This document shows positions 1-64,000 of a stretch of DNA of 64,000 nt, one piece after another. Within the stretch, counting starts at the first letter, position 1, and each line of letters starts with the position of its first letter. Under the pieces are notes generated by a model. The model worked only from the letters and a program-made list of their open reading frames with translations, had not been told where the DNA came from and ran no database searches. This DNA is from Candidatus Pacearchaeota archaeon. Its GTDB lineage: Archaea; Nanobdellota; Nanobdellia; Pacearchaeales; UBA284. Position numbers and translations under genes: made by a program. The stretch lies in contig JAPLYB010000040.1 in the NCBI GenBank assembly GCA_026395795.1, forward strand, positions 5,464 to 69,463. The letters are read 5' to 3'.

Positions 1-248
1 CTCGTAACAGATCAAGTATATTCTGATTTTTTATCATCAGAAGATTATGAACAAGGAAAACAAAAATCTTTTTCAATGGTTGGAGGGGATATCATAAAAT
101 ACTGGAGCAAATGCATCTTTGAGTTGGAAAATCTCGGGCATGGAAGAAAACGAATTTCAATAAAGAAACATCGAAGCCTTCCTGAGAAGAAACTCGAGTT
201 CGAAATTATTGATGAGGGCATAAAGAAGCCAAAATTCAAGTTATTCTG
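1..248 (+). CDS. 3' end of a gene truncated by the window edge (hypothetical protein)
   Basis: Frame-1 ORF runs open from base 1 to TGA at 246-248; Lys/Glu-rich C-terminus; not in ORF track because there is no Met within the window. Confidence 0.35.
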
Positions 249-392
249 AAAATCTGCATAAACAATTCTTTAGCAAGAGATATTATTTATTATTAATTAT
301 GTATAGTACAATAAATAGTTATCAAGATATCATTATGGTATTAAATCATATTCAACACAAAATATTTAAGAAATGTTAAATATTGAAGAATC

Positions 393-1562
393 ATGGCAGA
401 AATAGCAGAATGGGATTTTCCAGTTCTTAAATTTGGCACAGAAGAAAAAGAGTGTATTGTTATCCAAGGAGGGATGGGTGTAGGAGTATCCAAAAATAGG
501 CTTGTTTCTGCTGTTGCTAATGAAGGAGCTATAGGAGTAATCGCTGCAGTAGGTCTTGATGTATTAAGAGATTGGGAACAGACAAGAGAATCAGGCGCAA
601 TGGCACTCAAAGAGGAAATAAAACTAACTCGTTCGATGATGATAAAAGGAAAGGACTGTCTTGGAGTCAATATCATGTATGCGCTTTCAAATTACAAGGA
701 TTTAGTTAGGGCATCACTCGAAGAAGAAGTTGATGTTATTTTTTTAGGAGCGGGAGTTTCTAGAAATTTACCTCGTTATGCTATAGAAATTGGAAACACC
801 CACACAAAATTAGTTCCCATTGTTTCTTCTGCAAGACTAGCAAAGATCGTATGTGAAGATTGGGGGGATAGATATGGTCGTCTTCCAGATGCGATTGTAC
901 TCGAAGGTCCGAAAGCAGGGGGGCATCTAGGTTTTCATAGATACAATCCAAAAAAGCCATTGTTAACAGATAATCTTGATAATCCTGATTTTGTTTCTCA
1001 TGGATTAGAAAGACTTATACCTGAAGTTGTTGAAGCAGTTAAACCATTTGAAACTGAAAGAAAAATCCCAATAATAGTAGCAGGTGGAATTTTTTATGGC
1101 GGAGACATCAAAAAAGTCCGTGATCTAGGAGCCGCAGGAGTCCAGATGGCAACTAGATTTGTAACAACTTATGAATGTGATGCAAGCAAGGAATTTAAGC
1201 AAGCATATCTTGATTGCAAAAAAGAGGACATTGTAGTAACAGACAGCCCTGTTGGGATGCCTATAAGAGTTATTAAAAATAAATTTATAGATAAAGCTAT
1301 AGATGAAGTTATAGCCGGAACAAGAAAACCCATAGACTTCTGTCCTTATCAGTGTCTTAAAACCTGCAATCCTAAAAATCCTGCAAAATCACCTTACTGC
1401 ATCGCTCGCGCACTAGTCGCAGCACAAACAGGAGATTTTGATAATGGTTTTGCATGTGCAGGCTTAAACGCAGATTTATGTGGTGCTGATGGAATGAAAT
1501 CAGTTCATGAACTTTTTAAAAGATTAAAGCAAGAATATAAAGAAGGAAAGAGAAGGGACTAA
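393..1562 (+). CDS. FMN-dependent nitronate monooxygenase / enoyl-ACP reductase II-like (NMO family) oxidoreductase
   Basis: GGMGVGVS glycine-rich FMN motif near N-terminus, EGPKAGGHLG motif mid-protein, 389 aa TIM-barrel-like length. Confidence 0.65.
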   Translation: MAEIAEWDFPVLKFGTEEKECIVIQGGMGVGVSKNRLVSAVANEGAIGVIAAVGLDVLRDWEQTRESGAMALKEEIKLTRSMMIKGKDCLGVNIMYALSNYKDLVRASLEEEVDVIFLGAGVSRNLPRYAIEIGNTHTKLVPIVSSARLAKIVCEDWGDRYGRLPDAIVLEGPKAGGHLGFHRYNPKKPLLTDNLDNPDFVSHGLERLIPEVVEAVKPFETERKIPIIVAGGIFYGGDIKKVRDLGAAGVQMATRFVTTYECDASKEFKQAYLDCKKEDIVVTDSPVGMPIRVIKNKFIDKAIDEVIAGTRKPIDFCPYQCLKTCNPKNPAKSPYCIARALVAAQTGDFDNGFACAGLNADLCGADGMKSVHELFKRLKQEYKEGKRRD

Positions 1563-3034
1563 GTTGCTTTCTTGATAACTCTTCTTGAATACTCTCTATT
1601 ATCTTTTGCTCTTTTGTAAGCATGACCCACATATTTTTCAATATCTCCTAAAAGAATAGAAGATTCTTTTTTTGGAAGTGAGCCAAAAAATTCTCTAAAC
1701 TCATCATCTCTGAGACATATATTCAATAATCCTTTCTTCTTAGTTTTTGCTTCTTTGGCCATAACTTTAACAAAATTATGTCCTTCTCCATACTCAGAAT
1801 GGATAAATTGCCTTGCTCTTAATATGGCAGTCATGGCTTCTGTAGAATTCTCTCTAACATAAGCTAAATTTGCTTGCATTTTATCTGCATTTATTGAAAA
1901 TTGTCCGAGCTCTTTGTATAATCTCGAGAAAGCTTCATATGTCTGGACCATCATAGTCTGTGGTTGATATCTTCCTTGTACAGAGTTTCTTAAATCTCTT
2001 CCAAGATTAGAATCGAGCATTGCATGCAGAACATGCATGCCGCTTGCAATAACTTCTGCTTTTCCCGCAATATTTTCCCAGTTTATTGGATTATTTTTTC
2101 CAGCATCTGCACTTGAGCCCCCTAACCGAGCTGCATCTTTTCTAGAATTAACTTCTCCAACAGCAGAAGAGTAAAGAATTCTCATATCATTTGCAAAATT
2201 TCCTAAAACCTTGGCTAATAATGTTATTCCTTCTCCAGCTAAGCATAATTTCTCTCTTCCAGTTATTTGCGTTGCAGTATAATCTGGTTTTAATCCAAGT
2301 TTTTTCAGAACAGCTTTCTCAAACTTTAATGATTTGCCTTCTCCTATAACCATATCGACACTAGCGCCAGTTCCAACTATTCCAGAAACTTTTCCACGAA
2401 GATCATTAAAAGATCTATCACAATATTCTACCATCTCAGCAAATCTTCTAGCATATCCTGCTAAGGTCATTGAAAATGGAACAGGAGACGTATCTTGTAG
2501 ATGTGTTCTTCCGACCTGTAGAATATTTTCTTTCTCACTCAATTCAGAAAGCTGGCATATTTTCTCTATTCCTTCACATACCTTTCCTCTTATTTTTTCA
2601 AACCAAGCTTTCTTTAATAAATACGCTCTTAAAGTATCAACAATATCATAAGACGTTGTTCCAGGATGCAACAGCGCTTTTGTTTCAAGGGGGACATGTC
2701 TTCCTATTTCATCTATAACTGCAATTTGATCATGATGAGTTACTTCATCTTCAATCAATAAAGCATTTAATGGATCAAATTTATCTAGGCTGGCTTTTAC
2801 TCGTCTCACATGTTTCCTTTCTGCTTTTCCGAATTCTGCTCTTGTTTCTAAAAGAACATATTGAATGTATGCTGCAGTTTTTATTTCAGCCTCATAGCTT
2901 AAATAATCCGCCAAGGCATTTGTAGCAAAAGTATATCTTGCATCGTCTGGAGAAATGCATCTTAGTGCATCCCTTCTTTTTCGGACATCTCGTTTCTTTA
3001 ATCTACCAACAAGATTTAAACTCTTTTTAGCCAT
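1559..3034 (-). CDS. purB: adenylosuccinate lyase (fumarate-lyase superfamily)
   Basis: Fumarate-lyase-like GSSA..GKNNP signature region, ~490 aa, directly downstream of purA in the same operon. Confidence 0.7.
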   Translation of the reverse strand: MAKKSLNLVGRLKKRDVRKRRDALRCISPDDARYTFATNALADYLSYEAEIKTAAYIQYVLLETRAEFGKAERKHVRRVKASLDKFDPLNALLIEDEVTHHDQIAVIDEIGRHVPLETKALLHPGTTSYDIVDTLRAYLLKKAWFEKIRGKVCEGIEKICQLSELSEKENILQVGRTHLQDTSPVPFSMTLAGYARRFAEMVEYCDRSFNDLRGKVSGIVGTGASVDMVIGEGKSLKFEKAVLKKLGLKPDYTATQITGREKLCLAGEGITLLAKVLGNFANDMRILYSSAVGEVNSRKDAARLGGSSADAGKNNPINWENIAGKAEVIASGMHVLHAMLDSNLGRDLRNSVQGRYQPQTMMVQTYEAFSRLYKELGQFSINADKMQANLAYVRENSTEAMTAILRARQFIHSEYGEGHNFVKVMAKEAKTKKKGLLNICLRDDEFREFFGSLPKKESSILLGDIEKYVGHAYKRAKDNREYSRRVIKKAT

Positions 3035-3080
3035 TTTTCCTCAATCTTTTTATCTTTTTAATATTTATTGCGATATTCTA

Positions 3081-4382
3081 CTACCACGTTGCAATCTGAT
3101 CTCTTCTAGGTCCAACCCTAATTGCACTTATTGGCACATCAAGTCTATTTTGGAGAAAGTTCAAGTAAGCTAGAGCATTATCTGGGAGATTATGAATTTT
3201 TCTAACAGAAGAAATATCTTCATTCCAACCATCAAACCTTTCATATACTGGTTTCACCAAACCTAATATATTCATCGGATATTTTACTCCTCTTCCACCA
3301 ATTTCATGACTTACCGCGACTTTTATAACAGATTCTCCGTTTAAAACATCTAATTTTGTTAACACAAATTCAGTAATCCCGTTTAATTTAAATGCATACT
3401 CAAGCAAAGGTAGATCCAGCCAGCCGCAATCTCTTCTTCTTCCTGTTGTCGCACCGAATTCTTTTCCCTTTTCTTGTAATCTCGTGCCAATCTTGCCATC
3501 ATCACCACTCATACCAGTTAATTTAGTTGGGAAAGGTCCTAATCCAACTCTTGTTGTGTATGCTTTAACAATCCCTATAATCCTGTCAAAATTAATTCCA
3601 TTTTCACCCGGTGCAACACCAAGGCTGGTGTAAAATCCCCCGAGTATCGTATTTGAACTAGTAACATCTGGGTAAGTTCCATGATCCTTGTCTAATAGGG
3701 CACCTTGTGCACCCTCTGCTAAGATCGCACCATTATGCGCAAAAAGGGCATCTCTTACCCCCTCAGAAAAAAAGGAATTTAAAAAATCTCTTTCAGCAAG
3801 TAATGGGTCCATGACAGATTCCAAACTAACTGGATTAGCGCCATAAAACTTTAGAACATGATTCTTAAATGCAAGATTTTTTTTAATTTTTTCTTCCAAA
3901 TCATTCTTTGATAAATAGTGAAGATCGGCCATGTCCAAACCGATTCTTTCACATTTGTCTGCATAAGTTGGTCCAATTGCTTTTTTTGTTGTTCCGATTT
4001 GTATTAGTCCAGTAGCACCAACTGTTTCTCTTGCCCCTTCTATAGCTAAATTATAGCCCATAATGATGCCAGCATTTCCAATCATTAAATTATCAGGATT
4101 TATTTCAATTCCCCTCTGTTGCAAATCCCTTATCTCTTGGCGTAAAAGTGTAGGATCAATCACGACATTATTCCCTAGAATGTTTATTGTTCCTTTAGTA
4201 AGAATTCCCGAAGGAAGCTGATGGAGAACATATTTTTCTCCCTGATCATCAATAACAGTGTGCCCCGCATTTGGTCCACCTTGAAATCTCACAACAACTT
4301 TATGGTCTCTTGCTTCTTTATCTACTTGGGCTCCCTTTCCCTCATCTCCCCATTGGGCCCCCACAATTACTGTGTTGACCAT
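3081..4382 (-). CDS. purA: adenylosuccinate synthetase
   Basis: N-terminal GAQWGDEGKG P-loop signature, GHTV motif, 433 aa. Confidence 0.9.
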   Translation of the reverse strand: MVNTVIVGAQWGDEGKGAQVDKEARDHKVVVRFQGGPNAGHTVIDDQGEKYVLHQLPSGILTKGTINILGNNVVIDPTLLRQEIRDLQQRGIEINPDNLMIGNAGIIMGYNLAIEGARETVGATGLIQIGTTKKAIGPTYADKCERIGLDMADLHYLSKNDLEEKIKKNLAFKNHVLKFYGANPVSLESVMDPLLAERDFLNSFFSEGVRDALFAHNGAILAEGAQGALLDKDHGTYPDVTSSNTILGGFYTSLGVAPGENGINFDRIIGIVKAYTTRVGLGPFPTKLTGMSGDDGKIGTRLQEKGKEFGATTGRRRDCGWLDLPLLEYAFKLNGITEFVLTKLDVLNGESVIKVAVSHEIGGRGVKYPMNILGLVKPVYERFDGWNEDISSVRKIHNLPDNALAYLNFLQNRLDVPISAIRVGPRRDQIATW

Positions 4383-4384
4383 TT

Positions 4385-5311
4385 TTATGCCACCTTCTCA
4401 TATCGATTTATTGGCTTAGCATATCTAACAGTTCCATCTCTTCCAATTTCTCTTCCTGCAAGAGAAACCCTGCAATCTTCTGGTGGATTTCCATAAAATG
4501 TTTTTAATGAATCCCAGAATGTCTGCATAACTTGTTCTAATGTCCCTTTCATCGGAACAAGCAATGGCTCTCCTGAGAATGATGGCAAAGTCGCAGCTCC
4601 AGGCATATAAGTTGTTAAGCAATAGCCAAAACCAGGTTCAACTGGCCTTGCAAATTCATCATATAACGTAGGGAATTCACGTCTGTTTAATCCCGCTCTT
4701 CCATCAATTTCATTTAGATACAAATCATTTCTTTCTGTATCTTTTTTGTCTGGGAACGCAATTTTAAAAGATTCCCTAGTCACGCCAGCAACATTTGCCA
4801 ATCTTTCGGATTTCATCCAATGTTCTCTAGCAAAAGGATTTGCTTTCAACACAGAAAGGAGAACTAGGTTCATATCATCTTTACCCATCTCCTCTACGAG
4901 CTGACAACCAGTAATTCTTGGAGTAAAATTTGACGCATCTGGTTCGCAATATCTTTGTCTAAGAGTATTGAAGAATAACTGTCCCTTATCTAATATATAA
5001 GAAACTGCGGGATCTTCAAAAACATTGTTTGTTTGATCTCCGTTACTGACAACATACAATCCGTGATCAGATCTCATCACATTGTAAATAATCAATCTCG
5101 GATCTTCAACTTTACCAGGATCAGCCGCTTCTGTTCTTAATATCCCATTTTTAAGAACGTAAACTCTATTTCTGCTATTCCCACTTCTTCCCATAATCCA
5201 AGCAATTTGCATTCCTAACCCCTGTTCATTTACTCCAAGAACAATTCCCCTACAAGGGTTATCAACAAGATGCGTCTCTAGATTATGTTTTGCTACTTCT
5301 ATTAATCCCAT
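4385..5311 (-). CDS. purO: archaeal IMP cyclohydrolase (PurO-like) with ~100 aa C-terminal extension
   Basis: Segments resembling M. jannaschii PurO as recalled (CRGIVLG..., MGRSGNSRNR, YNVMRSDHGLYVVSNG, FTPRITGCQL); located between purC and purA. Confidence 0.6.
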   Translation of the reverse strand: MGLIEVAKHNLETHLVDNPCRGIVLGVNEQGLGMQIAWIMGRSGNSRNRVYVLKNGILRTEAADPGKVEDPRLIIYNVMRSDHGLYVVSNGDQTNNVFEDPAVSYILDKGQLFFNTLRQRYCEPDASNFTPRITGCQLVEEMGKDDMNLVLLSVLKANPFAREHWMKSERLANVAGVTRESFKIAFPDKKDTERNDLYLNEIDGRAGLNRREFPTLYDEFARPVEPGFGYCLTTYMPGAATLPSFSGEPLLVPMKGTLEQVMQTFWDSLKTFYGNPPEDCRVSLAGREIGRDGTVRYAKPINRYEKVA

Positions 5312-5312
5312 T

Positions 5313-6392
5313 TTATTTCAACATCCCTCTTTTATCAAGTGCAGCAATTACTCTCTCTCTGACAGGATCAGTTGTTATTAGCATCTGTGTTCCAGTTATC
5401 GCTTCTCTCATGTCTCCATATAATTTTACTCCTGTTCTTATAACTTCATCAGGCATCCAATATTTACTGAGTAAATCCTTGTCTAAATGAAGTTTTAACA
5501 TTTCAATGTAATCTCTAAAATGTTGTTTGTCACGCTGAACAGCAACAAATAAATTCTTACTAGGATCATATCTATACTCTTCAGCACTCCAAAATCTAGA
5601 AGAATCAGGAGTGACGCATTCATCAATCAAAGCAATACTTCCATCTGGAAGATATCCAAATTCCCATTTTGTGTCTGCAAGCAAATTTCCTGTTGCTAAA
5701 AGCTCTCGGTTAATCAATTGATACAACTTCCTCGCTGCATTTGTTATAACATCCAAGTCTTCTGGTTTCCTTAATCCAAATGCTTGGTAATTCCTTCTTA
5801 TCATATCTAAAGTTATTGGAGGGTCATCTTTTTCAGGGTTTAATCCGGCAAATTCCGGGATTGGAAAGTCTTTCGCTTGCCCCTTTGCAGTCGGAGTTAT
5901 TATTACACTGTCAAGTCTCGCATTTTTGCAATATCCTGGTCTAAGAGGCACTCCACAGAAGTTCACTCCTTTGTCTGGACCTTCTGCTTGGAGATACGCT
6001 TTCCATCCAGATCCTGTGAGATAAGCACGCAAAACCATTTCCACTAAAATTGGTTCTGCTCTTCGAACAATCCAGGCATTTGGCCCAATTGTTTCCAAAT
6101 AATGATTTGGAATAATTCCACTTGTAAGTTCAAAGAAATGAGAAGATATTGCATCTAGATTTTCTCCCTTGCCATAAACCCTTCTTGGATGCACAACATC
6201 ATGAGTAGAAAGATTATCACTTGAAACCATCAATAACAGACCATCTCCTTCTTTTTTCCCGATGTCGTAGACAGTTCTAACCTTGCCCATCTTTGGGGTT
6301 GTTCCAGGAACAATGCGAACTTTTGTAAAAGTGTCTCTAGCTAATGTATTATCCAAAATATCTGGTGTTAATAGTGCTTCATCAATTGGCAT
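5313..6392 (-). CDS. purC: SAICAR synthetase (long type)
   Basis: GKVRTVYD ... SSDNLSTHDVV motifs typical of PurC; 359 aa. Confidence 0.7.
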   Translation of the reverse strand: MPIDEALLTPDILDNTLARDTFTKVRIVPGTTPKMGKVRTVYDIGKKEGDGLLLMVSSDNLSTHDVVHPRRVYGKGENLDAISSHFFELTSGIIPNHYLETIGPNAWIVRRAEPILVEMVLRAYLTGSGWKAYLQAEGPDKGVNFCGVPLRPGYCKNARLDSVIITPTAKGQAKDFPIPEFAGLNPEKDDPPITLDMIRRNYQAFGLRKPEDLDVITNAARKLYQLINRELLATGNLLADTKWEFGYLPDGSIALIDECVTPDSSRFWSAEEYRYDPSKNLFVAVQRDKQHFRDYIEMLKLHLDKDLLSKYWMPDEVIRTGVKLYGDMREAITGTQMLITTDPVRERVIAALDKRGMLK

Positions 6393-6417
6393 TTTTTATG
6401 TTTCCTTATTTTAAAAT

Positions 6418-7350
6418 CTAATTTTCAATTTCTCCATTTACCATAACAAATCCAGGATGTTGGTTCAATTTTTCAACGCGAGTTTGTCGTTTCTCTTCTA
6501 TTAATTGAATTGCATGCTTATTTCTGATTAATTGTGCAGCTACAATTGCCGCATTAACAGGGAATAAAGATGTTGTCATACCAGTACAGCTCATCCCACC
6601 CATCTCCCTCATTATTCTTTCATAAAATGAAACATCTGCATATATAAGATCAACAGAATAAACAATTTGAATTCCCCCACTTCCTGCAATAGCCCTATCA
6701 AACTTTTTTAATAGTGGGCAAACACCTTGACTGAGTGGGCTGATAACAACCCCTCCATCAGACTCAAGAGCAGATTGATCACGATAAGAAAAAGGGATAT
6801 TAAATTCATTAAGAACTTCTTCTAATTTAAGACAAAAATCTGGTAAAAATCGTCTAGTTTGTTCTGGTATGCCCACTGTTTCTGCTTCTTCAACGCTTGC
6901 TCTATGCATAAATCTGTAAGCAATTTCTAATGCAGCATCTGTGTTGTTCAATCCGACTGTAAAAACAGGATTATAAGGTGGTTTCTCAACAGTTGAAAGA
7001 AAAGCAGTCAATCCTGCAGAACTATTATCTGCTATAGGAACTCCGATTACTAAGTCCTGTAATCTTGCGTATTGAGCTTTACAAACTCCCGTTAAAACAT
7101 TAGACATTCCCGCTCCATTTATAAAAAAAACTCCTTCGTATCCATGATCCTTTGGACTTAGTCTCGATAATATTGCACCTGCTTTTTCAGGAGTATTGTC
7201 CGCAGAAGCATATTGAACAACTATTCTAATTTCAGGATATCGATCAGTAAACTGTTTTATTCCGGGAAGAATGTTGTTCTCATCACTCGTAGAGCCAAAA
7301 GTTACGCAATATATTTCTGGAGTCTTTGTTTCTGTTCTATGTTCACTCAT
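6418..7350 (-). CDS. purE: PurE-like AIR carboxylase (N-terminal PurE domain plus degenerate second domain)
   Basis: GSTSD, SADNTPEKA (cf. SAHRTP), INGAGMSNVLTG (cf. AGGAAHLPG), VIGVPI motifs; 310 aa suggests a tandem-domain archaeal form. Confidence 0.6.
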   Translation of the reverse strand: MSEHRTETKTPEIYCVTFGSTSDENNILPGIKQFTDRYPEIRIVVQYASADNTPEKAGAILSRLSPKDHGYEGVFFINGAGMSNVLTGVCKAQYARLQDLVIGVPIADNSSAGLTAFLSTVEKPPYNPVFTVGLNNTDAALEIAYRFMHRASVEEAETVGIPEQTRRFLPDFCLKLEEVLNEFNIPFSYRDQSALESDGGVVISPLSQGVCPLLKKFDRAIAGSGGIQIVYSVDLIYADVSFYERIMREMGGMSCTGMTTSLFPVNAAIVAAQLIRNKHAIQLIEEKRQTRVEKLNQHPGFVMVNGEIEN

Positions 7351-7416
7351 TTTTCAAGGTTAACCCTGTTTCTCCAGATTATCCCTAGCATTTAGATATT
7401 TAAAGATTATTGTGCA

Positions 7417-7435
7417 CGAAAATGTACAATTTTCG
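7417..7435. promoter_or_regulatory. perfect 7-5-7 palindrome cgaaaat-gtaca-attttcg upstream of purE operon start
   Basis: Seen directly in sequence ~70 nt upstream of purE ATG (7350) on the minus strand. Confidence 0.3.
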
Positions 7436-7530
7436 GCATGCAAAAAATCATTAAAGATTATTGCAGGAGAAAACAACTGTTAGAAATAATAAAGGGATAT
7501 ACAAAAAATTAAAAAATCAGTTTTATAAAA

Positions 7531-9813
7531 TTATATCTTTTTTGCCGTTTTCTTTTCTTTCACCACAGTCTTCTTTACAGTTTCTTTCTTCATTTTTTTC
7601 ACTTTTTCTGGCTTCTTCACTTTTTCTTCTTTTTTCACATCTTTACTTTCTTCAGGCTTCTTTTCTTCTTTGACTTGCCAACAATTTGGATTTATACAGA
7701 AATACCATGGAAGGCGCGACTTCTTTATCAAAACAAGCTGCGGCTGTCCGCACTTTTCACATTTTTTTTCAGAAACCTTGATCATTCCAAATTGAGGAAG
7801 AGGGAAAGTTGTCTTGCAGTCTGGATATTTATCACAGCCAGCAAATCTCTTGCCTTTTCTGCTTCTTAGCATAATAAGGTTTCCTTGTTTGCAAACAGGG
7901 CATGTATAAAGCTTGCTTGATTCTTTTTTTTGTTGCTCAACATGTTTTGTTGCCTCAAGAAGTTCTTTTCCAATTACTTCTTCGTTTTTTTTAAATTGCT
8001 CGGATATTTTAATGATTATGTTCTTTGCTTCTTCAATTATATTTTCTTCGTCTTTCTTCATTTCCTGTTCTGTTTTTTCATCTAATATCTTCTCTGTTTT
8101 TTCTTCAAATCCCCTCGTAAGATTTTCATCAAGAATCAAAGGCGAGTGTTTCTCAAGAGAATCAACAGTTGCAATCCCAAGTTCAGTTGCTTGAATCTGA
8201 GTTCCGGTTATATATCCTCGTTTATATAGGGTATCGACAATCATCGCCCTCGTTGTTTTTGTTCCTAAGTTTCTCTTTTCAAGTTCAGAAACAAGAGAGG
8301 CAGCTGAGAATCTTCTAGGCGGTTCTGTCATTTTTTCTTCAAGCCTAGCTTCTTTCACAATGACCTCTCCATTTAAAACAGGAAGATTTTGTTCATGCAA
8401 TTTATAAGGATAAATATTGAGCCATCCTTGTTCTACTATCTTCTTTCCACTTGCAAAGAATTGTTTCTCTCCAACAGTCACTGTGATCTTTCTATCTTCA
8501 ATCAAAGCATCTTTAGCAAAACAAGCTAAAAACCTTTTAACAATCAAGTCATAAATTCTTTTCTCATCTCCAGTAATCTTTCCTTGTTCTCCTGTTGGGA
8601 AAATAGCCGGATGTGCAGGATCACTTTTAAATCCTTCAACAGGTCTGTTTCTTCTTCCTTCATCCAAGTATTTCATAAGTTTTGGAAATGCTTTTTCAAG
8701 TTTGTCTAAAATTCTATTATATCCTATTGTTGGTGGAAGTTTTTGAGAAGATGTTCTAGGATACGAAATCAAACCATGTAAATACAACTTCTGTGCTATT
8801 GCAAGTGTTTGAGCTGGACTGAATCCAAAGAATTTGTAGCTTTCCATTTGTAAAGCCGTAAGATCAAACGGTGGAAATGGCCTCAACGGATTTTTAACAG
8901 TTTCGGTAACAGCTTGTCCTTTCTTTCCATTTAATCTCAAGAATTTATCAGCTTCTTCTTGCGATGTTATATTCTCTGGAAATTTAACTTCAACAACTGT
9001 CTCAACAGCTTTTCCATCACCAACAGAAAGAAAAACCTGCCAGTAAGGTGTTGGTTTGAATGCCTGAATTTCTTTTTCTTTTTTTACAAGAAGAGCAAGA
9101 GTAGGCCCTTGTACTCTTCCAATACTCATAATCTTGAATGCTCCAGCAGCTTGAACAGCCTGCATTAAAGCTCTTGAGAGATTGATTCCATAGAACCAGT
9201 CAAGATAATGTCTTGTTTCTCCAGCATATGCTTGTCCAAAATTAATGTGCTCCATCATAGAATCAAAACTATTTGTCAAATCCCATTTTGTTAAAGCAGA
9301 AAACTTCATTCTTCTTGCATTCTCTGTTTTTGCAATAAATTTCAAGACATTATATCCAATTAATTCTCCTTCAATATCATAATCAGTTGCAAGTATGTAT
9401 CCATCTGCATTTTTCACAAGAATCTTCATAGCTGTAACATATTTTCTTGAGAATCCTTCTTTTTCTTGCCATTCAATATTAAACATTGGCCATGTTTTGC
9501 TTGTCTCAATCTGTTTTAATCCGTAAAGATGACCGACAGCAGAGGCAATAACATAACTCTTGCCCTTATGATCTAGCTCCCAGTAAGGAACACCATAGAT
9601 GTTTTTCTTAATAGGAGAACCGTCTGCAAGAGAAAACGCAAGCTTAGCTGCTGCGGCAGGTTTTTCTGCGATTATAAGAGTGTATTTCCTAGAAGTTGCT
9701 ACAGGAACTGTTGAATCAGAAATTGGTTCAGTTTTTTCAATAGATGTTTCATTACTTATTTTATTATCAATTACTTCAATCTCATTTTTCTTGAGCAATT
9801 TCTTTTTTGGCAT
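7531..9813 (-). CDS. topA: DNA topoisomerase, type IA (Topo III-like) with two C-terminal zinc ribbons and Lys-rich tail
   Basis: TOPRIM IIAEKP, active-site GLISYPRTSS tyrosine motif, CxxC...CxxC ribbons, KKEEKVKKPEKVKK tail. Confidence 0.85.
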   Translation of the reverse strand: MPKKKLLKKNEIEVIDNKISNETSIEKTEPISDSTVPVATSRKYTLIIAEKPAAAAKLAFSLADGSPIKKNIYGVPYWELDHKGKSYVIASAVGHLYGLKQIETSKTWPMFNIEWQEKEGFSRKYVTAMKILVKNADGYILATDYDIEGELIGYNVLKFIAKTENARRMKFSALTKWDLTNSFDSMMEHINFGQAYAGETRHYLDWFYGINLSRALMQAVQAAGAFKIMSIGRVQGPTLALLVKKEKEIQAFKPTPYWQVFLSVGDGKAVETVVEVKFPENITSQEEADKFLRLNGKKGQAVTETVKNPLRPFPPFDLTALQMESYKFFGFSPAQTLAIAQKLYLHGLISYPRTSSQKLPPTIGYNRILDKLEKAFPKLMKYLDEGRRNRPVEGFKSDPAHPAIFPTGEQGKITGDEKRIYDLIVKRFLACFAKDALIEDRKITVTVGEKQFFASGKKIVEQGWLNIYPYKLHEQNLPVLNGEVIVKEARLEEKMTEPPRRFSAASLVSELEKRNLGTKTTRAMIVDTLYKRGYITGTQIQATELGIATVDSLEKHSPLILDENLTRGFEEKTEKILDEKTEQEMKKDEENIIEEAKNIIIKISEQFKKNEEVIGKELLEATKHVEQQKKESSKLYTCPVCKQGNLIMLRSRKGKRFAGCDKYPDCKTTFPLPQFGMIKVSEKKCEKCGQPQLVLIKKSRLPWYFCINPNCWQVKEEKKPEESKDVKKEEKVKKPEKVKKMKKETVKKTVVKEKKTAKKI

Positions 9814-9847
9814 GATTGTTTTAGAAGTAAGAGGTTAAAAATGTTTT

Positions 9848-11089
9848 CTATTTTAAACTCCAAATCATATTTCCATTCATCTCCCTTCCTTTTTTAATCT
9901 TCCCTTTTGCATTTAACTTGTTCAACCAGTAATTAACTGTAGACTCTTTTCTTTTAAGTTTTTCTTTTATTTCTTGTTTACTAGAATGACCTTCGCTTAT
10001 TAAAGAAAGAATTCTTTTTTCTGTTTCTCCATGCGCGTAGCTTTTTCTCCCGGGATTATTGACTATTTTTTTTAATTTATCCTTCTTTTTAGGATGATAA
10101 AAATTAATTTTCTCGCAGAACTTTTTTAGGTTTTCATAATGTCTGATATAAAAAGTGTATATATCAAATCCTCTTATGGTCTTATGAGTTACATCTTTTG
10201 TATCAATATCAAACTCCTTAAGCAAGATTCTCAACTCCTCTAAAAAAAATTTATTGTTAGTAGCAATTTCTATGTACCTACTTGGTGGACAAAATCTGAC
10301 ATAAGCCTCATCATCAAAAAAAGAACTTAAAAACTCCTTCTTAATGCCTTTTTCTGAATTTTTTATAAATGTTGGAACTTCTGATTTGTTTGATCTAAAA
10401 TCTTTTACGATTTGTAAGAGTATTACTGCAATAGGAGTAGGAATTGGAATATATTCAGTTTGTTTATTTATTTTCTCAACAAAATTATTAAATCTAAAAA
10501 CAGAGTTTATATCCATTTTGAATTGATCTCGGAGCTCTTTATTTTGATTATAATAGGCTGCCGTAATATATCCGTGCTTATCTATGCTCACACAACCATC
10601 ACCAAAAAAATGAGCCAATATTCTTGCTAATTCTTTGCTTAATTCAATCGGAAATTTCGGATTGATTGGTTGGCTTAAATTCCCCCCCGCACATCTTCTT
10701 GGAGGATAGTAACCTGAGCGGAGGCATATTAAATTATCTTGAATTTCTTCTTTTTTTAAATCAACTAGTTCGAATAGTTTAACCAAAACCGAAAGGGGAT
10801 ATTCTTTTTTATTTATCCAAGAATAATAAAGAAGCGAGTTTATTCCTATTTTTTTATAGACCGTCGATAGAGAACCAATCTTCTTTTTTAGTCTTAACAA
10901 AATTTTATTTGATAAATCTTCATTTATTTTAACATAAAATCTTTCTAAAGGGAGATCTAAAAGATTGATTTTAACTTCCTTGTTAGCTACTTGTGTTATT
11001 GCCATAATGATTAATGAAGTATATCGGTGTTTATAAGCTTTTTTTCTTAGAAATAAGAGATTATAAAAATGTTTTGGGAAGAAAAACAA
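9848..11089 (-). CDS. free-standing LAGLIDADG-family homing-endonuclease-like protein with C-terminal winged-helix-like region
   Basis: ILAHFFGDGCV and FLSSFFDDEAYV dodecapeptide-like motifs; C-terminal HTH-like stretch VNYWLNKLNAKGKI. Confidence 0.5.
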   Translation of the reverse strand: MFFFPKHFYNLLFLRKKAYKHRYTSLIIMAITQVANKEVKINLLDLPLERFYVKINEDLSNKILLRLKKKIGSLSTVYKKIGINSLLYYSWINKKEYPLSVLVKLFELVDLKKEEIQDNLICLRSGYYPPRRCAGGNLSQPINPKFPIELSKELARILAHFFGDGCVSIDKHGYITAAYYNQNKELRDQFKMDINSVFRFNNFVEKINKQTEYIPIPTPIAVILLQIVKDFRSNKSEVPTFIKNSEKGIKKEFLSSFFDDEAYVRFCPPSRYIEIATNNKFFLEELRILLKEFDIDTKDVTHKTIRGFDIYTFYIRHYENLKKFCEKINFYHPKKKDKLKKIVNNPGRKSYAHGETEKRILSLISEGHSSKQEIKEKLKRKESTVNYWLNKLNAKGKIKKGREMNGNMIWSLK

Positions 11090-11182
11090 GATTTTCAGAA
11101 ACGTTTATAAACCTACTTTGAATGAATTCCCAACTAATTTAATTCAATATGAATACATCTTTAATAAAAAATAAAATCTAAA

Positions 11183-11554
11183 ATGAGAAAACAAAGTTTA
11201 CTTGTAACGGTCCTGCTCTCAACTGCGTTGTTGGTTACAGGGTGCAAATCTCACATTCCTCGTGATGTTGACAATGATGGTAAACCAGATTCAGCATGGG
11301 TTAATACAGAAGGTAAACAATCAGCTCTAATCATAAAACTAAGCAGTGATTCACAATACTTAAGAGCAATTCATTTGGGGGAATATCCTACAAACCTTGA
11401 AGTGTCTGGTTATATGGACTGTAAAGAAGGGGAACATGAAATAATAGTAACACCAATAGATCACCCAATTCAAGGGCAATATCTCAGATTTTTCAATCCA
11501 AAAGTAAGGATTCGTGTAAACGCTCAAGGCGTGCCTTATAATTTAAGTTATTAA
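11183..11554 (+). CDS. small secreted lipoprotein, hypothetical
   Basis: Signal peptide with LVTGC lipobox-like motif; 123 aa. Confidence 0.4.
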   Translation: MRKQSLLVTVLLSTALLVTGCKSHIPRDVDNDGKPDSAWVNTEGKQSALIIKLSSDSQYLRAIHLGEYPTNLEVSGYMDCKEGEHEIIVTPIDHPIQGQYLRFFNPKVRIRVNAQGVPYNLSY

Positions 11555-11578
11555 TCATATTAGTCTAGCATAAAATCG

Positions 11579-13021
11579 CTAAGCATGTGCAAACCAGAAT
11601 TTGACTTTTTCATCTTTGTTGTATCTGCAATAACCCAATCCAACAAAGTAGATGATTTTTCCATCTTTCAACTTTTTTATATCAATATCAGAATTTCCTT
11701 TGACTGTTGTTGCATCTGGCATTAAAACGGCGAGTTTCCCCCTATCTGATTTTTCAAATGATGCTTTAACTGAGTTTTCTCTTATTAATTTTCGATTTTC
11801 CGAATATAAAATATCAATCGGGACAGTAATTTCATTCTGGTTTATTCCAAGACTTATGATAAATTTTCTGATTGTTTCAGGCAGAATCCCTCGCTTTTCT
11901 AAACTTTGTAGACTCCATAACCTTGGATCATTCCAGCCAAAGTAATTTCCAGATGCGATCTCTTTCTGTCCTTTGCTTTTTGAAAGTTTTACACCTTCAA
12001 ATTGTAATAGTCCAGTGTGAATAAAAACAGGGTGTTTCCAGCCAAAGATGTCCATGATATGTTTTTCCATATCTGTTTCAATCATTAATTCTTTTCCTCT
12101 TAAAACATGAGTCATTTCAAGAACATGATCATCAATTGCCCAAGAAAACTCAAGCAATGGCCAAACTTTATATTTCTTCTTGACTTTTGGATGTTCTCTT
12201 TCTGAAATTCTGAACAATACGCGGTCTCTAAAAGCTGGATTTGGAGAGGACATTGAAGTTTTGATTCTTAATGTAGCTTTTCCCTCTTTCATTTCAAACA
12301 TTTTCTTCCATTCTTTCATTGCTTGCGCAGGAGTTTGTTTCCTATGTTCACATTCTTTCTCATTTTTCCTATTCTCTCTTAATTCATCAGCAGAACAATA
12401 GCAGACATATGCTTGTCCTTTCTTAATAATTTCTTCAGCATATTTGTAATATAATTCAAGCCTGTCTGATTTATGAATTACAGGTTTGTTATACTTGACT
12501 CCTAACCATTTAGCTCCTTCTTCAATCATGCCATATGCTTCAAGAATGATTTGTTTTTCTTCACTTCCTATTGTATCATCTATGATTAACAAAAGTTTTC
12601 CATCATATCTCTTAACATACTCATCATTCAACAACAACTGTCTCGCGTTTCCAATATGCAAGGGTCCAGAGGGATATGGTGCAATTCTCATAACAACTTT
12701 TCCTTTCTTAGCTTCTTTTTTGTCCCCTTTCTCAGTATCAGGAAGTTCTGGAAGCTCGCCCTCTTCTCTGACATCTCTATGAGAAACCTCATCAGATTCT
12801 TTAGCAAATTGTTTTTGCTGCTCTTCAATTTTCATGGAATTAACTTTTTTCAGAGTTTCCTGAATAAAAGGCATTATCTCTTTAACCTGGGCTTTTTCTA
12901 AACCCTCATGAAACAAAGGGCTTAAAACCGCTCCAATTTGGGCCTTGCCCTCGTGCTCAATTGCATTTTTCAAAGCATATGCAAGTATTTTTTCACCATA
13001 TTTCTTTTTCAAGTCAACCAT
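11579..13021 (-). CDS. gltX: glutamyl-tRNA synthetase (archaeal type) with ~100 aa N-terminal appended helical domain
   Basis: RIAPYPSGPLHIGNAR class-I HIGH region closely matching archaeal GluRS, VKLSKSKG KMSKS-like motif. Confidence 0.7.
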   Translation of the reverse strand: MVDLKKKYGEKILAYALKNAIEHEGKAQIGAVLSPLFHEGLEKAQVKEIMPFIQETLKKVNSMKIEEQQKQFAKESDEVSHRDVREEGELPELPDTEKGDKKEAKKGKVVMRIAPYPSGPLHIGNARQLLLNDEYVKRYDGKLLLIIDDTIGSEEKQIILEAYGMIEEGAKWLGVKYNKPVIHKSDRLELYYKYAEEIIKKGQAYVCYCSADELRENRKNEKECEHRKQTPAQAMKEWKKMFEMKEGKATLRIKTSMSSPNPAFRDRVLFRISEREHPKVKKKYKVWPLLEFSWAIDDHVLEMTHVLRGKELMIETDMEKHIMDIFGWKHPVFIHTGLLQFEGVKLSKSKGQKEIASGNYFGWNDPRLWSLQSLEKRGILPETIRKFIISLGINQNEITVPIDILYSENRKLIRENSVKASFEKSDRGKLAVLMPDATTVKGNSDIDIKKLKDGKIIYFVGLGYCRYNKDEKVKFWFAHA

Positions 13022-13071
13022 ATACGATGAATTACAGTAATATATTTAAAGGTGTTGTTTTTCGTTGGTTC

Positions 13072-13401
13072 ATGGGCAACAAAAACACACAAACCATTGT
13101 ATCTCCAACAATAGATGATGCCATAAAGGCAGTAAAGGATTATAATCAATTAAGCGGAAGAACAAAAGTAAACATCGGATTAATTGCCGCAGCAATATCC
13201 ATGGGTTACGTCCGTGTTCAGGATGGAGACAGAGCAGCTGCTGCAGAATCTGCAACTGAAGTAGAGGGGTTATTAAAACAAATGGGAAATTTTGGAAAAG
13301 GACCGTTTGGAAAGAAAGTTAGAGTATACCTTAGAGACTTACGTGCCGGAAAACGAGATTACGAGATTGAATCCGGGGATTATTTTGAAGAATTTGTTTA
13401 A
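13072..13401 (+). CDS. hypothetical protein (start trimmed to MGNKNTQ; ORF-track start 12961 would overlap gltX)
   Basis: ORF; upstream in-frame extension overlaps the divergent gltX start. Confidence 0.35.
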   Translation: MGNKNTQTIVSPTIDDAIKAVKDYNQLSGRTKVNIGLIAAAISMGYVRVQDGDRAAAAESATEVEGLLKQMGNFGKGPFGKKVRVYLRDLRAGKRDYEIESGDYFEEFV

Positions 13402-13430
13402 GACTAGACTTTATTAAACATAATAAAAAA

Positions 13431-13958
13431 ATGTCAAAAGAATTTGAAGCACATGTTCTTGATGTGAATGTTGAAGAGATAAAAAAGAAACTCAGAGACT
13501 TGGGAGCAGAAGAAGAGCCAGAAGTCCTGATAAAACGTTGGGTTTTTAACATTAGTGATGAAAAGAACGAATGGATTAGATTAAGAGATGATGGAAAGAA
13601 GATAACGATAGCATACAAATGTAAAACAGGTCAAGGAATTTCAGAAACAGAAGAAATAGAAATTAAAGTAGAAGATTTTGATAAAACCGCAGAGATTCTC
13701 TCAAAATTAAATTTCAAAGACAGTTATTATCAAGAAAACAAGAGGCATTTCTTCAAATTAAAAGATATTGAATTTTGTATTGATACTTGGCCAAAAATTC
13801 CTTCTCATCTTGAAATTGAATCTTCAAGTGAAGAAAAAGTTATTGAGGGTCTCGGGCTTTTGGGATTAGAAGGAAAAGATGTTGGAAATTTAAGCATAAA
13901 AGACATCTATAAAAAATACAACATTGATTTGCACTCATTTAAAGAACTTAAATTCTAA
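13431..13958 (+). CDS. CYTH-domain protein (class IV adenylate cyclase / triphosphatase-like)
   Basis: N-terminal EFEAHVLDVNVEEIKKKLRDLGA resembling the CyaB/CYTH ExExK core; 175 aa. Confidence 0.5.
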   Translation: MSKEFEAHVLDVNVEEIKKKLRDLGAEEEPEVLIKRWVFNISDEKNEWIRLRDDGKKITIAYKCKTGQGISETEEIEIKVEDFDKTAEILSKLNFKDSYYQENKRHFFKLKDIEFCIDTWPKIPSHLEIESSSEEKVIEGLGLLGLEGKDVGNLSIKDIYKKYNIDLHSFKELKF

Positions 13959-13964
13959 AATTAT

Positions 13965-14513
13965 TTAAGATATTTCTCTGAGGGGTTCTGTTTCATAACA
14001 AATCCTATCATGACAAGAAGTCTTATTAGTCCTTAACACCAGAGTGCCATCATCAATTAATCCTTGATATTCCTTTATTGTAAAAGGAGGATAATCTGCA
14101 TAAGAAGTGTCTCCTGCGTTTCTTGGAATAAATTTTAATCTTTCGTCACATTGGCTCCCGTCTATCCTCACCTCATCTCCACTAACTGTTGCATTTATCC
14201 ACCTTGTGCCTTTGCTTCCATTGATATCATATCTTTCAGCAACGCATTCGTAAAAGCTATGAACTCCAAGAGTGTCATCGCTTGTGTAATCAGCATAACC
14301 ATAACCTAATATTCCGTCTTCAAAGAGAATTCTTGCATTAACTTCCCTTGATGCTCCAGAACTAATCATATCAGAATAAAGTGTTATCACAATGTCATTT
14401 GGCAAATGGCTTTTATTAGTTTCACATCCAAAAATAAAAAAGGAACAAACCAAGGTTAGTCCAATAATCAATAATAAAAAATAATTTTTCATTGTATATA
14501 AACTGTTTATCAA
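13965..14513 (-). CDS. secreted hypothetical protein
   Basis: N-terminal signal/TM LLLIIGLTLVCSFFIFGC; 182 aa. Confidence 0.4.
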   Translation of the reverse strand: MINSLYTMKNYFLLLIIGLTLVCSFFIFGCETNKSHLPNDIVITLYSDMISSGASREVNARILFEDGILGYGYADYTSDDTLGVHSFYECVAERYDINGSKGTRWINATVSGDEVRIDGSQCDERLKFIPRNAGDTSYADYPPFTIKEYQGLIDDGTLVLRTNKTSCHDRICYETEPLREIS

Positions 14514-14525
14514 GATTTTACTTTC

Positions 14526-14903
14526 TTACTTCCTTAGATACAATTCAATCTTTGTTGGATCTTTCTTAATCTCACGAACAACTGTTGCAGGTCCGATAAT
14601 TGTTAAAGAATCCCTATTCCCTACAAGGGCATTAGCCATTTTTTCTCTAAGACCCTGAAAAATAGTCAGGTTCTTTGTCTGAGGCACAAAACTGGTGAGC
14701 TCTATGCCTTTAAATTTGGAAGACCTTCCAATCTTTCTCATTGTCTCTTCAATCAAATCAGCTTCTTCTTGTGGCTCAAGTTTTCCTTGAATAAGAATGA
14801 TTTTATTCTCCTCAGCCATTTCAATTAACTTCTTAACTCTTTTATAACTGCTTAAATACGCGAGTTCTCCAAATGGAATAAACTGAATTGTTACGTCTTT
14901 CAT
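14526..14903 (-). CDS. small conserved protein co-transcribed with GTPase (DUF2073-like)
   Basis: 125 aa ORF 18 nt downstream of GTPase gene on the same strand. Confidence 0.35.
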   Translation of the reverse strand: MKDVTIQFIPFGELAYLSSYKRVKKLIEMAEENKIILIQGKLEPQEEADLIEETMRKIGRSSKFKGIELTSFVPQTKNLTIFQGLREKMANALVGNRDSLTIIGPATVVREIKKDPTKIELYLRK

Positions 14904-14921
14904 TTTATTTTACCTCTTATT

Positions 14922-15560
14922 TTAAACTTTTTTAATTAAATTAAATAACGAGTCATAAAACTCGTCTATGTTCTTTCCTTGTTTTGCTGATATTCCAACT
15001 ACCCCATACTCTGGGAATGCTGCTTCTATTTTTTTTGTATCAGCTCCTCTTAAATCAATTTTATTAGCTGCAATAAGCACTGGAATCTTTCTAGCCACTA
15101 GGTTTCCGATTATTGTAACATTAACTTGAGTGTAAGGATTTTTAGTTGAATCAAGCACAATAACAACAGCATCAACATCATCTAACCATTTAATTGCATC
15201 TATAACCCCTTTTGTGGCTTCCTTAGCTCTTTGTTTAGCTTCCTTTGAATTTAAACCGTATGCTAAGAAGTCTTCATAATCAATTCTAGTTGCAATTCCA
15301 GGAGTGTCAATTAACTTGAATGTGGCTTGTTTTCCATTATGTTTGATATTGACTTTTTCTTTAAATTGAACATTCCTTGTTTCATGAGGAACCTTAGAAG
15401 CTGAACCGAGTTCCTCTCCAATCCAATCTAAACATATCTTGTTTGCAAGTGTTGTTTTTCCAGAGTTTGGGGGTCCATAAAAACCAATCTTTACATTTTT
15501 CTTGGTTTTAAAAACATCTTCGAAAAATCTTTTGAAAAAACTCACAAAATTATTAGCCAT
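14922..15560 (-). CDS. small GTP-binding protein (MMR_HSR1/Era-like GTPase)
   Basis: G1 GPPNSGKTT, G3 DTPG, G4 NKID motifs. Confidence 0.7.
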   Translation of the reverse strand: MANNFVSFFKRFFEDVFKTKKNVKIGFYGPPNSGKTTLANKICLDWIGEELGSASKVPHETRNVQFKEKVNIKHNGKQATFKLIDTPGIATRIDYEDFLAYGLNSKEAKQRAKEATKGVIDAIKWLDDVDAVVIVLDSTKNPYTQVNVTIIGNLVARKIPVLIAANKIDLRGADTKKIEAAFPEYGVVGISAKQGKNIDEFYDSLFNLIKKV

Positions 15561-15700
15561 TTTTTCTTAACACATACCCATTTTAATTTTTATTAAAAGT
15601 GTAGCAATATTTAAACCTTGCTATTTCATAAAGAAGATTTAAAGAATATTTGCCCTCGACAACATCACAAAAAATATTACAATTCAGTAGCAAAATTAAC

Positions 15701-16513
15701 TCACTGTTTTCTTTCTTTAGCAAACAACAAAAATGTGATAGTCATTGCAATAGTTATCAAGATTGCGCTTATAATCCATCCAACATAAGGAATAAACAAA
15801 ACCAGCACACTCATGATTAAAAAAAGAAGCATCAAGAATAACATTGAGAAGAAATTATGCCCGACAATAGAAAAGCTTCGTTTCATTGCTTTCCATACAT
15901 TAGAGTCTTCTAAAATCATAGAATATGATGTTAAAGAGAAGAAAAGATAAAAGATAAAGAGGATTATCACCTCAAAAATAGAATAGATAGATAATGCGGT
16001 CTTAAGGATTGGATCAATAGCAACTGAAGGCAAAGATAGGATAACAGCCAAAATAAAGAAGATTATATTAAACAAGATATTAAACAAAAAGATCCTTCCC
16101 AAGAATTTCATTCCATATTTATTCATCTCGCTTAATCCTGTTTTTTTATTCTTTTCATAAAATTCCTTCATCATCCCAATTATTCCTCCATTGAAGTAGG
16201 ATGTTACAATCAAGAATACTAAGAGGAATAACACAGCCATTACAATCAAAAGGACAATGGTTCCAGGAGTTTCTAGATTAGCTAACATATCATTCACAAT
16301 TTGAGTAGAAGTTGCAGTATCAATTGTTTCTGAAAACAATTGAGTGAATGGTACTCCAAGAATCTTTAAAAAAACAAATATTCCCAAAAGAACAAGTATC
16401 AAAGATAAAATCAAAGAAAATAGGGCTGGAAGTATAACTCTTGGATTTGCAAATACTCCTTTAAAACCTTCACCAATCAATTCGAAAATATTTCTTTTTT
16501 TTGTTTGTACCAT
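15701..16513 (-). CDS. polytopic membrane protein, hypothetical
   Basis: ~6 hydrophobic helices, 270 aa. Confidence 0.45.
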   Translation of the reverse strand: MVQTKKRNIFELIGEGFKGVFANPRVILPALFSLILSLILVLLGIFVFLKILGVPFTQLFSETIDTATSTQIVNDMLANLETPGTIVLLIVMAVLFLLVFLIVTSYFNGGIIGMMKEFYEKNKKTGLSEMNKYGMKFLGRIFLFNILFNIIFFILAVILSLPSVAIDPILKTALSIYSIFEVIILFIFYLFFSLTSYSMILEDSNVWKAMKRSFSIVGHNFFSMLFLMLLFLIMSVLVLFIPYVGWIISAILITIAMTITFLLFAKERKQ

Positions 16514-16559
16514 CTTTTTTATTGATATATTATAATAAAGACCTATTTAAAATGTACAC

Positions 16560-19500
16560 CTAATCTAAGCCTTTTGGAATGATCACAGTGCAGTCTGTTT
16601 CTTTTCCAACACCATTTCCGCAGGTATCATAACACTTAACATACCATGGCTTATCATCCCAACTAGTTCTATGTTCAAAACTTCCAGTTGTTTCAAATTT
16701 TTCTGACTCAAGTGTTTTGTTTGCAGCAAAAATACAAGTGTTTATCTTTTTTCCAAACGAATAATGATATGAACAGATTGCTTCTTCATTTGTTTTCAGA
16801 ACAAGGTCGTTCCCTTCTTTGTAAAGTCTGATTATCTCAGGGGTATCATGATCTTCATAAACATCTAAGTTAATCTGTGCTAAAGCATTATTAAAAGCAG
16901 TATCGACACATTTGATGTAGATTGTTACAGTGCCTCGAACTGGGATATCTTCTATAACCGCATTTGTTGAATGAGTGTTTGCATATGTGATTGAAAACTT
17001 CTTCATTCCTTCATTAAACCCTTTAGTTGACCAATAACATGTCGCATTTCCACTATCAGAGCCATCTGAAGTAGAAACCATTAAAGGAACTGTTGCAGAT
17101 ACATTGCATCCAGATATCTGTGTGCCATTTTCTGGATTAATGCTGGATATTTTTAATTCTGGTGATGCAAAAAGTTTTAATAAATAACTTTGCTGCATTT
17201 CATTTCCAGCTGTATCATTGCATCTGATATAAATCGGATTGACAATTCCACTTGGTTCAGAGATCAGCTCTGTTAGATTTGTTTGACATTTCCATCCGCC
17301 CAATGTCAAGTTTGATTGACATTGAGTAACATTATTCATTATTCCATATTCCTGATCTTCTTTAGCCCATCTGCAGCTTGAGTTCTCATTAACATATATC
17401 GTCAATGGGACTTGAGTCACATTAAATGCAAATTTATTATAATACTCTCTATCAGTAGCTGTGACAACTGGTGGAGTTAAATCAGGACCAGCAGTAACAT
17501 TAAAGATAAATGTGTAAGCTGCAATGTTTGTGTTTCCATAAGCATTTGCACATCTCACATAAACATATGGTATTGATTGATGAATTGGAAACTGTTGTCG
17601 AAGTTCTTTTCTCAAAACCGTGCTTTCATATGGAAAGTCCATATCACTGAAATTTGCAGTCAACTGAATATCCCATTTACAAACAGCATCTTCACTCAAA
17701 TTGATTTTTATCATCAATTGAGTATAATCTGGAATTCCTTTTCCAGTTCCATTTGACATATCAATAAGAATTGTTGTTGGTGTTGTTCCGAGACTTGAGT
17801 TAAGATATACTACTTCATTATTCTGCACATTTCTTGCTTCAACTATAGTTATCCAAGGTGCTTTTCCAGTATTTTGTTGAGCAACACACCTGCCATCTGC
17901 AACAGAATAACTTGTTCCGCTTACATTTACACTATCAACAAACATACATGCCTGCCCTAAACTTTCGCATCTGTATTTTGAACATGGCCTGTTCGCATCA
18001 TTATTGCATAATTCACAATCCTCATTTCCTGCAGGAGGAAGTGAAGGATTACATTGCACTTCGTAATATTTCTCATCATATGAAGCATAATAAATTAATG
18101 CAGTAATAGCAGTAACTAAAACAGTAATTCCCAGCACAACCCAAAAAACAGGCGCAGCACCCGCGGCAAACATTATGATTGTGTAGCCTCCCGAAGCAAT
18201 CATACTCATTCCAGAAGCAATCAATGACCCTTGTTCAAATCCAGGTCCCCTATTGCCAGTAAAAGCTAAGATAATCATGACTATTCCTGCAGCAACCATA
18301 AGAGAACCCATGACTATTCCAGCAAGTTGAGCTGCCTTTGACATTCCAACTGCAGTTGCCTTAGTTGCAATTGTCGCCGCTCCTTCACCAGCAACTTTTG
18401 CATTAATGCCTACAACAGCTTCGTTAACTACAGCATACGGACTGTTTACAGTAACGATACCAGCAGTTTGCATACCAACACTACCAACATTCCCTCCAGC
18501 AATTTCAAAGCCCCCTGTAGCGAGCTGTTTTATGACAAGGGGATTATTTGCAGCAGCCTCAAAAAGCTGATTATTAAACATAACAACTCCTTGCTTGACA
18601 GTTCCAGAAATTATCTGTGTTCCAGTAGCTAATGAACCACTAGCAATCGTTGAACCAACAGTTAATGCAGTTCCGGCCCCTATTACAGCACCCTGTTGAA
18701 ATGTAGTACCTGCCGTGCTTGCAACAGCCGCTGGTGAAAATAATATTTTTCCAACGTGTGATAACTTAGTCGCTCCTGCTAAGACAGCTGTAAGAGCAAG
18801 ATATCCCGCAAAAGACGCACCCATTGTTGTAGCAAACCACCCAACATATCGTCCAAATTTTCCCCAGCCAGTGGCTTCTTTTATAGATGGTTCATTCCAA
18901 CTAGATTCTACATACCCTAAATACTTTCCATACGCTTCTGGCAATCCTAAATCTTTTTTCCCTCTTGTTTGATTTGTTGAATTTTCATCAGGTTTTTTAT
19001 CAAATTCTATAACACTAAATCCAGAAGTATTCTTTTTATTATAATTAAACCATGTTCCACAATCCCCTAAAGATTTACATCTATGAGCCATATAAGTATA
19101 AAATTCATCACTTAAGCATTCTGAATTAAATGTATCTGCTCCCCAAAAAGATTGTTTATATTGACAAATATAACTCCCCAGATTCCCGCAAATCTCTTCT
19201 TTATTGTCAAAACCATTTGTTCCTTCATCTAGTCCAGGAGGATACCTCGGCAAACAAATCGGCTTGATTGGCATCCCTTCTTTTGTTGTTCCGAATACGA
19301 CCCAGTTATTTATTTCAGAGAGACTGGTTGTAACATTCAAGAAAAGGTTTCCTTTACTGTCTTTATAATCTCTGACTTCATCCCACCAATAACAAAAAGT
19401 ATTAGAGTTGCAATCCTCTTTAGTAGATATGTTGCTGCATGATGCCCAAGAATTATCAACACAAACAGAATAACCTAATTGTCCAGATCCATCAGAATTA

Positions 19501-20618
19501 CCCATACAAACTTGTTGTCTGTAATCTGCACAAGGTTCAACATAATCCTTTCCATACAAACAATAGTGTCTCCAATCTCTCGAGCCCATAGGGGCGGTCC
19601 CATTCTCTATATTCCACCGTGTATCATAAACACACCATGCTTCTCCATTTTGTGCTGTTTCTTCATCAGTTTCGTCTGGTGGAAAAATAATCTCCCCCCC
19701 AACTTCCAGGTTTTTATAAGTTGTATTACAAACTCCAGTCTCACATTTATTCGTTGAAATATCACAAAAGCCACCACATCTTTGTGCTGGCTCTTCATCA
19801 ATATAAATATTATTGCAGGTATCTACAAAATACTTATCTGGAAATCCATCGATGCATTTTCCTTTTTCTCTTGGAAGTTTGGTACAATCACATTGAGGAA
19901 CATTGTCATAACACTTTTTATCTGCAAAAAAAGTTCCTAGCCTAGACTCTTTACATTCCTGTCTTGTTATATACTCACAACCAGCAAAGCTTTTACAACA
20001 TCCTAATCTTTCCTTTTCCATAATACTCAAACAATCAAGTTCATTTGTTGTGCCTTGATCCCACACACCACCTTTTAAAAAACAAGTGAAGTTGGTAGCC
20101 ATAAATGATTGCATTCCCTTTATGCAACAAGCCTTACCGCATAATGATATAGAAGTGCAAGTAGCGTCATTTGGAATAAAACTTCCTGTTGCGCATCCTT
20201 CTTGAAAAGTATTTTGTATGCATAATCCTTGAGTATTGATGCAACATCCTAAAGAACACGATTGATTTCTCTGCCAGCAAGGAGGACTAATTTGTCCAGG
20301 ATTCTCGCATTCAGTAACATTGCATTCGTCTAACATAGTTGGTTGATATCTTGCTCCTGTTTTTGTTGTTGGACAGCATCCAAAGTCGCTATCAGCAGAA
20401 ACACTTGGAATCAGATTAAAGGGATTAAAGAATGAAACAACATCTTTCAATGTAGAAGATATAAAGTCAACAGAACTATTCTGTTTTATCTCTCCATTAA
20501 TTATTTCTGGTTGTATTGCTGTAAAAACAACAGGCATTGTTACGACAAGCACAGTCATAAACATTGCGATAAATGCTTCTGACTTGCTTATTCCTGTTTT
20601 ATTCTTTCTAATATTCAT
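16560..20618 (-). CDS. giant (1352 aa) Cys-rich surface protein with N-terminal signal/TM, central Gly/Ala-rich multi-TM block and conserved C-terminal domain
   Basis: Very high Cys content, N-terminal hydrophobic segment, hydrophobic block around residues 590-830, C-terminus paralogous to 21510..24800 protein. Confidence 0.6.
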   Translation of the reverse strand: MNIRKNKTGISKSEAFIAMFMTVLVVTMPVVFTAIQPEIINGEIKQNSSVDFISSTLKDVVSFFNPFNLIPSVSADSDFGCCPTTKTGARYQPTMLDECNVTECENPGQISPPCWQRNQSCSLGCCINTQGLCIQNTFQEGCATGSFIPNDATCTSISLCGKACCIKGMQSFMATNFTCFLKGGVWDQGTTNELDCLSIMEKERLGCCKSFAGCEYITRQECKESRLGTFFADKKCYDNVPQCDCTKLPREKGKCIDGFPDKYFVDTCNNIYIDEEPAQRCGGFCDISTNKCETGVCNTTYKNLEVGGEIIFPPDETDEETAQNGEAWCVYDTRWNIENGTAPMGSRDWRHYCLYGKDYVEPCADYRQQVCMGNSDGSGQLGYSVCVDNSWASCSNISTKEDCNSNTFCYWWDEVRDYKDSKGNLFLNVTTSLSEINNWVVFGTTKEGMPIKPICLPRYPPGLDEGTNGFDNKEEICGNLGSYICQYKQSFWGADTFNSECLSDEFYTYMAHRCKSLGDCGTWFNYNKKNTSGFSVIEFDKKPDENSTNQTRGKKDLGLPEAYGKYLGYVESSWNEPSIKEATGWGKFGRYVGWFATTMGASFAGYLALTAVLAGATKLSHVGKILFSPAAVASTAGTTFQQGAVIGAGTALTVGSTIASGSLATGTQIISGTVKQGVVMFNNQLFEAAANNPLVIKQLATGGFEIAGGNVGSVGMQTAGIVTVNSPYAVVNEAVVGINAKVAGEGAATIATKATAVGMSKAAQLAGIVMGSLMVAAGIVMIILAFTGNRGPGFEQGSLIASGMSMIASGGYTIIMFAAGAAPVFWVVLGITVLVTAITALIYYASYDEKYYEVQCNPSLPPAGNEDCELCNNDANRPCSKYRCESLGQACMFVDSVNVSGTSYSVADGRCVAQQNTGKAPWITIVEARNVQNNEVVYLNSSLGTTPTTILIDMSNGTGKGIPDYTQLMIKINLSEDAVCKWDIQLTANFSDMDFPYESTVLRKELRQQFPIHQSIPYVYVRCANAYGNTNIAAYTFIFNVTAGPDLTPPVVTATDREYYNKFAFNVTQVPLTIYVNENSSCRWAKEDQEYGIMNNVTQCQSNLTLGGWKCQTNLTELISEPSGIVNPIYIRCNDTAGNEMQQSYLLKLFASPELKISSINPENGTQISGCNVSATVPLMVSTSDGSDSGNATCYWSTKGFNEGMKKFSITYANTHSTNAVIEDIPVRGTVTIYIKCVDTAFNNALAQINLDVYEDHDTPEIIRLYKEGNDLVLKTNEEAICSYHYSFGKKINTCIFAANKTLESEKFETTGSFEHRTSWDDKPWYVKCYDTCGNGVGKETDCTVIIPKGLD

Positions 20619-20636
20619 TTTTAATTTTTTTAAGTT

Positions 20637-21416
20637 TTACATTATTCCTGGAGGTATCACCCCTCCTCTAACAGCAAACACAAAAACATGTGATGGATTT
20701 TCTCTTTCTTTCAAAGTAAATATCTTTGTGTCATCACTCGTCCTAAACTTCTCAATATCAACCCAATAATGTCCTAACATATAAGACAATGGATCAAAAT
20801 CTTTTTTATTAAGTTCTTCATCAATAATTTCCTGGCTCAACATCACAAAATCATAAAGCGGCCAGTCCAAAGCAGAATTAACTTTTTCAAAAGTTTTCTT
20901 TTCTTCACCTTTTACCATCGTTATCTTACAATCAATAGGAATAGAGATTTTTCCTTGAATCAGCTCAACAGAAAAATTAGATGCGTCACAGGAGTTTATA
21001 TCATATCCTTTATTTCTTGCATTTTCAACAAAACCATGGACACATCTTGTGACAGTATTCGTTCTTTGTAATTCTCCTTTTATAACACTCTCTATCTTCT
21101 CTTTCAACATTGGTTCTTGATTAACACAAGCTGCATAATACTGAGAAGTATAACAAAGATATCTTCTGCACACACCCTGATAAAAAATACAATTGCTTTG
21201 TTCAAGATAACCGCTTTGATTAGATATCTTTTCAACAAAAGGTTCTAGAACATCTTTTACACAACTGGAAACATAAGCGTCTGGAATAAGTGAATCAACA
21301 GCAGAAATATTTTGGTTTGTCAATTTTGGAATAAAGATTATAGCCAAAATAACAATCGCAATTACTGCAATTGCAATAATAATAAATAAAGTCGCCTGAC
21401 CTCTTTTGCTTCGCAT
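20637..21416 (-). CDS. type IV pilin-like protein (class III signal peptide, KRG|QATLF)
   Basis: MRSKRGQATLFIIIAIAVIAIV: positively charged N-terminus, G-Q cleavage motif, hydrophobic stretch; paralog of 24802..25602 and 46141..46890. Confidence 0.55.
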   Translation of the reverse strand: MRSKRGQATLFIIIAIAVIAIVILAIIFIPKLTNQNISAVDSLIPDAYVSSCVKDVLEPFVEKISNQSGYLEQSNCIFYQGVCRRYLCYTSQYYAACVNQEPMLKEKIESVIKGELQRTNTVTRCVHGFVENARNKGYDINSCDASNFSVELIQGKISIPIDCKITMVKGEEKKTFEKVNSALDWPLYDFVMLSQEIIDEELNKKDFDPLSYMLGHYWVDIEKFRTSDDTKIFTLKERENPSHVFVFAVRGGVIPPGIM

Positions 21417-21509
21417 AATAATCCATGTTTTTCGGCTTTTTAAATTTTATAGTTTAAAAGGCATATTATCATAAAACTATCAAAATAAAAATCAGCTAAG
21501 AGTCTATAT

Positions 21510-24500
21510 TTAACCAAGGTTTTGTGGAACAATAACTGTACAATCGTCATCAGGAGCTGCTCCATTTCCACAAGTATCATAACACTTAACATACCATGGC
21601 TTGTCTCTCCATGAAGTTACATGTTCTAATCCATCTGACGTTCCAAAAGGTTCTGCTCTGCGAATATCAGTAGCATTGAATTTGCATGAGTTTGTATTCT
21701 TATTAAAAGAACATAATGCATTACCATTTGTTTTAATAACAAGTTCACCGCCCTGTTGATAGAATCTGATTATTTCTGGGGCAGAATTATCCTCTTTTAC
21801 ATTGAATGCGGTGCTATTCCACACTTTGCTGCCTGTTGAATCTTCGCATGAGACATTGACATGATTTTCTCCAACAGAAACTTGAACTTTAGTTAAGTGT
21901 GTATTCGAGCCTGTTTCATCAAATTCTTTCCATCTAGTGCTTAAATCACTCTTCCAATAACATGTAGCAGCCCCTTCGTCACTTCCCCCGCTTGTTGTAA
22001 CATTGACTGTTATGTTATCATTCACATTGTCTGCACAAGCTTCGATTGTCAACCCGCTTACAGGTTCAACAGAATCTATGAGCAAGGTTGAAGGATAAAA
22101 TATTATAACATAAGACACAGGATTCACATTCCCAGCACTATCATTGCATTTTAGATAGAATATATTGGCCATCTCTCCTTTCAATGTCAAGTTTGTATAA
22201 CCATAATACAAAACTTCATCTGGTCCGCCAGTGGTTTCATTAACAATAAATTCATTAGTCATGGATTCATAAGGCAGATCACCAGGAGCAGACCATCTGC
22301 ATGTTGCATTTTCATCTAAGTAAACATAGAATGTCAAATTGCTTTCTCCGATTCCCATTGATAAATAGGACGCATTATCAGGAGAGGTCGCATTTAAGAA
22401 AGGAGGGAATCTATTGCTTCCCATTTCGAATTTCTTGATAGTAAAACGAATTTCTTGATCTGGTTGCATTCGATTAGTAGGTATAGCCTTATCTTGACAA
22501 GAATAAGTCAGAACTTCGTGAACATCATTCTCTATTGGAGCGTAACTTAATGTTTTTATGTGTTCTTTTGTGTATCGATTATCTGCCAACCAATATTGAG
22601 GATCAGTTAAATCAGGAGATGTTCCATCATCTGTGTAAGCGCATTGTGCGTCTTCACTCATTGTTAGATTTATTACAATTCTTTCAAAGTTTTCTACATC
22701 TACTCCATCTTCACAAGGAAGGTCTCTAATCCTTACATTCCCTTGTCCATCAATGATATCTTTAGTACATTCAATAACATATGGTGGAATTGGATCATTA
22801 ACAGTTCCATAGGTGCATTCAGCGATCTCGTCAAATACACAACCCTGCCCAAGTGCTTCACATCTAGGTTGGTTACATGGTCTAAAAGGATCTTCATTAC
22901 ATAAATGACAATCTGCTCCTCCCGCTGGTCTAACCCAAGAATCACAATAGAATGAATATAAAGAAACCCTGGCTGCTGTGCCTGCATTAGGGTCATGTGC
23001 ATTAATATATGGACTATTGAGCTCTGGATCATTAAAAAATTCAACACCAATCAACTTCCCAGGAAATCCAGAACCAGCTGTTTCTCTTTGATCTTTTTTT
23101 AATCTTGCACCAACAGAGCTTCTTGTCCCAGCCCAAGTATCATAAGCACCGCAACTTCCAAGTTGTCTGCATCTTTTAGCCATTGCAGTGCTCCATATAG
23201 CCTCTCTATCTAATGAATTTATACAACCTGGATTATTTGCACTTCCTTTAGAATTATCTGCTGGTTCGCACCCTGTATCTGAATTAGAGGTTATATGGGA
23301 GTTTCCTTCAAAGAATATTGAGGATATAGAATCTGGATCAGAATTCAATCCCCAAATAAGCGGGGCTTCAGCACCAAAACGATAACTATAAGTTAATTCA
23401 CTTTCCACACTTGAAGTCCACATGGAACCACCAAGATAGCATCGTGAGTGTTCTCCTTCAAGACAATGCCAAGCATCCCAACCCCATCCTGTTTCAGAAT
23501 AAGTAGCTAATCGGTCCTTTACAGCACTTCCATATTCAATTGTTCCAACAGAACAGTCTTGACCCGATCCATCTTCAGAATTCAAGGGAAATCTAGGCAA
23601 ACAAACATTGTTCGCGAATCCCCTTATATCTGTAAGCCAATTCCATTCAGCATTTTTATCATAAGAAGGATATAAAAAATCTTTTTCTGCTTGTAAAACT
23701 CTAAACTCAGTAAAGTTGTCAATCCACATGCAAAGAGGATTTGTAGTACAACTTAGTTTGTCAGTTAGTTTAGTGCAGTCTTCTGTAATAATATTGGGTA
23801 TTTCTGTAGCTCTCTTCCCATCCATCACACACATCGTGCTTCCATCTGATTTTAAAGGGAATATTTCAACAATATTATTTGGCCCACAAACATAAGAGAA
23901 ATCACTCCATCCAACTCCTGGTTTTTCTTCTTCATAAAGGACTTTAGAGATATTATAATCATATCCACACCAGGAGTCACTAAGGTTATATTGAATTTGT
24001 TTTCCACTATTTCTGCTATCATCATACAAACAACTAGCAAATTTGCAAGATGCATCATTCCCTTTCTGGCTGCAAGCATAACCATCACTGCATTGCATGT
24101 ACTCATCTTCTTGATTTCCGCAAGAATCAAACCAATAAACCTTGCTGGAATTATCTCCGCATCCTTTTCTAAAATGCTCTGAACATTTTGATGAACATCC
24201 GCCTTCTGTCACATTCGAACAAAATTTGCCCAAATGGAATTGTCCATCGTTGCTATTACAAGATTCTCTTGTTGTGTATGAACATTTGTCTTCACGATCA
24301 ATTACACAGCATCCTTTCTCACCCGAATTAAAAAAATCTTGACAAACATCTGGATCACTTGTATAAAATATTTCTGGGATAAATCCGTGCGATTCTGCTC
24401 CTTTTTCACATCCAATCTTAGAAGTTATATCCCATCCGTTATTCAATCCAGGATAAATACAACAAACCTTTTGACAGTTGGTTGCAGTGCACATTGCATC

Positions 24501-24800
24501 ATTTAAAAATTCTCCATTGCATAATTTCTTGGGAGTATTATAAGAACATCCATCATCTGTTACGCAGCATCCCTTTTTACAATTAGCAATATTATCACAA
24601 GAAGTTGGACTGAATGGCCCTGGAACACACGCACTCTCTAAACTCTCGATACAGATAGCTCCACTAAGGTTCTCACAACACCCATACGGTGTCGCGCTGC
24701 TGCGCGACCCAGAGAGCAAAAATGAAAAGATAAAAAGTAATGATACTGCAAATATCAATTTTCCTAAACTCTTTTTTTTGTTTGATAAGTTGGATTTCAT
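21510..24800 (-). CDS. giant (~1096 aa) Cys-rich secreted surface protein, paralogous C-terminal half to 16560..20618
   Basis: Signal peptide after MKSNLSNKKK; shared blocks CHLCNEDPFRPC, RCEALGQGC, PEIIRFYQQGGELVIKTN, DKPWYVKCYDTCGNG with the 1352-aa protein; start placed at 24800 (3 nt after pilin-like stop) rather than track start 24857. Confidence 0.6.
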   Translation of the reverse strand: MKSNLSNKKKSLGKLIFAVSLLFIFSFLLSGSRSSATPYGCCENLSGAICIESLESACVPGPFSPTSCDNIANCKKGCCVTDDGCSYNTPKKLCNGEFLNDAMCTATNCQKVCCIYPGLNNGWDITSKIGCEKGAESHGFIPEIFYTSDPDVCQDFFNSGEKGCCVIDREDKCSYTTRESCNSNDGQFHLGKFCSNVTEGGCSSKCSEHFRKGCGDNSSKVYWFDSCGNQEDEYMQCSDGYACSQKGNDASCKFASCLYDDSRNSGKQIQYNLSDSWCGYDYNISKVLYEEEKPGVGWSDFSYVCGPNNIVEIFPLKSDGSTMCVMDGKRATEIPNIITEDCTKLTDKLSCTTNPLCMWIDNFTEFRVLQAEKDFLYPSYDKNAEWNWLTDIRGFANNVCLPRFPLNSEDGSGQDCSVGTIEYGSAVKDRLATYSETGWGWDAWHCLEGEHSRCYLGGSMWTSSVESELTYSYRFGAEAPLIWGLNSDPDSISSIFFEGNSHITSNSDTGCEPADNSKGSANNPGCINSLDREAIWSTAMAKRCRQLGSCGAYDTWAGTRSSVGARLKKDQRETAGSGFPGKLIGVEFFNDPELNSPYINAHDPNAGTAARVSLYSFYCDSWVRPAGGADCHLCNEDPFRPCNQPRCEALGQGCVFDEIAECTYGTVNDPIPPYVIECTKDIIDGQGNVRIRDLPCEDGVDVENFERIVINLTMSEDAQCAYTDDGTSPDLTDPQYWLADNRYTKEHIKTLSYAPIENDVHEVLTYSCQDKAIPTNRMQPDQEIRFTIKKFEMGSNRFPPFLNATSPDNASYLSMGIGESNLTFYVYLDENATCRWSAPGDLPYESMTNEFIVNETTGGPDEVLYYGYTNLTLKGEMANIFYLKCNDSAGNVNPVSYVIIFYPSTLLIDSVEPVSGLTIEACADNVNDNITVNVTTSGGSDEGAATCYWKSDLSTRWKEFDETGSNTHLTKVQVSVGENHVNVSCEDSTGSKVWNSTAFNVKEDNSAPEIIRFYQQGGELVIKTNGNALCSFNKNTNSCKFNATDIRRAEPFGTSDGLEHVTSWRDKPWYVKCYDTCGNGAAPDDDCTVIVPQNLG

Positions 24801-24801
24801 T

Positions 24802-25602
24802 TTAAACATATTTTGGATTTTTAATAGCAAATAAAAATTCGTTATCACTTGGATCATTGATATAAGTTATATTGTACACTCTGATTCCTAAAGTTGGTGT
24901 TCGAGAATTTAGTAAGATATCATCATGAGTACTCGCGTACTGTATTGCAAAATTAACTCCGTTTCCAACAATTTCTTCGTTCACCACGTCTTTAGCGAGC
25001 ATAACCTGTCCATAAAGGTTAGAATCAATTGAAATATCAAAGTCGTTAAAATTTAAGTTTTCATCTTCTTTAGTAACAATCTTTATTGGACAAGTAATAT
25101 CAATTGTAACACTTTCTGGCTTAAGCGCAACACCCAACAACAACGTTCCGCATGTAGTAACAATATCTCCTTTGTTTTCAGTTTGTAATTTAAAAGAATT
25201 AATACAAGACCTTGTAATGGAATCAACCTTGACCAACAATTGATTTTCAATGTCTTCTTTTAACATTGGTTTCTGATTAACACAATCATCGGTTTCATTT
25301 TCGCTGTAACAAAGAAATTGAAGATTATTCCCATACCATGTGTAATAAGGCGATGGGTCAAGATATCCCCCTTGTTTAGAAAGTTTACTTAAAATAGGCA
25401 ATACCTCGTCTGTGACACAACTAGAAATATAAGCCCCTGGATTTAATGTAGACGTTTGTGGAGTTGTTGGTCTGCTTATTCTTGGAACGAGAAAGATGGC
25501 AAGAAGCACAACAGCAACTATAACTATTCCAATAATAATAAACAGGGTTACTTGTCCTTTCTTATTGCCTCTTTTGTACATTTTAATTGAAAGATACTTC
25601 AT
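24802..25602 (-). CDS. type IV pilin-like protein (class III signal peptide, KKG|QVTLF)
   Basis: MKYLSIKMYKRGNKKGQVTLFIIIGIVIV; internal starts at 25602 or 25581 preferred over track start 25701, which overlaps the divergent gene. Confidence 0.5.
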   Translation of the reverse strand: MKYLSIKMYKRGNKKGQVTLFIIIGIVIVAVVLLAIFLVPRISRPTTPQTSTLNPGAYISSCVTDEVLPILSKLSKQGGYLDPSPYYTWYGNNLQFLCYSENETDDCVNQKPMLKEDIENQLLVKVDSITRSCINSFKLQTENKGDIVTTCGTLLLGVALKPESVTIDITCPIKIVTKEDENLNFNDFDISIDSNLYGQVMLAKDVVNEEIVGNGVNFAIQYASTHDDILLNSRTPTLGIRVYNITYINDPSDNEFLFAIKNPKYV

Positions 25603-25699
25603 ATAATCTATAATTTTGGTATTTAAAAAAGTTATTGAACACAGATTTTGAGGATAAGTTCTCAAAAAGATTTTTAAATACATCTTACATAAAGAAAAC

Positions 25700-28132
25700 A
25701 TGGAAAAGAGGATCCAGAAATTAAGATTGACCTTTCTAATAACGGTTTTTACTATATTTACTATTGTATTACTATTTAATGATGTGATAGCAGTAGAACA
25801 ATCTCAACTAGATAGATCATATAACTTTTTAAAAAATAGGTGCGTGGGAAAATGGGCTAGTATTGGTCTAGACGCCCACATATTTTGTTTAGAAGCATTA
25901 GAAGAAAAATTAACCTCAAGACAGGTAAATGCCTCAGTATTTAACTTAAATGCTAAAAGTTATAACAGCACCTGTTGGCCAGGTCCGTCAGAAGGTGTTT
26001 GCAATGTTTTAGAAACAGCAAGAGCCAAGATGGTATTGTATGAAACAGGATATGCAGATAACATGGATTCTATTGATGAATGGATCATTAATCATACATC
26101 AGCCTACAATGGTGTTGATTGGCGTTTACAAATTTCTTCTTCAACAAACGCAGTGAACTGTTTGATTAGGTATGACAGCATGGAAGGTGAATCAGAAGGG
26201 GAGTTTATGATTAATTCCCAAGGGATAATCGAAAGTATGACCGATAATATGAAAAGTTGTTTTTATAACATAACATTAACTCCATACTGGTTAGGATTAA
26301 AAAATATTTCTAGTTGTTTAAACCAAACATTTGAATTAAGTTGTGATGAAGACGTAAACGCAAATTTCTTTTTCATGAAAGGATCAAAATATTATATTAC
26401 AAGTGATTTGATTATTCCATACAAAATAGGAGATCCATTTAACATGACTCTTTCTAGTAGATGCGCTGGGAAAGATGGGCAGTGTAATTATGAATCTACT
26501 CTATGGGCAGCGTATTCATTCTATAGAACAAATCAACAAGAGAAAGCTAAATCCTTTATTCCATACTTAGTTATGCTAGAAGAAGAAAATCAAGCATTAA
26601 TGCCTTCTGCATTTCTTTATGCAATAACACAACAAGAAAATTATGCAGAAGATATCTCTGCTTTACAAGATAGTACGGGATTGATAATTGTTCCAGGTTC
26701 AACACATTGCAAGTATTACAACAACGGGCTTTCTAGAATAACCGGGGCTGCAAAAGAACCAGGCACGAACACAACAAAGATGGAAAATAGATTATTCTCA
26801 AATCTAGAACAAAAAACAGAAGGAAGTTATCGTTACTGGTCCTGCACTTCAGAACCGAATGACCAGATAGAAGATACCTCATTAATTCTTCTAGGAACAT
26901 CCTCCTCTTCTCAACAACCACCAACAGACCCTTGCCTTTCAGCAGGTTTAGGTTTTAGTTGTGTAGCAAATTGTACTACCGCTGGAGGTTCTCGCATAAT
27001 GTTCTGTAATGATGGTAGTGAGTGTTGCAATTTAACAACAAGCAATTATGAGTGTACTTCAAGATCTGGAAGTTGCAAACCAACATGTTATTCAAATGAG
27101 ACTCAAACATCTTACAATTGTGAAGCAGGAACAATTTGTTGTAAACAGATAGGAATTTCTCTTTGTGTTTCAGAAATTCATGGACAGATTTGTTCATCTA
27201 GTTCAGATTGCATAAACAATTTAACAGGAGCAATTATCCCATTCATTACATCAGCAGATAGTGCTTATTGCTGTAAAGGCAACTGTTCTTCTGGGAATGG
27301 ACAAAGACAATCCTGCGCTTCTCTTTATGGAACAATCTGTAATCCATCAACAAGTTCATGTCAAGACAATTGGCTTTCAGCAATTGAACCAAATTGTTGC
27401 CGTTTAGGTTTCTGTGTTGCAGGACAATTGACCTGTGCACAACAAGGAGGCACAAGATGTGCTTCTGGAGAAGGATGTAAAGATGGCACATTAGTAATAG
27501 CTTCTGATACAAACAATCAAGCAACATGTTGTATTCAAGGAGGAAGATGTATTTCTCAATCATGTACAGGCGCATCTTGTGAAGAAGGAGAAGCATGTTA
27601 TGGTGGAACAATGAAAGAAACATTAGATGTCATAAGATGCTGTGAAGGAGGAAACTGCTTAAAAACATGTAATGGTTATGGTGGAAATCCTTGTGGTTCA
27701 GACCTTGTTTGCAAAGGAACAAAGAAACCATCAAGTGATTTTGCAAACTGCTGTGTTGGAACTTGTGAAAAGAAAACCTTCCCATGGTTGATTGTAATAA
27801 TTATCGCAGCAGTTGTACTTGGAATACTAGCATTCTTCTTATTAAGAAAAAAAGGTGGAAAAGAGAAAAAAGAAAGTGATTCAGAATTAATGTATGGCTT
27901 CCCGCCAGCATCCAGCCCATCACCTTCAGCTATTCCCGCATCATACTCTCAGCCATCACTTCCTAAACAACGAGCTCCAGCATCTCCATCTGTTCCAATG
28001 GCGCCAAGAGCAATGTCAAGATCTCAACCTTCTCAATCTTCAGCTAAGAAAAGACCAACAAAAGCAAAGACATCTCGAGAGAATGATCTCGACGATACAT
28101 TAGAAAAACTCAAAAAGATGAGCGGTCAATAA
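25700..28132 (+). CDS. type I membrane-anchored surface protein with seven CC-doublet Cys repeats, C-terminal TM and Pro/Ser-rich cytoplasmic tail
   Basis: N-terminal TM, repeated ~35-aa modules each with a CC doublet (ECCNLT, ICCKQ, YCCKGNC, NCCRLGFC, TCCIQGG, RCCEGGNC, NCCVGTC), TM PWLIVIIIAAVVLGILAFFLL then KKGGKEKK and PSPS-rich tail. Confidence 0.5.
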   Translation: MEKRIQKLRLTFLITVFTIFTIVLLFNDVIAVEQSQLDRSYNFLKNRCVGKWASIGLDAHIFCLEALEEKLTSRQVNASVFNLNAKSYNSTCWPGPSEGVCNVLETARAKMVLYETGYADNMDSIDEWIINHTSAYNGVDWRLQISSSTNAVNCLIRYDSMEGESEGEFMINSQGIIESMTDNMKSCFYNITLTPYWLGLKNISSCLNQTFELSCDEDVNANFFFMKGSKYYITSDLIIPYKIGDPFNMTLSSRCAGKDGQCNYESTLWAAYSFYRTNQQEKAKSFIPYLVMLEEENQALMPSAFLYAITQQENYAEDISALQDSTGLIIVPGSTHCKYYNNGLSRITGAAKEPGTNTTKMENRLFSNLEQKTEGSYRYWSCTSEPNDQIEDTSLILLGTSSSSQQPPTDPCLSAGLGFSCVANCTTAGGSRIMFCNDGSECCNLTTSNYECTSRSGSCKPTCYSNETQTSYNCEAGTICCKQIGISLCVSEIHGQICSSSSDCINNLTGAIIPFITSADSAYCCKGNCSSGNGQRQSCASLYGTICNPSTSSCQDNWLSAIEPNCCRLGFCVAGQLTCAQQGGTRCASGEGCKDGTLVIASDTNNQATCCIQGGRCISQSCTGASCEEGEACYGGTMKETLDVIRCCEGGNCLKTCNGYGGNPCGSDLVCKGTKKPSSDFANCCVGTCEKKTFPWLIVIIIAAVVLGILAFFLLRKKGGKEKKESDSELMYGFPPASSPSPSAIPASYSQPSLPKQRAPASPSVPMAPRAMSRSQPSQSSAKKRPTKAKTSRENDLDDTLEKLKKMSGQ

Positions 28133-28219
28133 AGAATTCTGAAAATTATAAAATTAGAGGATTGTTCATACCCAAGAGGTGTATTAAATTTTTAATGGGG
28201 GCTGTTTTATATTAATATA

Positions 28220-28657
28220 TCACTTAATTTCGCATATCTTTCTTAATTTAGAATACATCACATTCAAAAAATTTAAGACTTTTTTTGCGTATTCTTCTGT
28301 AAGCATCGTTCCATAATATTTTATTCCATTCCTATAATATCTTACCTCATCTAGAAAGCGTATTTCAAATTCAGAAAACCCTAAATTTTCTAGATAGGAA
28401 ACTTCTGCTTCATGTGAATTCCCTGCATTGTAACCATCTAAAAACATTTTTGCCCTTATAAGTTCAAGAATAACGTCATAGCAAGAATCAACAACAAAAT
28501 TTGAGCTCATTTTTTCTTGAGTAATTGTTTTGAGTGTGACCTCCAAAAATTCTTTCTTTTTATCAGCTTCTTTTACCAAACTTTTTGCCCTTGCCTTATT
28601 GGGCATTTGTTTTTTTACAATTCCATCTTTTAGTAATTCATCAAAATTTTTTATCAT
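28220..28657 (-). CDS. HEPN-domain protein (toxin partner of upstream MNT)
   Basis: 145 aa helical ORF overlapping the 3' end of the MNT gene by 4 nt; HEPN-like composition. Confidence 0.45.
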   Translation of the reverse strand: MIKNFDELLKDGIVKKQMPNKARAKSLVKEADKKKEFLEVTLKTITQEKMSSNFVVDSCYDVILELIRAKMFLDGYNAGNSHEAEVSYLENLGFSEFEIRFLDEVRYYRNGIKYYGTMLTEEYAKKVLNFLNVMYSKLRKICEIK

Positions 28658-29202
28658 AGTTCAATTGCTCCTTTAAGTGTGATTCCACTTAAAATATTCT
28701 CCTTTAAATTCTTTATGATGGTTTTGAACGAATCATAATAATTTAAAATAATCTCTCTTCCTAATAACTCCTCAAAATTTTTTAGATTAACCTTTTTTTC
28801 TTTTGCACCAATAATGGCTATATCTACATCAGAGTTTATAGTATCTTCTCCAAAAGCATAAGATCCAAATAAGATTATGGTTGCGGAATGAAAATTATCA
28901 TAAAAAAATTGCACGAGTCCTGATTCATATATCTGTTTAAAATTGTCTGCTCTTTTTAACCAAATTATACGCTGACTATCTCTGTTTAATTCTATTAGCC
29001 ATCTCTTAGACTCTTTATCTTTTTTTATTTTTAAGAAATTCTCTTTTTCAAGTAAAGGTAATGCCTTTGCTACTGCTGGTGGCGACACTTTCAAAGCCCG
29101 AGCTATGTCTCTAGCATTTAGAGATTTTCCCGCTTTAATGAAAAACAATCTCAAAATCTGTTGTTGAAGGATTGTTAACTTAGGTTTATATGTGTAAATC
29201 AT
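28654..29202 (-). CDS. minimal nucleotidyltransferase (MNT) with N-terminal HTH
   Basis: GSYAFGEDTINSDVDIAII nucleotidyltransferase motif (GS...D.D); N-terminal ARDIARALKVSPPAVAKAL HTH. Confidence 0.65.
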   Translation of the reverse strand: MIYTYKPKLTILQQQILRLFFIKAGKSLNARDIARALKVSPPAVAKALPLLEKENFLKIKKDKESKRWLIELNRDSQRIIWLKRADNFKQIYESGLVQFFYDNFHSATIILFGSYAFGEDTINSDVDIAIIGAKEKKVNLKNFEELLGREIILNYYDSFKTIIKNLKENILSGITLKGAIEL

Positions 29203-29272
29203 AATTTATACATATAAACTTTAGTTTATAAATCTTTTGTATTTCTTCTTATTCCCTTTCTTAAATTCGGAT

Positions 29273-32002
29273 CTATGTTCTTGTTTGTTTGAATCCTTCT
29301 TTAATCTGTTCTTTAGTCCAGCCAGACTCTAAAAGTTCTTGTTCAATCAAGTTCTTGTCTTTTCCTTCTGCAAGGCTTGATTGAATATATCCAACAAGAC
29401 CTATCAAATCATCTGGATTAGCAAATAAACTTCCTCCAGGATTTCCATAATTCTGGCCTAATTCAAATCCTTGAGATGTATCGCCAGAACTCTTTTTTTT
29501 CCATATAAAAAGCAAAACAACAATGACTGCAATAAAAATGACCGCTGCAACTATAATCGGAAGGACGATGCCTGGCTCGCCAGTTCCTCCACCGCCATTA
29601 TTTCCTCCAACATTCAAGGTGCTGAATTCAGGGGATGCATAGAACACAATTTGTGAAAAGTCCTGTGAAGAGGGGATTGCTAGGTTCATCACTTGACTTT
29701 GAGTCAAAGTTATTCCAAGAGCATCACTAAATTCATGGAATTGTAAGTTTTCTTGGGATTTTATCTGTTGTCTAGTAGTTCCAGAAGGTATATTCAAAAC
29801 AAAATAAATATTTTGTGAAGTAGACGGAGAAACTCTTATTATCATCAAACTTATTTCTTGAGTCAATCCATCATCAAATGTAACTCTTTTATTACTCCCG
29901 CCAAGTCTGTAATTAATATCTCCCTGCCAGTTTCCTATTGCATTCTTATACTTATCTTCTAAACTTGAATCATAAAATCCTGCCCCTATATCACTTAAAT
30001 GACTTAAATCAATCTGATCGATATCAGGGAAGTATGTGCTTTCTTGAAAAACAAGCGTGTCATTTATTGCAACAGGAATTTTTAATTCATCAAGTTGTGT
30101 CTTCAAAGCATTAAGATTAGCAGAAGGATTTGTTAACTGAGATTCAATATAACTCAATGCTGCACTGATTTGACTCGCATTATATATCAAATCTTTATAC
30201 CACAAAGAGCTAATTTGGCTTCCGATGCTGTTATACGCACTTTTTTTCTGCATAAGACTTTGATTGACGGTGTCTATTGAGAGAGAAGCATTCACAACAA
30301 AGGTTCCAGTTGCAGTTAATCCAGCAGAATCAGTCACCTTAACAACAAGATTGTGCGGTCCTTCACTATAAGAATGGCTTGCTTCAGGAATAATTGTAGT
30401 CTCACTAGGCGTTCCATCCCAACCCCAGTTATATGATACAATCGGTGTTCCAGCATTTTGTACAGTAACACGAAAAAGAGTGTTGACATTCGGAGCTACA
30501 TTTAGAGGAGTCACGCTTTGCACAACAGGAACACTTGCTACTTTAAAATTGATTATTTGAGATAATGTTCCACTTATGTTTAAACTAAGATGATATACCG
30601 CATTGCTTTGTTCAGGAGCAGTAACATTCATTGCCTTGAATGGAAGTGATTGCTTAGTCATATTTATCTTGGGTTGGGTAACACCAACCTCATAAAGCAA
30701 CTTGCTAGATGATGGTCCCGTAAATTCGGGTTGAAATTCTAATAATAAATTGTTTAGTATTAGGGTTTGTGTAGTTAATGATCTAATCTTCATGGGGATT
30801 ACACACTCATTAGTGCAATTTCCCCCATATCTTGTGTCAATATAATTTTGTATATAAGGTAAAAGCCCAAGCCCATTCTTCCCTATCGTGTTAGTTTCAT
30901 TGAATATTATGTCATCATCAAAGACCGCAAATTTTGCTTCTTTCACATATATTCCATAATCTTCAACAAAATTTTGTGTTGGGGGCGTTCCATAAAATCC
31001 ACATACGGGTGAATGAGACTCTTTTTGTATTTCATACTTTGGTGTAGCAATGTAATGCGAAAGTTTAACACAAACAAAGTAATCACCAGCATGATCAATG
31101 TAAAAGTTGGTTGGTTCTCCAGATTCATCAATACCGATGTCACAACTTACATTTGTAAATGATAAATCCTCTACACTCGTGTTACAATTTCCTTTCTTAT
31201 TTCCCTGTGCATCCCATACAGAAAAATCAATATCATTCTCACCAGAAGGATCTCCCTGAGAGACTCTCAACAAAACAGAGACTTCGAGTAAAGCTGTTTT
31301 ATTTAGTTTAATTTTTTCACAATATGACGTTGTTGTTAATTGAGATGATTGAGTTGCATAAAGAGGATCAAAACAGGAACTTAATCTGGGCTCACCACAC
31401 CAGGAATTATCTATGGCATGATCATATTCGAACTCGCTACTTCCATCGTCTAATAAATCAACTTTAAAAGGAGATTCTCCGCAGACACCTTCCCCTACAT
31501 TTCCAATTCCAGTTACTTCAAAACTCAAATCCACAATTTGGGGGTGCATTCCATTAACCTTTAATCCCAAATATCTTTCTTCATTTCCAAGAGAGAGTAT
31601 CTTCTCTTCTTCGCCACTAGTCGCAGTGTACACTGCAATACAGTCCTGCGAGCAATTGAATATAGCACTAGCATTTCTTAAAAAATCAACAAGAAACATT
31701 TCTTTAACAATAGACCCGGGGTTGATTGTCGCCGTTACGATTGCATCAGCAGGATGATTTGTTAAAGAAAAATTAACAAATCCTTCAAGTACGCTCCCTG
31801 CAGCAAATCCCGATTGGCTTAAATTAAAAAAAGGATCTCCTTTTCCAACAGTTGCTGAACTTAAGTTAATAGATAAAACAGATAAAAAAAGCAGAGATAA
31901 TATTAAGAAAACAGACCATGAGATTCTATAATATAATCTATATCTATTTCTTATAAGACTTTCTTTAATTTTCATACTAGCCTCTTTTTCTAACATAAAC
32001 AT
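29273..32002 (-). CDS. type I membrane-anchored surface protein (909 aa) with PKD-like domain
   Basis: N-terminal TM, PKD-like block VSYNWGWDGTPSE...YSEGPHNLVVKVTDSAGLTATG, C-terminal TM IVLPIIVAAVIFIAVIVVLLFIW + KKK. Confidence 0.5.
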   Translation of the reverse strand: MFMLEKEASMKIKESLIRNRYRLYYRISWSVFLILSLLFLSVLSINLSSATVGKGDPFFNLSQSGFAAGSVLEGFVNFSLTNHPADAIVTATINPGSIVKEMFLVDFLRNASAIFNCSQDCIAVYTATSGEEEKILSLGNEERYLGLKVNGMHPQIVDLSFEVTGIGNVGEGVCGESPFKVDLLDDGSSEFEYDHAIDNSWCGEPRLSSCFDPLYATQSSQLTTTSYCEKIKLNKTALLEVSVLLRVSQGDPSGENDIDFSVWDAQGNKKGNCNTSVEDLSFTNVSCDIGIDESGEPTNFYIDHAGDYFVCVKLSHYIATPKYEIQKESHSPVCGFYGTPPTQNFVEDYGIYVKEAKFAVFDDDIIFNETNTIGKNGLGLLPYIQNYIDTRYGGNCTNECVIPMKIRSLTTQTLILNNLLLEFQPEFTGPSSSKLLYEVGVTQPKINMTKQSLPFKAMNVTAPEQSNAVYHLSLNISGTLSQIINFKVASVPVVQSVTPLNVAPNVNTLFRVTVQNAGTPIVSYNWGWDGTPSETTIIPEASHSYSEGPHNLVVKVTDSAGLTATGTFVVNASLSIDTVNQSLMQKKSAYNSIGSQISSLWYKDLIYNASQISAALSYIESQLTNPSANLNALKTQLDELKIPVAINDTLVFQESTYFPDIDQIDLSHLSDIGAGFYDSSLEDKYKNAIGNWQGDINYRLGGSNKRVTFDDGLTQEISLMIIRVSPSTSQNIYFVLNIPSGTTRQQIKSQENLQFHEFSDALGITLTQSQVMNLAIPSSQDFSQIVFYASPEFSTLNVGGNNGGGGTGEPGIVLPIIVAAVIFIAVIVVLLFIWKKKSSGDTSQGFELGQNYGNPGGSLFANPDDLIGLVGYIQSSLAEGKDKNLIEQELLESGWTKEQIKEGFKQTRT

Positions 32003-32148
32003 AATTTAATAATATAAAAACTCTTCGATTTCTTGAATTAATAAGTTATCATATTATTAATATTAACTGATTTGATTATTGACCTTAGTTTTTTGTGATA
32101 TCTTTTAATCTAGTCTTATTTTATTCCTCTTATTGTATCTCTAATTAT

Positions 32149-35100
32149 TTATATTATATTTATAATTCTTTTTTTCTTCTTGATAATAAAAAATGAATAA
32201 TACGCAGCAAGCAATCCCAAGACAATTAATATTTGCCAAGGTGCAAAGAAAGGCATCCTCTCAGTCTCAACTCCGCATCTCACACATGAAGTTTGATCTG
32301 GTAAAAAGCAAGTTCCAGGATTTGTTGCATTACTATATTGATAAATCACCATCTTTTTATTTGTTCCACATGCTCCGATGCTACATTCTTCAACTGTAAG
32401 ATTAAGTGTACACGCTTGTGAACCACCACTACCGCCTCCTGAAGACAAATTAAAGCTTAGTTGGCATGCATTTGCCTTCCAAATACAGTTACAATCGTAC
32501 GCACCAGAAGGTGCTCCTGGACATCCTGATCCGATTTCGCAGGCATCCTGAAGAGGAGATGTTGTTTTTTCACATGCACTTCTGTTAATATAATTACTAC
32601 AAGATATTGGTGTTCCGTTTACCGCAAAACAACGTTCACAATGATAAGAGTCATTAAGCGGGGGATTTCTTCCCAAATCCCAGAAGCAAGTGAATTGGTT
32701 GTTGTTACCTTGACAATTGCCAGGAGAATTGCTATGTAGCATATCATGACAAACATCAATCCCTCCCCCAGCACATTTATTATAGTTTTGTTTAGTTGGA
32801 TCTGTTATGCATGTTCCATGTGCAGAATTGCATGTACAACCATGACTATCACAAGCAAACATAAATCTGCCATGAGTCGCGCTCTCTGCTTCACAAAAAC
32901 GCCCAGTTCCGTCACCAATGCAAGATCCACAAAGAGTTCCATCATCACAAAAACAAGGTCGATTGCCAGAAGATTGATAAATTCCGTTGAAAATGTATAT
33001 TCCATTTCCAGTTAAGCTGAAACTTATGTTTCCAGGAGTTGTGTAATATGAAGCCACGTTTCTAAATTCTATAGTAAATACAGCAGGCCATCCAAAATTT
33101 CCATCATACTCATATTTTGTTTCATTATTTCCAGAGGCAACTATTCTAGATTCGTTCCAAATTCTTATAAGGGCATTTATGAATTCCCCCTCTTCGTTTC
33201 TTGCAAATACAATAATTGTTGCATTGTTCATAGGATCTTTTGTATAAATCCCAGTATAGTTTGTGTCTTCTATTAGATTAAGTAAGATATCAGATGGTTT
33301 ATACCAAGGTGAAGCATCTCCAAAAGAAATGTTTTCCCATCCAGACTCAGTCATTTTCCATTTAGGCGTTTTCCCCCAAGGAGTTCCATTTACAGAGACT
33401 GCCCCATTTATTGTAAAGTTTTCACACTTTCCATTTAGATTTTCATCTCCACAAGTGTATAAAGAAAGGTTAAACATAAACGGCACCGGTGCTCCTGCAA
33501 AAACAAATGTGCCAAAACTTCCAATCTTTTCTCCAATCTGATTTGCAGAATTTGTTCCATTATATAATGCCGCTTTTGTAACATTCATGTCTCTGCCAGC
33601 ACATTTCTGAGAAATAGACGAGATTGTCCAATTTGAATAGAAAGATCCCCCAAATCCAGGGCCATATGTTTTACGGATATAAGTAGAATTTCTTAAAGAT
33701 ACTTTACAAGGATCCCCATTGGGGTGTTCTGGATCTAGAATTTCAGTTGCATTCAATTCTATCTTATTGACTTTATCAGGAGTGCATGCAGTCATATTTT
33801 CAACAGAAATATTTATCGTGATATTATTCCCAACTTTACAACTTCCAGACTCACCAGTACAATATATATCCAGGATATTTGCATTTGTTATATTGCAGAC
33901 AAATCTAGATAATCCACAAGTCTTTGTACATCCAGTTGTTCCAGTATCATTCCAGCCATCTGGCTTGTCACAGAAGTTGTTGTCTCCTGTACTGCCGAAC
34001 CAATCAGGGAAATAATCACCTGAAAGAAAATCAATGTACGTATTATTGCAGATTTTATTATTATTTATTGTTGATTTTGAAAGTATAGAGCGTATTCCAC
34101 TGCTTCCAGCATTAATTATTGTGTTGTTCAGAATAGAATTATTCATTGCATTCCTTAGATAAATTCCTGAACCAAAACTATTATTGATGATATTGTTAAA
34201 TATAATATTATTGCTTCCACCAAGCAAGAGGCCATAATAAAAATGATTGATTATACAATTCTTAACAGTAGCATTTGATGTACCGTGAAAATCAATCGCT
34301 CCTCCTTGAGTATAGAATCCTCTAGTCCCATTAATAGTGTGTCCCTGACAATCAAAGACCTTGTTGTTAAAAGAATAATCAAGGCACCTTTCATCATTTG
34401 TGTTTATGTTGCTAGTTAAATTCACAGTGATGCAAGAGGGATCAGTCAAATTTTGTTTACAGCCAAGACAGCTATTGCAGATGCATATTCTTGGTTGCTG
34501 ATTATTTGTACATCCTGAAAGATCATAACTCAAACAATCAGAATGACAAGATAAACTCCCCCCCGTGTAACCGAAATCCAAACAGGTTTTTCCAGAAAGG
34601 TTTGATCCATCACAAATCTCTAGAGGTTCAATGATATTATTTCCGCATACCGGCCCAGGCAATGGAGAAACAATAAGAGTATTTTTCTCTGATTCAACAA
34701 GACTGCCTATTTCTCGTATTAACGCAACACAACTCCAGATATAACTCTCTTGTTGACCTGTTTTAGGCAGGATAACATTCTCAAAAACATTTTCCTCTAG
34801 ACCAGGAGAGATTATTCTTTCTGCATGTCTCCCTCCTCCCCAAGAACCATAAAGGGTAACATAAGTTGGAGGTTCATTTATTCCGTAAACATCGCATTTA
34901 AAGTCGGTTGGCGTTCCTTCCAAAACCCGAGTATTATTTTCTGGAGAGATTAATACCACGATTGGATTTGTTATTTCAACGCATGCCCCGTTTCGACAGA
35001 CTTTTTTAGTTCCACAATCTTCTTTATGGTTGCCCCCGCAACCATTACAATCGTAGACTTTGTTATTTTTGCAAGTTTTATAAGAATCTAATTTGCCAGT

Positions 35101-36111
35101 ACAATCAATAGCTTCTTTTGATAAACCAACAAACAAACATTCATTGCCCAGAGGAAAAAAAGTATTTTTTAAAGATGGATCAAAATTGCTGCCTGTCTCT
35201 GGATTAATTGAGCATCTATAGCCCTGAGAACCATATAATGAAAGACAAGAATTAAGTATGCGGGTTGGACTATACAAACATTGGAAATTGCCTTTACCAT
35301 TACAGTCTACTTTATTCTGATCACATCCATTGCCTGAAGAATCTTGCAATTGCATGCATGTGGCTCGATCAGCAACAAATGCCTTATCATAATCAATATA
35401 ATTGCCTTTTATGGTATTGCCCATAGCACCATCATCTCTTAAAACAATTCCCACTCCTCCCTGACCAGGAGTTTGTTTTATAACGTTGTAACTCACAATA
35501 TTGTTATCTGCTTTTGAACCCCAAAGATAAATTCCACGGTATTTTGCATTTATAATTAAATTCCGTATTATATTTGTGTTAACACAATCTACTAGAAAAA
35601 TTCCATTTTCTCCAGCATCGGTTATTTTGTTTTGAGTAATTAAATATCCCCCTTTCTCACAGGATGTAATTTGGATGCCGTGCATTTTAGAATCACTAAT
35701 AACATTATTTTCAATAGTCACATTTGGACTTTGCCCATTATTAATATAAATACCAACATCCCATCCCTGCAAGGAACAATTTTTAATGGCAACATCATTA
35801 GAATATATCCACACACCCGCATTTGACTTAGTATAACCCCCATATATGATAGAATGCCCTTGACAATCCAACATTCTTGGACAAGGGTCATACAGTGAAT
35901 GTACCGTAATCCCATAATCAACCTCGGATCCGCAATTTAAATTTCTAGTAAGGTAATTTCTCCCACAACCAAGTTCAAAATGGCATCCTGTAACTTCTGT
36001 ATCTGCTAACACAATCACAATATTGTTAATAAAAATCACAACCAATAATACAAAAACAAATGAAGCAAAAACAGATAATTTTGACGCCTTTTTCCTTTCC
36101 TCTTTTACCAT
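32149..36111 (-). CDS. giant (1320 aa) surface protein with right-handed parallel beta-helix (PbH1/NosD-like) repeats, Cys-rich modules and C-terminal TM anchor
   Basis: Repeated ...NN.I..N.I.....GI.. beta-helix-like repeats, N-terminal TM, C-terminal FAPWQILIVLGLLAAYYSFFII + KKKKR. Confidence 0.55.
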   Translation of the reverse strand: MVKEERKKASKLSVFASFVFVLLVVIFINNIVIVLADTEVTGCHFELGCGRNYLTRNLNCGSEVDYGITVHSLYDPCPRMLDCQGHSIIYGGYTKSNAGVWIYSNDVAIKNCSLQGWDVGIYINNGQSPNVTIENNVISDSKMHGIQITSCEKGGYLITQNKITDAGENGIFLVDCVNTNIIRNLIINAKYRGIYLWGSKADNNIVSYNVIKQTPGQGGVGIVLRDDGAMGNTIKGNYIDYDKAFVADRATCMQLQDSSGNGCDQNKVDCNGKGNFQCLYSPTRILNSCLSLYGSQGYRCSINPETGSNFDPSLKNTFFPLGNECLFVGLSKEAIDCTGKLDSYKTCKNNKVYDCNGCGGNHKEDCGTKKVCRNGACVEITNPIVVLISPENNTRVLEGTPTDFKCDVYGINEPPTYVTLYGSWGGGRHAERIISPGLEENVFENVILPKTGQQESYIWSCVALIREIGSLVESEKNTLIVSPLPGPVCGNNIIEPLEICDGSNLSGKTCLDFGYTGGSLSCHSDCLSYDLSGCTNNQQPRICICNSCLGCKQNLTDPSCITVNLTSNINTNDERCLDYSFNNKVFDCQGHTINGTRGFYTQGGAIDFHGTSNATVKNCIINHFYYGLLLGGSNNIIFNNIINNSFGSGIYLRNAMNNSILNNTIINAGSSGIRSILSKSTINNNKICNNTYIDFLSGDYFPDWFGSTGDNNFCDKPDGWNDTGTTGCTKTCGLSRFVCNITNANILDIYCTGESGSCKVGNNITINISVENMTACTPDKVNKIELNATEILDPEHPNGDPCKVSLRNSTYIRKTYGPGFGGSFYSNWTISSISQKCAGRDMNVTKAALYNGTNSANQIGEKIGSFGTFVFAGAPVPFMFNLSLYTCGDENLNGKCENFTINGAVSVNGTPWGKTPKWKMTESGWENISFGDASPWYKPSDILLNLIEDTNYTGIYTKDPMNNATIIVFARNEEGEFINALIRIWNESRIVASGNNETKYEYDGNFGWPAVFTIEFRNVASYYTTPGNISFSLTGNGIYIFNGIYQSSGNRPCFCDDGTLCGSCIGDGTGRFCEAESATHGRFMFACDSHGCTCNSAHGTCITDPTKQNYNKCAGGGIDVCHDMLHSNSPGNCQGNNNQFTCFWDLGRNPPLNDSYHCERCFAVNGTPISCSNYINRSACEKTTSPLQDACEIGSGCPGAPSGAYDCNCIWKANACQLSFNLSSGGGSGGSQACTLNLTVEECSIGACGTNKKMVIYQYSNATNPGTCFLPDQTSCVRCGVETERMPFFAPWQILIVLGLLAAYYSFFIIKKKKRIINII

Positions 36112-36151
36112 CTTTCTTATAAGAATAAAGGGTTTATAAAAATGACGAAAA
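36098..36151. repeat. 54-bp direct repeat copy 1 (promoter + first 5 codons of giant gene 32149..36111)
   Basis: Identical 54-mer tcctcttttaccatctttcttataagaataaagggtttataaaaatgacgaaaa also at 37444..37497. Confidence 0.9.
36128..36141 (-). promoter_or_regulatory. archaeal BRE/TATA-like element (TTTATAAACCCT on coding strand) ~25-30 nt upstream of giant-gene ATG
   Basis: Same motif recurs upstream of ORFs at 37357, 53781 and 57149. Confidence 0.4.
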
Positions 36152-36252
36152 TCAAAAGATTTTCGGACATGCAGAAAAATCTCATTTTTCTAGCATTTAT
36201 ATTTTTTACCAATTAACAGAAATTAATATGACAAAAATCTCGCACAATGAAT

Positions 36253-36504
36253 TCACACTTCCCAAACAGTTTCTTTCTCATTTATCTTTTCAAAAACTTT
36301 TTTTATATCTACTATTTCTATAGTCTTTTTACCATTGATAGCTGCCTCTTTTGCCAAAAGTTCGATTATTTTAATTATGAATTCATTAAAATACTTGTTT
36401 AAAGATTCTGCTGCTTTTTTCTTTATTCGTATATCTTTCTTATGAATCCTGCTTAAAACATTCCTTTTAATTAACAGATTATTTAAATTTTCTTTATTTT
36501 TCAT
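36253..36504 (-). CDS. small hypothetical protein (83 aa) in HEPN/MNT cassette
   Basis: ORF immediately downstream of the MNT gene on the same strand. Confidence 0.3.
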   Translation of the reverse strand: MKNKENLNNLLIKRNVLSRIHKKDIRIKKKAAESLNKYFNEFIIKIIELLAKEAAINGKKTIEIVDIKKVFEKINEKETVWEV

Positions 36505-36510
36505 TTTTAA

Positions 36511-37065
36511 TTAATGCATTAGAATGTAACTTTTCTTATATTTTATTTTAAGATTATTAAAAAATTCTTCGAATAAACTATCTGCAAAAATAGGAACAGT
36601 AAATGCTTGATTAACAATCCACTCGCCATTGTTTTTTTTAACCATTCCAGGTTTTCCCTTTTTTCCTCTTAAAGCATTAACAACTTTGACTTTATTTGAA
36701 GCAGATAAAGAAGATAAACTATAAGAGAATAAAACTCTGCTTGAAAATTTTAAATTTTCAGACAAAGATTTTTTGTTTTTTATGCTATATCCCTCTCTTA
36801 AAAGAGCATTTATTAATAAATGCGGATTAATAAAAAAGTCTTTTGCAGTAACAACGCTAATATGGAATTGATCAATCTTCTGTATATTATCCAGTATATC
36901 CCTTGTAGGAGAATGATAAAACAAGACAGCAAGATCTATATCTCTTGGAAGAGATTTGCCTTTTACAGCAGATCCAAACACAATTAAGTCTATTACTTCT
37001 TTATTACTAAGTAAAAAACCCAATTTATTTTTTATTTTTGATATAATCTCTGATTTCATAAGCAT
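36511..37065 (-). CDS. minimal nucleotidyltransferase (MNT)
   Basis: LIVFGSAVKGKSLPRDIDLAVL motif (GS...D.D). Confidence 0.6.
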   Translation of the reverse strand: MLMKSEIISKIKNKLGFLLSNKEVIDLIVFGSAVKGKSLPRDIDLAVLFYHSPTRDILDNIQKIDQFHISVVTAKDFFINPHLLINALLREGYSIKNKKSLSENLKFSSRVLFSYSLSSLSASNKVKVVNALRGKKGKPGMVKKNNGEWIVNQAFTVPIFADSLFEEFFNNLKIKYKKSYILMH

Positions 37066-37357
37066 ATTTTTTCAGATTTAAACCATCTGTTTTATTTAAT
37101 TTTTGATTATATGACTGGGTGTAGGTTTTGAATAAACTAGAAATTTTGTTATAAATTTCTTTAAAATGAGTATTCAATAAAGAAAATCGATCTACATGAT
37201 TTTTAGGCAAAATTTTAATTTCTTTATAAATTAAGTAATCACAAAAAATAACAATTGCTTTAAAAAAATCAGAAACAGCAACATTAAATCTGTTTTTTTC
37301 TAAATTTTCTTCACCAGATTTTAAAAATTCTTCAGCAGTGTTTAATAAATCTTCCAT
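37025..37357 (-). CDS. HEPN-domain protein
   Basis: 110 aa helical protein upstream-overlapping the MNT gene; NVAVSDFFKAIVIFCDYLIY region HEPN-like. Confidence 0.45.
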   Translation of the reverse strand: MEDLLNTAEEFLKSGEENLEKNRFNVAVSDFFKAIVIFCDYLIYKEIKILPKNHVDRFSLLNTHFKEIYNKISSLFKTYTQSYNQKLNKTDGLNLKKYAYEIRDYIKNKK

Positions 37358-37443
37358 TAATATATTAATCTATTTTGCTATTTATAAACTTTTCGGTTAA
37401 TGCATTAATCGGATAGGTCTAAGTGCTCACTCGCTTCTTCCGA

Positions 37444-37497
37444 TCCTCTTTTACCATCTTTCTTATAAGAATAAAGGGTTTATAAAAATGACGAAAA
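37444..37497. repeat. 54-bp direct repeat copy 2, followed by a degenerate remnant of the giant-gene N-terminus (MVKEDRKKRVST*)
   Basis: Identical to 36098..36151; the minus-strand reading downstream continues with diverged homology to MVKEERKKASKLS. Confidence 0.9.
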
Positions 37498-37532
37498 CTT
37501 AGATGGGTTTATGATTGATTAAGTTATGCAAA

Positions 37533-38147
37533 TCATACAAACAATTTTATTCCAGAGATAAGCTCTACCCAGTTACAAGAATTGACTAAGACTATATGAT
37601 CTTTTAAAATTTGTTTTGCAAATCCATCTTCTTTACGAAGTGCATCAATAAAATTTTCCTTAGTAACAAACCTTATTGAAGGCTTATTCTTAATAGTTAT
37701 AAAACAGTTTTCAACTGCTTTTTCAACTTTTTTTCTGGTTTGAGTTTCTGCAATAATCAAAAGATCCAAATCACTTTCTTTGGTTTCGCTATATCTTGAA
37801 AAAGAACCAAAAACTAGTGCACAAGAGATATAATCTGAAACTTCATTTTCAAATTGAAAAAAAGGGCCTTTTAATTCTTTGTGTTTTTCTAAAAACTTTA
37901 ATCTTTTTTCTTCTTCAATTAAAGAAAAAATAATCTTTCCAGTCACACTAAACTCCGGTTTTATGATTCTTAATGGAGGTTCAATTTTTTGAGAGATTAT
38001 TTTTGCATCTAATAATTCATTGATGTATCTATACCCTATTTTTTGAGACACTTTTGCTTTTTTCAGCAAATCAGATATTCTGATATTAAAACTTTCATAA
38101 ACAATCTTCAAAAGATTATACTTCGCTTTTGAAATTGGGAATATCAT
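37533..38147 (-). CDS. nucleotidyltransferase (MNT) with N-terminal HTH
   Basis: LVFGSFSRYSETKESDLDLLII motif; N-terminal HTH-like KIGYRYINELLDAKII. Confidence 0.6.
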   Translation of the reverse strand: MIFPISKAKYNLLKIVYESFNIRISDLLKKAKVSQKIGYRYINELLDAKIISQKIEPPLRIIKPEFSVTGKIIFSLIEEEKRLKFLEKHKELKGPFFQFENEVSDYISCALVFGSFSRYSETKESDLDLLIIAETQTRKKVEKAVENCFITIKNKPSIRFVTKENFIDALRKEDGFAKQILKDHIVLVNSCNWVELISGIKLFV

Positions 38148-38653
38148 TCAAAACACCTCTTTTCTACAAAAGAAACAAATTCTTTTGTAAAATTATATAT
38201 CTTTGAAGCATCTTCTTTAGATAATTGTTTCCATTTTGTTACATCATATTGACCAATTTTTCTTAAAGAATAAGAAATTTCAAAACCGGTAAAATCAGAA
38301 AACTTTGTGCTTATCTTTCTAAGATTTTCATAAATATTTTGTGGAACTAAATCAAAATTTTTTAATGCTAAAATAGCACAAAAATGATCTTTAGAATAAA
38401 AACCTTGGAATTTAATTAGCAAAGCATTTATTGCATGATGAATGGCGTAATACGCTTTTATCACAACCCAATCCCAAGCTTCATTTTCATAATCTACCAA
38501 AATTTGAGATAGATCACTTTTAGCTTTTTCCAAATGAAGATTAAATTCTTCTTTTGAAACAAGGATATACTTTTTTAATTTTCTACAATTGCAAAATCCC
38601 TTGCTAATCGACTCTTTATTTTTTGGAAGTGTCGAAATAATATTATCTATCAT
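38144..38653 (-). CDS. HEPN-domain protein
   Basis: AYYAIHHAINALL HEPN-like helix; overlaps the downstream MNT gene start by 4 nt. Confidence 0.5.
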   Translation of the reverse strand: MIDNIISTLPKNKESISKGFCNCRKLKKYILVSKEEFNLHLEKAKSDLSQILVDYENEAWDWVVIKAYYAIHHAINALLIKFQGFYSKDHFCAILALKNFDLVPQNIYENLRKISTKFSDFTGFEISYSLRKIGQYDVTKWKQLSKEDASKIYNFTKEFVSFVEKRCFE

Positions 38654-38725
38654 GGATAATTGTGTCTATTGCGATATATAAATCTATCTATCTCAATCTA
38701 AACTTCTCTGAAGAATAAAAAATAA

Positions 38726-39481
38726 CTAAATTAAAAATTCCTTCAGCATCTCTTCTTCAGAAAAATGCATTTCGCTTGGAATTATAAGACAAAAAGGTTC
38801 TTCTGCTTCAATTTTGCCTTTTTCTATATTAGAAACAATATCTTTCATATTTCCATAAAAAATCTTTTGATTTTTAGTTCCCCCACGTGACATGATCACT
38901 ATGTTCTTATCAATAAGCTCTCCTTGCGAAGCTTCATTCAATTCTTTTATGGTTTCTTTCAAACTTAGCCCAATGTCAACAAGCACAAGAGAATGCGCTT
39001 TTATTGAAAGATTTTCTTTGATTATATCAAAAAAGCTTGTTGGTTTAAAATTATCCTGCCATTTTGGAATGCTGGTTGTCTTGCCGAATTTATAAAGCTG
39101 CAAACCAGTTTGTGAAATTGCATTGAAAACAGAAGCATTATGCAGCACCTCTGTCTTTAATCTTAACTTTCTTGCTTCCTTAAGAACAGTCATGTGTGTT
39201 GTAGCAGCGAGAGGGTCTCCATAAACAAGAATAGATGTATCAACCATCTTTGCTTCCATCAATATCTTATTTAGTTTATTTTCCATCAATTCTCTATTAG
39301 CAATAGAAATCTCTATTCTCTTCCCAACTATCTTGAACAAAAATTCTTCAAGTTCTTTCAAAGAATAGGGAAATCCGATTGTATAGGCCTCTATATAGAC
39401 TTTTTTTGATCTCTCAATTCTTTCAATAGCTTTCAGACTTAAATCATTTAAATCAAGCCCCAATCCTATTAAATACAACAT
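38726..39481 (-). CDS. dph5: diphthine synthase
   Basis: MLYLIGLGLDLNDLSLKAIERIERSKKVYIEAYT N-terminus typical of diphthine synthase; 251 aa. Confidence 0.85.
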   Translation of the reverse strand: MLYLIGLGLDLNDLSLKAIERIERSKKVYIEAYTIGFPYSLKELEEFLFKIVGKRIEISIANRELMENKLNKILMEAKMVDTSILVYGDPLAATTHMTVLKEARKLRLKTEVLHNASVFNAISQTGLQLYKFGKTTSIPKWQDNFKPTSFFDIIKENLSIKAHSLVLVDIGLSLKETIKELNEASQGELIDKNIVIMSRGGTKNQKIFYGNMKDIVSNIEKGKIEAEEPFCLIIPSEMHFSEEEMLKEFLI

Positions 39482-39494
39482 TTTGTTTCTTATC

Positions 39495-39818
39495 CTATTT
39501 TCTTACTTTTCTAGATTTGCTGGAAAACGTTCTCGTTTTCGGCATACCAAAAAACTTATGTTTTTTTAGCATTATAAAACTTGCTAGAGCAAGTAAAAAG
39601 ATAAAACCAAGTATAGACAGCAAGAACATTAGGACAATAGGTTGTCCTAAGAATCGGATCAAAGTTAAAACAATTAGTATAAAACTGACAAGAAGGATTA
39701 ACTTGAACCATTTTCTTCCTGATCGAAGTTCTTCAGGAGTAAACTTTGCGATTATCAATCCAATGGGATACCCAAGTAATGCTATAACAACTGCAAGTAT
39801 AATTTGCAACGGATTCAT
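39495..39818 (-). CDS. small membrane protein (3 TM), hypothetical
   Basis: Three clear hydrophobic helices; preferred over overlapping antisense ORF 39517..39834. Confidence 0.4.
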   Translation of the reverse strand: MNPLQIILAVVIALLGYPIGLIIAKFTPEELRSGRKWFKLILLVSFILIVLTLIRFLGQPIVLMFLLSILGFIFLLALASFIMLKKHKFFGMPKTRTFSSKSRKVRK

Positions 39819-39924
39819 TTTCTGTTCTACATAAAAGAAGGATTAGGTTTTTATATTCTTCTCACAATTTGATTAAGCAAGTAATATAGATAATAGATAA
39901 TACATAATAAAAAAGGGGCAGTGT

Positions 39925-42000
39925 ATGAAAGATATGAAGAATATGAAAGATGATATTGAAAAAAAGATTGAAAAGCCGGTGTTTGATGATGCAAATTATA
40001 AAAAGAAAAAAATCAAAAAGAGACTTTTTTGGTTGATAATAATCTTATTTGTTGTTTTGGTTATTCCTTTTACACCAAAATTAATTTCTGAGTTTAATGA
40101 TCTTTCTGGAAAAGATATTGTGATAAAGGTTGATTCAAATAAACAAGACTTCTTTCTAAAAAACGGGGAGCAAGAAAATGTAAGTTTCAAAATTTCATTA
40201 AGAGGTAATTCTCTTTGTACCGCTAAATGTTCCCATAAATTTTTAGACATAAGCACAAACCAATCAGTAAAGAAAGAAAATTTTACACTTGGAGCATTAT
40301 CACAGACAGTTTCTTTTGCTTTATCTCCAAAACACTTGGGAAAAGGACAAGAGTTATATAGACTTGACTTGGTTTGCCAAGGCAGATATACTGCCCTATG
40401 CCACACAAGCCAAAGAGAGTCGTCAATAAAGATACTTGTAACACTGCAACATAATCTTAATGATGAAGAAAATATAATAAAAGATAATTCCATTCTAAAG
40501 TTGACTGCATTCAATGATAAAGTAAACAACTGGCACACTAACTTAGATTCTTTTATAGTACTACTAAATGAAATGAATAAGTCAACATATGTTGACAAGT
40601 TATTAAATGAAACCTCAGTTTTGGAAGAAAACCTAAAAGACATTGATAAAAACATAGTAAAACTGCAAAAGCTATGGAAAGAACAAGACTTGTTTGCATT
40701 AGAAACAGAAATCACTTCCAGTCAATCTCTTTTTGAAAGTTACGGAAAGAATTTTTCTAGGATAAATGAGAAAATTGATGAAAATGTATCTAGATACAAT
40801 GAATTAGTATTCAAGGTAAATTCAGTTATAAGCATGTTAGACGAAATGAGAACTGCAATTATTCTTAACTTAACAAATTTCTCAAGGGGACAAGAAGTCA
40901 ATCAGACAATAAATGAGTTTAACGCTGCTTTGATAATCCTTGAACAAAAGAATTATCTTGAAATAAAAGAACAATCAATTCTTCCTGTTCTCCAAAAAAC
41001 AACAGAACTTTATTCAGATTTCAAGTCTCAGACCTTTGGGATAATTGTAAAGCCGAACCCTATGCCAGAGAAGGATTATACAGAGATTAACAAAACAAAG
41101 CTGACTAAGATAGAAATAATACAAATTCCTTTCTCAAATCACATCACCTTTGAAAAGCCTGCTGAACAATGCTGCATCAAAAATGAATGTGAAGACTGTT
41201 GTTTATCAGGAATTTGTCAAGAAGAAAACCTTCCGATACTTTTTGTTCACGGTCATGATTTTAGTAAATACGCTCCAGCAGAATATAATTTAGATATTCA
41301 AAGCAAGATACAAGAAAGATTAGAAGAAGAAAACTTCATAGACGCAGGATCGATATACATCGACTCAAAAATAGATTATCCAGGAGTATGGGGAAATGCA
41401 AATGTTCCCATAACATTGAGATCAAGCTATTATTTTGGTTTGAAAAACGAATCTGGGCAATACATCTTAGTACAGACAAAAGAGGAGAATATCACAGAAT
41501 ATGCGACCAGATTAAAACAATTGATTGATATTATAAAATATAAAACCGGCAAACCAAAAGTTGTCATTGTTGCGTACAGCATGGGTGGTCTCGTTTCTCG
41601 AAGATACTTGCAGTTGTTCGGAGAACAGGATGTTGATAAACTCATTCTTTTTGCAACACCAAACCAGGGGATTGAGGGAGAGATTTCAAGTGCTTGTCCA
41701 TTAATTGGGGGCAAGAAAGAATGTGAAGATATGAATGTTAACAGCACATTCATGAAAGAATTAAGTCAAGCTCCAAAAATACAGATTTCGGTTTACGCGA
41801 TAATTGGAACAGGATGTACAATGCTGCAAGGGAAGGGAGATGGTATTGTTCTTGAAAAGAACGCAAGGCTTGAAGGAGCAAAAACTTTTGTAGTAAAGGG
41901 TGATTGTTCTGAAGGATTTTTACACACAAAAATTAATGATCCAGATCTTTATCCTCAAGCATATGGGATTATAGAAGAAATTCTGAAGGGTGAAACTTGA
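39925..42000 (+). CDS. membrane-anchored protein with C-terminal alpha/beta-hydrolase (PGAP1/DUF676-like lipase/esterase) domain
   Basis: N-terminal TM, LFVHGHD oxyanion-hole-like motif, AYSMGG GxSxG nucleophile elbow. Confidence 0.5.
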   Translation: MKDMKNMKDDIEKKIEKPVFDDANYKKKKIKKRLFWLIIILFVVLVIPFTPKLISEFNDLSGKDIVIKVDSNKQDFFLKNGEQENVSFKISLRGNSLCTAKCSHKFLDISTNQSVKKENFTLGALSQTVSFALSPKHLGKGQELYRLDLVCQGRYTALCHTSQRESSIKILVTLQHNLNDEENIIKDNSILKLTAFNDKVNNWHTNLDSFIVLLNEMNKSTYVDKLLNETSVLEENLKDIDKNIVKLQKLWKEQDLFALETEITSSQSLFESYGKNFSRINEKIDENVSRYNELVFKVNSVISMLDEMRTAIILNLTNFSRGQEVNQTINEFNAALIILEQKNYLEIKEQSILPVLQKTTELYSDFKSQTFGIIVKPNPMPEKDYTEINKTKLTKIEIIQIPFSNHITFEKPAEQCCIKNECEDCCLSGICQEENLPILFVHGHDFSKYAPAEYNLDIQSKIQERLEEENFIDAGSIYIDSKIDYPGVWGNANVPITLRSSYYFGLKNESGQYILVQTKEENITEYATRLKQLIDIIKYKTGKPKVVIVAYSMGGLVSRRYLQLFGEQDVDKLILFATPNQGIEGEISSACPLIGGKKECEDMNVNSTFMKELSQAPKIQISVYAIIGTGCTMLQGKGDGIVLEKNARLEGAKTFVVKGDCSEGFLHTKINDPDLYPQAYGIIEEILKGET

Positions 42001-42117
42001 TTATTCTAAACCTCTAGAGATGAAAAAACTCTTTAGCATTTTTATCTGTTTGCTTTTCAATTTCTTCATTTTTAAATTAAAACATAAGTATAAATAACCC
42101 AGAGATAGTAATTTAAT

Positions 42118-43092
42118 ATGGTCCAATATCCTTCAACAGCTCTTGCTATTCTTAAAAAAGCCAGATGTCCTAATTGTAATAACAAGGTATTGGGTTGGAA
42201 TGAAGAGGTATATTCTTCTTGGTTAAAATATCTAAACGGTAAAAACCGCGATCAACTGATAAAAGATACCTCTTTTTCAAACTATGTATCTTTAAAGTAT
42301 CATTTCAAAAAACACCCTTGCTATAAAAAAATTGCATATATTAGAAAGAGATACTTTAGGATAGTTAAAACAACAGTTAAAAATAACATTGAAGATCACC
42401 CTTGGTTACTGGGTTTTTATTACGCGGATGGATTTACCCGTACAAACAGAACTCAATTGGCTTTTGTCCCAAGTAAAAACGAGGAAATCATAGCCGATCG
42501 TATAGAAAAAGAGTTAAAAAGTCTTCTAGAAGGAGAAATTTGTATTAATCGTGATTATATTGATAATATGATTCAAGTGCGTACTCACAGTTGTGAACTT
42601 GCTCGATCTTTCCCAGATAAAAAATCTGAAAAACAATTTAAGAAAATTTGGGATTCCTTGAACACTGAATCTAAAAAGAAGTTAATAGCCGGATTTATTG
42701 ACGGGGACGGTTCTTGTCAATTTGATGTGGGAGTAAATTCCATTCAGGTATACAGTAAAATTGTTCCCTTTATTTTGAGACCATTTAAAGAATTTTTATC
42801 TTATTTTGGCCATGTATCACAACAAAACTATAATTTATACCTATCTCCCAACATCGGAAAGCTATTAAAACCATATATAGAAAAAAGAAACATATCTTCA
42901 CCTTATGAAGGGAAGGTAGATACAAAGAAAGCCTTTAACTTCCTAAAAAATGACATACCAATGCGAGAAATAGCTAGACAGATGCACAAAGACCGAAAAA
43001 CTATTTCCTTGGCTCTAAAAAAGGTGTATGGTCCATCAAAAATACAAATCTATTTGAATAGGTATAACACCAAATTAAACTCGAATAGGTAA
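42118..43092 (+). CDS. free-standing LAGLIDADG-family protein with N-terminal CxxC zinc-finger-like motif
   Basis: LLGFYYADGF and LIAGFIDGDGSCQ motifs, CPNCNNK near N-terminus. Confidence 0.5.
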   Translation: MVQYPSTALAILKKARCPNCNNKVLGWNEEVYSSWLKYLNGKNRDQLIKDTSFSNYVSLKYHFKKHPCYKKIAYIRKRYFRIVKTTVKNNIEDHPWLLGFYYADGFTRTNRTQLAFVPSKNEEIIADRIEKELKSLLEGEICINRDYIDNMIQVRTHSCELARSFPDKKSEKQFKKIWDSLNTESKKKLIAGFIDGDGSCQFDVGVNSIQVYSKIVPFILRPFKEFLSYFGHVSQQNYNLYLSPNIGKLLKPYIEKRNISSPYEGKVDTKKAFNFLKNDIPMREIARQMHKDRKTISLALKKVYGPSKIQIYLNRYNTKLNSNR

Positions 43093-43854
43093 GGAAAAAA
43101 GATTAACTGCATTTTTGCCACAGATTTCAAAGACTTCTTTTAAGGAAACTTTTTTTATTTTAGCTATTTCTTCAGCAGGGATTAGGATATTAGTGGGATC
43201 TCCCCTTAAAACTTTGCCTTCAGAATCATTACCCCCAAACCAAGGAGAATCAGTTTCTAACATCAATCTTTCAATAGGCATATCTCTTACTACTTTTTTG
43301 TGCTTCTTTGAATGTGCAATTACTGGTCCAACAGAAACATACCAGTTGTTATCAATAATTTCCTTAACAAATTTGTTATCTCCCCACATATGCAATTGTA
43401 CTTTTTTAGCCCCATTTTCTTCAAGGATTCTTATAACTTCCTCGTGTGCATCTCTTGTATGTACTACAAGAACTTTATCCAAATCCTTAGCTAATTTTAT
43501 AGATTTTACAAAAAGTTCTTTTTGTTTTTCTCTTAATTTTTGATCTTTAATCCAAAAATAATCCAAACCTTGTTCTCCTATTCCATAAAGGACATCTTTA
43601 TTTTCTCTCAACCAATTAAAAGCTTTTTCTATTTTTCCATCTGTTAAATTTTCTACTTCTGCTGGATGAACCCCCCCAACAAGAAAAACAAAATCTTTAT
43701 AGTCTTGACTTATCTTTTTTGCTTTTTCAAAATCCTTTGGGTGCGCACAATTAGAAATTATTGCTTTAATCCCGAAATCTTTACATTTTTTTATAACTTT
43801 ATCTAAATCTTGGTCATATTCTTTCTGTTCTAAATGACAATGTGCATCTATCAT
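43075..43854 (-). CDS. tatD: TatD-family metal-dependent hydrolase/DNase
   Basis: MIDAHCHL N-terminal His motif, 259 aa TIM-barrel length. Confidence 0.8.
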   Translation of the reverse strand: MIDAHCHLEQKEYDQDLDKVIKKCKDFGIKAIISNCAHPKDFEKAKKISQDYKDFVFLVGGVHPAEVENLTDGKIEKAFNWLRENKDVLYGIGEQGLDYFWIKDQKLREKQKELFVKSIKLAKDLDKVLVVHTRDAHEEVIRILEENGAKKVQLHMWGDNKFVKEIIDNNWYVSVGPVIAHSKKHKKVVRDMPIERLMLETDSPWFGGNDSEGKVLRGDPTNILIPAEEIAKIKKVSLKEVFEICGKNAVNLFSLPIRV

Positions 43855-43909
43855 GTTTTAATTAAGATAAGGGTTAAATTTAAAAGTTTCTAATTCATGA
43901 GTGAGTTGA

Positions 43910-44032
43910 GGACCCGTAGCTCAGTTTGGATAGAGCACTTGCCTTCTAAAGGCTCTCTTTAAAAAAGAGACCCTGGAGAGAAATCTCAAAAAAGACAGCA
44001 AGGGGTCGCAGGTTCAAATCCTGTCGGGCCCG
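43910..44032 (+). tRNA. tRNA-Arg (anticodon TCT) with ~48-nt intron at canonical position 37/38
   Basis: Manual fold: acceptor GGACCCG/CGGGCCC (one A:C at 3:70), D-arm GCTC...GAGC, anticodon stem CTTGC/GCAAG around loop CTTCTAA, T-arm GCAGG-TTCAAAT-CCTGT, discriminator G; 48 nt between the anticodon loop and the 3' anticodon-stem strand. Confidence 0.7.
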
Positions 44033-44082
44033 TACCCCTTTGGGTTCGGAACCTTTATATAGTCGAGGAATGTGCTATATAC

Positions 44083-45357
44083 ATGGTTAAGAACATCGAG
44101 GAATATTCAGAACTTCTCGAGGACAAAGACCTCAGAAGATGGTACGAGAATGTTGGTAGAGGATCAAAGATAACTGCGGATGTTTATCTGAGAAGACTTG
44201 GCAACTTCTATAGAACTTATAAGAAAACTCCGAAGGAACTAATCAAGTTAAGTGAGAGAGGTGTTTACAACTTGATTCTGGATGTTATCGGAGATATGGA
44301 AAGCAAGAAATTTTCTGGGAGTTATATTCATTCTGTTATAAAGGCAATAAAGTCATGGTTAGCATTCAATGGCAAGGATATAAAGCGAAAAATAAGAATT
44401 AAGGGAGTTCAGGAAACCCCAACACTAGACAACGAAAGAATCCCTACACAAGACGAATTAAAAAAGATATTTTTGGCAGGGGATGAAAAAACAAGAACAG
44501 CATGCGCATTTCTTGCTCATTCTGGCTTGAGGCCCGAGGTGCTTGGGAATTATCGTGGAGATGACGGATTAAAAATAAGCGATCTTCCTGAACTTGAGAT
44601 TAAGGGCGATAAAGTTGAATTTAAAAAAATACCCGCCTTAATAAGAGTAAGGCCAACTTTAAGCAAAACAGGAAAAGAATACCTTACTTTCCTAAGTGAA
44701 GAAGGTTGTGAATATCTTAAAGCATATCTTGAAATGAGATTAAGAACAGGGAAATTAACAGAAAATTCAGCGATTATAACGCCAAAGCTGGCAAATAAAG
44801 AATTTATTACATCAATTAACATTGGAGATGCAATCAGGAAAGCCTTAAGAAAATCTGGTTTTCCTTGGCGTCCTTATGTTCTTAGGTCTTATTTTGATAC
44901 TCAAATGATGATAGCTGAATCAAAAGGCTTGATAATAAGGGATTACAGAACCTTCTTTATGGGGCATAAAGGAGATATCGAGCATGTTTATACACTCAAC
45001 AAAAAAAGGCTTCCAGAAAACATAGTAGAGAACCTCAGAGAATCCTATAAGAAAGCGCAAAAATACCTGCAAACAGGAGAAACTGGGAAGGATGAAGAAA
45101 TAACTAAATCATTCAAAAAACAACTATTGCTTGTCGCTGGCTTTAAAACTAGTGAGATTGAAGATAGCCAGTTAGCCCTTAATGATGATGAGTTTCAGAA
45201 GTTAGTAAGGGGGAAACTTCTTAAGAGTATGGAGAACAATGGCATCAAGCAAAAAATAATTCCCACAGCGCATATTGAAAATTATATAACGCAAGGATGG
45301 GAATTTGTATCAAACCTGCCGGATAATCGTGCAGTTATCCGAGTGCCCGAGAATTAA
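44083..45357 (+). CDS. int: tyrosine recombinase / integrase (intact, tRNA-adjacent)
   Basis: C-terminal catalytic region with AHSGLRPEVLG (Arg), HKGDIEHVYT (His..Tyr) motifs; 51 nt downstream of tRNA-Arg. Confidence 0.75.
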   Translation: MVKNIEEYSELLEDKDLRRWYENVGRGSKITADVYLRRLGNFYRTYKKTPKELIKLSERGVYNLILDVIGDMESKKFSGSYIHSVIKAIKSWLAFNGKDIKRKIRIKGVQETPTLDNERIPTQDELKKIFLAGDEKTRTACAFLAHSGLRPEVLGNYRGDDGLKISDLPELEIKGDKVEFKKIPALIRVRPTLSKTGKEYLTFLSEEGCEYLKAYLEMRLRTGKLTENSAIITPKLANKEFITSINIGDAIRKALRKSGFPWRPYVLRSYFDTQMMIAESKGLIIRDYRTFFMGHKGDIEHVYTLNKKRLPENIVENLRESYKKAQKYLQTGETGKDEEITKSFKKQLLLVAGFKTSEIEDSQLALNDDEFQKLVRGKLLKSMENNGIKQKIIPTAHIENYITQGWEFVSNLPDNRAVIRVPEN

Positions 45358-45677
45358 TCTCCCTTTTCTTTTTCTTTATACAAGAAAAACAATATAGGAA
45401 TAGCATCTTTGGATTTTTTCATTTTTCTTAATTCTTTTTCAAAATCTTTCTGATTCTCATGAAAAATCATCTTGTAAGAGAATTTTGATTTTTTATCTTC
45501 TAATTGAGGGAATTTATCTAAAAACTTTTTCTTAAGCCTTATTAAATTCCATGCGCCTTGATTAGTGGTATAAGAGACTATTCCTTTAACACAAACACTT
45601 GGAGTAACTGGTCTTAATACCTGTAAATCACTATCTTTAATTTCCTCATCTCTAAGGTCTTCTTTTACAAGAGTCAT
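45354..45677 (-). CDS. hypothetical protein (107 aa)
   Basis: ORF only, convergent with integrase. Confidence 0.3.
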   Translation of the reverse strand: MTLVKEDLRDEEIKDSDLQVLRPVTPSVCVKGIVSYTTNQGAWNLIRLKKKFLDKFPQLEDKKSKFSYKMIFHENQKDFEKELRKMKKSKDAIPILFFLYKEKEKGD

Positions 45678-46140
45678 TCTTTCACCACCTTGTAAGCAGA
45701 ATTTAGATAATTCTCACATAAAATGCAACACAGAACATAAACATAAAACCCCAAACATGAAATGAATGGGGTTGGCATGTTACATGCCCTCCTTAAAGTA
45801 CATAACAGGAATCTTAAATACAAGAAAGTTAATATAAAACAGAACTGACTCTAATTTCTCATTCTTCAAATTACTCTGAAGCTTGATCATGTTTTTCCTA
45901 TCAAACTCTTTAACGCCATCAAGGGTTTTTATCTACTCTAACATATATTTTCAAGTATATATAAAGCTTTCTAATAGTATCACTGCAAAATGACAAACGA
46001 TAGAAAAATTTAAAAGAGCTGAAGTCTTATTTTATGAATCGCCCATTTTTTAAAAACCAGAATATAAAGAGGTTCAACTATTGACCGAAGATTTACATAA
46101 TTTTTATAAAGCTCGACAACTATACTTCATTAATAGGAAA

Positions 46141-46890
46141 ATGAGTAAAAGAGGACAAGTTACTTTATTTGTAATTATCGCGATTATTATAGTTGCTTTA
46201 GCTTTGTCCTTCTTTTTTATATTTAAAGAAAAGATTGCTATCCCAAGAATAGATCCAAAACAAATCATAGAAACGAGAACAAGAATGGATTACATCTCTG
46301 AGAAGTCAACTTATGATATTCTTTACAAAATTGGTGAACAAGGGGGTTATTTAGATTTACCCCCACAGTCTTTAATAACTGAAAACAAACAAATAGCCTA
46401 TTCACTTTATGATAATAAGAATAATCTTCCTTCTTTGAGTTTTATTGAAAACGAAATTTCAGATTATACGGAAAAAACCATTGTTTTTTATTTAAATGAT
46501 TATTACAGAACAAATTCAACAAGTTCAAACATAAACTCAACAAATTTTGATTTTGATAATATAAGTGTCCAAACAATCATACAAAATGAGGAGATTATAA
46601 TTAAAACTAGTCTTCCAACAACAATTCAGGGCAAAAATGATGAAACTTTTCACATAGATTCTTATACAACGACAGTTCCATTTCAGTTTGGTTATGTTTA
46701 TTCTATTGCTAAAGATATTACAGAAAGAAGATTAAGACATCAAGCAATAGACGAATCTTATTTCAGAAACAAGGCTCTTTCAGTTGATGTAATTCCTATA
46801 GACTCAACAAAAATCATCTATAGTTTAAAGAAGTTCGATAATGCAAACAATAAAACCTTTGTCTTCAATGTAGCTTTTTTTGAACCATGA
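46141..46890 (+). CDS. type IV pilin-like protein (class III signal peptide, SKRG|QVTLF)
   Basis: MSKRGQVTLFVIIAIIIVALALSFFFIF; ATG at 46141 preferred over TTG at 46081; shares GGYLD block with the other two pilin-like proteins; stop overlaps the giant-gene start (ATGA). Confidence 0.5.
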   Translation: MSKRGQVTLFVIIAIIIVALALSFFFIFKEKIAIPRIDPKQIIETRTRMDYISEKSTYDILYKIGEQGGYLDLPPQSLITENKQIAYSLYDNKNNLPSLSFIENEISDYTEKTIVFYLNDYYRTNSTSSNINSTNFDFDNISVQTIIQNEEIIIKTSLPTTIQGKNDETFHIDSYTTTVPFQFGYVYSIAKDITERRLRHQAIDESYFRNKALSVDVIPIDSTKIIYSLKKFDNANNKTFVFNVAFFEP

Positions 46891-49800
46891 AAAGAAAAAC
46901 AAACCAACAGATGATTAAAAGTGTAATTTCAATGTTTATAATTATCCTAATTATATCCACAACTTTTTCAAGTTCAGTCCAGATTGCAAAAGCAGATGAA
47001 ACCTTAAATCCTGAACAAAGCACAAAACTATTGGAACTTTTACATGATAAAACTTCAGCTTCAGCATATTTTTCAAACAAAGCAAACTTTAATCAAGATC
47101 CTTTTCTAAGCCAAGCTTATTTTGGAAACATTTCTACTTCTACATTTTCTTTTTGGAGAGATAAAAATTTAGTGTATAATAGCCAGAATAATGAGATAAG
47201 CAATAGCAAGTTCGTAATAAACTTAAATGATTTTTACCAAGACTCTTTGTTTTTTTATGGGGATAAAAGCATTGAGCTTAATGGAAACAAAATTTATGGA
47301 AATGCATATATATCAAAGGCAAATGATACTTTTGAAGAAACATTTATTCTTAAAACTAATTTTCCAAATCTTGATAAGATTCTTGTAACTTTCAAAAGCA
47401 ATAATGCAACAATAAATATCACCCCCGACAGCCTAGTTTTTCAGGGGCATGTTGTTGTAGATGTTTTCCTAAAAACCAAAAGAAAAATCTCTTTTGAATC
47501 ATTTAGTATCACAAAAATAAATAAAGACCTAAAAATAGAATCAAGAGATTCTTCATTAACTTTGTCAAAAATCTTTGAGCCAACTCAAAATAACTTTGAG
47601 TTTTATTTTCCAGAACACAAATTTCAAGGAACATCAATAATCTTCTTCAAAAATGCGAGCATTGACTCAATAGATAAAGCACAATTAATAAACTCTTCAT
47701 ATTTTGACGATAATTTTTATGCCAATTATAATAGTGGCTTCTTTTCTTATACTTTAAACAAGCAAAACTTATTTTTTAATTCAAAACCAACAACCTCGGG
47801 AATATTCATAGATTCAAATAAAATAACTGCTCGGGGAATTTTCTCAATATTTATTGACAAATCGCGCTTAAATATAAACTCTGAAAATGGAAATTCGGTT
47901 TTAGAGTATTCATGGACAAAAACGAATGATAATTATAACTATGAATATAGTGCAAATGGGAATTTAAGTATAGATACGAGAGATTATAGCACTAGAGGAG
48001 ATTTAAAAATTTCTGAGAAAACAACAGATAATATAAAAAATTTAGATGTCTCTTTACAATCAAGCCAATCAGCTGTATTAAAAATAAAAGTGTATTCTGA
48101 TGATTCTTACTTTTCAGAAGCTTTAGATATTCCTATAACCCTCAAAAAATCTACTAGTTCCTTTTTAATTGATGAAAAAACACTAAAACAGATAACTGAG
48201 TTAAAAACGAAAAACGGAATAGGTCTTTATTATTCAAAGATAAAAGTAACTACAGGAAATAATGTTCTTAATATAGACCCAGAGACTAGTTGGTTTAATA
48301 CAATTCAAATAGACAAATCAATTACGGGTCAGACTATAATAAACATTATTGGCAAAGCAATTCAAAATAATCCTGAAACAGAACCAGAAGGCAAGTTTAA
48401 TGTTCTTTCCCCAGACCAAGTTTCTCAAGAAATAGGACAAGTTAATGATGAAATTTGGATTGATGGTGTGCAAAATGCAAAACTTGAGACTTTTGCTCGA
48501 GCATTAAGGGAAGCAAAATGGCAACAAGCCTCTTCAATTCTTTCAGGGTTTAAGTCTTCAGGGGATGAAACAAACTTAGCCATATACAGTAGAATAAAAG
48601 AAAATGACCCCATTCTTGTTGAACAACTAGAGTCGAATCAATTTTCCTCTACCTTTTTTAAGAACCTCGCAAATTCTATAGATTATCTAAAAAAATCAGA
48701 AACAGCTGAACAAGAGTATTCTAATATTCAAAAACAGTTTTCAGCTAAAAATCTAAAGTATGATGTTTCTCCAGTAGAACTAGAATGCAAGAATAAATAC
48801 CTTCTTTATAACAGATTTCAGATTATTTCTCAGTCTGGAGAAAATTCAGAACAATCTCCAGTAGAATACAAAGCAAGTGAGATTGCAAGTTCAATTGGAG
48901 TTTCAGTTTATCAGCTATATCAATTAAACAAAGATCAATTACTTGGTGCTATTTATGATTTTGATAAAAACGAGATAATTGATTCAAAAACAAATGAACC
49001 TTTCTTATTTAATGAAAATATTACTTTTCTTGCTCCAGACACGCCCCTTACTTTGTCGGCAAAAGAACAATTTGTTGAATCTCTAAGAACACAAGTTTAT
49101 GCTTCAAGATACTACAAAACAGCTTATTCTGGGATAAAAAGCTTAACAACTGCGGATGAAGACGCAAGACAGCAAGTAGATAATCTAAATAATCAAATCG
49201 CAAATGACAAGAAAGTTTATGCTTTCCACAAATTCTTAAGAGATAATCAAATAGACAAAAAAATTCACGATAAAAAATATAGTGAAGCTTCTCAATTACT
49301 TGATAAATACCCTGAAAAATCATTTGTTTCTCAGTATATAAAAGAAAAACTGCAAGATAAAGAAATTGATTTTTCGCAAGGGGATATTTATGCTATGCCC
49401 ATAGATGAACAAACTCCTGGATTTGGTTTTACTGGAATGATTGTTGCTAATACAGAAACATTTTCAAGAAATCCCCTAATTCAAACTTTAATGGGAGTAG
49501 ATTCTTCTGTAAAATCTGGATTAGAGTCAGGTATAATTAAAAATTTCAGAGAGCAACTTGGATTAAATAAAGAAAGTTTATTGGATTCAGATGCATTAGA
49601 ACTTCTTGCTTCATACAACGCTCTTGAAGAGTATACTAACAAATACAAACAAATAGAAGTAGGCATTAATGACAAAACAATTATTCCTAGCGAAGCACTT
49701 GAAGAAGAAATTGCTATAATCAATCAAAAAATAGCAGATTACACTAAAAAAAGCGATAATCTTTGGTTTAATGCTTACAGAAAGTTTATGCTTTCTTCAA

Positions 49801-52577
49801 GCAATATCCCAACAAAAACAGTAAAATCTCCTTTAACAAATATTATTTATGATACTACAAAAACCTTTGAACAAAATAATTTTGACAAGCAAGCTAAAGA
49901 TGCGATTAAATTTGTTGTTTCTGTCGGAGTTATTGTCATAGCAGGAATAATTTCTGGAGGAACAGGCGCAGCAGTTGCTGGCTATTTAATAGAAGGACTT
50001 GGAGCAACTGCAACTTATGCAGCAACTTGTGCATTTGTAACAAATGTTGTTGTTTTTAGCGTTATAGCTTCTTATGGAAATGCTGCAATTCAATCTTCTT
50101 TTGAAAATGAAGATATCTTAACTGCATGGAACAATGAAATTGGCTGGAATCCTGAAAAAGGTCAAATTGGACAAAAATTTGTAAGAGATATTTCTTGGAA
50201 TTTCGTAATGTTTGGAGTCTTGCAAGGAACAAGCCAGTTTTTTAGAGAATGTAAATTCAATTATAATGCTTATAGCACATTAAAGACACAAGGATTGTCT
50301 GAAACAGAGATAAACTCTTTACTGAAAACTTCTGATGGAAAATTATTAGTCTCCAAATTTCTTGGCTCTGGAACAGGACAATTGCTTGCTCCAGTTTCTG
50401 AATTGGCTATATTTGATTTAATTGGGATAGGGCAACAAGGAACAGAAGTTGTTTTATCAAATGAGCTTTCTAAAGATGAAAAATTACAAGCAATAAAACA
50501 GTCTTTAGAACCATCAAGCATAGCAAAAATGTCTATTGATAATGCCAAATTTTTAATTGGACTTAAAACGGCAAATTCTGTTTTTTACAGTTTGACAAAA
50601 TCAATGCAATTAACAAATGAATTAAAGGCAAATTATCCACAAATGGAAGCAACAAGACAAGCACAATTAAAGGAGCTTGTCTCAACTGATTTACAAATCA
50701 GAGATAAGCTTTATGAATATGTCCAACAACCAACGAATGACAATCTAAGACAAAAATTAATCGACTTACAAGGGCAGGCACAACTTTTAAGGCAAAGTGC
50801 ATTAAGCCAACTCGGGAATTCTCCAGAAGATATACTGTTAAAATCAGAAATTTTGGATAAAGCGGGGAATGTTCCATTTACTTCTAGTAAAACATATCAG
50901 TTAGCTGAAAGATTAACCATTGATTCAAGAGTTGAAAGAACTTTCCTTTATGATGAAAAAAATCCAATAACAAGAGAAAATTTAGAAGAAATATTCCCCA
51001 ACGCTTTAATTCTAGAAGGCAAGGATAGAATCTTTACAATAATTAAAGAGGGAAACTCGTGGAATGTTGCAAAAACAACAGCAAGCGCTGAACAAATAAA
51101 TGCAGAAAAAAGTTCAGCAGAAACTTATAAGAAAACTGTTGTTGATGCGCCAGGAGTTGGAATGCTGGCGCTTCCTGCCTCAAATACCGTTCCTATCTCA
51201 GAAATTATGCAAAAATACTCCAATCAGGGAGTTGTTTTTATACACGCCTTAGACCCAATCGGTTTTAGCGGATATGAATCTTGGAGTTTAATAAGAAAAG
51301 GAGTTAGTTTGCAAGACAGGATGAATATTCTTTTAGGTTTAGAACCGTATATCGCAGCCTCAACAATTACACCAGGAGTTGGAGATAAAATCTGGAAAGG
51401 AATCGGCGTTATATTAAATGGAGGAGATATTACCTATGCATGTCCTGGCTCTGCCTGCTCAATATCAAAAGGAATATATGACCGAGTAACTTCTATCGGT
51501 GCACAAATTCCAAGAGGGCAATTAGATACAGACATAGATGTTGCAGTGAAGAGAGAGTATGAAAGCCCCACCACTCTTTCATCAGAATATTTGATAAAAG
51601 AGTATAATGAATTTGGGGTTAAAAATCCCAAAGTTGCGGCATTTTATATATCATTGGATTCTAAATTTAAGAATAGTATATCCACCTCTACGGCATTGAA
51701 GTATATACAAGAAATCTGTGCTAATCTGGGCTTGCCATTATATACTATCAAAGACGGAAGAATTTACGAAATAAAGAGCATAGAATATAAAACAAATAGC
51801 AATGGCGATTCAATTAGTTGGGAATTTATTCTTGGTAAGGAAATTTCAAATCAAGAAATTCTTCAAAGTGATTTTGAATTGTCTCCTCAAAATAAACAGA
51901 AGATGATGAGAGATTTATTTGCAATCTTTCCATTTTCAAATAATGAAATACAATTATACAGAATGTGGAGTATGGGCAGAGAAGCTTATATTGATATAAA
52001 TTCTTTAAAAAATCCTTCTGAATTTGAGGGGGAAAAGATTAATGTTAATGGAGAAGTAAACATTGCTTATATAATAAAAAATGGTCAGATTTTTAAGTCA
52101 GCTAGCACAACAACTTCTATGGGATTATGGGAGAATTATGGATTTCCTCCCAAAGCGATTTCTTTAAGATTAAATGGTGGATGCTTTACTTTTTTATTCA
52201 GTCCCAGAGAAATTCCACATCCCTCATCTAGACCTCCCCTTCTGGAAAGCAAGGATTTCTTAACTTCTATTCAGTCTCTTTCTAAATCAAAATTAGAAGA
52301 TGTAACGCGAGAAGATTTAGCTTATGCATTGTATGGATTCGGTGAAGAAGCAGCAAAACATAAGGATTTTGCAACCCAAAAAGTTGCATTTGAGATGGCA
52401 GAAAGAATGGGTTTTTCTGAAGCCAAATATGAAAATATAAGAGACTCTAGAGGATTTTTAAATAATGAATTTAAGATGTTCTTAGAAGACTTTAGTGATA
52501 AAGATGTAGGATTAGTAAAGGAAAAAATTGCAGCGGTATTTGGCTATATCCCTAGAGAATTTTATAAAAGTGAATAA
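46887..52577 (+). CDS. giant (1896 aa) low-Cys secreted protein with signal peptide and central Gly/Ala-rich TM block
   Basis: Signal peptide MKRKTNQQMIKSVISMFIIILIISTTFSSSVQIAKA; hydrophobic block AIKFVVSVGVIVIAGIISGGTGAAVAGYLIEGLGATATYAATCAFVTNVVVFSVIASYG; Asn/Ser/Lys-rich. Confidence 0.55.
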   Translation: MKRKTNQQMIKSVISMFIIILIISTTFSSSVQIAKADETLNPEQSTKLLELLHDKTSASAYFSNKANFNQDPFLSQAYFGNISTSTFSFWRDKNLVYNSQNNEISNSKFVINLNDFYQDSLFFYGDKSIELNGNKIYGNAYISKANDTFEETFILKTNFPNLDKILVTFKSNNATINITPDSLVFQGHVVVDVFLKTKRKISFESFSITKINKDLKIESRDSSLTLSKIFEPTQNNFEFYFPEHKFQGTSIIFFKNASIDSIDKAQLINSSYFDDNFYANYNSGFFSYTLNKQNLFFNSKPTTSGIFIDSNKITARGIFSIFIDKSRLNINSENGNSVLEYSWTKTNDNYNYEYSANGNLSIDTRDYSTRGDLKISEKTTDNIKNLDVSLQSSQSAVLKIKVYSDDSYFSEALDIPITLKKSTSSFLIDEKTLKQITELKTKNGIGLYYSKIKVTTGNNVLNIDPETSWFNTIQIDKSITGQTIINIIGKAIQNNPETEPEGKFNVLSPDQVSQEIGQVNDEIWIDGVQNAKLETFARALREAKWQQASSILSGFKSSGDETNLAIYSRIKENDPILVEQLESNQFSSTFFKNLANSIDYLKKSETAEQEYSNIQKQFSAKNLKYDVSPVELECKNKYLLYNRFQIISQSGENSEQSPVEYKASEIASSIGVSVYQLYQLNKDQLLGAIYDFDKNEIIDSKTNEPFLFNENITFLAPDTPLTLSAKEQFVESLRTQVYASRYYKTAYSGIKSLTTADEDARQQVDNLNNQIANDKKVYAFHKFLRDNQIDKKIHDKKYSEASQLLDKYPEKSFVSQYIKEKLQDKEIDFSQGDIYAMPIDEQTPGFGFTGMIVANTETFSRNPLIQTLMGVDSSVKSGLESGIIKNFREQLGLNKESLLDSDALELLASYNALEEYTNKYKQIEVGINDKTIIPSEALEEEIAIINQKIADYTKKSDNLWFNAYRKFMLSSSNIPTKTVKSPLTNIIYDTTKTFEQNNFDKQAKDAIKFVVSVGVIVIAGIISGGTGAAVAGYLIEGLGATATYAATCAFVTNVVVFSVIASYGNAAIQSSFENEDILTAWNNEIGWNPEKGQIGQKFVRDISWNFVMFGVLQGTSQFFRECKFNYNAYSTLKTQGLSETEINSLLKTSDGKLLVSKFLGSGTGQLLAPVSELAIFDLIGIGQQGTEVVLSNELSKDEKLQAIKQSLEPSSIAKMSIDNAKFLIGLKTANSVFYSLTKSMQLTNELKANYPQMEATRQAQLKELVSTDLQIRDKLYEYVQQPTNDNLRQKLIDLQGQAQLLRQSALSQLGNSPEDILLKSEILDKAGNVPFTSSKTYQLAERLTIDSRVERTFLYDEKNPITRENLEEIFPNALILEGKDRIFTIIKEGNSWNVAKTTASAEQINAEKSSAETYKKTVVDAPGVGMLALPASNTVPISEIMQKYSNQGVVFIHALDPIGFSGYESWSLIRKGVSLQDRMNILLGLEPYIAASTITPGVGDKIWKGIGVILNGGDITYACPGSACSISKGIYDRVTSIGAQIPRGQLDTDIDVAVKREYESPTTLSSEYLIKEYNEFGVKNPKVAAFYISLDSKFKNSISTSTALKYIQEICANLGLPLYTIKDGRIYEIKSIEYKTNSNGDSISWEFILGKEISNQEILQSDFELSPQNKQKMMRDLFAIFPFSNNEIQLYRMWSMGREAYIDINSLKNPSEFEGEKINVNGEVNIAYIIKNGQIFKSASTTTSMGLWENYGFPPKAISLRLNGGCFTFLFSPREIPHPSSRPPLLESKDFLTSIQSLSKSKLEDVTREDLAYALYGFGEEAAKHKDFATQKVAFEMAERMGFSEAKYENIRDSRGFLNNEFKMFLEDFSDKDVGLVKEKIAAVFGYIPREFYKSE

Positions 52578-52726
52578 AAGAAACCGAGAGCCTCCGCGAA
52601 ATGGAATTCGTGGCAAAATCTTGTCTATTGAACTTTTATCAAAGAACTAAACCCTAGACCGGTCTTAAGTGAATGCAACTTAAAAAAATTACAAACGAAA
52701 AATGCTTCAAATTTAAGTCTTTATTT

Positions 52727-53242
52727 TTAAGCGTGGATTATACCCTCAAGTCTTTCTTTGCTATATCTAGTCTCTAATTCACTATCAACGTCTTGTTCAG
52801 TTCTAGTTAGTTGAGTACCAAGACTTTCATCTCCACTTAAACTATTATATTCGTCAAACTTTGTGGCATAAACCCTTAGTTCTCGTATGTTTCTTTTATT
52901 TTCTTGTTTTGCGCGTTTTTTATCTAAACTTTTTCCCTTTGCAATTCCGATTGCCGTACCAGAAATACAACCAACAAGACCACTGAATCCCATCAAAAAT
53001 GGAATGTTAATTGGGGTGTATTCGGGATAAGAAGAACCTCCCGGGCTGATATTCATGAGTATGCCTATCCCTATTCCAGCCAAAGTCCCCAAAACTGCGC
53101 CAGTAACACCACATGCTCTTGCTTCATATGGTTTTTTTGTTTTACATGTTCCTATTTTTTGTCTATAAACTGCTGTTCTATAAGCTTGAATAACTTCATC
53201 CCTTCTTGAAGGGTCATAAATATCTAGGTTTTCTGTTGTCAT
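52727..53242 (-). CDS. glycine-zipper two-TM membrane protein (paralog of 53239..53781)
   Basis: YDPSRR N-terminal motif, two GxxxG-rich helices, charged C-terminal tail. Confidence 0.45.
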   Translation of the reverse strand: MTTENLDIYDPSRRDEVIQAYRTAVYRQKIGTCKTKKPYEARACGVTGAVLGTLAGIGIGILMNISPGGSSYPEYTPINIPFLMGFSGLVGCISGTAIGIAKGKSLDKKRAKQENKRNIRELRVYATKFDEYNSLSGDESLGTQLTRTEQDVDSELETRYSKERLEGIIHA

Positions 53243-53781
53243 CTTAAATTTGCCTCCAATTCCATTCTTTCCCGTTGTTCTTCGAATCTAGCTTTTTCAT
53301 TTATCCCTATTTGTTTAAATAGAGCAACAAGACCTTCACTTTCAGAAAGACCATTCACTTGATCAAATTCTTGAGCATATTGTTCAAAATAATCAGTTTG
53401 TGATTTGTTTTGTTTTATTGCGGCATTCTTATCTGCTTTTCTTCCTTCTAAGACTCCGAATATGCTACAAATGGCTCCAATACCGAGACCACCTAACAGA
53501 AACTCAAGATTAAAATTTGGGTCTGGAGTAGAATAACTTTGATAAGGTCCAGTTGAAACTGCACCAATGGCAAGAGTCTCCAAGAATAGTCCACCCAAAG
53601 TTCCAAAAAGACCAGCCTGAAGTCCACCAGCGATTGCTAGCTTATGATTTTTTACATTATAATTTCCAGTCAATCTTGCGTTAATTAAATCTGTATAAGA
53701 ATTTTTCATTTCTTGCCATCTTGATGGATCATAGACTCCTCTTGATTCTTGCTCTTGTATAAATTGATTTTTCTTTGTCAT
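53239..53781 (-). CDS. glycine-zipper two-TM membrane protein (paralog)
   Basis: VYDPSRW motif, GLQAGLFGTLGGLF and LGGLGIGAICSIFG helices; overlaps the downstream paralog by 4 nt. Confidence 0.45.
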   Translation of the reverse strand: MTKKNQFIQEQESRGVYDPSRWQEMKNSYTDLINARLTGNYNVKNHKLAIAGGLQAGLFGTLGGLFLETLAIGAVSTGPYQSYSTPDPNFNLEFLLGGLGIGAICSIFGVLEGRKADKNAAIKQNKSQTDYFEQYAQEFDQVNGLSESEGLVALFKQIGINEKARFEEQRERMELEANLR

Positions 53782-53882
53782 TTTAATCTACAATCTCTAA
53801 GTATTTAGGGTTTATAAACTTTTCGTTTAATTATCTCTTTATAGTAGTAACAAAAGTATAAACCCTAAAAAGTTAATAAAAA

Positions 53883-53908
53883 GAAAAAAGGGCTTTCGCC
53901 CTTTTTTT
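53883..53908 (-). terminator. GC hairpin (gggc-gaaa-gccc) followed by T-run immediately after stop of 53907..54185
   Basis: aaaaaagggctttcgccctttttttaa seen directly; minus-strand reading gives hairpin then TTTTTTT. Confidence 0.4.
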
Positions 53909-54185
53909 AATCCTCGCCAAATCGAATGATTTGGTATTTTGTTCGAGGATCTGTTGCAGATTGCCTGCGTTTTACTCCACACGCATTCTGCCAGACTTTT
54001 CTTTTCTGGTTCCATCTAAAGCCAAGTTCTTTCAAGAACGAAAGTTCTTCTTGGCTTAGTCGCTGTTTGAACTCAGCCCAAATCCATAATCCTACTGCGT
54101 AGCAGTTTCTTACGAACTCTGGATTGTGCTTTTCAATAGCTTCTATCACTTCAATCTGTTTTGGATTTTCTTCATCGTTTTCCAT
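53907..54185 (-). CDS. hypothetical protein (92 aa) with LGFRWNQKRKVWQ motif
   Basis: ORF with promoter-like upstream region. Confidence 0.4.
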   Translation of the reverse strand: MENDEENPKQIEVIEAIEKHNPEFVRNCYAVGLWIWAEFKQRLSQEELSFLKELGFRWNQKRKVWQNACGVKRRQSATDPRTKYQIIRFGED

Positions 54186-54705
54186 TTTTCAAATTACCTC
54201 CTTTCAGCTTTTTGCTAAATTTATTTATCATACCCGACTTGAAACGAACTGATTTTTACATTTTTAGAAAAAATTATCTCTGGAAGAATGACGAGCTATA
54301 ATTTTTACGACCCTGCACCTTTCTGAAGCTTGCGAAAGAAAGACAAAGCAGATAAGCCCGAAGCCCGCGAAAATTAGGATTAAAGCGAAGCGTGTCTTGT
54401 GGGAACCCTCTGGGGCTAGACTTAATCTTTATTTTCGGGCTGGCGAGGAATAGCTTATTTGCTTTAAGGGGAAAAATCTAAAATGAGGGAGTTTAGGGTA
54501 TGTAAGATAAATAAATGAAAAAAGCGACAAAAAGGAGTGTAAGAAAATAGAAACTAGAAAATGCAATTAGTGAATAGAATCTATCTTTAAAGACAGAGTT
54601 CTGAATAAGGAGTGCAGTAGGTTGGATTTGGGCGTAGAAAAGATTAAAAAGAAGGAGTAACAGAGGCTGTATTGGTGCGTTAAAGGTTGGTAAAGGGGGT
54701 TAAAA

Positions 54706-55674
54706 ATGGAAAATAGTTTAAAAAAGAAAGTCTTAAAAAGTAGAAAATTGATAGTTATAATAGGAAAAGAGAGAAAAAAGATGGTTAAAAATATAAATCT
54801 TAATCTAAGATTTCTAAAAATTAACTATCTAAATAATATTTGTTATTATATCAAAGAAAAAAATCCTAAAGAAGTATTTACTTTAAAACTAATAAATTTT
54901 TTCAAAGAAAACTTTGATAGTAAGTCTATATTTAATTTTCAAGGGATGAACTATCGTTTTGGAGCAGTTGAAATTGGACAAAATCATATTTGTGGTAAAT
55001 TGTGGGAATTAAAAAAGAAACATGAAAAAGATTATCCTTGGACTGGAACGGATTATGAAATAAAACCACAGCTTGGAGCAGATTATCGTTTTGCTTGGTT
55101 TTATATAGACATTCAAACAAAACATTTAGTTTTACAGGATGAAAGAGATTTAACTCCAGATAAAGCTATTCAAGTTTTATGCTCATGGTTTGATGATTTT
55201 CATGGAATAAAAGAAGGGATAAATATTCAATACCTCAAAAGTAAAAAAGACTTTTTAAATGAATTGAAAGAAGCATATAAAATAGTTTATGCTAAATTTA
55301 TTTTGTATCCTAGTAATTTTGACTATGATGGTATAAGCAAACCATTAGATGATAGTCTTCATGCTTTAGAAATAAGTGAAATGAAACAAGAAATAAAAAG
55401 TAATAATGGGGTTAAATTGGAATTAGATAAGCCAAATGTTTTTTCTTCTTCGTTGGCTCAGGCATTAAGGGGTAATGGTAAAGACCCAGAAATAAAAACT
55501 CAAGATAAAAAAGGGAATATTACTATATTAACAAAAAAGATGAAGCATATAAAAAAGCAAATTCAAGGGTTTAAAGATATAAATGATATTAAGAAAATTA
55601 AACCACATCTTATTGCACAACTCAAAGAAGTTATTAAAGAAATGGATAATAAAAATGAAAGCAAAAGTGATTAA
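54706..55674 (+). CDS. hypothetical cytoplasmic protein (322 aa), first gene inside transposon
   Basis: ATG inside the left TIR; no recognisable motifs. Confidence 0.45.
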   Translation: MENSLKKKVLKSRKLIVIIGKERKKMVKNINLNLRFLKINYLNNICYYIKEKNPKEVFTLKLINFFKENFDSKSIFNFQGMNYRFGAVEIGQNHICGKLWELKKKHEKDYPWTGTDYEIKPQLGADYRFAWFYIDIQTKHLVLQDERDLTPDKAIQVLCSWFDDFHGIKEGINIQYLKSKKDFLNELKEAYKIVYAKFILYPSNFDYDGISKPLDDSLHALEISEMKQEIKSNNGVKLELDKPNVFSSSLAQALRGNGKDPEIKTQDKKGNITILTKKMKHIKKQIQGFKDINDIKKIKPHLIAQLKEVIKEMDNKNESKSD

Positions 55675-56140
55675 AGAATTTTTTAAAGCTAAGGCATTTA
55701 CTATTTCAGTGGTTATACTCTTACTTTATGCAATATTTTTTCATGGTAAAATAATAATTGATAAAGACAACTTAGAACACATATTTGGTTTTTTTCTTAC
55801 TCTATTTCCCTTAATAATAGCAATATTTACAATATTAATATCGTTTACAGATAATAAGTTTTTGAAATTCTTAAAAGATACAAAGGGAGCAGATAAAAAG
55901 ACGAGCATATATGATGAAATACTTGCTTATTTCATTATTAATACTATTTTAAGTTTGATAGCAGTTTTAATTGCTGGATTTGTCTTTTGTTTTAAACTAT
56001 CTGAATATGCTTTCTTGCAGTATATAATGATTTTTGTTTTTTCTTATACCATAATTTCATTTATTCAGTTAATCAGATTTATATTCTATTTTGCTAAGAA
56101 AAAAGCAGATTTTGTTAGTATAACTGAGAAGACATTTTGA
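55655..56140 (+). CDS. small 4-TM membrane protein, hypothetical (start trimmed to MKAKVIKEFF)
   Basis: Four hydrophobic helices; overlaps the stop of the upstream gene by 20 nt. Confidence 0.4.
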   Translation: MKAKVIKEFFKAKAFTISVVILLLYAIFFHGKIIIDKDNLEHIFGFFLTLFPLIIAIFTILISFTDNKFLKFLKDTKGADKKTSIYDEILAYFIINTILSLIAVLIAGFVFCFKLSEYAFLQYIMIFVFSYTIISFIQLIRFIFYFAKKKADFVSITEKTF

Positions 56141-57044
56141 TAAGTTCCAACCACTTATTATTCTCCTTCAACTTCAAATCAGTAGCCAATTCATAAGGTC
56201 TTTTATTGATAGCTTGATTTATCCTTATGAAATTATAATAAATCTCATAACCTTTCAAGATTAAATTAGCACTTCTCAAGCTTCCATGAAAACCACGAAA
56301 GACCTTAGTTCTCGCTCTTACATTATTATGCAACCTTTCAATAGGATAATTAAAAACATCTTCTTGTTTGCTTGTAACAACCCTATTATGAAAAACACTT
56401 TGTTTGCCCTCTTTCAAAGAATAACCAAAAACTTTCTTTACTGCTCCAATATAAGCATTTAAACCATCTGTTGTAACCATTTGAATTTTATTAGTTGTTC
56501 TTTCTTTTGCAGAGCTAATTATAGCAGTTATCTTCTTCTTACTTCTACATTTTGAATATTCAGAAGCTATCATAAATCTAGTAGTTGGGCAAACCCCATC
56601 TATAAAAAAGTTTTCTTCTGTTCCTTTAGATTTATGGCTTTTTCTTCGGTGATATTCAATTTCATCAAATTGTATTTCTTCTGAAATGTTTAGTCTTAAC
56701 TTATCTGTAAATTTACTTATAACCTTAGCATACTTCCAAACCCATCTTAGAATAGTTGAATGGTCTGCGTTATGTGGGAAGAACATGCCTAGATGTTCTT
56801 GAGTTCCACGAGTAGAAGCACCCCGATAAAATAAATCTACTGCCTGTGTTATCTTCTGTGGTGAGTTTCTCATTCTGAAAAAGCCATCATCAAGGGTAAA
56901 AGTTTTATTACAATCTTTACATTTATATCTCTGTATAAGCCCTCTATTTTCTGTTTTTCTTGTAGTCCATTTTATAGTATTCTCGGACTTGCAGAAGCGA
57001 CATATTATTTTATTCTTGGTATTTTGTGTTTCCATTTTATCCAT
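56115..57044 (-). CDS. IS6-family-like DDE transposase with N-terminal zinc ribbon
   Basis: CRFCKS...CKDC zinc ribbon; VTTDGLNAY (cf. IS26 TDKAPAY), NYPIERLHNNVRAR, FHGSLRSANLILKGYE blocks matching IS6/IS26 transposase architecture. Confidence 0.65.
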   Translation of the reverse strand: MDKMETQNTKNKIICRFCKSENTIKWTTRKTENRGLIQRYKCKDCNKTFTLDDGFFRMRNSPQKITQAVDLFYRGASTRGTQEHLGMFFPHNADHSTILRWVWKYAKVISKFTDKLRLNISEEIQFDEIEYHRRKSHKSKGTEENFFIDGVCPTTRFMIASEYSKCRSKKKITAIISSAKERTTNKIQMVTTDGLNAYIGAVKKVFGYSLKEGKQSVFHNRVVTSKQEDVFNYPIERLHNNVRARTKVFRGFHGSLRSANLILKGYEIYYNFIRINQAINKRPYELATDLKLKENNKWLELIKMSSQLY

Positions 57045-57148
57045 TTACCTTATAGGTATAACCTATTAAGTAATATTGACTATTTAAATCTTTCGCTTTG
57101 GGTATAACTTAATAGGTAAGTTTATAAACCATAAAAATATATATCTAT

Positions 57149-57316
57149 ATGGCAGAAATAAAAATTGAGGTAATGTCCTATAAGTGTGACAGATGTGGTC
57201 ATAAATGGATACCAAGAAATAAAAATAAACCGATTATATGCCCACTTTGTAAATCACCTTATTGGAATATACCTAGAAAAATCTTTAAAAAGGCGGAAAA
57301 TAAAAATGCAAAATAA
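57149..57316 (+). CDS. 55-aa zinc-ribbon protein (CxxC...CxxC), not in ORF track
   Basis: Translated by eye: MAEIKIEVMSYKCDRCGHKWIPRNKNKPIICPLCKSPYWNIPRKIFKKAENKNAK; promoter-like GTTTATAAACC ~25 nt upstream; overlaps MTase start by 11 nt. Confidence 0.45.
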   Translation: MAEIKIEVMSYKCDRCGHKWIPRNKNKPIICPLCKSPYWNIPRKIFKKAENKNAK

Positions 57317-58517
57317 AAATTATCTTGATATTATACTTGCAAAAAGCAAAAAACATCTAATATCTGAATTGGGTATAGCAGAAACTCAAAAGTTTATAGA
57401 AGAAGTTAAATCAAAAATAACATCTAAAGAAAATAAAGAGATTATTAAGCAATTTAATGAAATATATACTAAAAGAATTAAAGACAAATATCAAAAAGAT
57501 ACAAGCCCAGAATACGATAAAAGACTTTTTAGTTTTATAAAGAATAAAAATAACAAAATAAAAATAGTTTGGGGGGATTGTTATGAAAACCTAAAAAAAC
57601 TTCCTTCTGAAAGTGTGCATTTAATGGTTACTTCTCCGCCTTATTATAACGCAAGAGAATATTCGCAATACGGGGATTTAAATAAATATCTTGAAGATAT
57701 GAAAAAGATAATTACTGAGTGTTATAGGGTTTTGGACAATCATCATGTTTTTGTTTTTAATGTTGGCGATATTTTTGATAATGATAATTTAGTTAGTAAA
57801 TCGGTTTGGGGGGATAGAAGGTTGCCCCTTGGGGCTTACTTTATTAAGATATTTGAAGATGTGGGTTTTACTTTTGTTGATGACCTTATCTGGGATAAGG
57901 GAGAAGTAGAAAGTAAAAGGCATAAAAATGGGAATACTCCTTATCCATTTTATCAATATCCTATGAATTGCTATGAACATATTTTAATTTTTCATAAGCA
58001 TAGATTAGATACTACTCATTTTCCTTGCCCTGTTTGTGGCACATTACAAGTAAATGGAAATACCCAATCAGAAATAGGTTTAATGTCTTGGGAATGTAAA
58101 AACTTAGAATGTTTTGAGAGAAGTGCTAGTGACAGAGGAAAAAGATTTTCATTAAAAACTAATATGACTCAAAGTCCATCAATCAGAGAAGGTAATGAAG
58201 TGCCACATGATTTAATTAAAAAGTGGAGACGGGACATAACTAAATTTTCTCCTGTAATAAAAATAAATAGCAAAGGAGAAAACAAATTAGGGCATACAGC
58301 ACCATTCCCAGAAGACATACCCGAAATGGCAATTTGGTTTTATACTTATAAGGGGGATATAGTGCTTGACCCATTTGCAGGAAGTTTTACTACTTGTATA
58401 GTTGCTAATAAATTAAGCAGAATTGGGGTTGGAATGGAATTAAGAAAAGATTTGTTTGAGAAAGCTATAAAAGATAATTTAAATAAGAAGAAACAGGATT
58501 TTGAAGTTTTTAAATAA
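57306..58517 (+). CDS. DNA methyltransferase (N6-adenine/N4-cytosine, beta-class, ParB-MTase-like) with internal Zn-finger insertion
   Basis: MVTSPPYYNAREY (DPPY-type catalytic motif IV), C-terminal AdoMet-binding region LDPFAGSFTT (FxGxG-like), CPVCG...WECKNLEC insertion; start at MQNKNYLD rather than track start 57186. Confidence 0.8.
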   Translation: MQNKNYLDIILAKSKKHLISELGIAETQKFIEEVKSKITSKENKEIIKQFNEIYTKRIKDKYQKDTSPEYDKRLFSFIKNKNNKIKIVWGDCYENLKKLPSESVHLMVTSPPYYNAREYSQYGDLNKYLEDMKKIITECYRVLDNHHVFVFNVGDIFDNDNLVSKSVWGDRRLPLGAYFIKIFEDVGFTFVDDLIWDKGEVESKRHKNGNTPYPFYQYPMNCYEHILIFHKHRLDTTHFPCPVCGTLQVNGNTQSEIGLMSWECKNLECFERSASDRGKRFSLKTNMTQSPSIREGNEVPHDLIKKWRRDITKFSPVIKINSKGENKLGHTAPFPEDIPEMAIWFYTYKGDIVLDPFAGSFTTCIVANKLSRIGVGMELRKDLFEKAIKDNLNKKKQDFEVFK

Positions 58518-59288
58518 TTATTCCAATGCTTTAAAATTATTTTCAAATCTTTTCCATTTTCCATAATCTTTAGAACTAAAATGTTGTCTATCTTGGTCTT
58601 TTAAAAATGATGTTCCTTTCATAGAATTACCCATCGTTTTAATAAAGTCCTGAACAGACATAACTAAAAAATGTGGTTTGTCATCATCATCTATTAAGCA
58701 CCAAATAAAGAAATGGTCTTTAGAAATTATCATGTCTCTTGGTTTATGGTCTGTTGCGTAAGTATTTTTTGATTTTTCACCGATATATTCTACTCTTGAA
58801 GATTTTACTTGTATTGACCTGAATTTTGTTTTATACTCTTTAGAACCACAATTACAATAATAGTTAATCAATTTTACTTCCCCTCCACATTTATCACAAG
58901 TTGGAATAAGAGTAAAATTATCCACGCCTTTATTGTCACATTTTTTACAATTCGTGCTACTTCCTTCTGTTCTTGTTTTACATTTATTGCATATTTTTAT
59001 AGGTTTAATATTTCTTTTTTCAGTTTTAGAAAAGTCTTTATGACATTTATTACAAATTAAAGAGGGGGTCATAGCCCAGCTCTTACCACATTTTGCACAA
59101 GCGTATTTATGGGCTATAATATCAATATATTCATCATACATAGGACTATACACATTCCAACCATGTTTAGATAATTCAAAAGAAACTAAAAACTCCCCAT
59201 ATCTTGAAAAGTGTTTTACATTCAAATCAGAAGTCGTTTTATAATGTTCTTCTTGGGCTTCTTCTTGTTCTTCTATATCCTTTTCCAT
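58518..59288 (-). CDS. multi-zinc-ribbon protein with N-terminal PD-(D/E)xK-like region; candidate restriction endonuclease partner of the MTase
   Basis: At least five CxxC pairs (CAKCG, CNKCH, CNKCK, CKKCD, CDKCG); N-terminal YSPMYDEYIDIIAHK; convergent and abutting the MTase 3' end; ATG inside the right TIR. Confidence 0.4.
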   Translation of the reverse strand: MEKDIEEQEEAQEEHYKTTSDLNVKHFSRYGEFLVSFELSKHGWNVYSPMYDEYIDIIAHKYACAKCGKSWAMTPSLICNKCHKDFSKTEKRNIKPIKICNKCKTRTEGSSTNCKKCDNKGVDNFTLIPTCDKCGGEVKLINYYCNCGSKEYKTKFRSIQVKSSRVEYIGEKSKNTYATDHKPRDMIISKDHFFIWCLIDDDDKPHFLVMSVQDFIKTMGNSMKGTSFLKDQDRQHFSSKDYGKWKRFENNFKALE

Positions 59289-59391
59289 TGATAGATTAGG
59301 TAAGACCTATTTTTAATGCTTTCTACCAACCTTTAACGCACCAATACAAACAGAGGCGAACATTTATAAAATAGGAGGTTATCTCGGCTGT

Positions 59392-59892
59392 ATGAGAAAG
59401 GAAGACAAACAAGTAGAGAAGAAAAAATCTTGGATTGAGCGACATAGAACTTTAAGTATAATTTTGGGTGTACTGCTTATTTTTATTGCAATTGGCTGGT
59501 TTATTAATAATAATTTCCCATCTGAGCAAACCCAAACAAATTCAGGTCAGCCTTTGAATAATGATATTTCTCAACAAACAGCCTCTGAATCTTGGCACAA
59601 TGTTACTTCTTTTGATGGAAAAGGAAATGAAAATACAGAATCTTTTATGATTAAAGGAAGTAAAGTAAGAATTACTGCAAGAACATGGGGGTCTCCGGGA
59701 GTTGGAAGTGTTTCTGGCATTCGTTTGGAAAAAGATACTGGAGGATACATTGGAACAGGGCTATCGATTTCTACTCAAGGATATGATGAAGGAAATAGTG
59801 AGACTATTTATCGAAATCTCAAGAGTGGAAATTATTATATCGGTGTCATAAGCGGGATAGAATGGGAAGTTAGAGTAGAGGAGTATTATTAA
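59392..59892 (+). CDS. secreted/membrane-anchored hypothetical protein (166 aa)
   Basis: N-terminal TM LSIILGVLLIFIAIGWFI. Confidence 0.4.
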   Translation: MRKEDKQVEKKKSWIERHRTLSIILGVLLIFIAIGWFINNNFPSEQTQTNSGQPLNNDISQQTASESWHNVTSFDGKGNENTESFMIKGSKVRITARTWGSPGVGSVSGIRLEKDTGGYIGTGLSISTQGYDEGNSETIYRNLKSGNYYIGVISGIEWEVRVEEYY

Positions 59893-59895
59893 TAA

Positions 59896-60309
59896 ATGAA
59901 ACTTTGCAGTGCATGTTTATTGGGAGTAAAATGTAGATGGGATGGAGAAAGTAAATCTTCTGATAAAGTCAATGAGCTTCTAAAGAAAGACCTTTTAATC
60001 CCAATTTGCCCAGAACAACTCGGCGGATTGCCTACACCTAGAACCCCCTCTGAACAAAGAGGTAATAAAGTATTTACAAAAGATGGAAAAGAGGTTACAG
60101 AACAATTTAACAGAGGTGCTGAAGAAGTTCTAAAAATTGCTAAATCATTTGGAATTAAAGAAGCTGTTTTAAAACAAAAAAGTCCTTCTTGTGGTTGTGG
60201 CTTGATCTATGATGGAACTTTCTCTGGAAAATTAATAAGAGGAAATGGAGTAACAACACAATTGTTAAAAGACAATGGGATAAAAGTTATTTCAGAAGAA
60301 GATTTGTAA
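59896..60309 (+). CDS. DUF523-family protein (TudS-like putative 2-thiouracil desulfurase, Fe-S)
   Basis: MKLCSACLLGVKCRWDG N-terminus and conserved Cys residues characteristic of DUF523. Confidence 0.5.
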   Translation: MKLCSACLLGVKCRWDGESKSSDKVNELLKKDLLIPICPEQLGGLPTPRTPSEQRGNKVFTKDGKEVTEQFNRGAEEVLKIAKSFGIKEAVLKQKSPSCGCGLIYDGTFSGKLIRGNGVTTQLLKDNGIKVISEEDL

Positions 60310-60319
60310 AAGAATCAAA

Positions 60320-60778
60320 TTAAAATTTCTTAGAAGTCAAGATAGAATACAACTTTTTGAAAGCATCCTTATTGGTATCCCATTTCATCATTTTTATTGC
60401 ATCTTCAAAACTAACCCACTTGAAATCACTATGATCTCTTTCTAGGTCATTAGTTATGTTTATTTCTACGTTCTCATTTACTTCAAACCCAGATACAATC
60501 TCTTTAACCTCGATTATATCTTCTTGAGTTAAGTAATGCTTAGTTATTACAAAACTATGCACATTTTTAATCACCCTTATTATTTGATTTTTGGATATTC
60601 CTGTTTCTTCTAATATCTCTCTATATGCTCCATCTAGTTCAGACTTATCAGTTTTTTCTAAAGCACCAGTAATGGGTTGCCAAAAATCCCCTTTTTCAGG
60701 AAGTCTTTTTAACAAAAGAAATTCAAAAGAATCTTTTACTTTTCTAAAAATGATACATTCAAGACAAATCCTTTCCAT
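60320..60778 (-). CDS. Nudix hydrolase
   Basis: Nudix box GALEKTDKSELDGAYREILEETGI (REILEETG). Confidence 0.7.
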   Translation of the reverse strand: MERICLECIIFRKVKDSFEFLLLKRLPEKGDFWQPITGALEKTDKSELDGAYREILEETGISKNQIIRVIKNVHSFVITKHYLTQEDIIEVKEIVSGFEVNENVEINITNDLERDHSDFKWVSFEDAIKMMKWDTNKDAFKKLYSILTSKKF

Positions 60779-60902
60779 AAATCCTTAAAAAATAGAAAAG
60801 TTATAAATGTTTCCAGAAAAGATCGCGCCCCGCAGTAAAGCCAAAAATAATTAAACTTGGTTCTCTAGGATTTTGCGTAGCAAAATCCTAATGGAAGATT
60901 TT

Positions 60903-60958
60903 ACTTTAACTTTACTTAAAGTTACTTTAATTTACTAAAAGGAGTTTAAGTAAGAGTA
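60903..60958. repeat. ~56-bp direct repeat copy A (ctttaactttacttaaagttactttaa core) upstream of AbiE-like operon
   Basis: 27-nt perfect core plus ggag-tttaagtaa tail shared with 62703..62766. Confidence 0.8.
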
Positions 60959-61114
60959 TAATAAGAAAACCCACTATTAAACAAAACCGCCTTTTTCTTT
61001 AATAAGAAGATTAGAGATTAAACCCCCTATAAAAAACCGAAAAGTATATAAATATGACTTAAGTCATAATTATACAATAAATGTACAATTATAAACTAAG
61101 TAGAATATGACAAA

Positions 61115-61744
61115 ATGAGCTATAAATTACTAATTAAGAAATTGATGATTGATAAAAAGAAGATTATCACGAGGGAAGAATTAAAAGAATATTGCAAAAA
61201 TTTTAAGATGTCTTATTCTTCTGTAATTGGGTATCTTCTCAGAAATAGGTATGCAGAAAGGATACTAAGAGGAATCTTTTATCTTAAAAGCATAGAAGAA
61301 AGAAAACTTAACAAATCAGACATGAGCTTCTACGAAGCTATCAAAGAAGCTCTAAGGATAAAGGGCGTTAAAAACTGGTATTTTGGCTTAGAAAGTGCTA
61401 TTAAATTAAACAACCTGACTCACGAATACTTTGCCATAGACTTTATTATTTCAGACAAAATAAAAAGAAAGAATACAATTGAGATTTTAGGGCATAAAGT
61501 CAAGTTTCTGACTATTAAAAAAGAGCTAATTAAGTTTGGCATTGAAAAGGGAAAAATCCCTTATTCAGATATTGAAAAAACAATTTTGGATATAGTTTAC
61601 TTGGGGATTTATCGGGGTTATTCGGAATCCACAATAAGAAACGACATAATTGATTATATTGATCTGTGCGACAAGGCAAAGCTTATTAATTATGCAAAAC
61701 ATTATCCTAAGACAATACTAAAGTTCATTCCAAAGACAAAATGA
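61115..61744 (+). CDS. AbiEi-like antitoxin/transcriptional regulator (putative)
   Basis: 209-aa ORF overlapping the start of the AbiEii-like NTase gene by 4 nt; typical AbiEi position. Confidence 0.4.
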   Translation: MSYKLLIKKLMIDKKKIITREELKEYCKNFKMSYSSVIGYLLRNRYAERILRGIFYLKSIEERKLNKSDMSFYEAIKEALRIKGVKNWYFGLESAIKLNNLTHEYFAIDFIISDKIKRKNTIEILGHKVKFLTIKKELIKFGIEKGKIPYSDIEKTILDIVYLGIYRGYSESTIRNDIIDYIDLCDKAKLINYAKHYPKTILKFIPKTK

Positions 61745-62679
61745 TAAGAAAAGAAGCTACTGGATTTATAAAAGAAAAGACAGGAATAAACAAAAGAGAA
61801 TTTATTGAAAAAGACCTTATTCTAAGCCAGCTTCTCTTTCATTTATCAAAAGAAAAATATTTCTTTGATAACTATGCTTTCAAAGGCGGAACTTGTCTAA
61901 TAAAATGTTATCTTGGATATTACAGATTCTCAGAAGACCTTGATTTTACTTACATAAATCAAAAAGAACTTGAAGGAAAAAGCATGAATCAAATGAGGAA
62001 GTTGGTTTCTGATAAAATAGACAAGGTTGCAGAGATACTTGAAAAAATCGCAAAACCCCTTGACTTGAGATTCAAAGCAGACAAACAGGATAAAGATCAC
62101 TTCCAATTTGGCGGAAGCAATGCATTTGTGACTTTTAAGCTCTGGTATAAATCAACCGAATCAGATAAAGAGAATTTCATTAAACTTCAAATCAATTACA
62201 TTGAAAAGCTTAATTATGCGATTAAAGAAATAAAAGCAAAAACTCTGCTATTGAAAGATTTTGAAAAGGAATTTTCTTCATTGTTTCCAGAAGAATTTGA
62301 ATTTTTAAAGCCCGCAAAAATCAAAACTTATGACATAAAAGAAGTTTTAATCGAAAAAATAAGGGCAATCCTGACAAGAAGGGGTGTTAAAGCAAGAGAT
62401 TTTATTGATGTCTATAAAATAACCAAATTAGAAAATCTTAAACTTGAAGATTTTAAGAAAGAAATAATTGACAAAATAAAAGCCATGCTAAAATTTGATA
62501 AATATCAAACTAACCTAGATAAAAAACAGGAAACTAACTTTTCAGCGGATATAGACAAAGAAAAAATAGTAGCTGAAGAAGAAAAGATTCTCCTTGTGCC
62601 TATCCCAGAAGATTTTGCAAAATTTTTGTCTGAATTTAAGGTTTTTCTGAATGAAATTATTTTGTCTTTAAAGAAATAA
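61741..62679 (+). CDS. AbiEii/DUF1814-family nucleotidyltransferase toxin
   Basis: FKGGTCLIKCY...RFSEDLDFTY matches the FKGGTAL...DIDF signature of AbiEii nucleotidyltransferases. Confidence 0.65.
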   Translation: MIRKEATGFIKEKTGINKREFIEKDLILSQLLFHLSKEKYFFDNYAFKGGTCLIKCYLGYYRFSEDLDFTYINQKELEGKSMNQMRKLVSDKIDKVAEILEKIAKPLDLRFKADKQDKDHFQFGGSNAFVTFKLWYKSTESDKENFIKLQINYIEKLNYAIKEIKAKTLLLKDFEKEFSSLFPEEFEFLKPAKIKTYDIKEVLIEKIRAILTRRGVKARDFIDVYKITKLENLKLEDFKKEIIDKIKAMLKFDKYQTNLDKKQETNFSADIDKEKIVAEEEKILLVPIPEDFAKFLSEFKVFLNEIILSLKK

Positions 62680-62702
62680 GAAGGAAGTGCGCCCAGTTTT
62701 CT

Positions 62703-62766
62703 TTAACTTTACTTAAAGTTACTTTAACTTACTTTAACTTACTTAAGGAGATTTAAGTAAACCCCA
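62703..62766. repeat. ~64-bp direct repeat copy B (same core, one extra ttaacttact unit) downstream of AbiE-like operon
   Basis: See copy A; internal short tandem actttaaCtt units. Confidence 0.8.
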
Positions 62767-62842
62767 AATATGACATAAATAATTAGTCTTTTTGGCAAGA
62801 AATAAGTAACATTTTTTAGGAATATCATGTATCATTTAGTAA

Positions 62843-62994
62843 AATTTGACAAATTTACCAAATATCACTGTTTATAATTGTCAAATTTATGCATTTTTTG
62901 CCAAATAGAAATATTTAAATACTTGTATGTCTGTCATATTTTGTATTAATTTGACAAAATGACTTTTGTGAGTATTAAATAATTGTCAAAATTT
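62843..62994. promoter_or_regulatory. four TTTGACAAA sites arranged as two inverted pairs upstream of 62999 gene
   Basis: aatttgacaaattt (62843), aattgtcaaattt (62875), aatttgacaaaatg (62948), aattgtcaaaattt (62981); sites 2 and 4 are the reverse complement of 1 and 3. Confidence 0.35.
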
Positions 62995-62998
62995 CAAA

Positions 62999-63928
62999 AT
63001 GGCTAAAAAAGATTTAGAAAATATCAGAGAAAAATTAAAAGAAATGAAGTCTGAAGACTTGGCAAATGAAAGCTCTATTAAAATAATTAAGGACATAAAA
63101 AAAGAAATTGCAAGAATCCTTAAAGATGCAAGAAAGAAAGAAATAAGAGCTGAAAATAAGATTGGAAAGGAAATTCTTATTCATTTCAAGAAACCGTTTA
63201 CAAAAGAAGATGCCTTTCAGAGATTTATCCCAGAATATTCAAAAGAAGAAATTATTAAAGCACTAAGGAAACTTATACGTGAGAAAAGTTTAGAACTAAT
63301 TAGAAAAGACCTTTATTCAGCACAGATTAGAAATTCTGAGCCCATAATTAGGCTATCCCCCGAAATGGAGAATGTGAGAAAAACACTTAATGATAATGGA
63401 ATCAGTTTTCTCATTACTGGTTTAGACGTGCTTCAAGAATATGTAAATCTTATCCCAAAAAGAATGCTTCATCTAGTCTATGTTGCAGATGGTTCTGGTG
63501 ATTTTGTTAAGAATTTAATTGTAAAAAAGACTGGAAAGATGTGCATTATTAATCCCTCAAGGAAAGAAATAAGAGATATGTTCTCTCATTACGCTGAAGA
63601 TATTATTATAGTCCGGGAAGTTGGAGAAAGTGCGATAGAGTATAATAATAAAGGGATTGCAATGATTGAAAAGGCAATTGTTGATTTATACTTTGAAACA
63701 ACCAGAAAGAGAATTCCCTTTGAAGTCTCGGAACTAACAAGTATTTTAAAGAATACCTTACTTAGATTAAAGATAGATTATAGAAGGTTACTAAGAGCCG
63801 CATCAAGAAGAAACCTGCAATCAGAGTTTATTAGGATTTTTGAGGCTTTAGGGCTTCATATTCCCTATGAAAAAATTAAAGAATCTGCAAACGACCAAGC
63901 AGAAAAAGTAATTAGGATGCTAAAATAA
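62999..63928 (+). CDS. hypothetical protein (309 aa)
   Basis: ORF, Lys/Glu-rich helical; no recognised motifs. Confidence 0.4.
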   Translation: MAKKDLENIREKLKEMKSEDLANESSIKIIKDIKKEIARILKDARKKEIRAENKIGKEILIHFKKPFTKEDAFQRFIPEYSKEEIIKALRKLIREKSLELIRKDLYSAQIRNSEPIIRLSPEMENVRKTLNDNGISFLITGLDVLQEYVNLIPKRMLHLVYVADGSGDFVKNLIVKKTGKMCIINPSRKEIRDMFSHYAEDIIIVREVGESAIEYNNKGIAMIEKAIVDLYFETTRKRIPFEVSELTSILKNTLLRLKIDYRRLLRAASRRNLQSEFIRIFEALGLHIPYEKIKESANDQAEKVIRMLK

Positions 63929-63929
63929 A

Positions 63930-64000
63930 ATGAAAGATGTATTAATTAATGATGAAAGTTATTTTAGTAAAGAGAATATAGAAAAGATAAAAGTAAAGTA
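63930..64000 (+). CDS. 5' end of a gene truncated by the window edge
   Basis: ATG at 63930 (MKDVLINDESYFSKENIEKIKVK...) 2 nt after the previous stop; open to window end. Confidence 0.25.
   Translation, partial: MKDVLINDESYFSKENIEKIKVK

Follow-up and report, generated by a model that had tools for sequence, protein, structure and literature searches.

The small and giant genes of the window

The DNA analysed here is a 64-kb stretch, hereafter the window, from a Candidatus Pacearchaeota MAG. Its minus strand carries two tandem pairs of genes, A2 and G2 followed by A1 and G1, each consisting of a small pilin-like protein and a giant Cys-rich surface protein. The original prediction of two such pairs was borne out: the ORFs lie as listed below, with gaps of 1-18 nt. 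A third member of the small protein family, A3, is found elsewhere in the window beside a different giant, G3. The features are as follows (↓ marks the predicted cut).

16560-20618 (-): G1, giant Cys-rich surface protein, 1352 aa (HMMs GN 2e-151, GC 7e-182)
16563-18071 (-): G1 C-half (GC), Ig-like domains
18072-18938 (-): G1 hydrophobic G/A-rich region, with a TM hairpin at 18078-18335
~18939-20411 (-): G1 Cys-rich N-half (GN)
20637-21416 (-): A1, pilin-like small protein of the downstream module, 259 aa, N-terminus MRSKRG↓QATLF
21510-24800 (-): G2, giant Cys-rich surface protein, 1096 aa; ORF 21510-24857, likely start ATG 24800 (HMMs GN 8e-96, GC 2e-143)
~21513-22958 (-): G2 C-half (GC), four to five Ig/FN3-like domains (AF2 model, fold searches)
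24802-25701 (-): ORF of A2, pilin-like small protein of the upstream module; probable start ATG 25602 or 25581 (ORF list, family HMM E 9e-78)
25700-28132 (+): Cys-rich protein of 810 aa, C-terminally TM-anchored, divergent from A2
29273-36111 (-): two large TM-anchored surface proteins upstream, 909 aa and 1320 aa
46141-46890 (+): A3, divergent A-family member without Cys, N-terminus MSKRG↓QVTLF (family HMM E 2e-42)
46887-52577 (+): G3, 1896-aa partner of A3, overlapping it by 4 nt

The A1 stop and the G1 ATG are 18 nt apart, and the A2 stop is followed by the G2 ATG after 1 nt, or overlaps it by 8 nt. A TATA-like TTTTTTAAATA lies ~30 nt upstream of the probable start of A2.

The paralogy of G1 and G2 had been placed in their C-terminal halves. 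These are indeed related (BLASTP, 33% identity over the C-terminal 520 aa, E 5e-65), but the N-halves are homologous too (25% identity, E 2e-13), and the family HMMs match both halves, GN and GC, of both proteins. The difference in length is due mainly to a middle region of G1 (aa ~561-849) that is absent in G2. It is hydrophobic and G/A-rich (stretch ~590-850) and has two strong TM segments, 762-791 and 810-847; with this helical hairpin, G1 is an integral membrane protein and not simply a secreted giant, as it had been called. G2 has a Sec-type signal and the Cys-rich N-half and lacks the membrane hairpin. G1 and G2 each contain 64 Cys, many of them at invariant positions, the giants carry 20-28 N-x-S/T sequons, and the number of TM segments between their two halves is even, all of which speaks for an extracellular location. 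The Cys-rich N-half is novel, and the family has a conserved knot, C-x-L-C-N...R-P-C...L-G-x-x-C. The C-half of each giant consists of four to five Ig/FN3-like domains in tandem, like those of adhesins, which supports the earlier description of the giants as adhesin-like; tandem beta-sandwich ectodomains of this kind are found in Ig/FN3/PKD-repeat surface adhesins. The G2 model was built on 22 sequences, since a second, profile-based search for giants added only 4, and it is unreliable in the middle region. Pfam has no match for G1 or G2, and nothing there places the giants among archaeal S-layer proteins.

The third pair had been described as having the same architecture. This holds for the small protein, A3, but the giant G3 is unrelated to G1 and G2 and Cys-poor: just 7 of its 1896 residues are Cys, and it shows no similarity to G1. 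G3 has a signal at its N-terminus and a TM pair at its centre (~aa 1003-1064), and its C-terminal part falls into another large family, which is unannotated. Because A3 and G3 are located after a tRNA and an integrase, IMG/VR was searched for the A family; no viral contig there carries any member. No att-type repeat of the tRNA region of at least 14 nt was found.

The N-terminal signature and fold of the small proteins

A1, A2 and A3 are paralogues with 25-33% identity. The sequence blocks first described as common to the small proteins are approximate: GGYLD is present in A2 and A3 (SGYLE in A1), and CYTSQ only in A1. The most conserved block of the family is the N-terminal consensus K/R-K/R-[G/A/S]↓Q-x-T-x-F-I-I-I-A. 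Among 108 unique homologues the +1 residue is Gln in every one, -1 is G in 80, S in 15, A in 13 and nothing else, and 98 have K/R at -3 and 98 R/K at -2. Conservation peaks at residues 4-15, the 12-residue window in which the top-residue frequency reaches 0.85, compared with 0.51 overall. In the family alignment the nearest Met is mostly 5-12 residues upstream of the cut site, and inspection of that alignment revealed no conserved AXA-type c-region past the hydrophobic stretch. The family thus combines a brief, positively charged leader with a small -1 residue and a hydrophobic stretch that lacks a Sec c-region, the features of class III signals. In sequence terms, the proposal that the small proteins have class III-like rather than Sec N-termini is upheld by the basic leader, the G/A/S at -1 and the Gln at +1, shared by all homologues whose N-terminus is intact, a residue that marks EppA substrates in Methanococcus. 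The predicted cut is KRG↓Q in A1, where the Gln is Q7, and KKG↓Q in A2 (MYKRGNKKG↓QVTLF), with the Q codon at 25552-25554.

A FlaFind-like six-frame scan of the whole window matched the N-termini of A1, A2 and A3 and two further sites, the N-terminus of G1 at 20579(-) and an ORF segment at 55691(+). The G1 match (KTG↓ISKSE) was rejected as a class III signal: -1 is not a conserved small residue in its orthologues, and a Sec-type site, P-S-V-S-A, lies downstream. Ordinary Sec-type signals that end in VSA are found on the giants and on their neighbours.

The model of A1 (pLDDT 92.5) has an N-terminal helix at residues 5-33, then, separated from this TM helix by a linker, an alpha/beta domain with four near-invariant Cys. 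Neither a pilin fold nor a pilin family match was found for the small proteins. Membership of DUF361 (Class_III_signal, PF04021), which had been put forward for checking, was not supported, nor was that of other pilin N-terminal Pfam families, as neither Pfam nor NCBIfam gave a match to the family at E<=0.1: a Pfam-A hmmscan at this threshold returned only spurious sub-threshold matches for A1 and A2 and none for A3, and no NCBIfam model matched. A profile search of PDB sequences with the family yielded nothing significant. Such PDB searches gave only spurious matches, one to CDC50A that arises through the TM helix and one to influenza neuraminidase (E ~6e-4 over 70 residues). Scans with Pfam, NCBIfam and PHROGs of A1-A3, G1-G3 and the four extra pilin-like proteins that relatives encode (below) gave nothing meaningful.

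Distribution, gene order and neighbours

Relatives of the A family occur in at least 186 GTDB species genomes, almost all of them labelled DPANN; two records are labelled bacterial. Complete Pacearchaeota genomes with the module include CP061211.1 and CP070794.1. Where at least 1.5 kb lies downstream of the small gene, a GN-bearing gene follows it directly in 103 of 107 cases, with a median gap of 1 nt, so that the predicted conservation of the pairing in related genomes is confirmed and the synteny is near-universal. Given this pairing and the class III-like N-termini, neither of the two objections set in advance against the original prediction, ordinary Sec N-termini and an unconserved pairing, holds. 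The giant homologue may be fused, or split into N-half and C-half genes (39 and 51 complete modules, respectively), and two or more A genes are present in 31 of 83 loci. The small and giant proteins co-diverge, the correlation of pairwise distances with those of A being r=0.82 for GC and r=0.71 for GN. G1 and most of its homologues have their own membrane hairpin.

The typical order in most genomes is a fused module, a split module, four class-III-like small proteins and an S-layer gene. Further class-III-like small proteins follow in 33, and an S-layer gene in 31, of the 38 split modules for which 4 kb or more of downstream sequence is available. No homologues of the four extra pilin-like proteins (p1-p4) or of the S-layer gene were found in the window, which for the latter was searched with jackhmmer seeded with the S-layer-like protein of one relative's locus (L005). 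When the A head domain was aligned by hhalign with those of the four downstream pilin-like families, no homology appeared, the probabilities being below 1%. A jackhmmer search from p1 drifted into the A family, apparently via the common N-terminal helix.

The family of the 810-aa Cys-rich protein has matches in 55 of 83 loci and lies on the opposite strand, upstream of A, in the 12 loci examined; this protein may be part of the same envelope system. The 909-aa protein has a weak, sub-threshold PKD match (E 0.017), and its orthologue in another locus (L001) has a recorded PKD match. The 1320-aa protein has beta-helix/NosD domains and 78 Cys. These two genes adjoin the module only in the window's own sub-lineage (11-12 loci). 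A Walker A motif search found no secretion ATPase (>350 aa) within ~10 kb of the module in 83 loci (~20 kb each) or in the 64-kb window, nor was a platform or prepilin peptidase gene seen among the ORFs profiled against Pfam; such genes may still lie elsewhere in the genome. The link to a pilus is accordingly a putative one.

A candidate adaptor and adhesin complex

In most relatives A and G are followed by four proteins with class III signals, an arrangement analogous to minor pilins with PilY1 or to a GspH-K tip, which makes a filament-related presentation device the most likely. We therefore lean, at somewhat better than even probability, towards the view that the modules encode a minor-pilin-like adaptor and an adhesin, forming a complex of a surface apparatus related to type IV filaments. 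Counting against the filament connection, no pilin model matches and the four extra pilin-like genes are absent from the window. Each module would give rise to a cognate two-part surface complex. The small protein would be made with a class III prepilin-type signal and cut by an EppA/PibD-type peptidase after the small residue, leaving Gln at +1, and its hydrophobic, extremely conserved N-terminal helix would remain embedded in the membrane or lie at the core of a short stalk resembling a type IV filament. The giant, translationally coupled to A and exported by Sec, would fold extracellularly, with a disulfide-rich N-half and a row of Ig-like domains, and could be retained on the cell surface by a membrane hairpin of its own (G1) and/or through A, to which it would bind (the hairpin-less G2). 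Such a filament-related device may push the large adhesin through or beside the S-layer, so that the cell attaches to a surface or a partner cell. That G1 and most homologues are anchored by a hairpin speaks against the giant being displayed on the tip of a long pilus. Where whole modules duplicate and diverge, as the two copies here have done, binding specificity may become more varied.

Known systems share some of these features. The A and G locus resembles archaeal type IV filament (TFF) loci with class III-signal pilins, for example those of the Epd/system 1 pili of Methanococcus and DPANN, in the N-terminus (basic leader, small -1, hydrophobic helix, Gln at +1), in the succession of several distinct pilin-like genes, and in encoding a large Ig-domain protein alongside them. 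Large Ig-rich adhesin-like proteins often adjoin pilins in archaeal type-IV-filament loci, and DPANN have an Epd-like system 1 that includes a peptidase of its own (bioRxiv 10.64898/2026.04.22.720090). Unlike such loci, however, the A and G locus has no ATPase, platform or peptidase that we could find; A has Phe rather than Glu at +5, no match to the DUF361/Pilin_N profile, a length of 250-270 aa and a novel alpha/beta head behind a linker; and G has its novel Cys-rich half and its own hairpin. The bacterial minor-pilin operon fimU-pilVWXY1E and the GspH-I-J-K pseudopilus tip likewise co-encode four to five low-abundance-type pilin-like proteins and one large Sec-exported non-pilin adhesin, and A resembles GspK or PilX in being one unusually large pilin-like subunit. 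There is, however, no sequence or fold homology with the PilY1 operon or GspH-I-J-K, the modelled C-half consists of Ig/FN3-like sandwiches in place of the C-terminal beta-propeller of PilY1/PilC, and the system is archaeal, with a membrane-anchored adhesin and neither outer membrane nor secretin. The linker-plus-head design of A matches proteins of the Sulfolobus bindosome (BasEF) type, large non-pilin globular proteins with a prepilin-type signal that are thought to be assembled near the membrane and S-layer and not into long pili, but A lacks a solute-binding-protein fold, is paired with a giant and has no Bas-like ATPase or membrane protein nearby. With the Aureispira grappling hook GhpA and the repeats of RTX ice-binding adhesins only the generic Ig fold is common, with no sequence family match; the Cys-rich N-half and the Cys knot are specific to the G family.

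A possible though doubtful alternative is that A is left unprocessed, as a bitopic signal-anchor protein devoted to chaperoning or anchoring the giant at the membrane, in an envelope or adhesion complex without a link to type IV filaments. The absence of a filament ATPase near any of the 83 loci, the linker between TM helix and globular domain in the A1 model, the lack of a pilin match and the hairpin of G1 would all suit such an anchor, which nevertheless gives no reason for the invariant Gln, the restriction of -1 to G/A/S or the K/R at -2 and -3. Nor does a plain anchor explain that the processing-site block is the most conserved part of A, or that four more proteins with like N-termini are co-encoded in most genomes.

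It is unlikely that the cluster serves S-layer biogenesis or anchoring, with the hairpin-anchored Ig C-half as a SlaB-like stalk that ties the S-layer to the membrane, structural and not adhesive. The module is near-universal, its position is genome-core, adjoining PCNA or Oap genes, and the gene just downstream in 31 of the 38 split modules with enough flank encodes an S-layer-like protein of ~900 aa with a weak S_layer_C match. In the window's own lineage, however, the module is not beside an S-layer gene, hairpin-less variants such as G2 could anchor nothing, and duplicated modules diverging as fast as these paralogues are more typical of specificity determinants. That the giant is an effector for engaging the host membrane, by fusion or a cytoplasmic bridge, with the pilin-like proteins as a piston or pseudopilus, seems very improbable: it would fit a bipartite, disulfide-rich, membrane-anchored protein with a long amphipathic G/A-rich hydrophobic segment, a split form that frees a secreted N-half and a lineage thought to be host-dependent, but fold searches with the giants returned only generic Ig-like matches and no similarity to known fusogens or pore-formers.

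The adaptor and adhesin complex that we favour could be part of something larger. Host dependence and attachment would be expected from the lineage, and we tentatively raise the possibility, itself rather unlikely in our estimation, that the cluster is the genetic basis of an attachment organelle specific to DPANN, in Pacearchaeota and Woesearchaeota. Its parts would be the divergent Cys-rich anchor protein, at least one module of A and giant, the four prepilin-like proteins and the S-layer gene. The five different pilin-like proteins would form a short pseudopilus, and the filament machine that assembles it would be encoded elsewhere. This pseudopilus would carry or deploy the bipartite, membrane-tethered giant across the S-layer, where the giant would recognise the host cell and hold on to it. 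If so, module duplication, with two copies here and a third A beside an unrelated giant, would be a route of host-range evolution.

Pacearchaeota and Woesearchaeota, abundant archaea with small genomes and no cultured members, are presumed to be attached to other cells. The module occupies ~9 kb here, and ~20 kb with its conserved neighbours, of a genome of ~0.7 Mb, and a targeted full-text literature search found no prior description of the A and giant cluster. The N-terminus G↓Q-x-T-x-F-I-I-I-A and the Cys knot can serve as markers for mining, and the module exemplifies gene fusion and fission in nature, as well as the co-duplication of an adaptor-adhesin pair. The pairing of A and giant probably builds a cell-surface attachment device. 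Found in no fewer than 186 species genomes, with a gene order that hardly varies and families that neither Pfam nor NCBIfam covers, the module is a concrete, testable candidate for the attachment apparatus of these archaea.

Gene pairs in the window and their giant partners

The ORF list bears out the two consecutive minus-strand pairs of the original prediction, in which a small pilin-like protein (A1, A2) is followed by a giant partner (G1, G2). A3 and G3 form a third pair.

Positions and strands of the principal features in the window
16560-20618, minus strand: G1
20637-21416, minus strand: A1
21510-24800, minus strand: G2
24802-25602, minus strand: A2
25700-28132, plus strand: Cys-rich, TM-anchored protein of 810 aa, divergent from the A gene
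44083-45357: tyrosine integrase
46141-46890, plus strand: A3
46887-52577, plus strand: G3 (1896 aa, 4-nt overlap with A3)

A1 and G1 are identical to NTX24_04680 and NTX24_04675 from a Candidatus Pacearchaeota MAG (72-kb contig). The modules are surrounded, in a window of 29-39% G+C, by archaeal housekeeping genes for purine synthesis, topoisomerase I, GluRS, OapB and the origin-associated GTPase OapA. Beside the topoisomerase I gene is a free-standing ORF of 413 aa (9848-11089, minus strand) that encodes a LAGLIDADG_3 domain. Three MNT-type nucleotidyltransferase ORFs, one of them fused to a MarR-type HTH, are clustered in 28220-29202, 36511-37357 and 37533-38653, flanking large surface-protein genes; that at 37533-38147 adjoins a HEPN ORF (38144-38653), an arrangement as in toxin-antitoxin pairs, whereas those neighbours of the other two that were scanned gave no match in Pfam.

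The ATG of G1 lies 18 nt from the A1 stop codon and that of G2 1 nt from the A2 stop codon. The ORF call of A2 reaches 25701; because of a TATA-like TTTTTTAAATA at about 25615-25625, ahead of the candidate starts, and the leader lengths in homologues, we favour ATG 25602 or 25581 as its start. The small proteins are paralogs, as predicted, with A1, A2 and A3 sharing 25-33% identity and 32 invariant alignment columns. G1 and G2, with 64 cysteines each, had been considered paralogous over their C-terminal halves. These do align (33% identity over the final 520 residues, E 5e-65), but so do the Cys-rich N-terminal halves (25% identity, E 2e-13), and the giants are therefore paralogous along their whole length. 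The surplus length of G1 is mainly a hydrophobic, G/A-rich middle region (about aa 561-849) with two strong transmembrane segments (762-791 and 810-847), which G2 lacks. By hydropathy, a G1-type giant would have a signal, an N-half outside, two TM segments and a C-half outside, a topology that fits the presence of cysteines and N-glycosylation sequons (20-28 sequons) on both halves.

A word-indexed search of 5.8 billion clustered proteins found 21 relatives of the giants, none with a Pfam domain and all the named ones from Pacearchaeota or Nanoarchaeota. Their alignment contains invariant cysteines by the dozen, and a conserved knot, C-x-L-C-N-x-D-x-x-R-P-C-x-x-x-R-C-x-S-L-G-x-x-C, opens the C-half. 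A G2 model from 22 sequences (mean pLDDT 68.9) is usable at residues 40-360, which are Cys-rich and mostly beta, and at about 620-1096, and unreliable at 363-613. The C-half is modelled as four to five beta-sandwich domains, for which Foldseek returned PTP-delta Ig-Fn, NCAM2, desmoglein, protocadherins and Aureispira grappling-hook fragments (E down to 5e-12); it returned no structural neighbour of the N-half.

The third pair was predicted to have the same architecture, which holds for A3 and the gene layout but not for the giant, since G3 has only 7 cysteines in 1896 aa and no similarity to G1 was found. Its residues about 1440-1870 (window 50094-52574) are part of a large unannotated family of proteins mostly of about 600 aa (228 cluster representatives at E<=1e-3). 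No Pfam domain was found in ten sampled members, and one 2129-aa member carries HTH_3 domains too. The region 43910-64000 may be an integrated element with its own A and giant pair: an intron-bearing tRNA (Rfam 51 bits, missed by ARAGORN) is followed by the integrase, A3 and G3, a DDE transposase-like ORF, an N6/N4 DNA methylase, AbiEii and a DUF6577 protein, at a lower G+C content of 28-31%. A search of the window for att repeats found none of at least 14 nt, and no viral contig of IMG/VR carries a member of the A family.

Predicted class III signal and structure of the small proteins

In all six frames of the window, a FlaFind-like expression matched A1, A2, A3, the N-terminus of G1 and one more ORF segment at 55691. 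An N-terminal logo was built from 108 unique A homologues of 83 related loci, anchored by an expression demanding Q, T/S/M and F that matched 110/118 sequences; seven of the other eight still read G, A or S before Q, and the eighth (L047|5991) was called without its N-terminus. Positions -3 and -2 are K/R and R/K, respectively, each in 98/108, position -1 is always G (80), S (15) or A (13), and position +1, where the anchor required it, is Gln in 108/108, followed by x-T-x-F-I-I-I-A. The best-conserved 12-residue window of A1, residues 4-15 (0.85 versus a mean of 0.51), is as would be expected of a processing site and a type IV pilin-like N-terminal helix. No AXA-type c-region is conserved after the hydrophobic stretch in the family alignment. 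Together with the -1/+1 pattern, this upholds the assignment of these N-termini to class III rather than Sec. Ordinary Sec-type signals are present in the giants and in the surface proteins encoded nearby; in homologues with a split giant these signals close with a conserved V-V-S-A. Gln at +1 is typical of the EppA-processed pilins of Methanococcus. A 2026 preprint assigns Epd-like "system 1" filaments, which have a peptidase of their own, to methanogens and DPANN (10.64898/2026.04.22.720090).

The proposed profile search for DUF361 membership gave no match. The A family matches no model in Pfam (DUF361 included) or NCBIfam at E<=0.1 and has Phe, not Glu, at +5, so that formal pilin-family membership is disfavoured; the label "pilin" is warranted by the N-terminus only. 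A confident AlphaFold2 model of A1 from 55 homologues (pLDDT 92.5, pTM 0.82) has a helix at 5-33, a low-confidence linker and three alpha-beta units, and the head as modelled is a new fold variant. Four near-invariant cysteines (C52, C88, C97 and C125) suggest that it is extracellular and disulfide-bonded.

Conservation and gene order in related genomes

With one genome searched per GTDB species, relatives of A were found in 186, whose labels are almost all Pacearchaeota, Woesearchaeota, Nanoarchaeota or "archaeon"; two records have bacterial labels (Patescibacteria group bacterium and "bacterium"). HMMs for A, for the Cys-rich N-half of the giants (GN) and for their Ig/FN3-like C-half (GC) were run on all ORFs of the 83 loci. 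The proposed pairing of pilin and giant is kept in related genomes, a GN-bearing gene directly following A (median gap 1 nt) in 103 of the 107 A genes for which 1.5 kb or more of downstream sequence is available. The four exceptions (A3 and those of L038, L061 and L058) are all divergent, and in L038 and L061 an A3-like gene is followed by other secreted proteins of 600-640 aa. The divergence of A parallels that of the adjacent giant (pairwise distances, r=0.82 with GC and r=0.71 with GN), as would be expected of cognate partners, although shared ancestry alone also contributes.

Of the 90 complete modules, 39 encode the giant as one fused gene; in the other 51 it is divided between a gene for GN (about 550 aa, Sec signal) and one for GC (about 770 aa, with Sec signal, hydrophobic region and Ig domains). 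At least two A genes are present in 31/83 loci, usually a fused module and then a split one; the tandem arrangement is thus usual rather than special to the window. Further small class-III-like proteins lie 3' of the split module, four being read in inspected loci (for example KRG|QLKLSF, KKG|YLEISF, GKA|QIKIQQ and KKA|QEEMVGF). The third and fourth families, the two that are cleanly countable, follow 33 of the 38 split modules with enough flank, and an S-layer-like gene of about 900 aa is next in 31 of these 38. In L005 the four pilin-like genes and the S-layer-like gene occupy 14645-20550, with equivalents in L003, L004, L014, L015, L018, L023-L025, L029 and L030. No head-domain homology is detectable between these proteins and A or among themselves, and a homology search found neither the four genes nor the S-layer gene in the window.

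The sub-lineage of the window includes the complete 710-kb genome CP061211.1, where the order is beta-helix protein, PKD protein, divergent Cys-rich protein, A, fused giant, DUF7847, OapA and OapB; in the window the A and giant pair is present twice. Both window modules cluster within this sub-lineage, and the clustering contains no close orthologue of A2/G2. OapA and OapB lie directly beside the surface-protein cluster in this sub-lineage (window 14526-15560; L001, L006). In the 710-kb CP061211.1 that cluster occupies 26-47 kb, which would place it near the replication origin if the numbering of the record starts there. Directly downstream of G1, at 15701-16513 (minus strand), is a membrane protein with five to six TM segments and no Cys, whose orthologue in L001 matches DUF7847; it is probably outside the module core, since it is found at the same place in only 4 related loci. 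The divergently transcribed protein of 810 aa combines a Sec signal with a Cys-rich repeat region (42 Cys, residues 400-700), and its C-terminal TM segment is followed by a cytoplasmic tail rich in S, P and K. It may be part of one system with A and the giant, since its family has matches in 55/83 loci by jackhmmer, which can drift on Cys-rich sequence; in 12 loci examined it is upstream of A on the opposite strand.

A candidate attachment apparatus

A search for a Walker-A secretion ATPase in the window and the 83 loci found none, and those ORFs that were compared with Pfam yielded neither a platform protein nor a prepilin peptidase. What links the system to filaments is therefore the N-terminal signature together with the set of several pilin-like genes. 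The most parsimonious interpretation is that A and the giant are a cognate adaptor-adhesin pair. A would be a prepilin-type subunit with its conserved helix in the membrane or a short filament core, and the giant an ectoprotein exported by Sec, rich in disulfides, equipped with Ig domains and tethered by its own hairpin, by A or by both. Counting the four extra pilin-like proteins of most relatives, the logic is similar to that of the bacterial minor-pilin/PilY1 set and the GspH-K pseudopilus tip, although the proteins are homologous to neither. A long pilus with a tip adhesin is made less likely by the giant's membrane hairpin and by the linker in A, which point instead to a short device close to the membrane, comparable to the Sulfolobus bindosome.

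A rival reading makes the giant a more active host-membrane effector. A role of the cluster in S-layer anchoring, prompted by the neighbouring S-layer gene, is disfavoured by the fast divergence of the paralogues and by hairpin-less variants such as G2. The pattern of conservation at -1/+1 speaks against A being a bitopic anchor or chaperone that is not processed.

In archaeal filament loci it is a recognised theme that class III-signal proteins lie beside large Ig-rich adhesin-like proteins (10.64898/2026.04.22.720090). The A and giant families are unannotated in every library tried, and we found no description in the literature searched of the seven-to-eight-gene cluster or its fused/split duplicated-module design. 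For a large lineage without cultured members, the module is a candidate for the apparatus of attachment.

Follow-up and report, generated by a model that had tools for sequence, protein, structure and literature searches.

It is a long-standing question how small toxin-antitoxin (TA)-like cassettes that have no recombinase of their own spread within prokaryotic genomes and from one genome to another, and such cassettes are termed "mobile" chiefly on the basis of phyletic patterns. In the window, by which we mean the whole 64-kb stretch of DNA analysed, from a Pacearchaeota archaeon, a cassette with HEPN and MNT genes is bracketed by two copies of the promoter and start of a surface-protein gene. 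This raises the question whether the cassette was inserted into that gene, with duplication of the target, and if so when and by which route. All features discussed below are on the minus strand.

The product of the surface gene is a right-handed beta-helix protein of 1320 aa, either secreted or anchored (32149..36111; Pfam Beta_helix/NosD; MCX6742442.1), and an earlier note on this DNA had claimed a perfect 54-bp duplication that includes its promoter and gene start. Both points were borne out: positions 36098-36151 and 37444-37497 are identical at 54/54 nt, and the TATA box and the first 4.7 codons are present in both copies. When the copies were aligned together with their flanks the match extended gene-ward to 61 of 64 nt (36088-36151 versus 37434-37497), with all three mismatches in the final 10 nt, and beyond these 64 nt the similarity is not significant. 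The promoter-distal edge is abrupt: one of the copies has ttttga ahead of TTTTCGTCA, the other tctaag. Each copy has the layout TTTTCGTCA-TTTTTATAAA-CCCTTTATTCTTATAAGAAAG-ATG GTA AAA GAG GA, made up of 9 nt, the TATA box, a spacer of 21 nt and the initial codons. Two copies of the repeat are present in the 64-kb window and none is expected; exactly two occurrences were likewise found for its 52-nt core and for a 21-nt sub-core, for which shuffles predict 0.00 and 0.01, respectively.

Copy 1 (36088..36151, perfect core 36098-36151) holds the working promoter (TATA TTTTTATAAA) and, behind the 21-nt spacer, the initial codons, before it runs on into the 1320-aa ORF (ATG at 36111); its promoter core is identical at 34 of 35 positions to the promoter of the orthologous gene in the closest relative, L001. 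The upstream neighbours of the surface gene are HEPN2 (169 aa) and a wHTH-MNT2 (204 aa), which together occupy 37533..38653. Copy 2 (37434..37497, perfect core 37444-37497), the duplicate promoter and start, is situated 36 nt downstream of the MNT2 stop codon, which is the position of the surface-gene promoter in relatives, and it opens a 12-codon ORF (37419..37457) that reads MVKEDRKKRVST followed by a stop codon and may have remained from the ancestral start of the gene or may be due to chance. Copy 2 is separated from the left end of the cassette by a G+C-rich junction filler of 23 nt (cgagtgagcacttagacctatcc, 37411..37433), and a 101-nt tail (36152..36252) extends from the histone-fold stop codon to copy 1, with a hairpin at its end (36165..36146) in which the first bases of copy 1 form the 3' arm.

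Anatomy of the cassette

The limits of the cassette proper, approximately 1.16 kb (36253..37410), were set by homology with L001 (37410..36255) and L004 (37408..36272). The HEPN gene, the MNT gene and the small ORF that had been reported from the 1.3 kb between the repeats were all confirmed, the small ORF having 83 codons' worth of protein (83 aa). A putative operator, palindrome 1 (TTAATGCATTAA, 37397..37408), is present immediately 5' of the cassette's own BRE/TATA (tttataaa, 37388..37381) and is kept at the same place in most of the ~45 cassette loci. Palindrome 2 (TTAATATATTAA, 37357..37368) overlaps the HEPN1 start codon while palindrome 3 (TAATGCATTAA, 36521..36511) contains the MNT1 stop codon.

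HEPN1 (110 aa, 37025..37357) matches PF05168 with 23.3 bits (cut-off 22). In an alignment of 44 HEPN1 sequences, PKNH54-x2-R57F is among the positions that are at least 90% conserved and the Rx4-6H RNase motif is absent among these positions; R57...H64 of the window HEPN1 is not conserved, the family consensus being Y at position 64. MNT1 (184 aa, 36511..37065; 182 aa in the NCBI call, MCX6742444.1) consists of a minimal nucleotidyltransferase N-domain and an alpha/beta C-domain of ~85 aa. It scores above the cut-off for both PF18765 and PF01909, FGSAVKGK...DIDLAV (the GSx(n)DxD motif) is invariant in the MNT1 alignment (A3), the profile matches HI0073, and the N-domain model matches the MNT antitoxin structures 8xeo, 7bxo, 1no5 and 7aer (Foldseek). 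The two genes overlap by 41 nt and their pairing is conserved in ~45 genomes.

As judged from the family profile and Pfam, the third conserved cassette gene (36253..36504, 83 aa) is a genuine histone fold. Over positions 11-74 the family profile (A4) matches the PDB entries 1f1e (E-value 2e-12), 1ku5 (HPhA, 6e-8) and 1a7w (2e-5), with 1e-5 for HMfA/B, and Pfam CBFD_NFYB_HMF matches 20 of 30 family members (best E 1e-9); the window protein alone is below the cut-off of this Pfam model (18.9 versus 21.4 bits). No integrase or transposase domain was detected with Pfam in the 1.3 kb between the repeats, and with regard to transposase types (DDE, HUH, Cas1, serine/tyrosine) the cassette proteins match HEPN, NTase and histone fold only. 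A pair of terminal inverted repeats was not found at the cassette ends.

Related loci and recurrence across DPANN archaea

The earlier note had proposed insertion into the 5' end of the surface gene with regeneration of its start, and comparison with related loci supports this. Three relatives (L009, L097 and L100) have the order lipase(-)/TP_methylase/.../HEPN2-MNT2, large surface protein, PKD protein; here the cassette is absent and HEPN2-MNT2 is joined directly, through a homologous promoter/leader, to the gene for a surface protein of 1100-1238 aa. This promoter/leader is homologous to the repeat over 49 nt at 78%. The three loci are only 67-78% identical to the window at the nucleotide level, and a true empty site in a close relative of high identity was not found. 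HEPN2-MNT2 is syntenic in four distant relatives, and is the ancestral neighbour of the surface gene, outside the inserted unit and not paralogous to HEPN1/MNT1.

Both the window and L001 carry HEPN1-MNT1-histone fold (HF), and in L001 the order is TP_methylase-HEPN1-MNT1-HF-promoter-surface genes, with one promoter copy only. At the nucleotide level the two are 91% identical in TP_methylase, 81.6% in the cassette and 82% in the downstream region. Over 52 nt the TP_methylase/HEPN1 spacer of L001 is homologous to the promoter of HEPN2 in L009 and L005 (0 of 2000 shuffles reach the score), with the homology terminating after ...CATGAT, before TAATGC, which suggests that L001 lost HEPN2-MNT2 and copy 2 by deletion. 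The spacer between HF and promoter is 101 nt in the window and ~31 nt in L001, and the two cannot be aligned.

A scan of species-representative DPANN genomes gave 80 loci, and the unit HEPN (110 aa)-MNT (~180 aa)-HF (~84 aa) is conserved in ~45 of these, distributed over Pace-, Woese- and Nanoarchaeota. Its neighbours differ everywhere, the flanking genes being unrelated. With a threshold above the 99th percentile of the cross-locus control, locus-specific flanking direct repeats were called at 11 of the 38 testable loci (159, 72, 71, 71, 64, ~50, 33, 29, 27, 21/18 and 18 nt) and none at the remaining 27; the maximum in the inverted-orientation control was 29. No two genomes have the same repeat sequence, and no homology connects the flanks of L039 with those of L058. 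At each locus that was resolved, an intact gene end includes one of the copies, whereas the other, a decaying duplicate, is without an ORF. At six loci (L050, L051, L039, L058, L019 and L034) 3-7 nt at the right end of the cassette are shared with the downstream copy, which begins within 0-7 nt of the cassette at most other loci versus 101 nt after it in the window. Around HEPN2-MNT2 pairs and a third MNT pair no flanking repeats were detected (z ≤ 2.1), no integrase was seen near the inspected cassette loci, and no cassette relatives were found in IMG/VR viral contigs. Since different, locally derived duplications are present in ~10 other DPANN genomes, the cassette resembles a mobile unit that duplicates a long stretch of target on insertion and for which no recombinase can be recognised.

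What emerges is a HEPN-MNT-histone unit of three genes that is conserved among DPANN archaea, whose genomes are reduced. The suggestion that it is a toxin-antitoxin cassette is doubtful, because the HEPN1 family is without a conserved Rx4-6H, the third gene encodes a histone fold and conservation of the unit is wide; its breadth of occurrence would speak for a function beyond addiction alone.

Origin of the duplication

We consider it likely that the ~1.16-kb cassette was inserted a few codons into the surface gene with duplication of the target, as one case of a recurrent process. Before the insertion the surface gene would have been directly downstream of HEPN2-MNT2, and the inserted piece would have been a self-contained expression cassette with an operator-flanked promoter, HEPN1, MNT1 and the histone-fold protein. 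The target duplicated would have been at least 54 nt, probably 64 nt, comprising promoter, leader and first codons, so that promoter and start of the surface gene remain intact in copy 1, and copy 2 would be left as a dead copy upstream of the cassette. The same cassette would have been inserted at many unrelated DPANN sites, each with a target-derived duplication of 18-159 nt. From the anatomy of the junctions we infer that insertion may have been host-mediated and microhomology-guided, rather than the work of a transposase or integrase, either by a replicative template switch that re-entered the target upstream of its exit or by fill-in of a widely staggered break. Copy 2 may still fire, giving read-through transcription into the cassette, and homologous recombination between the repeats could allow precise excision and a return to the cassette-free arrangement.

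With respect to age, copy 2 had been interpreted as an older remnant and not a fresh duplication, on the basis of a diverged echo of the real N-terminus downstream of it. Both the echo and the age are doubtful. The echo amounts to 7/10 in-register nt (binomial P ~0.01) and RKK within the generically K/R-rich n-region of a signal peptide; the likeness of MVKEDRKKRVST to the start of the L009 surface protein (MVKKDRKRVLFL) is not significant. The 33 nt after the perfect block have ~50% G+C (17/33) and G/C-rich codons, atypical in a genome of roughly 30% G+C, and they are significantly similar to none of the gene starts compared. Moreover, the leader is short in both window copies, a derived state not shared by L001, L009 and L097, so the copies appear to have been homogenised or duplicated recently; the 54-nt identity would not be old but the result of recent gene conversion or of a young event. 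The insertion of the cassette itself probably predates the split between the window and L001 lineages (~82% nucleotide identity), and the perfect 54 nt might then stem from later gene conversion or pop-out/pop-in recombination. The single promoter copy of L001 fits this explanation only if that genome suffered the deletion, and the unalignable HF-to-promoter spacers count against it, as independent insertions would explain them more easily. Further points against insertion with target duplication are the want of a true empty site at high identity, the 101 nt between cassette and downstream copy in the window, the 27 loci at which no flanking repeat was called, and the adapter-like string at the junction described below.

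Alternatively, the cassette may have entered this exact position only after the window lineage had parted from that of L001, where it would have been acquired independently or re-positioned, with loss of HEPN2-MNT2. The 54 nt would be a fresh target duplication, with the 7/10 matches beyond it representing junction microhomology or chance. Such a young event is in keeping with the perfection of the repeat, with a shared derived leader that then needs no gene conversion, with the unalignable spacers, and with the right end of the L001 "deletion", which equals the left end of the cassette at palindrome 1 as for an insertion junction. However, the cassettes of the window and L001 have diverged to the same extent as the flanking genome (81.6% versus 82% identity) and both are immediately 5' of the same promoter; for both sister lineages to be hit independently within ~100 nt would be unparsimonious unless the site is a hotspot. 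We regard a young insertion as rather unlikely.

It is very improbable that the inserted segment was instead HEPN2-MNT2 plus copy 2, acquired through recombination with a strain having HEPN2-MNT2 before the surface gene, such that two alleles became stacked. The excess of the window over L001 does correspond exactly to HEPN2-MNT2, copy 2 and the filler (38698..37411), and HEPN2-MNT2 is 85%/78% similar to its counterparts in the distant L005/L009 as opposed to only 69%/68% for TP_methylase; yet the HEPN2 promoter and ATGAT persist at the L001 deletion scar, the pair occupies a syntenic position in the four distant relatives mentioned above, and elsewhere the duplications flank HEPN1-MNT1-HF and not HEPN2-MNT2. 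An assembly artefact, in which two population variants, or the chromosome and a small circle, were joined as a chimera at a shared promoter, likewise has very little probability. The source is a MAG, the perfect length of 54 equals k-1 for assemblers with k = 55, and an Illumina-adapter-like 10-nt sequence (GATCGGAAGA, 37445..37436; filler and the 10 nt before it) lies at the junction, exactly at the end of the perfect repeat, and occurs once in the window with 0.06 expected. The adapter likeness, however, does not go beyond 10 nt plus an indel, the sequences at the two junctions of copy 2 are unique and must exist in the reads, imperfect repeats of other lengths surround the cassette in ten other assemblies from other assemblers, and comparative genomics predicts a promoter remnant at the position of copy 2. 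Finally, site-specific integration, with the 54-64 nt as attL/attR and the integrase and other genes lost or acting in trans, is hardly credible: although archaeal integrative elements leave direct repeats of 40-60 bp overlapping the ends of genes, with the target gene preserved, and L001 has an integrase-like gene adjoining a tRNA ~7 kb off, the 1.3 kb is without an integrase, the repeats at other loci (18-159 nt) are without a common core, the L001 integrase region has no window counterpart and IMG/VR viral contigs hold no relative of the cassette.

The HEPN-MNT-histone-fold unit could even be an autonomous recombinase-less mobile element of DPANN archaea, with an undescribed insertion route, long variable duplications (18-159 nt) and possible involvement of its own proteins, a proposal that we put forward as speculative and on balance doubtful. 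The nucleotidyltransferase, the HEPN nuclease-like protein and the histone-fold protein, the last as a binder on the three TTAATGCATTAA palindromes, might take part, and survival would be preferential at gene termini because the duplication regenerates promoter, start or stop. Irrespective of this, the junctions are readable here: the target duplications measure 18-159 nt, one end shows microhomology, and one copy always rescues a gene terminus. Such junctions provide a testable model for insertion; such cassettes can land within genes without killing them. Annotation calls for some caution, as a duplicated promoter and start yields a spurious mini-ORF and a second putative promoter feeding the cassette.

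Comparison with known systems

The overlapping HEPN and MNT genes are like those of HEPN-MNT (HepT-MntA, type VII) TA systems, e.g. Shewanella SO_3166/SO_3165 and H. influenzae HI0074/HI0073. In contrast to these, the HEPN1 family of the cassette has no conserved Rx4-6H, MNT1 has the extra ~85-aa C-domain, the histone-fold gene is an obligate third member, and, from presence counts, the cassette appears to be conserved widely in Pace-, Woese- and Nanoarchaeota and not patchily distributed. HEPN-MNT modules have been described as horizontally mobile, and a DNA-binding "third component" was predicted for MNT-HEPN systems in 2009 (PMC2701414); the histone-fold gene may be this component. As compared by description only, cls.004259 (NEQ050) is similar in being an MNT/HEPN gene conserved across DPANN; it is reported as unusually conserved there and in a "house-keeping context", not in defence islands, and, unlike the separate genes of the cassette, as an MNT-HEPN fusion (Makarova, Wolf and Koonin 2019, PMC6393860). 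Neither a histone-fold partner nor flanking duplications are mentioned for cls.004259 in that paper.

The third-gene profile aligns with archaeal histones (HMfA/B, HPhA and M. kandleri 1f1e) over the entire fold, including the GRKT(L/I)xxEDI loop and the alpha-3 signature; the cassette protein differs in being encoded by the last gene of a HEPN-MNT operon and in its K/N-rich N-terminal extension of ~15 aa. It may serve either as the principal chromatin protein of the host or as a regulator specific to the cassette.

A direct target duplication that brackets the insert and differs per site is a feature shared with the target site duplications (TSDs) of IS elements and casposons and with the variable ones of LINE-type retroposition. 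Prokaryotic transposons, though, have short TSDs of fixed length (2-15 bp), a transposase or Cas1, and terminal repeats, whereas the duplications here are 18-159 nt and variable, transposase, RT and TIR are absent, and there is microhomology at the right junction. The cassette carries its own promoter and is therefore not a simple mRNA retrocopy. As in elements integrated at gene-end att sites (3' or 5' ends of tRNA or protein genes), the repeats span a gene terminus, so that insertion leaves the target gene intact, and excision between them should be possible; the cassette differs in having no integrase, no att core common to the sites and no fixed repeat length. Compared with integron gene cassettes, the palindromes lie within the unit and not at the 3' end. 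Target duplications of arbitrary length together with a few nt of microhomology are shared with microhomology-mediated template switching of the FoSTeS/MMBIR type and with homology-facilitated illegitimate recombination during transformation. Such processes copy arbitrary segments, whereas here one unit with nearly constant ends is present at many sites, suggesting a defined donor molecule or strong selection for survival.

The repeat and the genes around it

Alignment of the repeat copies at 36098-36151 (copy 1) and 37444-37497 (copy 2) revealed 54 nt without a mismatch. The repeat reaches 64 nt on the gene-ward side, with three mismatches that are all within the last 10 nt, and its boundary on the promoter-distal side is sharp. 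Read on the minus strand, each copy carries, in order, TTTTCGTCA, a TATA box (TTTTTATAAA), a 21-nt spacer and ATG GTA AAA GAG GA; the gene for the 1320-aa beta-helix surface protein begins in copy 1 and the short reading MVKEDRKKRVST (followed by a stop codon) in copy 2. The 64-kb window holds these two copies only, with none expected, and the earlier note's claim of an identical 54-mer with a promoter and a gene start was borne out exactly. The centre of the TATA box lies ≈25 nt upstream of the ATG and, given the usual archaeal spacing between TATA box and transcription start, this predicts that mRNA of the surface gene from this promoter would be leaderless or nearly so. Neither genome_contigs nor metagenome_contigs contains a 35-nt core of the repeat; a 20-nt promoter core matched L013 (on a contig shared with locus L002) and three unrelated chance matches (L014-L016). 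A bacterial sigma-70 scan of the window was uninformative, the consensus being bacterial and the host archaeal.

Between the copies are the three genes also noted earlier as a HEPN gene, an MNT gene and a small ORF, i.e. HEPN1 (110 aa, PF05168), MNT1 (184 aa, PF18765/PF01909) and an 83-aa ORF, referred to here as the cassette (36253..37410). Upstream of copy 2 is a second pair (37533..38653), HEPN2 (169 aa) and wHTH-MNT2 (204 aa), unrelated to HEPN1/MNT1. Window proteins match MCX6742442, -44 and -46, from a 72-kb contig of a Candidatus Pacearchaeota MAG, at 100% identity; exact-protein look-ups of window proteins and P0001 gave no record, and no close orthologue of the 1320-aa protein was found in the protein database (next match 30% identity over 14% of the query). 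Both HEPN/MNT units are part of an island of 21-29% G+C (36150-38700; adjoining genes 33-40%). The minus strand can form a hairpin of 8 bp, CGAAAATC-tttt-GATTTTCG, at 36146-36165, with a T-run after it. The opening bases of copy 1 make up the 3' arm, copy 2 is without such a partner, and the hairpin may act as terminator of the cassette operon.

Elsewhere in the window, a third pair at 28220-29202 (minus strand), a wHTH(MarR-like)-MNT of 182 aa and a 145-aa partner without Pfam match, sits just 3' of both surface-protein genes, a place kept in L001, the closest related locus. A 94-nt direct repeat (16612-16705 and 21562-21655, 76% identity) at the 3' ends of the 1352-aa and 1115-aa ORFs probably represents paralogous C-terminal anchors of two further large surface proteins. 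The AT-rich motif TTTACTTTAACTTTACTTAAAGTTACTTTAA is present at 60900-60936 and, partly in tandem, at 62697-62743 (95% identity, 1.8 kb apart), and the two sites flank ORFs at 61115-62679. Finally, a 123-nt tRNA gene at 43910-44032 (plus strand; Rfam, 51 bits) presumably contains an intron, since it was missed by ARAGORN; in L001 the homologous tRNA region adjoins ≈6 kb missing from the window, with genes for a reverse transcriptase, an integrase-like protein and a DEAD helicase, which is probably an integrated element.

The locus in related genomes

Relatives were retrieved via homologues of MNT1 and MNT2. L001 and the window agree at 91% of nucleotides in TP_methylase, 81.6% in the cassette and 82% in the 4.4 kb downstream, and the locus in L001 runs TP_methylase - HEPN1 - MNT1 - 84-aa ORF - promoter - surface genes - wHTH-MNT - 145 aa. 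This order matches that of the window except that HEPN2-MNT2 and copy 2 are missing from L001, which at face value would make these the extra DNA; the spacer in L001 and the cassette-free relatives reverse this reading. Specifically, the 69-nt TP_methylase/HEPN1 spacer of L001 shares homology with the HEPN2 promoter region in both L009 and L005 (52 nt, ≈75%, a score reached by 0 of 2000 shuffles) and ends ...CATGAT/TAATGCATTAACC, that is, the HEPN2 start codon joined to the left end of the cassette with GAT as microhomology. Because the HEPN2 promoter and start codon are fused to the cassette, L001 appears to be a deletion derivative.

Three more distant relatives, L009 (TP_methylase ≈67% identical at the nucleotide level), L097 and L100, keep the wider synteny, with HEPN2-MNT2 followed by a surface protein (1226, 1238 and 1100 aa, respectively) and a PKD protein, and none of the three has the cassette at this locus. 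Here HEPN2-MNT2 directly precedes the surface gene, with one repeat-like promoter: the DNA that separates MNT2 from the surface gene shows homology to the repeat (AAACCC...AGATGGTAAAA.AGGA, 49 nt, 78%), and the N-termini of the surface proteins (MVKKDRKRVLFL, MEKKERKGTTRI) resemble both readings in the window. This homology suggests that copy 2 occupies the ancestral promoter position, directly 3' of MNT2, and supports the HEPN1-MNT1-ORF unit as the inserted segment. The core reading of the earlier note, a cassette inserted in the 5' end of a surface-protein gene, is hence supported by the three cassette-free loci together with the deletion scar in L001. Among the relatives retrieved no empty site of high identity was found. 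In L005 (7495-9855) HEPN2-MNT2 is 85% identical to the window at the nucleotide level, TP_methylase only 69%, and an MFS transporter follows the pair instead of surface genes; HEPN2-MNT2 may itself have been exchanged horizontally.

With respect to age, both copies in the window have a common short leader (TTATAAGAAAGATGG) while L001, L009 and L097 keep a longer one (...AGAGGAAAAA(A)GATGG), which suggests that the two copies are most closely related to each other. Either gene conversion or pop-out/pop-in recombination homogenised them in the window lineage, or the insertion is younger than it appears and took place in the window lineage after the split from L001. Between the window and L001 the cassette has diverged as much as its flanks and, with the deletion scar, this would most simply make the stacked arrangement older than the split. 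As to homogenisation, a perfect core with mismatches clustered at the edge is also seen at L051 and L050, two other cassette loci, and in all three cases this fits conversion tracts.

It had also been argued that MVKEDRKKRVST proves copy 2 to be an old remnant. This argument is weak: 7 of 10 in-register nucleotides agree (P ≈0.01), n-regions are generically K/R-rich, and the 33 nt after copy 2 are ≈50% G+C (17/33) with codons atypical for the genome. These 33 nt have no significant similarity to the gene starts of the window, L009 or L001. A reading of the 101-nt tail that precedes copy 1 as a decayed 3' end of MNT2, left by a longer original duplication, was not supported: no comparison was significant (best, L005, P ≈0.09). 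The surface-gene leaders of L001 (10838-10890), L009 (8630-8690) and L097 (≈6640-6700) have an inverted repeat and an SD-like CCTCTgtttttAGAGGaaaaaagATG; AGAGG is lost from both promoter copies in the window, which probably makes the mRNA leaderless.

The cassette and its flanks in other archaea

Species-representative genomes were searched with the MNT1 family alignment, which yielded 80 loci in Pace-, Woese- and Nanoarchaeota. The same three genes in the same order and of the same sizes (110, ≈180 and ≈84 aa) are present at approximately 45 of these, next to neighbours that vary in identity, size and orientation. Homology between cassettes begins 0-30 nt 5' of a 12-nt palindrome (TTAATGCATTAA), itself upstream of the cassette BRE/TATA, and runs as far as the third gene's stop codon; a scan of viral contigs gave no cassette relatives. 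Palindromes of the type TTAAT(G/A)(C/T)ATTAA are located upstream of the cassette TATA box (37397-37408), over the HEPN1 ATG (37357-37368) and in the MNT1 stop (36511-36521), where the site encodes L-M/I-H-stop. They are the only matches to TAATRYATTAA in the 64-kb window (0.72 expected) and the three sites are kept at the same positions in most of L017-L061. The palindromes look like operators bracketing the promoter, and the conserved C-terminus of MNT1 may be constrained by the DNA site.

The third gene encodes a genuine histone fold: the profile of its family matched the archaeal histones 1f1e (2e-12), HPhA (6e-8) and HMfA/B (≈1e-5) in PDB, and Pfam CBFD_NFYB_HMF matched 20 of 30 family members. 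In the MNT1 model (pLDDT 88) the N-terminal ≈100 residues match MNT antitoxins; PDB profile and Foldseek searches gave no identification of the C-terminal alpha/beta domain. HEPN1 has a conserved PKNH-x2-RF and no conserved Rx4-6H, and because of the latter the toxin-antitoxin label used earlier is not justified by the tests made; the cassette might just as well encode a split nucleotidyltransferase plus a partner that binds DNA.

For 38 testable loci the DNA upstream of each cassette was aligned with its downstream DNA, with upstream of locus i versus downstream of locus j as control and the 99th percentile as cut-off; the scores of L017 and L032 were left out as slicing artefacts of truncated upstream flanks. 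Direct repeats exceeded the cut-off at 11 loci: L051 (159 nt, 147/159), L039 (72 nt, 69/72), L050 (71 nt, 65/71), L058 (71 nt, 57/73), the window (64 nt), L019 (≈50 nt), L043 (33 nt), L018 (29 nt), L049 (27 nt), L024/L046 (one site; 21 and 18 nt) and L034 (18 nt). The inverted orientation gave nothing (maximum score 29), and no such repeats flank the HEPN2-MNT2 pairs of five genomes or the third MNT pair of the window. A 30-nt repeat at L004 (77% identity) was discarded, being indistinguishable from generic BRE/TATA similarity and reaching the 95th percentile only.

The repeat sequence is unique to each genome; L039 and L058, for example, have the cassette in common and not the flanks. At the readable loci one copy is in an intact gene terminus and the other is without ORF, the repeat being the 3' end of a convergent gene (L051; L024/L046), the 3' end of the upstream gene (L058; L018) or, in the window, the promoter and 5' end of a gene. 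With locus-specific repeats at 11 of 38 loci and one copy at an intact gene end, the 54-nt repeat of the window is one case of a general pattern. The cassette thus appears to duplicate a long and variable stretch of its target on insertion, and the surviving insertions are those whose duplication restores the interrupted gene end. The final 3-7 nt of the cassette (TAA, TTAA, GTATGA, GTTT, TAA and GATTTAA) are also part of the downstream copy in six events, a microhomology of the cassette's end with the beginning of the duplicated target.

Creation of the window repeat during assembly would fit its perfect length, 54 being k-1 of a k = 55 assembler, and GATCGGAAGA, identical to the first 10 nt of Illumina adapter read-through sequence, which is found once in the window (37436-37445, minus strand; 0.06 expected), at the very end of the perfect repeat. 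An artefact is nevertheless unlikely because the adapter similarity fails beyond 10 nt, copy 2 has unique sequence at either junction and ten other assemblies carry comparable imperfect repeats. At the GATCGGAAGA site adapter similarity continues weakly with one indel (GCG..GTG..AG), and the 33-nt stretch after copy 2 opens with GATCGGA and closes with TCCGAT, an inverted pair. A tandem duplication that took in a HEPN-MNT-promoter unit was rejected, since the two HEPN-MNT pairs are not paralogous.

Possible routes of insertion and known systems

Repeat and gene content argue against transposition and site-specific integration: no transposase, integrase or reverse transcriptase is present among the cassette proteins, no terminal inverted repeats were found at the cassette ends, and the repeat has neither a conserved core nor a fixed length. 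The junctions combine a variable duplication, microhomology on the right and 0-30 nt of unmatched filler on the left, the anatomy expected of a microhomology-guided template switch. In such a switch the nascent strand would depart from the target, copy a defined donor molecule to its end and re-anneal upstream of the departure point; alternatively, the cassette would be captured in a widely staggered break and fill-in would leave the same anatomy. Judging from the junctions, we tentatively rank this template-switch or staggered-break family first among the models, at somewhat less than an even chance. Campbell-type re-integration of a popped-out circle (cassette and one repeat) could subsequently spread the cassette within a species, and would keep the repeats homogeneous as well.

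Mobile TA-like cassettes and target duplications are already known. A full-text literature search gave no description of a HEPN-MNT-histone-fold cassette with 18-159-nt target duplications and no recombinase, and no report of long duplications flanking HEPN-MNT modules; we see a minority chance that the cassette represents a new mode of mobility. Makarova et al. reported an unusually conserved DPANN MNT/HEPN gene in house-keeping contexts (PMC6393860), and the same authors had predicted that MNT-HEPN possibly needs a DNA-binding third component (PMC2701414).

Follow-up and report, generated by a model that had tools for sequence, protein, structure and literature searches.

The SSV1-type integrases belong to the archaeal tyrosine recombinases and have tRNA genes as their targets; their attP site is situated within int, and integration splits the gene. 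The pNOB8-type non-suicidal integrases likewise target tRNA genes, and in these the int gene stays intact with attP beside it, as at the locus described below (Badel et al., 2021; PMC8371274). Archaeal integrated elements are described as inserting at the 3' ends of tRNA genes, including intron-containing ones; their att sites range down to 8 bp in length, and transposons are reported to have inserted within such elements (PMC6563490; PMC8371274). Here, we report the analysis of a 64-kb stretch of DNA (the window) from a metagenome-assembled contig of Candidatus Pacearchaeota, in which a non-viral integrative element with a non-suicidal tyrosine integrase has probably inserted at the chromosomal tRNA-Arg(UCU) gene. 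The features of the locus are collected in Table 1.

Table 1. Features of the tRNA-Arg(TCT) locus and the region downstream, in window coordinates.
Feature	Coordinates	Strand	Description
tRNA-Arg(TCT) gene	43910-44032	+	Putative chromosomal attB, now attL junction; ARAGORN -i, Rfam, orthologue alignments
tRNA 5' exon	43910-43948	+	
tRNA intron	43949-43996	+	
tRNA 3' exon	43997-44032	+	
Putative core recombination site	44026-44053	+	Imperfect inverted arms GGGCCCGTACCC / GGGTTCGGAACC around CTTT; putative function
C70 of tRNA-Arg	44029	+	Mismatch to A3 (43912); presumed scar of an element-derived 3' end
Palindrome in core site	44034-44045		ACCCCTTTGGGT
Putative integrase promoter	44046-44061	+	BRE-like TCGGAACC and TATA box TTTATATA (44054-44061)
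Tyrosine integrase	44083-45357	+	424 aa, intact; catalytic R150, K195, Y265, R268, H295, Y303
Convergent small ORF	45354-45677	-	107 aa; accompanies the integrase in closest relatives
Cargo	46081-52577	+	269-aa membrane-anchored protein and 1896-aa secreted/membrane ORFan (predicted)
Three small ORFs	52727-54185	-	171, 180 and 92 aa; without significant family matches
114-nt segment	53868-53981		Terminator-like hairpin and 3' end of the 92-aa ORF
Target-site duplication	54659-54667 and 59349-59357		9 bp, AACAGAGGC; flanks the nested transposon
Nested transposon	54668-59348		4.7 kb; 40-nt terminal inverted repeats 54668-54707 / 59309-59348
Other transposon genes			DUF4747 protein, membrane protein, 256-aa ORF (Pfam/NCBIfam)
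IS6/IS1-like DDE transposase	56115-57044	-	In nested transposon
N6/N4 DNA methyltransferase	57186-58517		In nested transposon
DUF523/Nudix block	59392-60778		166-aa ORF; DUF523 (2-thiouracil desulfurase-like) 59896-60309; Nudix hydrolase 60320-60778 (-); Pfam
AbiEi/AbiEii pair	61115-62679	+	Abortive infection (type IV toxin-antitoxin); Pfam AbiEii
Second AbiEi-like gene	62999-63928	+	Running towards window end

The tRNA-Arg(TCT) gene is the sole tRNA gene of the window. Without its intron mode ARAGORN called no tRNA there, and with introns enabled it returned a tRNA-Arg(tct) with 75 nt of exons and a 48-nt intron after position 37. The Rfam model RF00005 matches the gene at 51.3 bits (gathering score 29; E 4e-8) and places an insertion of 50 nt in the anticodon loop. 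The exon boundaries are independently confirmed by intron-less orthologues (L085, L087, L089 and L090), which align across the 37/38 junction, and in two further orthologues the same position is occupied by introns of unrelated sequence, 51 nt long in L086 and 33 nt long in the other. In the RNAfold minimum-free-energy structure the anticodon stem is retained and the anticodon UCU pairs with an intron AGA 1 nt before the 3' splice site; the introns of L086 and L088, although unrelated to it, show the same AGA-N|A arrangement. Strict 3-4-3 bulge-helix-bulge geometry was not seen at the splice sites in this structure. The intron is incidental to integration; it is remote from the 3' end, and some orthologues have introns and others do not. 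A previous reading of this DNA (the sequence-only reading) had proposed this tRNA with a ~48-nt intron at 37/38, directly followed by a 424-aa tyrosine recombinase; ARAGORN, Rfam and the orthologues confirm the tRNA and its intron, and the recombinase call is upheld by the ORF, the invariant residues and the predicted fold described next.

The integrase starts 50 nt beyond the end of the tRNA gene. Its match to the Pfam family PF00589 (Phage_integrase) scores 22.9 bits, under the gathering cut-off of 27.1 (E 8e-5), and the Pfam search gave no match to PF16795; among PHROG families it matches phrog_1, integrase, at E 6e-10. An AlphaFold model (pLDDT 77.9) compared with the PDB using Foldseek retrieved XerA (E 8e-8), VchIntIA (4e-6), XerH, Cre and lambda Int, in alignments of 315-350 columns in which the two-domain fold consists of core-binding and catalytic domains. 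The six catalytic residues are invariant among 36 homologues (54-100% identity), and a putative role can be assigned to each from its motif position (GLR, YVLR and GH...Y). The protein is full-length against its homologues, of which the database holds about 2000, and its C-terminal extension of ~120 aa (305-424) is conserved and family-specific. It is a divergent member of the tyrosine recombinase superfamily rather than a non-member. Relatives that are 55-67% identical come from Bathyarchaeia, Nitrososphaeria, Asgard-labelled and DPANN metagenome-assembled genomes (MAGs), and many homologues of the integrase are from Nitrososphaeria MAGs. A suicidal integrase of the SSV type was also considered and rejected: unlike in the SSV1-type systems, the 424-aa ORF is unbroken and the att-like site lies upstream of the promoter.

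The putative core site overlaps the final 7 nt of the tRNA gene. Its motif is conserved beside integrase homologues, and in L082, a complete element, the corresponding segment makes up the 20-nt att repeat. Many loci have TCGRAACC and, after it, TTTAAATA-type boxes upstream of their integrase homologues, and on the archaeal BRE/TATA consensus we take the corresponding boxes of the window to be the integrase promoter; the position of the TATA box, ~25 nt before the ATG, would imply a leaderless mRNA. The 7 nt common to the att repeats of all five relatives known as complete elements (tRNA positions 67-73) might mark the crossover region, judging from the repeats. The geometry of the site differs between two arrangements, one with the tRNA before int and the other with int facing a distant tRNA. 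The att repeat of L082 lies mostly downstream of the tRNA, which leaves the point of crossover uncertain for this subfamily.

The left boundary of the inserted DNA is supported by comparison with L086, a related metagenome contig that is syntenic with the window from 33.7 kb to 44,034 and in which synteny breaks at the tRNA. The TatD-tRNA arrangement and 10 kb upstream of it are conserved between the two. In L086 the order is TatD, tRNA-Arg(TCT), an RRM protein and a DEAD-box helicase, without an integrase, and the flank to the right of the tRNA begins TATTTCAG; in the window the tRNA is followed by the spacer TACCCCTTTGGGT, and neither the RRM protein nor the helicase was found anywhere in it. 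Directly downstream of the tRNA, L086 also carries a 14-nt T-arm repeat, which may be a scar left by earlier events there.

The tRNA itself differs from its integrase-free orthologues in a single base of the acceptor stem. The ARAGORN drawing contains an A3:C70 mismatch, which had been missed in the sequence-only reading. The 3' end reads ...GGGTCCG, with a native T70, in six of six integrase-free orthologues, and ...GGGCCCG in the window. A GGGCCCG/A end is found in the window and in L081, L001 and L082, all integrase-linked, with integrases 87, 78 and 67% identical to that of the window, and these loci also have the spacer after the tRNA in common; ARAGORN 3' ends are inconsistent across the tRNAs of the integrase family, some of them taking in CCA or extra bases. 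Given C70 against the native T70 and a spacer common to the integrase-linked loci, the element has probably replaced the tRNA 3' end with its own. C70 would then have been supplied by the attP copy of the tRNA 3' end, while an independent point mutation could in principle give the same base. Together with the att repeats of the family, the break with L086 and C70 support the tRNA as the left junction (attL) of the inserted DNA; the proposal that an integrated element had used the tRNA 3' end as attB is thus supported for its left boundary.

The integrase family shows the same association with tRNA genes across archaeal loci. In 39 of 76 homologous loci a tRNA on the same strand ends 45-338 nt upstream of the start of the integrase match (within 96 nt in 33 of the 39), far beyond chance when compared with a T-arm-like hairpin in 43 of 1560 random 260-nt stretches. 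The identity of these tRNAs varies, and family members that are 87% identical reside at tRNA-Arg(UCU) and at tRNA-Lys(UUU). Five relatives are complete elements of 6-11 kb bounded by direct repeats of 14-52 nt over a tRNA 3' end: L082 (20-nt repeat, 6.0 kb), L008 (23 nt, 10.4 kb), L010 (14 nt, 11 kb), L018 (15 nt, 8.8 kb) and L078 (52 nt, 7.7 kb). Attachment-site contexts resembling attP, with a 3' tRNA fragment alone, occur in L002, L003, L019, L091 and L092. Among 22 relatives in which a tRNA directly precedes the integrase, no att repeat was found within 10 kb; in this search only L082, added later, yielded one. Four contigs of one MAG that carry a tRNA-Pro and an integrase were considered as tandem or different elements, a reading that was rejected, as they are ~92% identical strain variants.

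The 20 kb downstream of the tRNA look foreign, as judged by cargo that is not conserved with other integrase loci, an ORFan, a nested transposon, AbiE genes and composition. The convergent 107-aa ORF is 92% identical in L081/L034 and 44% in L001, with no matches in Pfam, PHROG or NCBIfam. Neither cargo protein has a match in Pfam, PADLOC, PHROG or NCBIfam, and the 1896-aa ORFan matched only itself among 5.8 billion proteins; the cargo translation shows a signal-like segment at its N terminus as well as hydrophobic segments in its centre. The same slot is occupied by different genes in L001. The 114-nt segment matches the far end of the element contig L001 at 94% identity (blastn) and was found in no other fetched locus; it is either a common element module or a recombination patch. 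The 166-aa ORF, DUF523 and Nudix genes, which may belong either to the island or to the host, had no counterpart in the syntenic relatives. PADLOC scores AbiEi at 165 bits, AbiEii at 252 bits and the second AbiEi at 66 bits, and the Pfam families in 61115-63928 are AbiEii and DUF6577. A viral origin found no backing in IMG/VR, in which family patterns gave no relatives, and no PHROG hallmark genes were detected. A GC-rich intergenic patch (54290-54470) was examined as an RNA gene or att remnant and rejected, with no Rfam match and unremarkable folding energies (z-scores of -0.65 and -0.09).

Upstream of ~16 kb, the genes of the window are housekeeping genes. The tetranucleotide composition of the downstream 20 kb departs from that of 1-36 kb with z of 2-10 and is heterogeneous along 44-64 kb; the shift is not sharp at the tRNA, and 34-44 kb is also atypical. 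The sequence-only reading had listed a transposon, a restriction-modification (R-M)-like module, AbiE and Nudix genes downstream, all of which are borne out by the inverted repeats, the 9-bp duplication, the methyltransferase, AbiEi/AbiEii and the Nudix gene.

The right end is where the interpretation divides. No attR was found in the window using exact 8-11-mers, Smith-Waterman alignment of the tRNA and spacer with the downstream 18.6 kb, or IUPAC patterns with up to three mismatches on both strands, nor did the core or the spacer recur in inverted orientation; the same had been noted by eye for a second copy of the tRNA 3' end. These searches cover the 64-kb window, and the source contig is 72,075 nt long, with ~8 kb outside it. 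The island is thus larger than 20 kb, or composite, or its right end has been lost. A composite or decayed hotspot is the strongest competitor, though we regard it as unlikely: the integrase's own element would comprise only the first ~10 kb (~44.03-54.2 kb), its attR lost or mutated and the island fixed, and the transposon, the DUF523/Nudix genes and AbiE would be older or independent insertions. The complete relatives, at 6-11 kb, are of this size, and L001 and the window have the left 2 kb and the 114-nt segment in common with different cargo between them, which suggests a module ending near 54 kb. The heterogeneous composition, the transposon inserted at 54.7 kb, the possible scar in L086 and the thaumarchaeal elements without identifiable att sites that appear in the available part of one survey (PMC6563490) are also in keeping with it. 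Nevertheless, no att-like sequence was recognized near 54 kb or at the transposon flanks, the host right flank is absent after 54 kb and elsewhere in the window, and the integrase is intact with all its catalytic residues and a consensus promoter.

The recombinase could alternatively be a chromosomal XerA-type dimer-resolution enzyme that lies next to the tRNA by chance. Archaeal XerA (5hxy and 4a8e) provides the best structural matches, with the same two-domain fold, and the weak NCBIfam match is to the XerA model. However, the identity is ~20% and the match to the XerA equivalog NF040815 reaches 40 bits, 180 bits below the cut-off of 220; the protein is 424 aa long including the 120-aa C-terminal extension, against 266-280 aa for the XerA chains, and it is linked to mobile elements and missing from the syntenic L086. 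Family members also occur at many different tRNAs and inside repeat-bounded elements, with several copies in some genomes (L065/L066 and L067/L068). A housekeeping XerA, which the sequence-only reading had named as what would overturn its proposal, is effectively refuted. Equally improbable is an element-borne tRNA gene with the true integration site elsewhere, as might be supposed from the absence of a second tRNA copy in the window and from the contigs L026, L030 and L033, which begin just upstream of the tRNA, since the tRNA and its upstream neighbourhood are conserved in the integrase-free L086, the same 5' exon is found in six integrase-free contexts, and the L026-type contigs are ~92% identical strain variants rather than distinct elements.

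In the integration that we favour, the chromosomal intron-containing tRNA-Arg(UCU) gene would have served as attB, and attP would have consisted of a segment resembling a tRNA 3' end and, after it, a short palindrome, directly upstream of the integrase promoter. The integrase would have recombined its own attP with the 3' end of the tRNA gene, recombination and excision alike being predicted from sequence. The rebuilt tRNA would combine the native 5' part with the element's 3' copy, bearing C70 and giving the A3:C70 mismatch, and element DNA would start at or just before 44029, the presumed crossover position. The element would then run from the core palindrome through the BRE/TATA promoter, int and the co-travelling small ORF to the ORFan cargo. 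The foreign region would extend at least to the window end, over more than 19.9 kb, and would carry the AbiE modules and have been struck later by the 4.7-kb transposon. We presume that the whole 20 kb forms a single element, although a single element of more than 20 kb is not the default expectation given the smaller complete relatives.

The case is one of clean tRNA-targeted integration in a DPANN archaeon with an empty-site comparison, and the integrase family, with its recognizable att and promoter architecture, could mark islands in archaeal MAGs. The single-base difference in the acceptor stem points to the element as the supplier of the tRNA 3' end, with the presumed origin of C70 in attP. 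A known mechanism is thereby extended to a new host and family, and current concepts are unchanged. A bolder proposal, which we hold to be doubtful, is that the family is pan-archaeal and loosely tRNA-specific, recombines at and overwrites a near-universal acceptor 3' strand, GGGCCC[A/G], either damages an essential tRNA or takes it hostage, and mobilizes the 1896-aa ORFan. If so, A3:C70 in an AT-rich DPANN genome would affect a tRNA that may alone decode AGA, and the mobilized ORFan, as a surface protein, could matter for symbiont-host attachment.

Among described systems, the integrated mobile genetic elements (iMGEs) and cryptic elements of Thaumarchaeota are close in several respects (Krupovic et al., 2019; PMC6563490). 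In the available part of that survey, the tyrosine integrase is the sole conserved gene, the target is the 3'-distal part of a tRNA gene, which may contain an intron, and the cargo comprises R-M, toxin-antitoxin and ORFan genes with internal transposons, all as here; the att sites have a median of 17 bp, compared with 14-52 nt in the relatives of the present element. The differences are that the host here belongs to DPANN (Pacearchaeota) and that attR was not seen within 20 kb. The same part of the survey contains no description of a one-base conversion of a tRNA acceptor stem, and DPANN mobile elements are not mentioned in the available parts of the surveys of Thaumarchaeota and cultivated lineages (PMC6563490; PMC8371274). 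Bacterial P4-like tRNA islands (Williams, 2002, as cited in the available part of PMC6563490) also restore the tRNA 3' end, place int beside the tRNA and carry defence or accessory cargo; the element here differs in its archaeal BRE/TATA promoter, its integrase family and the domain of life of its host. The Pfam-poor integrase recalls fam30-08, which has no Pfam hit and is spread over phyla (PMC8371274), a likeness by description alone. In the Sulfolobales, pNOB8-type att sites measure 40-50 bp (PMC8371274), and the integrase here has its conserved C-terminal extension. As far as the sequences indicate, the likeness to pNOB8 would lie in the logic of integration, with an intact int beside a tRNA whose 3' end would derive in part from the element.

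The sequence-only reading had proposed an integrated element with the 3' end of an intron-containing tRNA-Arg(TCT) as its attB. The left boundary and the nature of the integrase were supported; no attR was found in the window. When metagenomes were scanned for the 5' exon of the window tRNA-Arg, with A3 required, six contigs carrying this tRNA were recovered, and none of the six has an integrase adjoining it. One of them, L086, shows synteny with the window between ~33.7 kb and 44,034 (TatD and upstream genes), at a nucleotide identity of 80-91% in blocks. Beyond its tRNA-Arg, whose 51-nt intron is unrelated to that of the window and sits at the same position, L086 encodes an RRM RNA-binding protein and then a DEAD-box helicase; no part of this right flank was found in the window at the nucleotide or protein level. 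Since the synteny ends at the tRNA and the right flank of L086 is missing from the window, this comparison puts the foreign DNA's left boundary at the tRNA 3' end.

The tRNA itself was confirmed as it had been folded by hand, with a ~48-nt intron at position 37/38. In its default mode ARAGORN called no tRNA in the window; with introns allowed, its sole call was tRNA-Arg(tct) at 43910-44032, with exons of 75 nt and a 48-nt intron after position 37. The Rfam tRNA model supported the call at 51.3 bits (gathering score 29) and placed a 50-nt insertion in the anticodon loop. In the minimum-free-energy fold of the intron-bearing tRNA the anticodon stem is retained and the anticodon UCU pairs with an intron AGA 1 nt before the 3' splice site, while strict bulge-helix-bulge geometry is not evident. 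The intron is incidental to integration; it lies ~30 nt from the recombination region and orthologous tRNA-Arg genes carry introns of 0, 33, 48 or 51 nt.

The acceptor stem has a single non-pair in the ARAGORN call, A3 (43912) against C70 (44029). All six integrase-free contigs end the tRNA with ...TCGGGTCCG, so that T70 pairs with A3, whereas the window has ...TCGGGCCCG. GGGCCCG/A followed by a conserved spacer is found in the window and also in three other integrase-linked loci: L081 (integrase 87% identical, adjoining a tRNA-Lys(TTT) with a 69-nt intron), L001 (78%) and L082 (67%). On the simplest reading, the window tRNA 3' end from C70 or earlier would be the element's copy; a lone mismatch within or close to the exchanged stretch would have been tolerated and then fixed. 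An independent point mutation at C70 is a possible alternative.

Some further features of this site were observed. In L086, at ~7123-7184, the T-arm of the integrase-free tRNA-Arg is repeated over 14 nt (CGCAGGTTCAAATC) ~30 nt downstream of the gene; this repeat may be a scar left when an earlier element integrated there and was excised. The tRNA-Arg is directed away from TatD in the window and L086; in the more distant relatives L087 (2166-2900) and L089 (9403-11794; ~2 kb between the two genes) it is directed at TatD, its 3' end facing the TatD start, which suggests an inversion with one break beside the tRNA.

The adjoining gene was also as claimed, a 424-aa tyrosine recombinase close 3' of the tRNA, with a gap of 50 nt. 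Pfam Phage_integrase scored 22.9 bits (threshold 27.1), PHROG phrog_1 'integrase' matched with an E value of 6e-10, and phmmer against PDB sequences gave no meaningful match. Approximately 2000 relatives were found among 5.8 billion proteins searched; identity is 55-100% for the best 120, all of them full-length. A protein encoded on a 72,075-nt contig and annotated 'MAG: site-specific integrase [Candidatus Pacearchaeota archaeon]' is the 100% match; the labels given to others include Bathyarchaeia, Nitrososphaerota and Freyarchaeota. R150, K195, Y265, R268, H295 and Y303 do not vary across an alignment of 36 relatives; judged by their motif positions (GLR, YVLR and GH...Y), they would be the tyrosine-recombinase catalytic set, with Tyr replacing the first His. 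The best PDB structural matches of the AlphaFold model (pLDDT 77.9) are archaeal XerA (E 8e-8), the integron integrase VchIntIA, XerH, Cre and lambda Int, spanning 315-350 aligned columns; the last ~120 residues (305-424) lie outside this coverage and are conserved within the family. These results identify it as an intact, divergent member of the tyrosine recombinases. A chromosomal XerA homologue, the case named beforehand as speaking against an element, did not hold (NCBIfam XerA equivalog, 40 bits; cut-off 220), and an SSV-type integrase was rejected because the gene is not split.

Integrase loci of this family share an order between the tRNA end and int: a 12-14-nt segment, often palindromic, then TCGRAACC, and then a TTTAAATA-type box ~25 nt ahead of the ATG. 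The segment is a putative core site, and the latter two are a predicted BRE/TATA promoter, which would give a leaderless int mRNA. A scan limited to one genome per species gave 80 loci with homologues 35-78% identical, from DPANN, Bathyarchaeia, Nitrososphaeria and Thermoplasmata MAGs. ARAGORN placed the end of a same-strand tRNA 45-338 nt ahead of the integrase match in 39 of the 76 loci with sufficient upstream sequence (≤96 nt in 33 of the 39). Six further loci have a T-arm-like hairpin upstream; only 43/1560 random 260-nt stretches do. The linked tRNAs vary (Lys, Arg, Pro, Ser, Ala, Val, Cys, Met, Ile), and about a third contain introns.

In a second arrangement the integrase faces an opposite-strand tRNA 8-11 kb off, and the insertion is bounded by direct repeats over the tRNA 3' end, of 23 nt (L008, 10.4 kb), 14 nt (L010, 11.0 kb), 15 nt (L018, 8.8 kb) and 52 nt (L078, 7.7 kb). 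The sole complete example found of the window-type arrangement is L082, located via P0004, a protein 67% identical to int. Here tRNA-Arg(TCG) is followed by int, and a 20-nt repeat, GGGCCCAAACCCATTTGGGT, spans the final 7-8 nt of the tRNA and a palindrome; its second copy lies 6.0 kb downstream, right before host genes. Five loci (L002, L003, L019, L091, L092) have only a 3' tRNA-like fragment and the palindrome upstream of int, an attP-like configuration. The contigs of L002, L003 and L019 (integrases 60-62% identical to that of the window) are titled Acidobacteria, Chloroflexia or Acidobacteriia, and one is 1.39 Mb long; they bear the archaeal-type TCGRAACC/TTTAAATA motif and the 3' tRNA-like fragment, reflecting either misbinning or cross-domain spread.

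Features at the tRNA-Arg junction and in the downstream island (window positions)
Feature	Position	Strand	Remarks
tRNA-Arg 5' exon	43910-43948	+	ARAGORN and Rfam calls
tRNA-Arg intron	43949-43996	+	ARAGORN and Rfam calls
tRNA-Arg 3' exon	43997-44032	+	ARAGORN and Rfam calls
Palindromic segment (putative core site)	44034-44045		ACCCCTTTGGGT
TCGRAACC-type element (predicted BRE)	44046-44053		TCGGAACC
TTTAAATA-type box (predicted TATA)	44054-44061		TTTATATA
int ORF, 424 aa	44083-45357	+	
Convergent ORF, 107 aa	45354-45677		accompanies int in closest relatives
269-aa membrane protein and 1896-aa secreted/membrane protein	46081-52577		1896-aa protein at 46887-52577
Three small ORFs	52727-54185		no assigned family
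Transposon, 4.68 kb	54668-59348		40-nt terminal inverted repeats, 88% complementary
166-aa ORF, DUF523 protein, Nudix hydrolase			after transposon
AbiEi/AbiEii pair and second AbiEi-like gene			window end

The transposon, AbiE and Nudix genes and R-M-like module claimed downstream were all recovered, the last as an N6/N4 DNA methyltransferase. This lies in the transposon, which is complete and also encodes an IS6/IS1-like DDE transposase (N-terminal zinc ribbon), a DUF4747 protein and a membrane protein; its 256-aa ORF may be a restriction partner. A perfect 9-bp target duplication, AACAGAGGC, flanks the transposon (54659-54667 and 59349-59357). The 269-aa and 1896-aa proteins matched no family in Pfam, NCBIfam, PADLOC or PHROG, and the latter matched only itself in a word-seeded search of 5.8 billion clustered proteins; it is a giant ORFan within the island. 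No PHROG viral hallmark was found in the island, nor the integrase family in IMG/VR contigs, and none of the window's cargo recurs beside other family integrases. A 37-nt AT-rich repeat family (TTTACTTTAACTTTACTTAAAGTTACTTTAA...; 60900-60936 and 62697-62743) has one copy upstream of each AbiEi gene, and these may be AbiEi operator sites. A GC-rich patch (54290-54470, ~48% GC) in the 480-nt gap between a 92-aa ORF and the transposon matched nothing in Rfam, and its folding energy was unremarkable.

Searches of the whole window for a second tRNA 3' end, core palindrome or spacer, in both orientations and exact or with ≤3 mismatches, found none, in agreement with the earlier inspection by eye. 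Therefore, the foreign region is at least 19.97 kb and extends past the window end; the window leaves out ~8 kb of its source contig. In L001 the int module matches window 43990-46055 at 75% identity, and its cargo then differs (Dam-like methylase, winged-helix proteins); beyond that cargo a 114-nt stretch is 94% identical (window 53868-53981, L001 5523-5634). The arrangement points tentatively to a module border near 54 kb, where no att sequence was seen. The stretch comprises a terminator hairpin and the last 25 codons of the 92-aa ORF, and was not found in the other retrieved loci. According to PMC6563490, thaumarchaeal elements measure 2.6-98 kb (median 17 kb), their att sites go down to 8 bp and some have no identifiable att sites; so the foreign region may be one large element, a composite of successive insertions or a fixed remnant.

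The proposed k-mer comparison agreed in part: tetranucleotide composition at 44-64 kb deviates from that at 1-36 kb (z 2-10), but there is no sharp step at the tRNA, because the 36-40 kb region of toxin-antitoxin genes deviates likewise. This region has two tandem HEPN/nucleotidyltransferase (MNT) toxin-antitoxin pairs within a very AT-rich stretch (36088-38653, GC 0.26), each pair preceded by a 64-nt repeat (36088-36151 and 37434-37497; 95% identical). They look like a recent tandem duplication, as the syntenic L086 appears to have a single pair. Housekeeping genes (purine synthesis, topoisomerase, GluRS, OapB) occupy 1-16 kb. A free-standing 413-aa LAGLIDADG-domain ORF (9848-11089) lies beside the topoisomerase gene, and the homologue of OapB, an origin-associated protein (14526-14903), could indicate a replication origin nearby.

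The window case matches the pattern of archaeal integrated elements in PMC6563490 and PMC8371274. Like the window, these keep an intact tyrosine integrase, target the 3'-distal part of tRNA genes, some of which contain introns, carry defence, toxin-antitoxin and ORFan cargo and have secondary transposon insertions; their att sites are short. To this pattern the window adds, modestly, a DPANN host, a clear empty-site comparison (L086), a probable one-base conversion of the tRNA acceptor stem and, for a very widespread integrase family, a recognisable, predicted att/promoter architecture.
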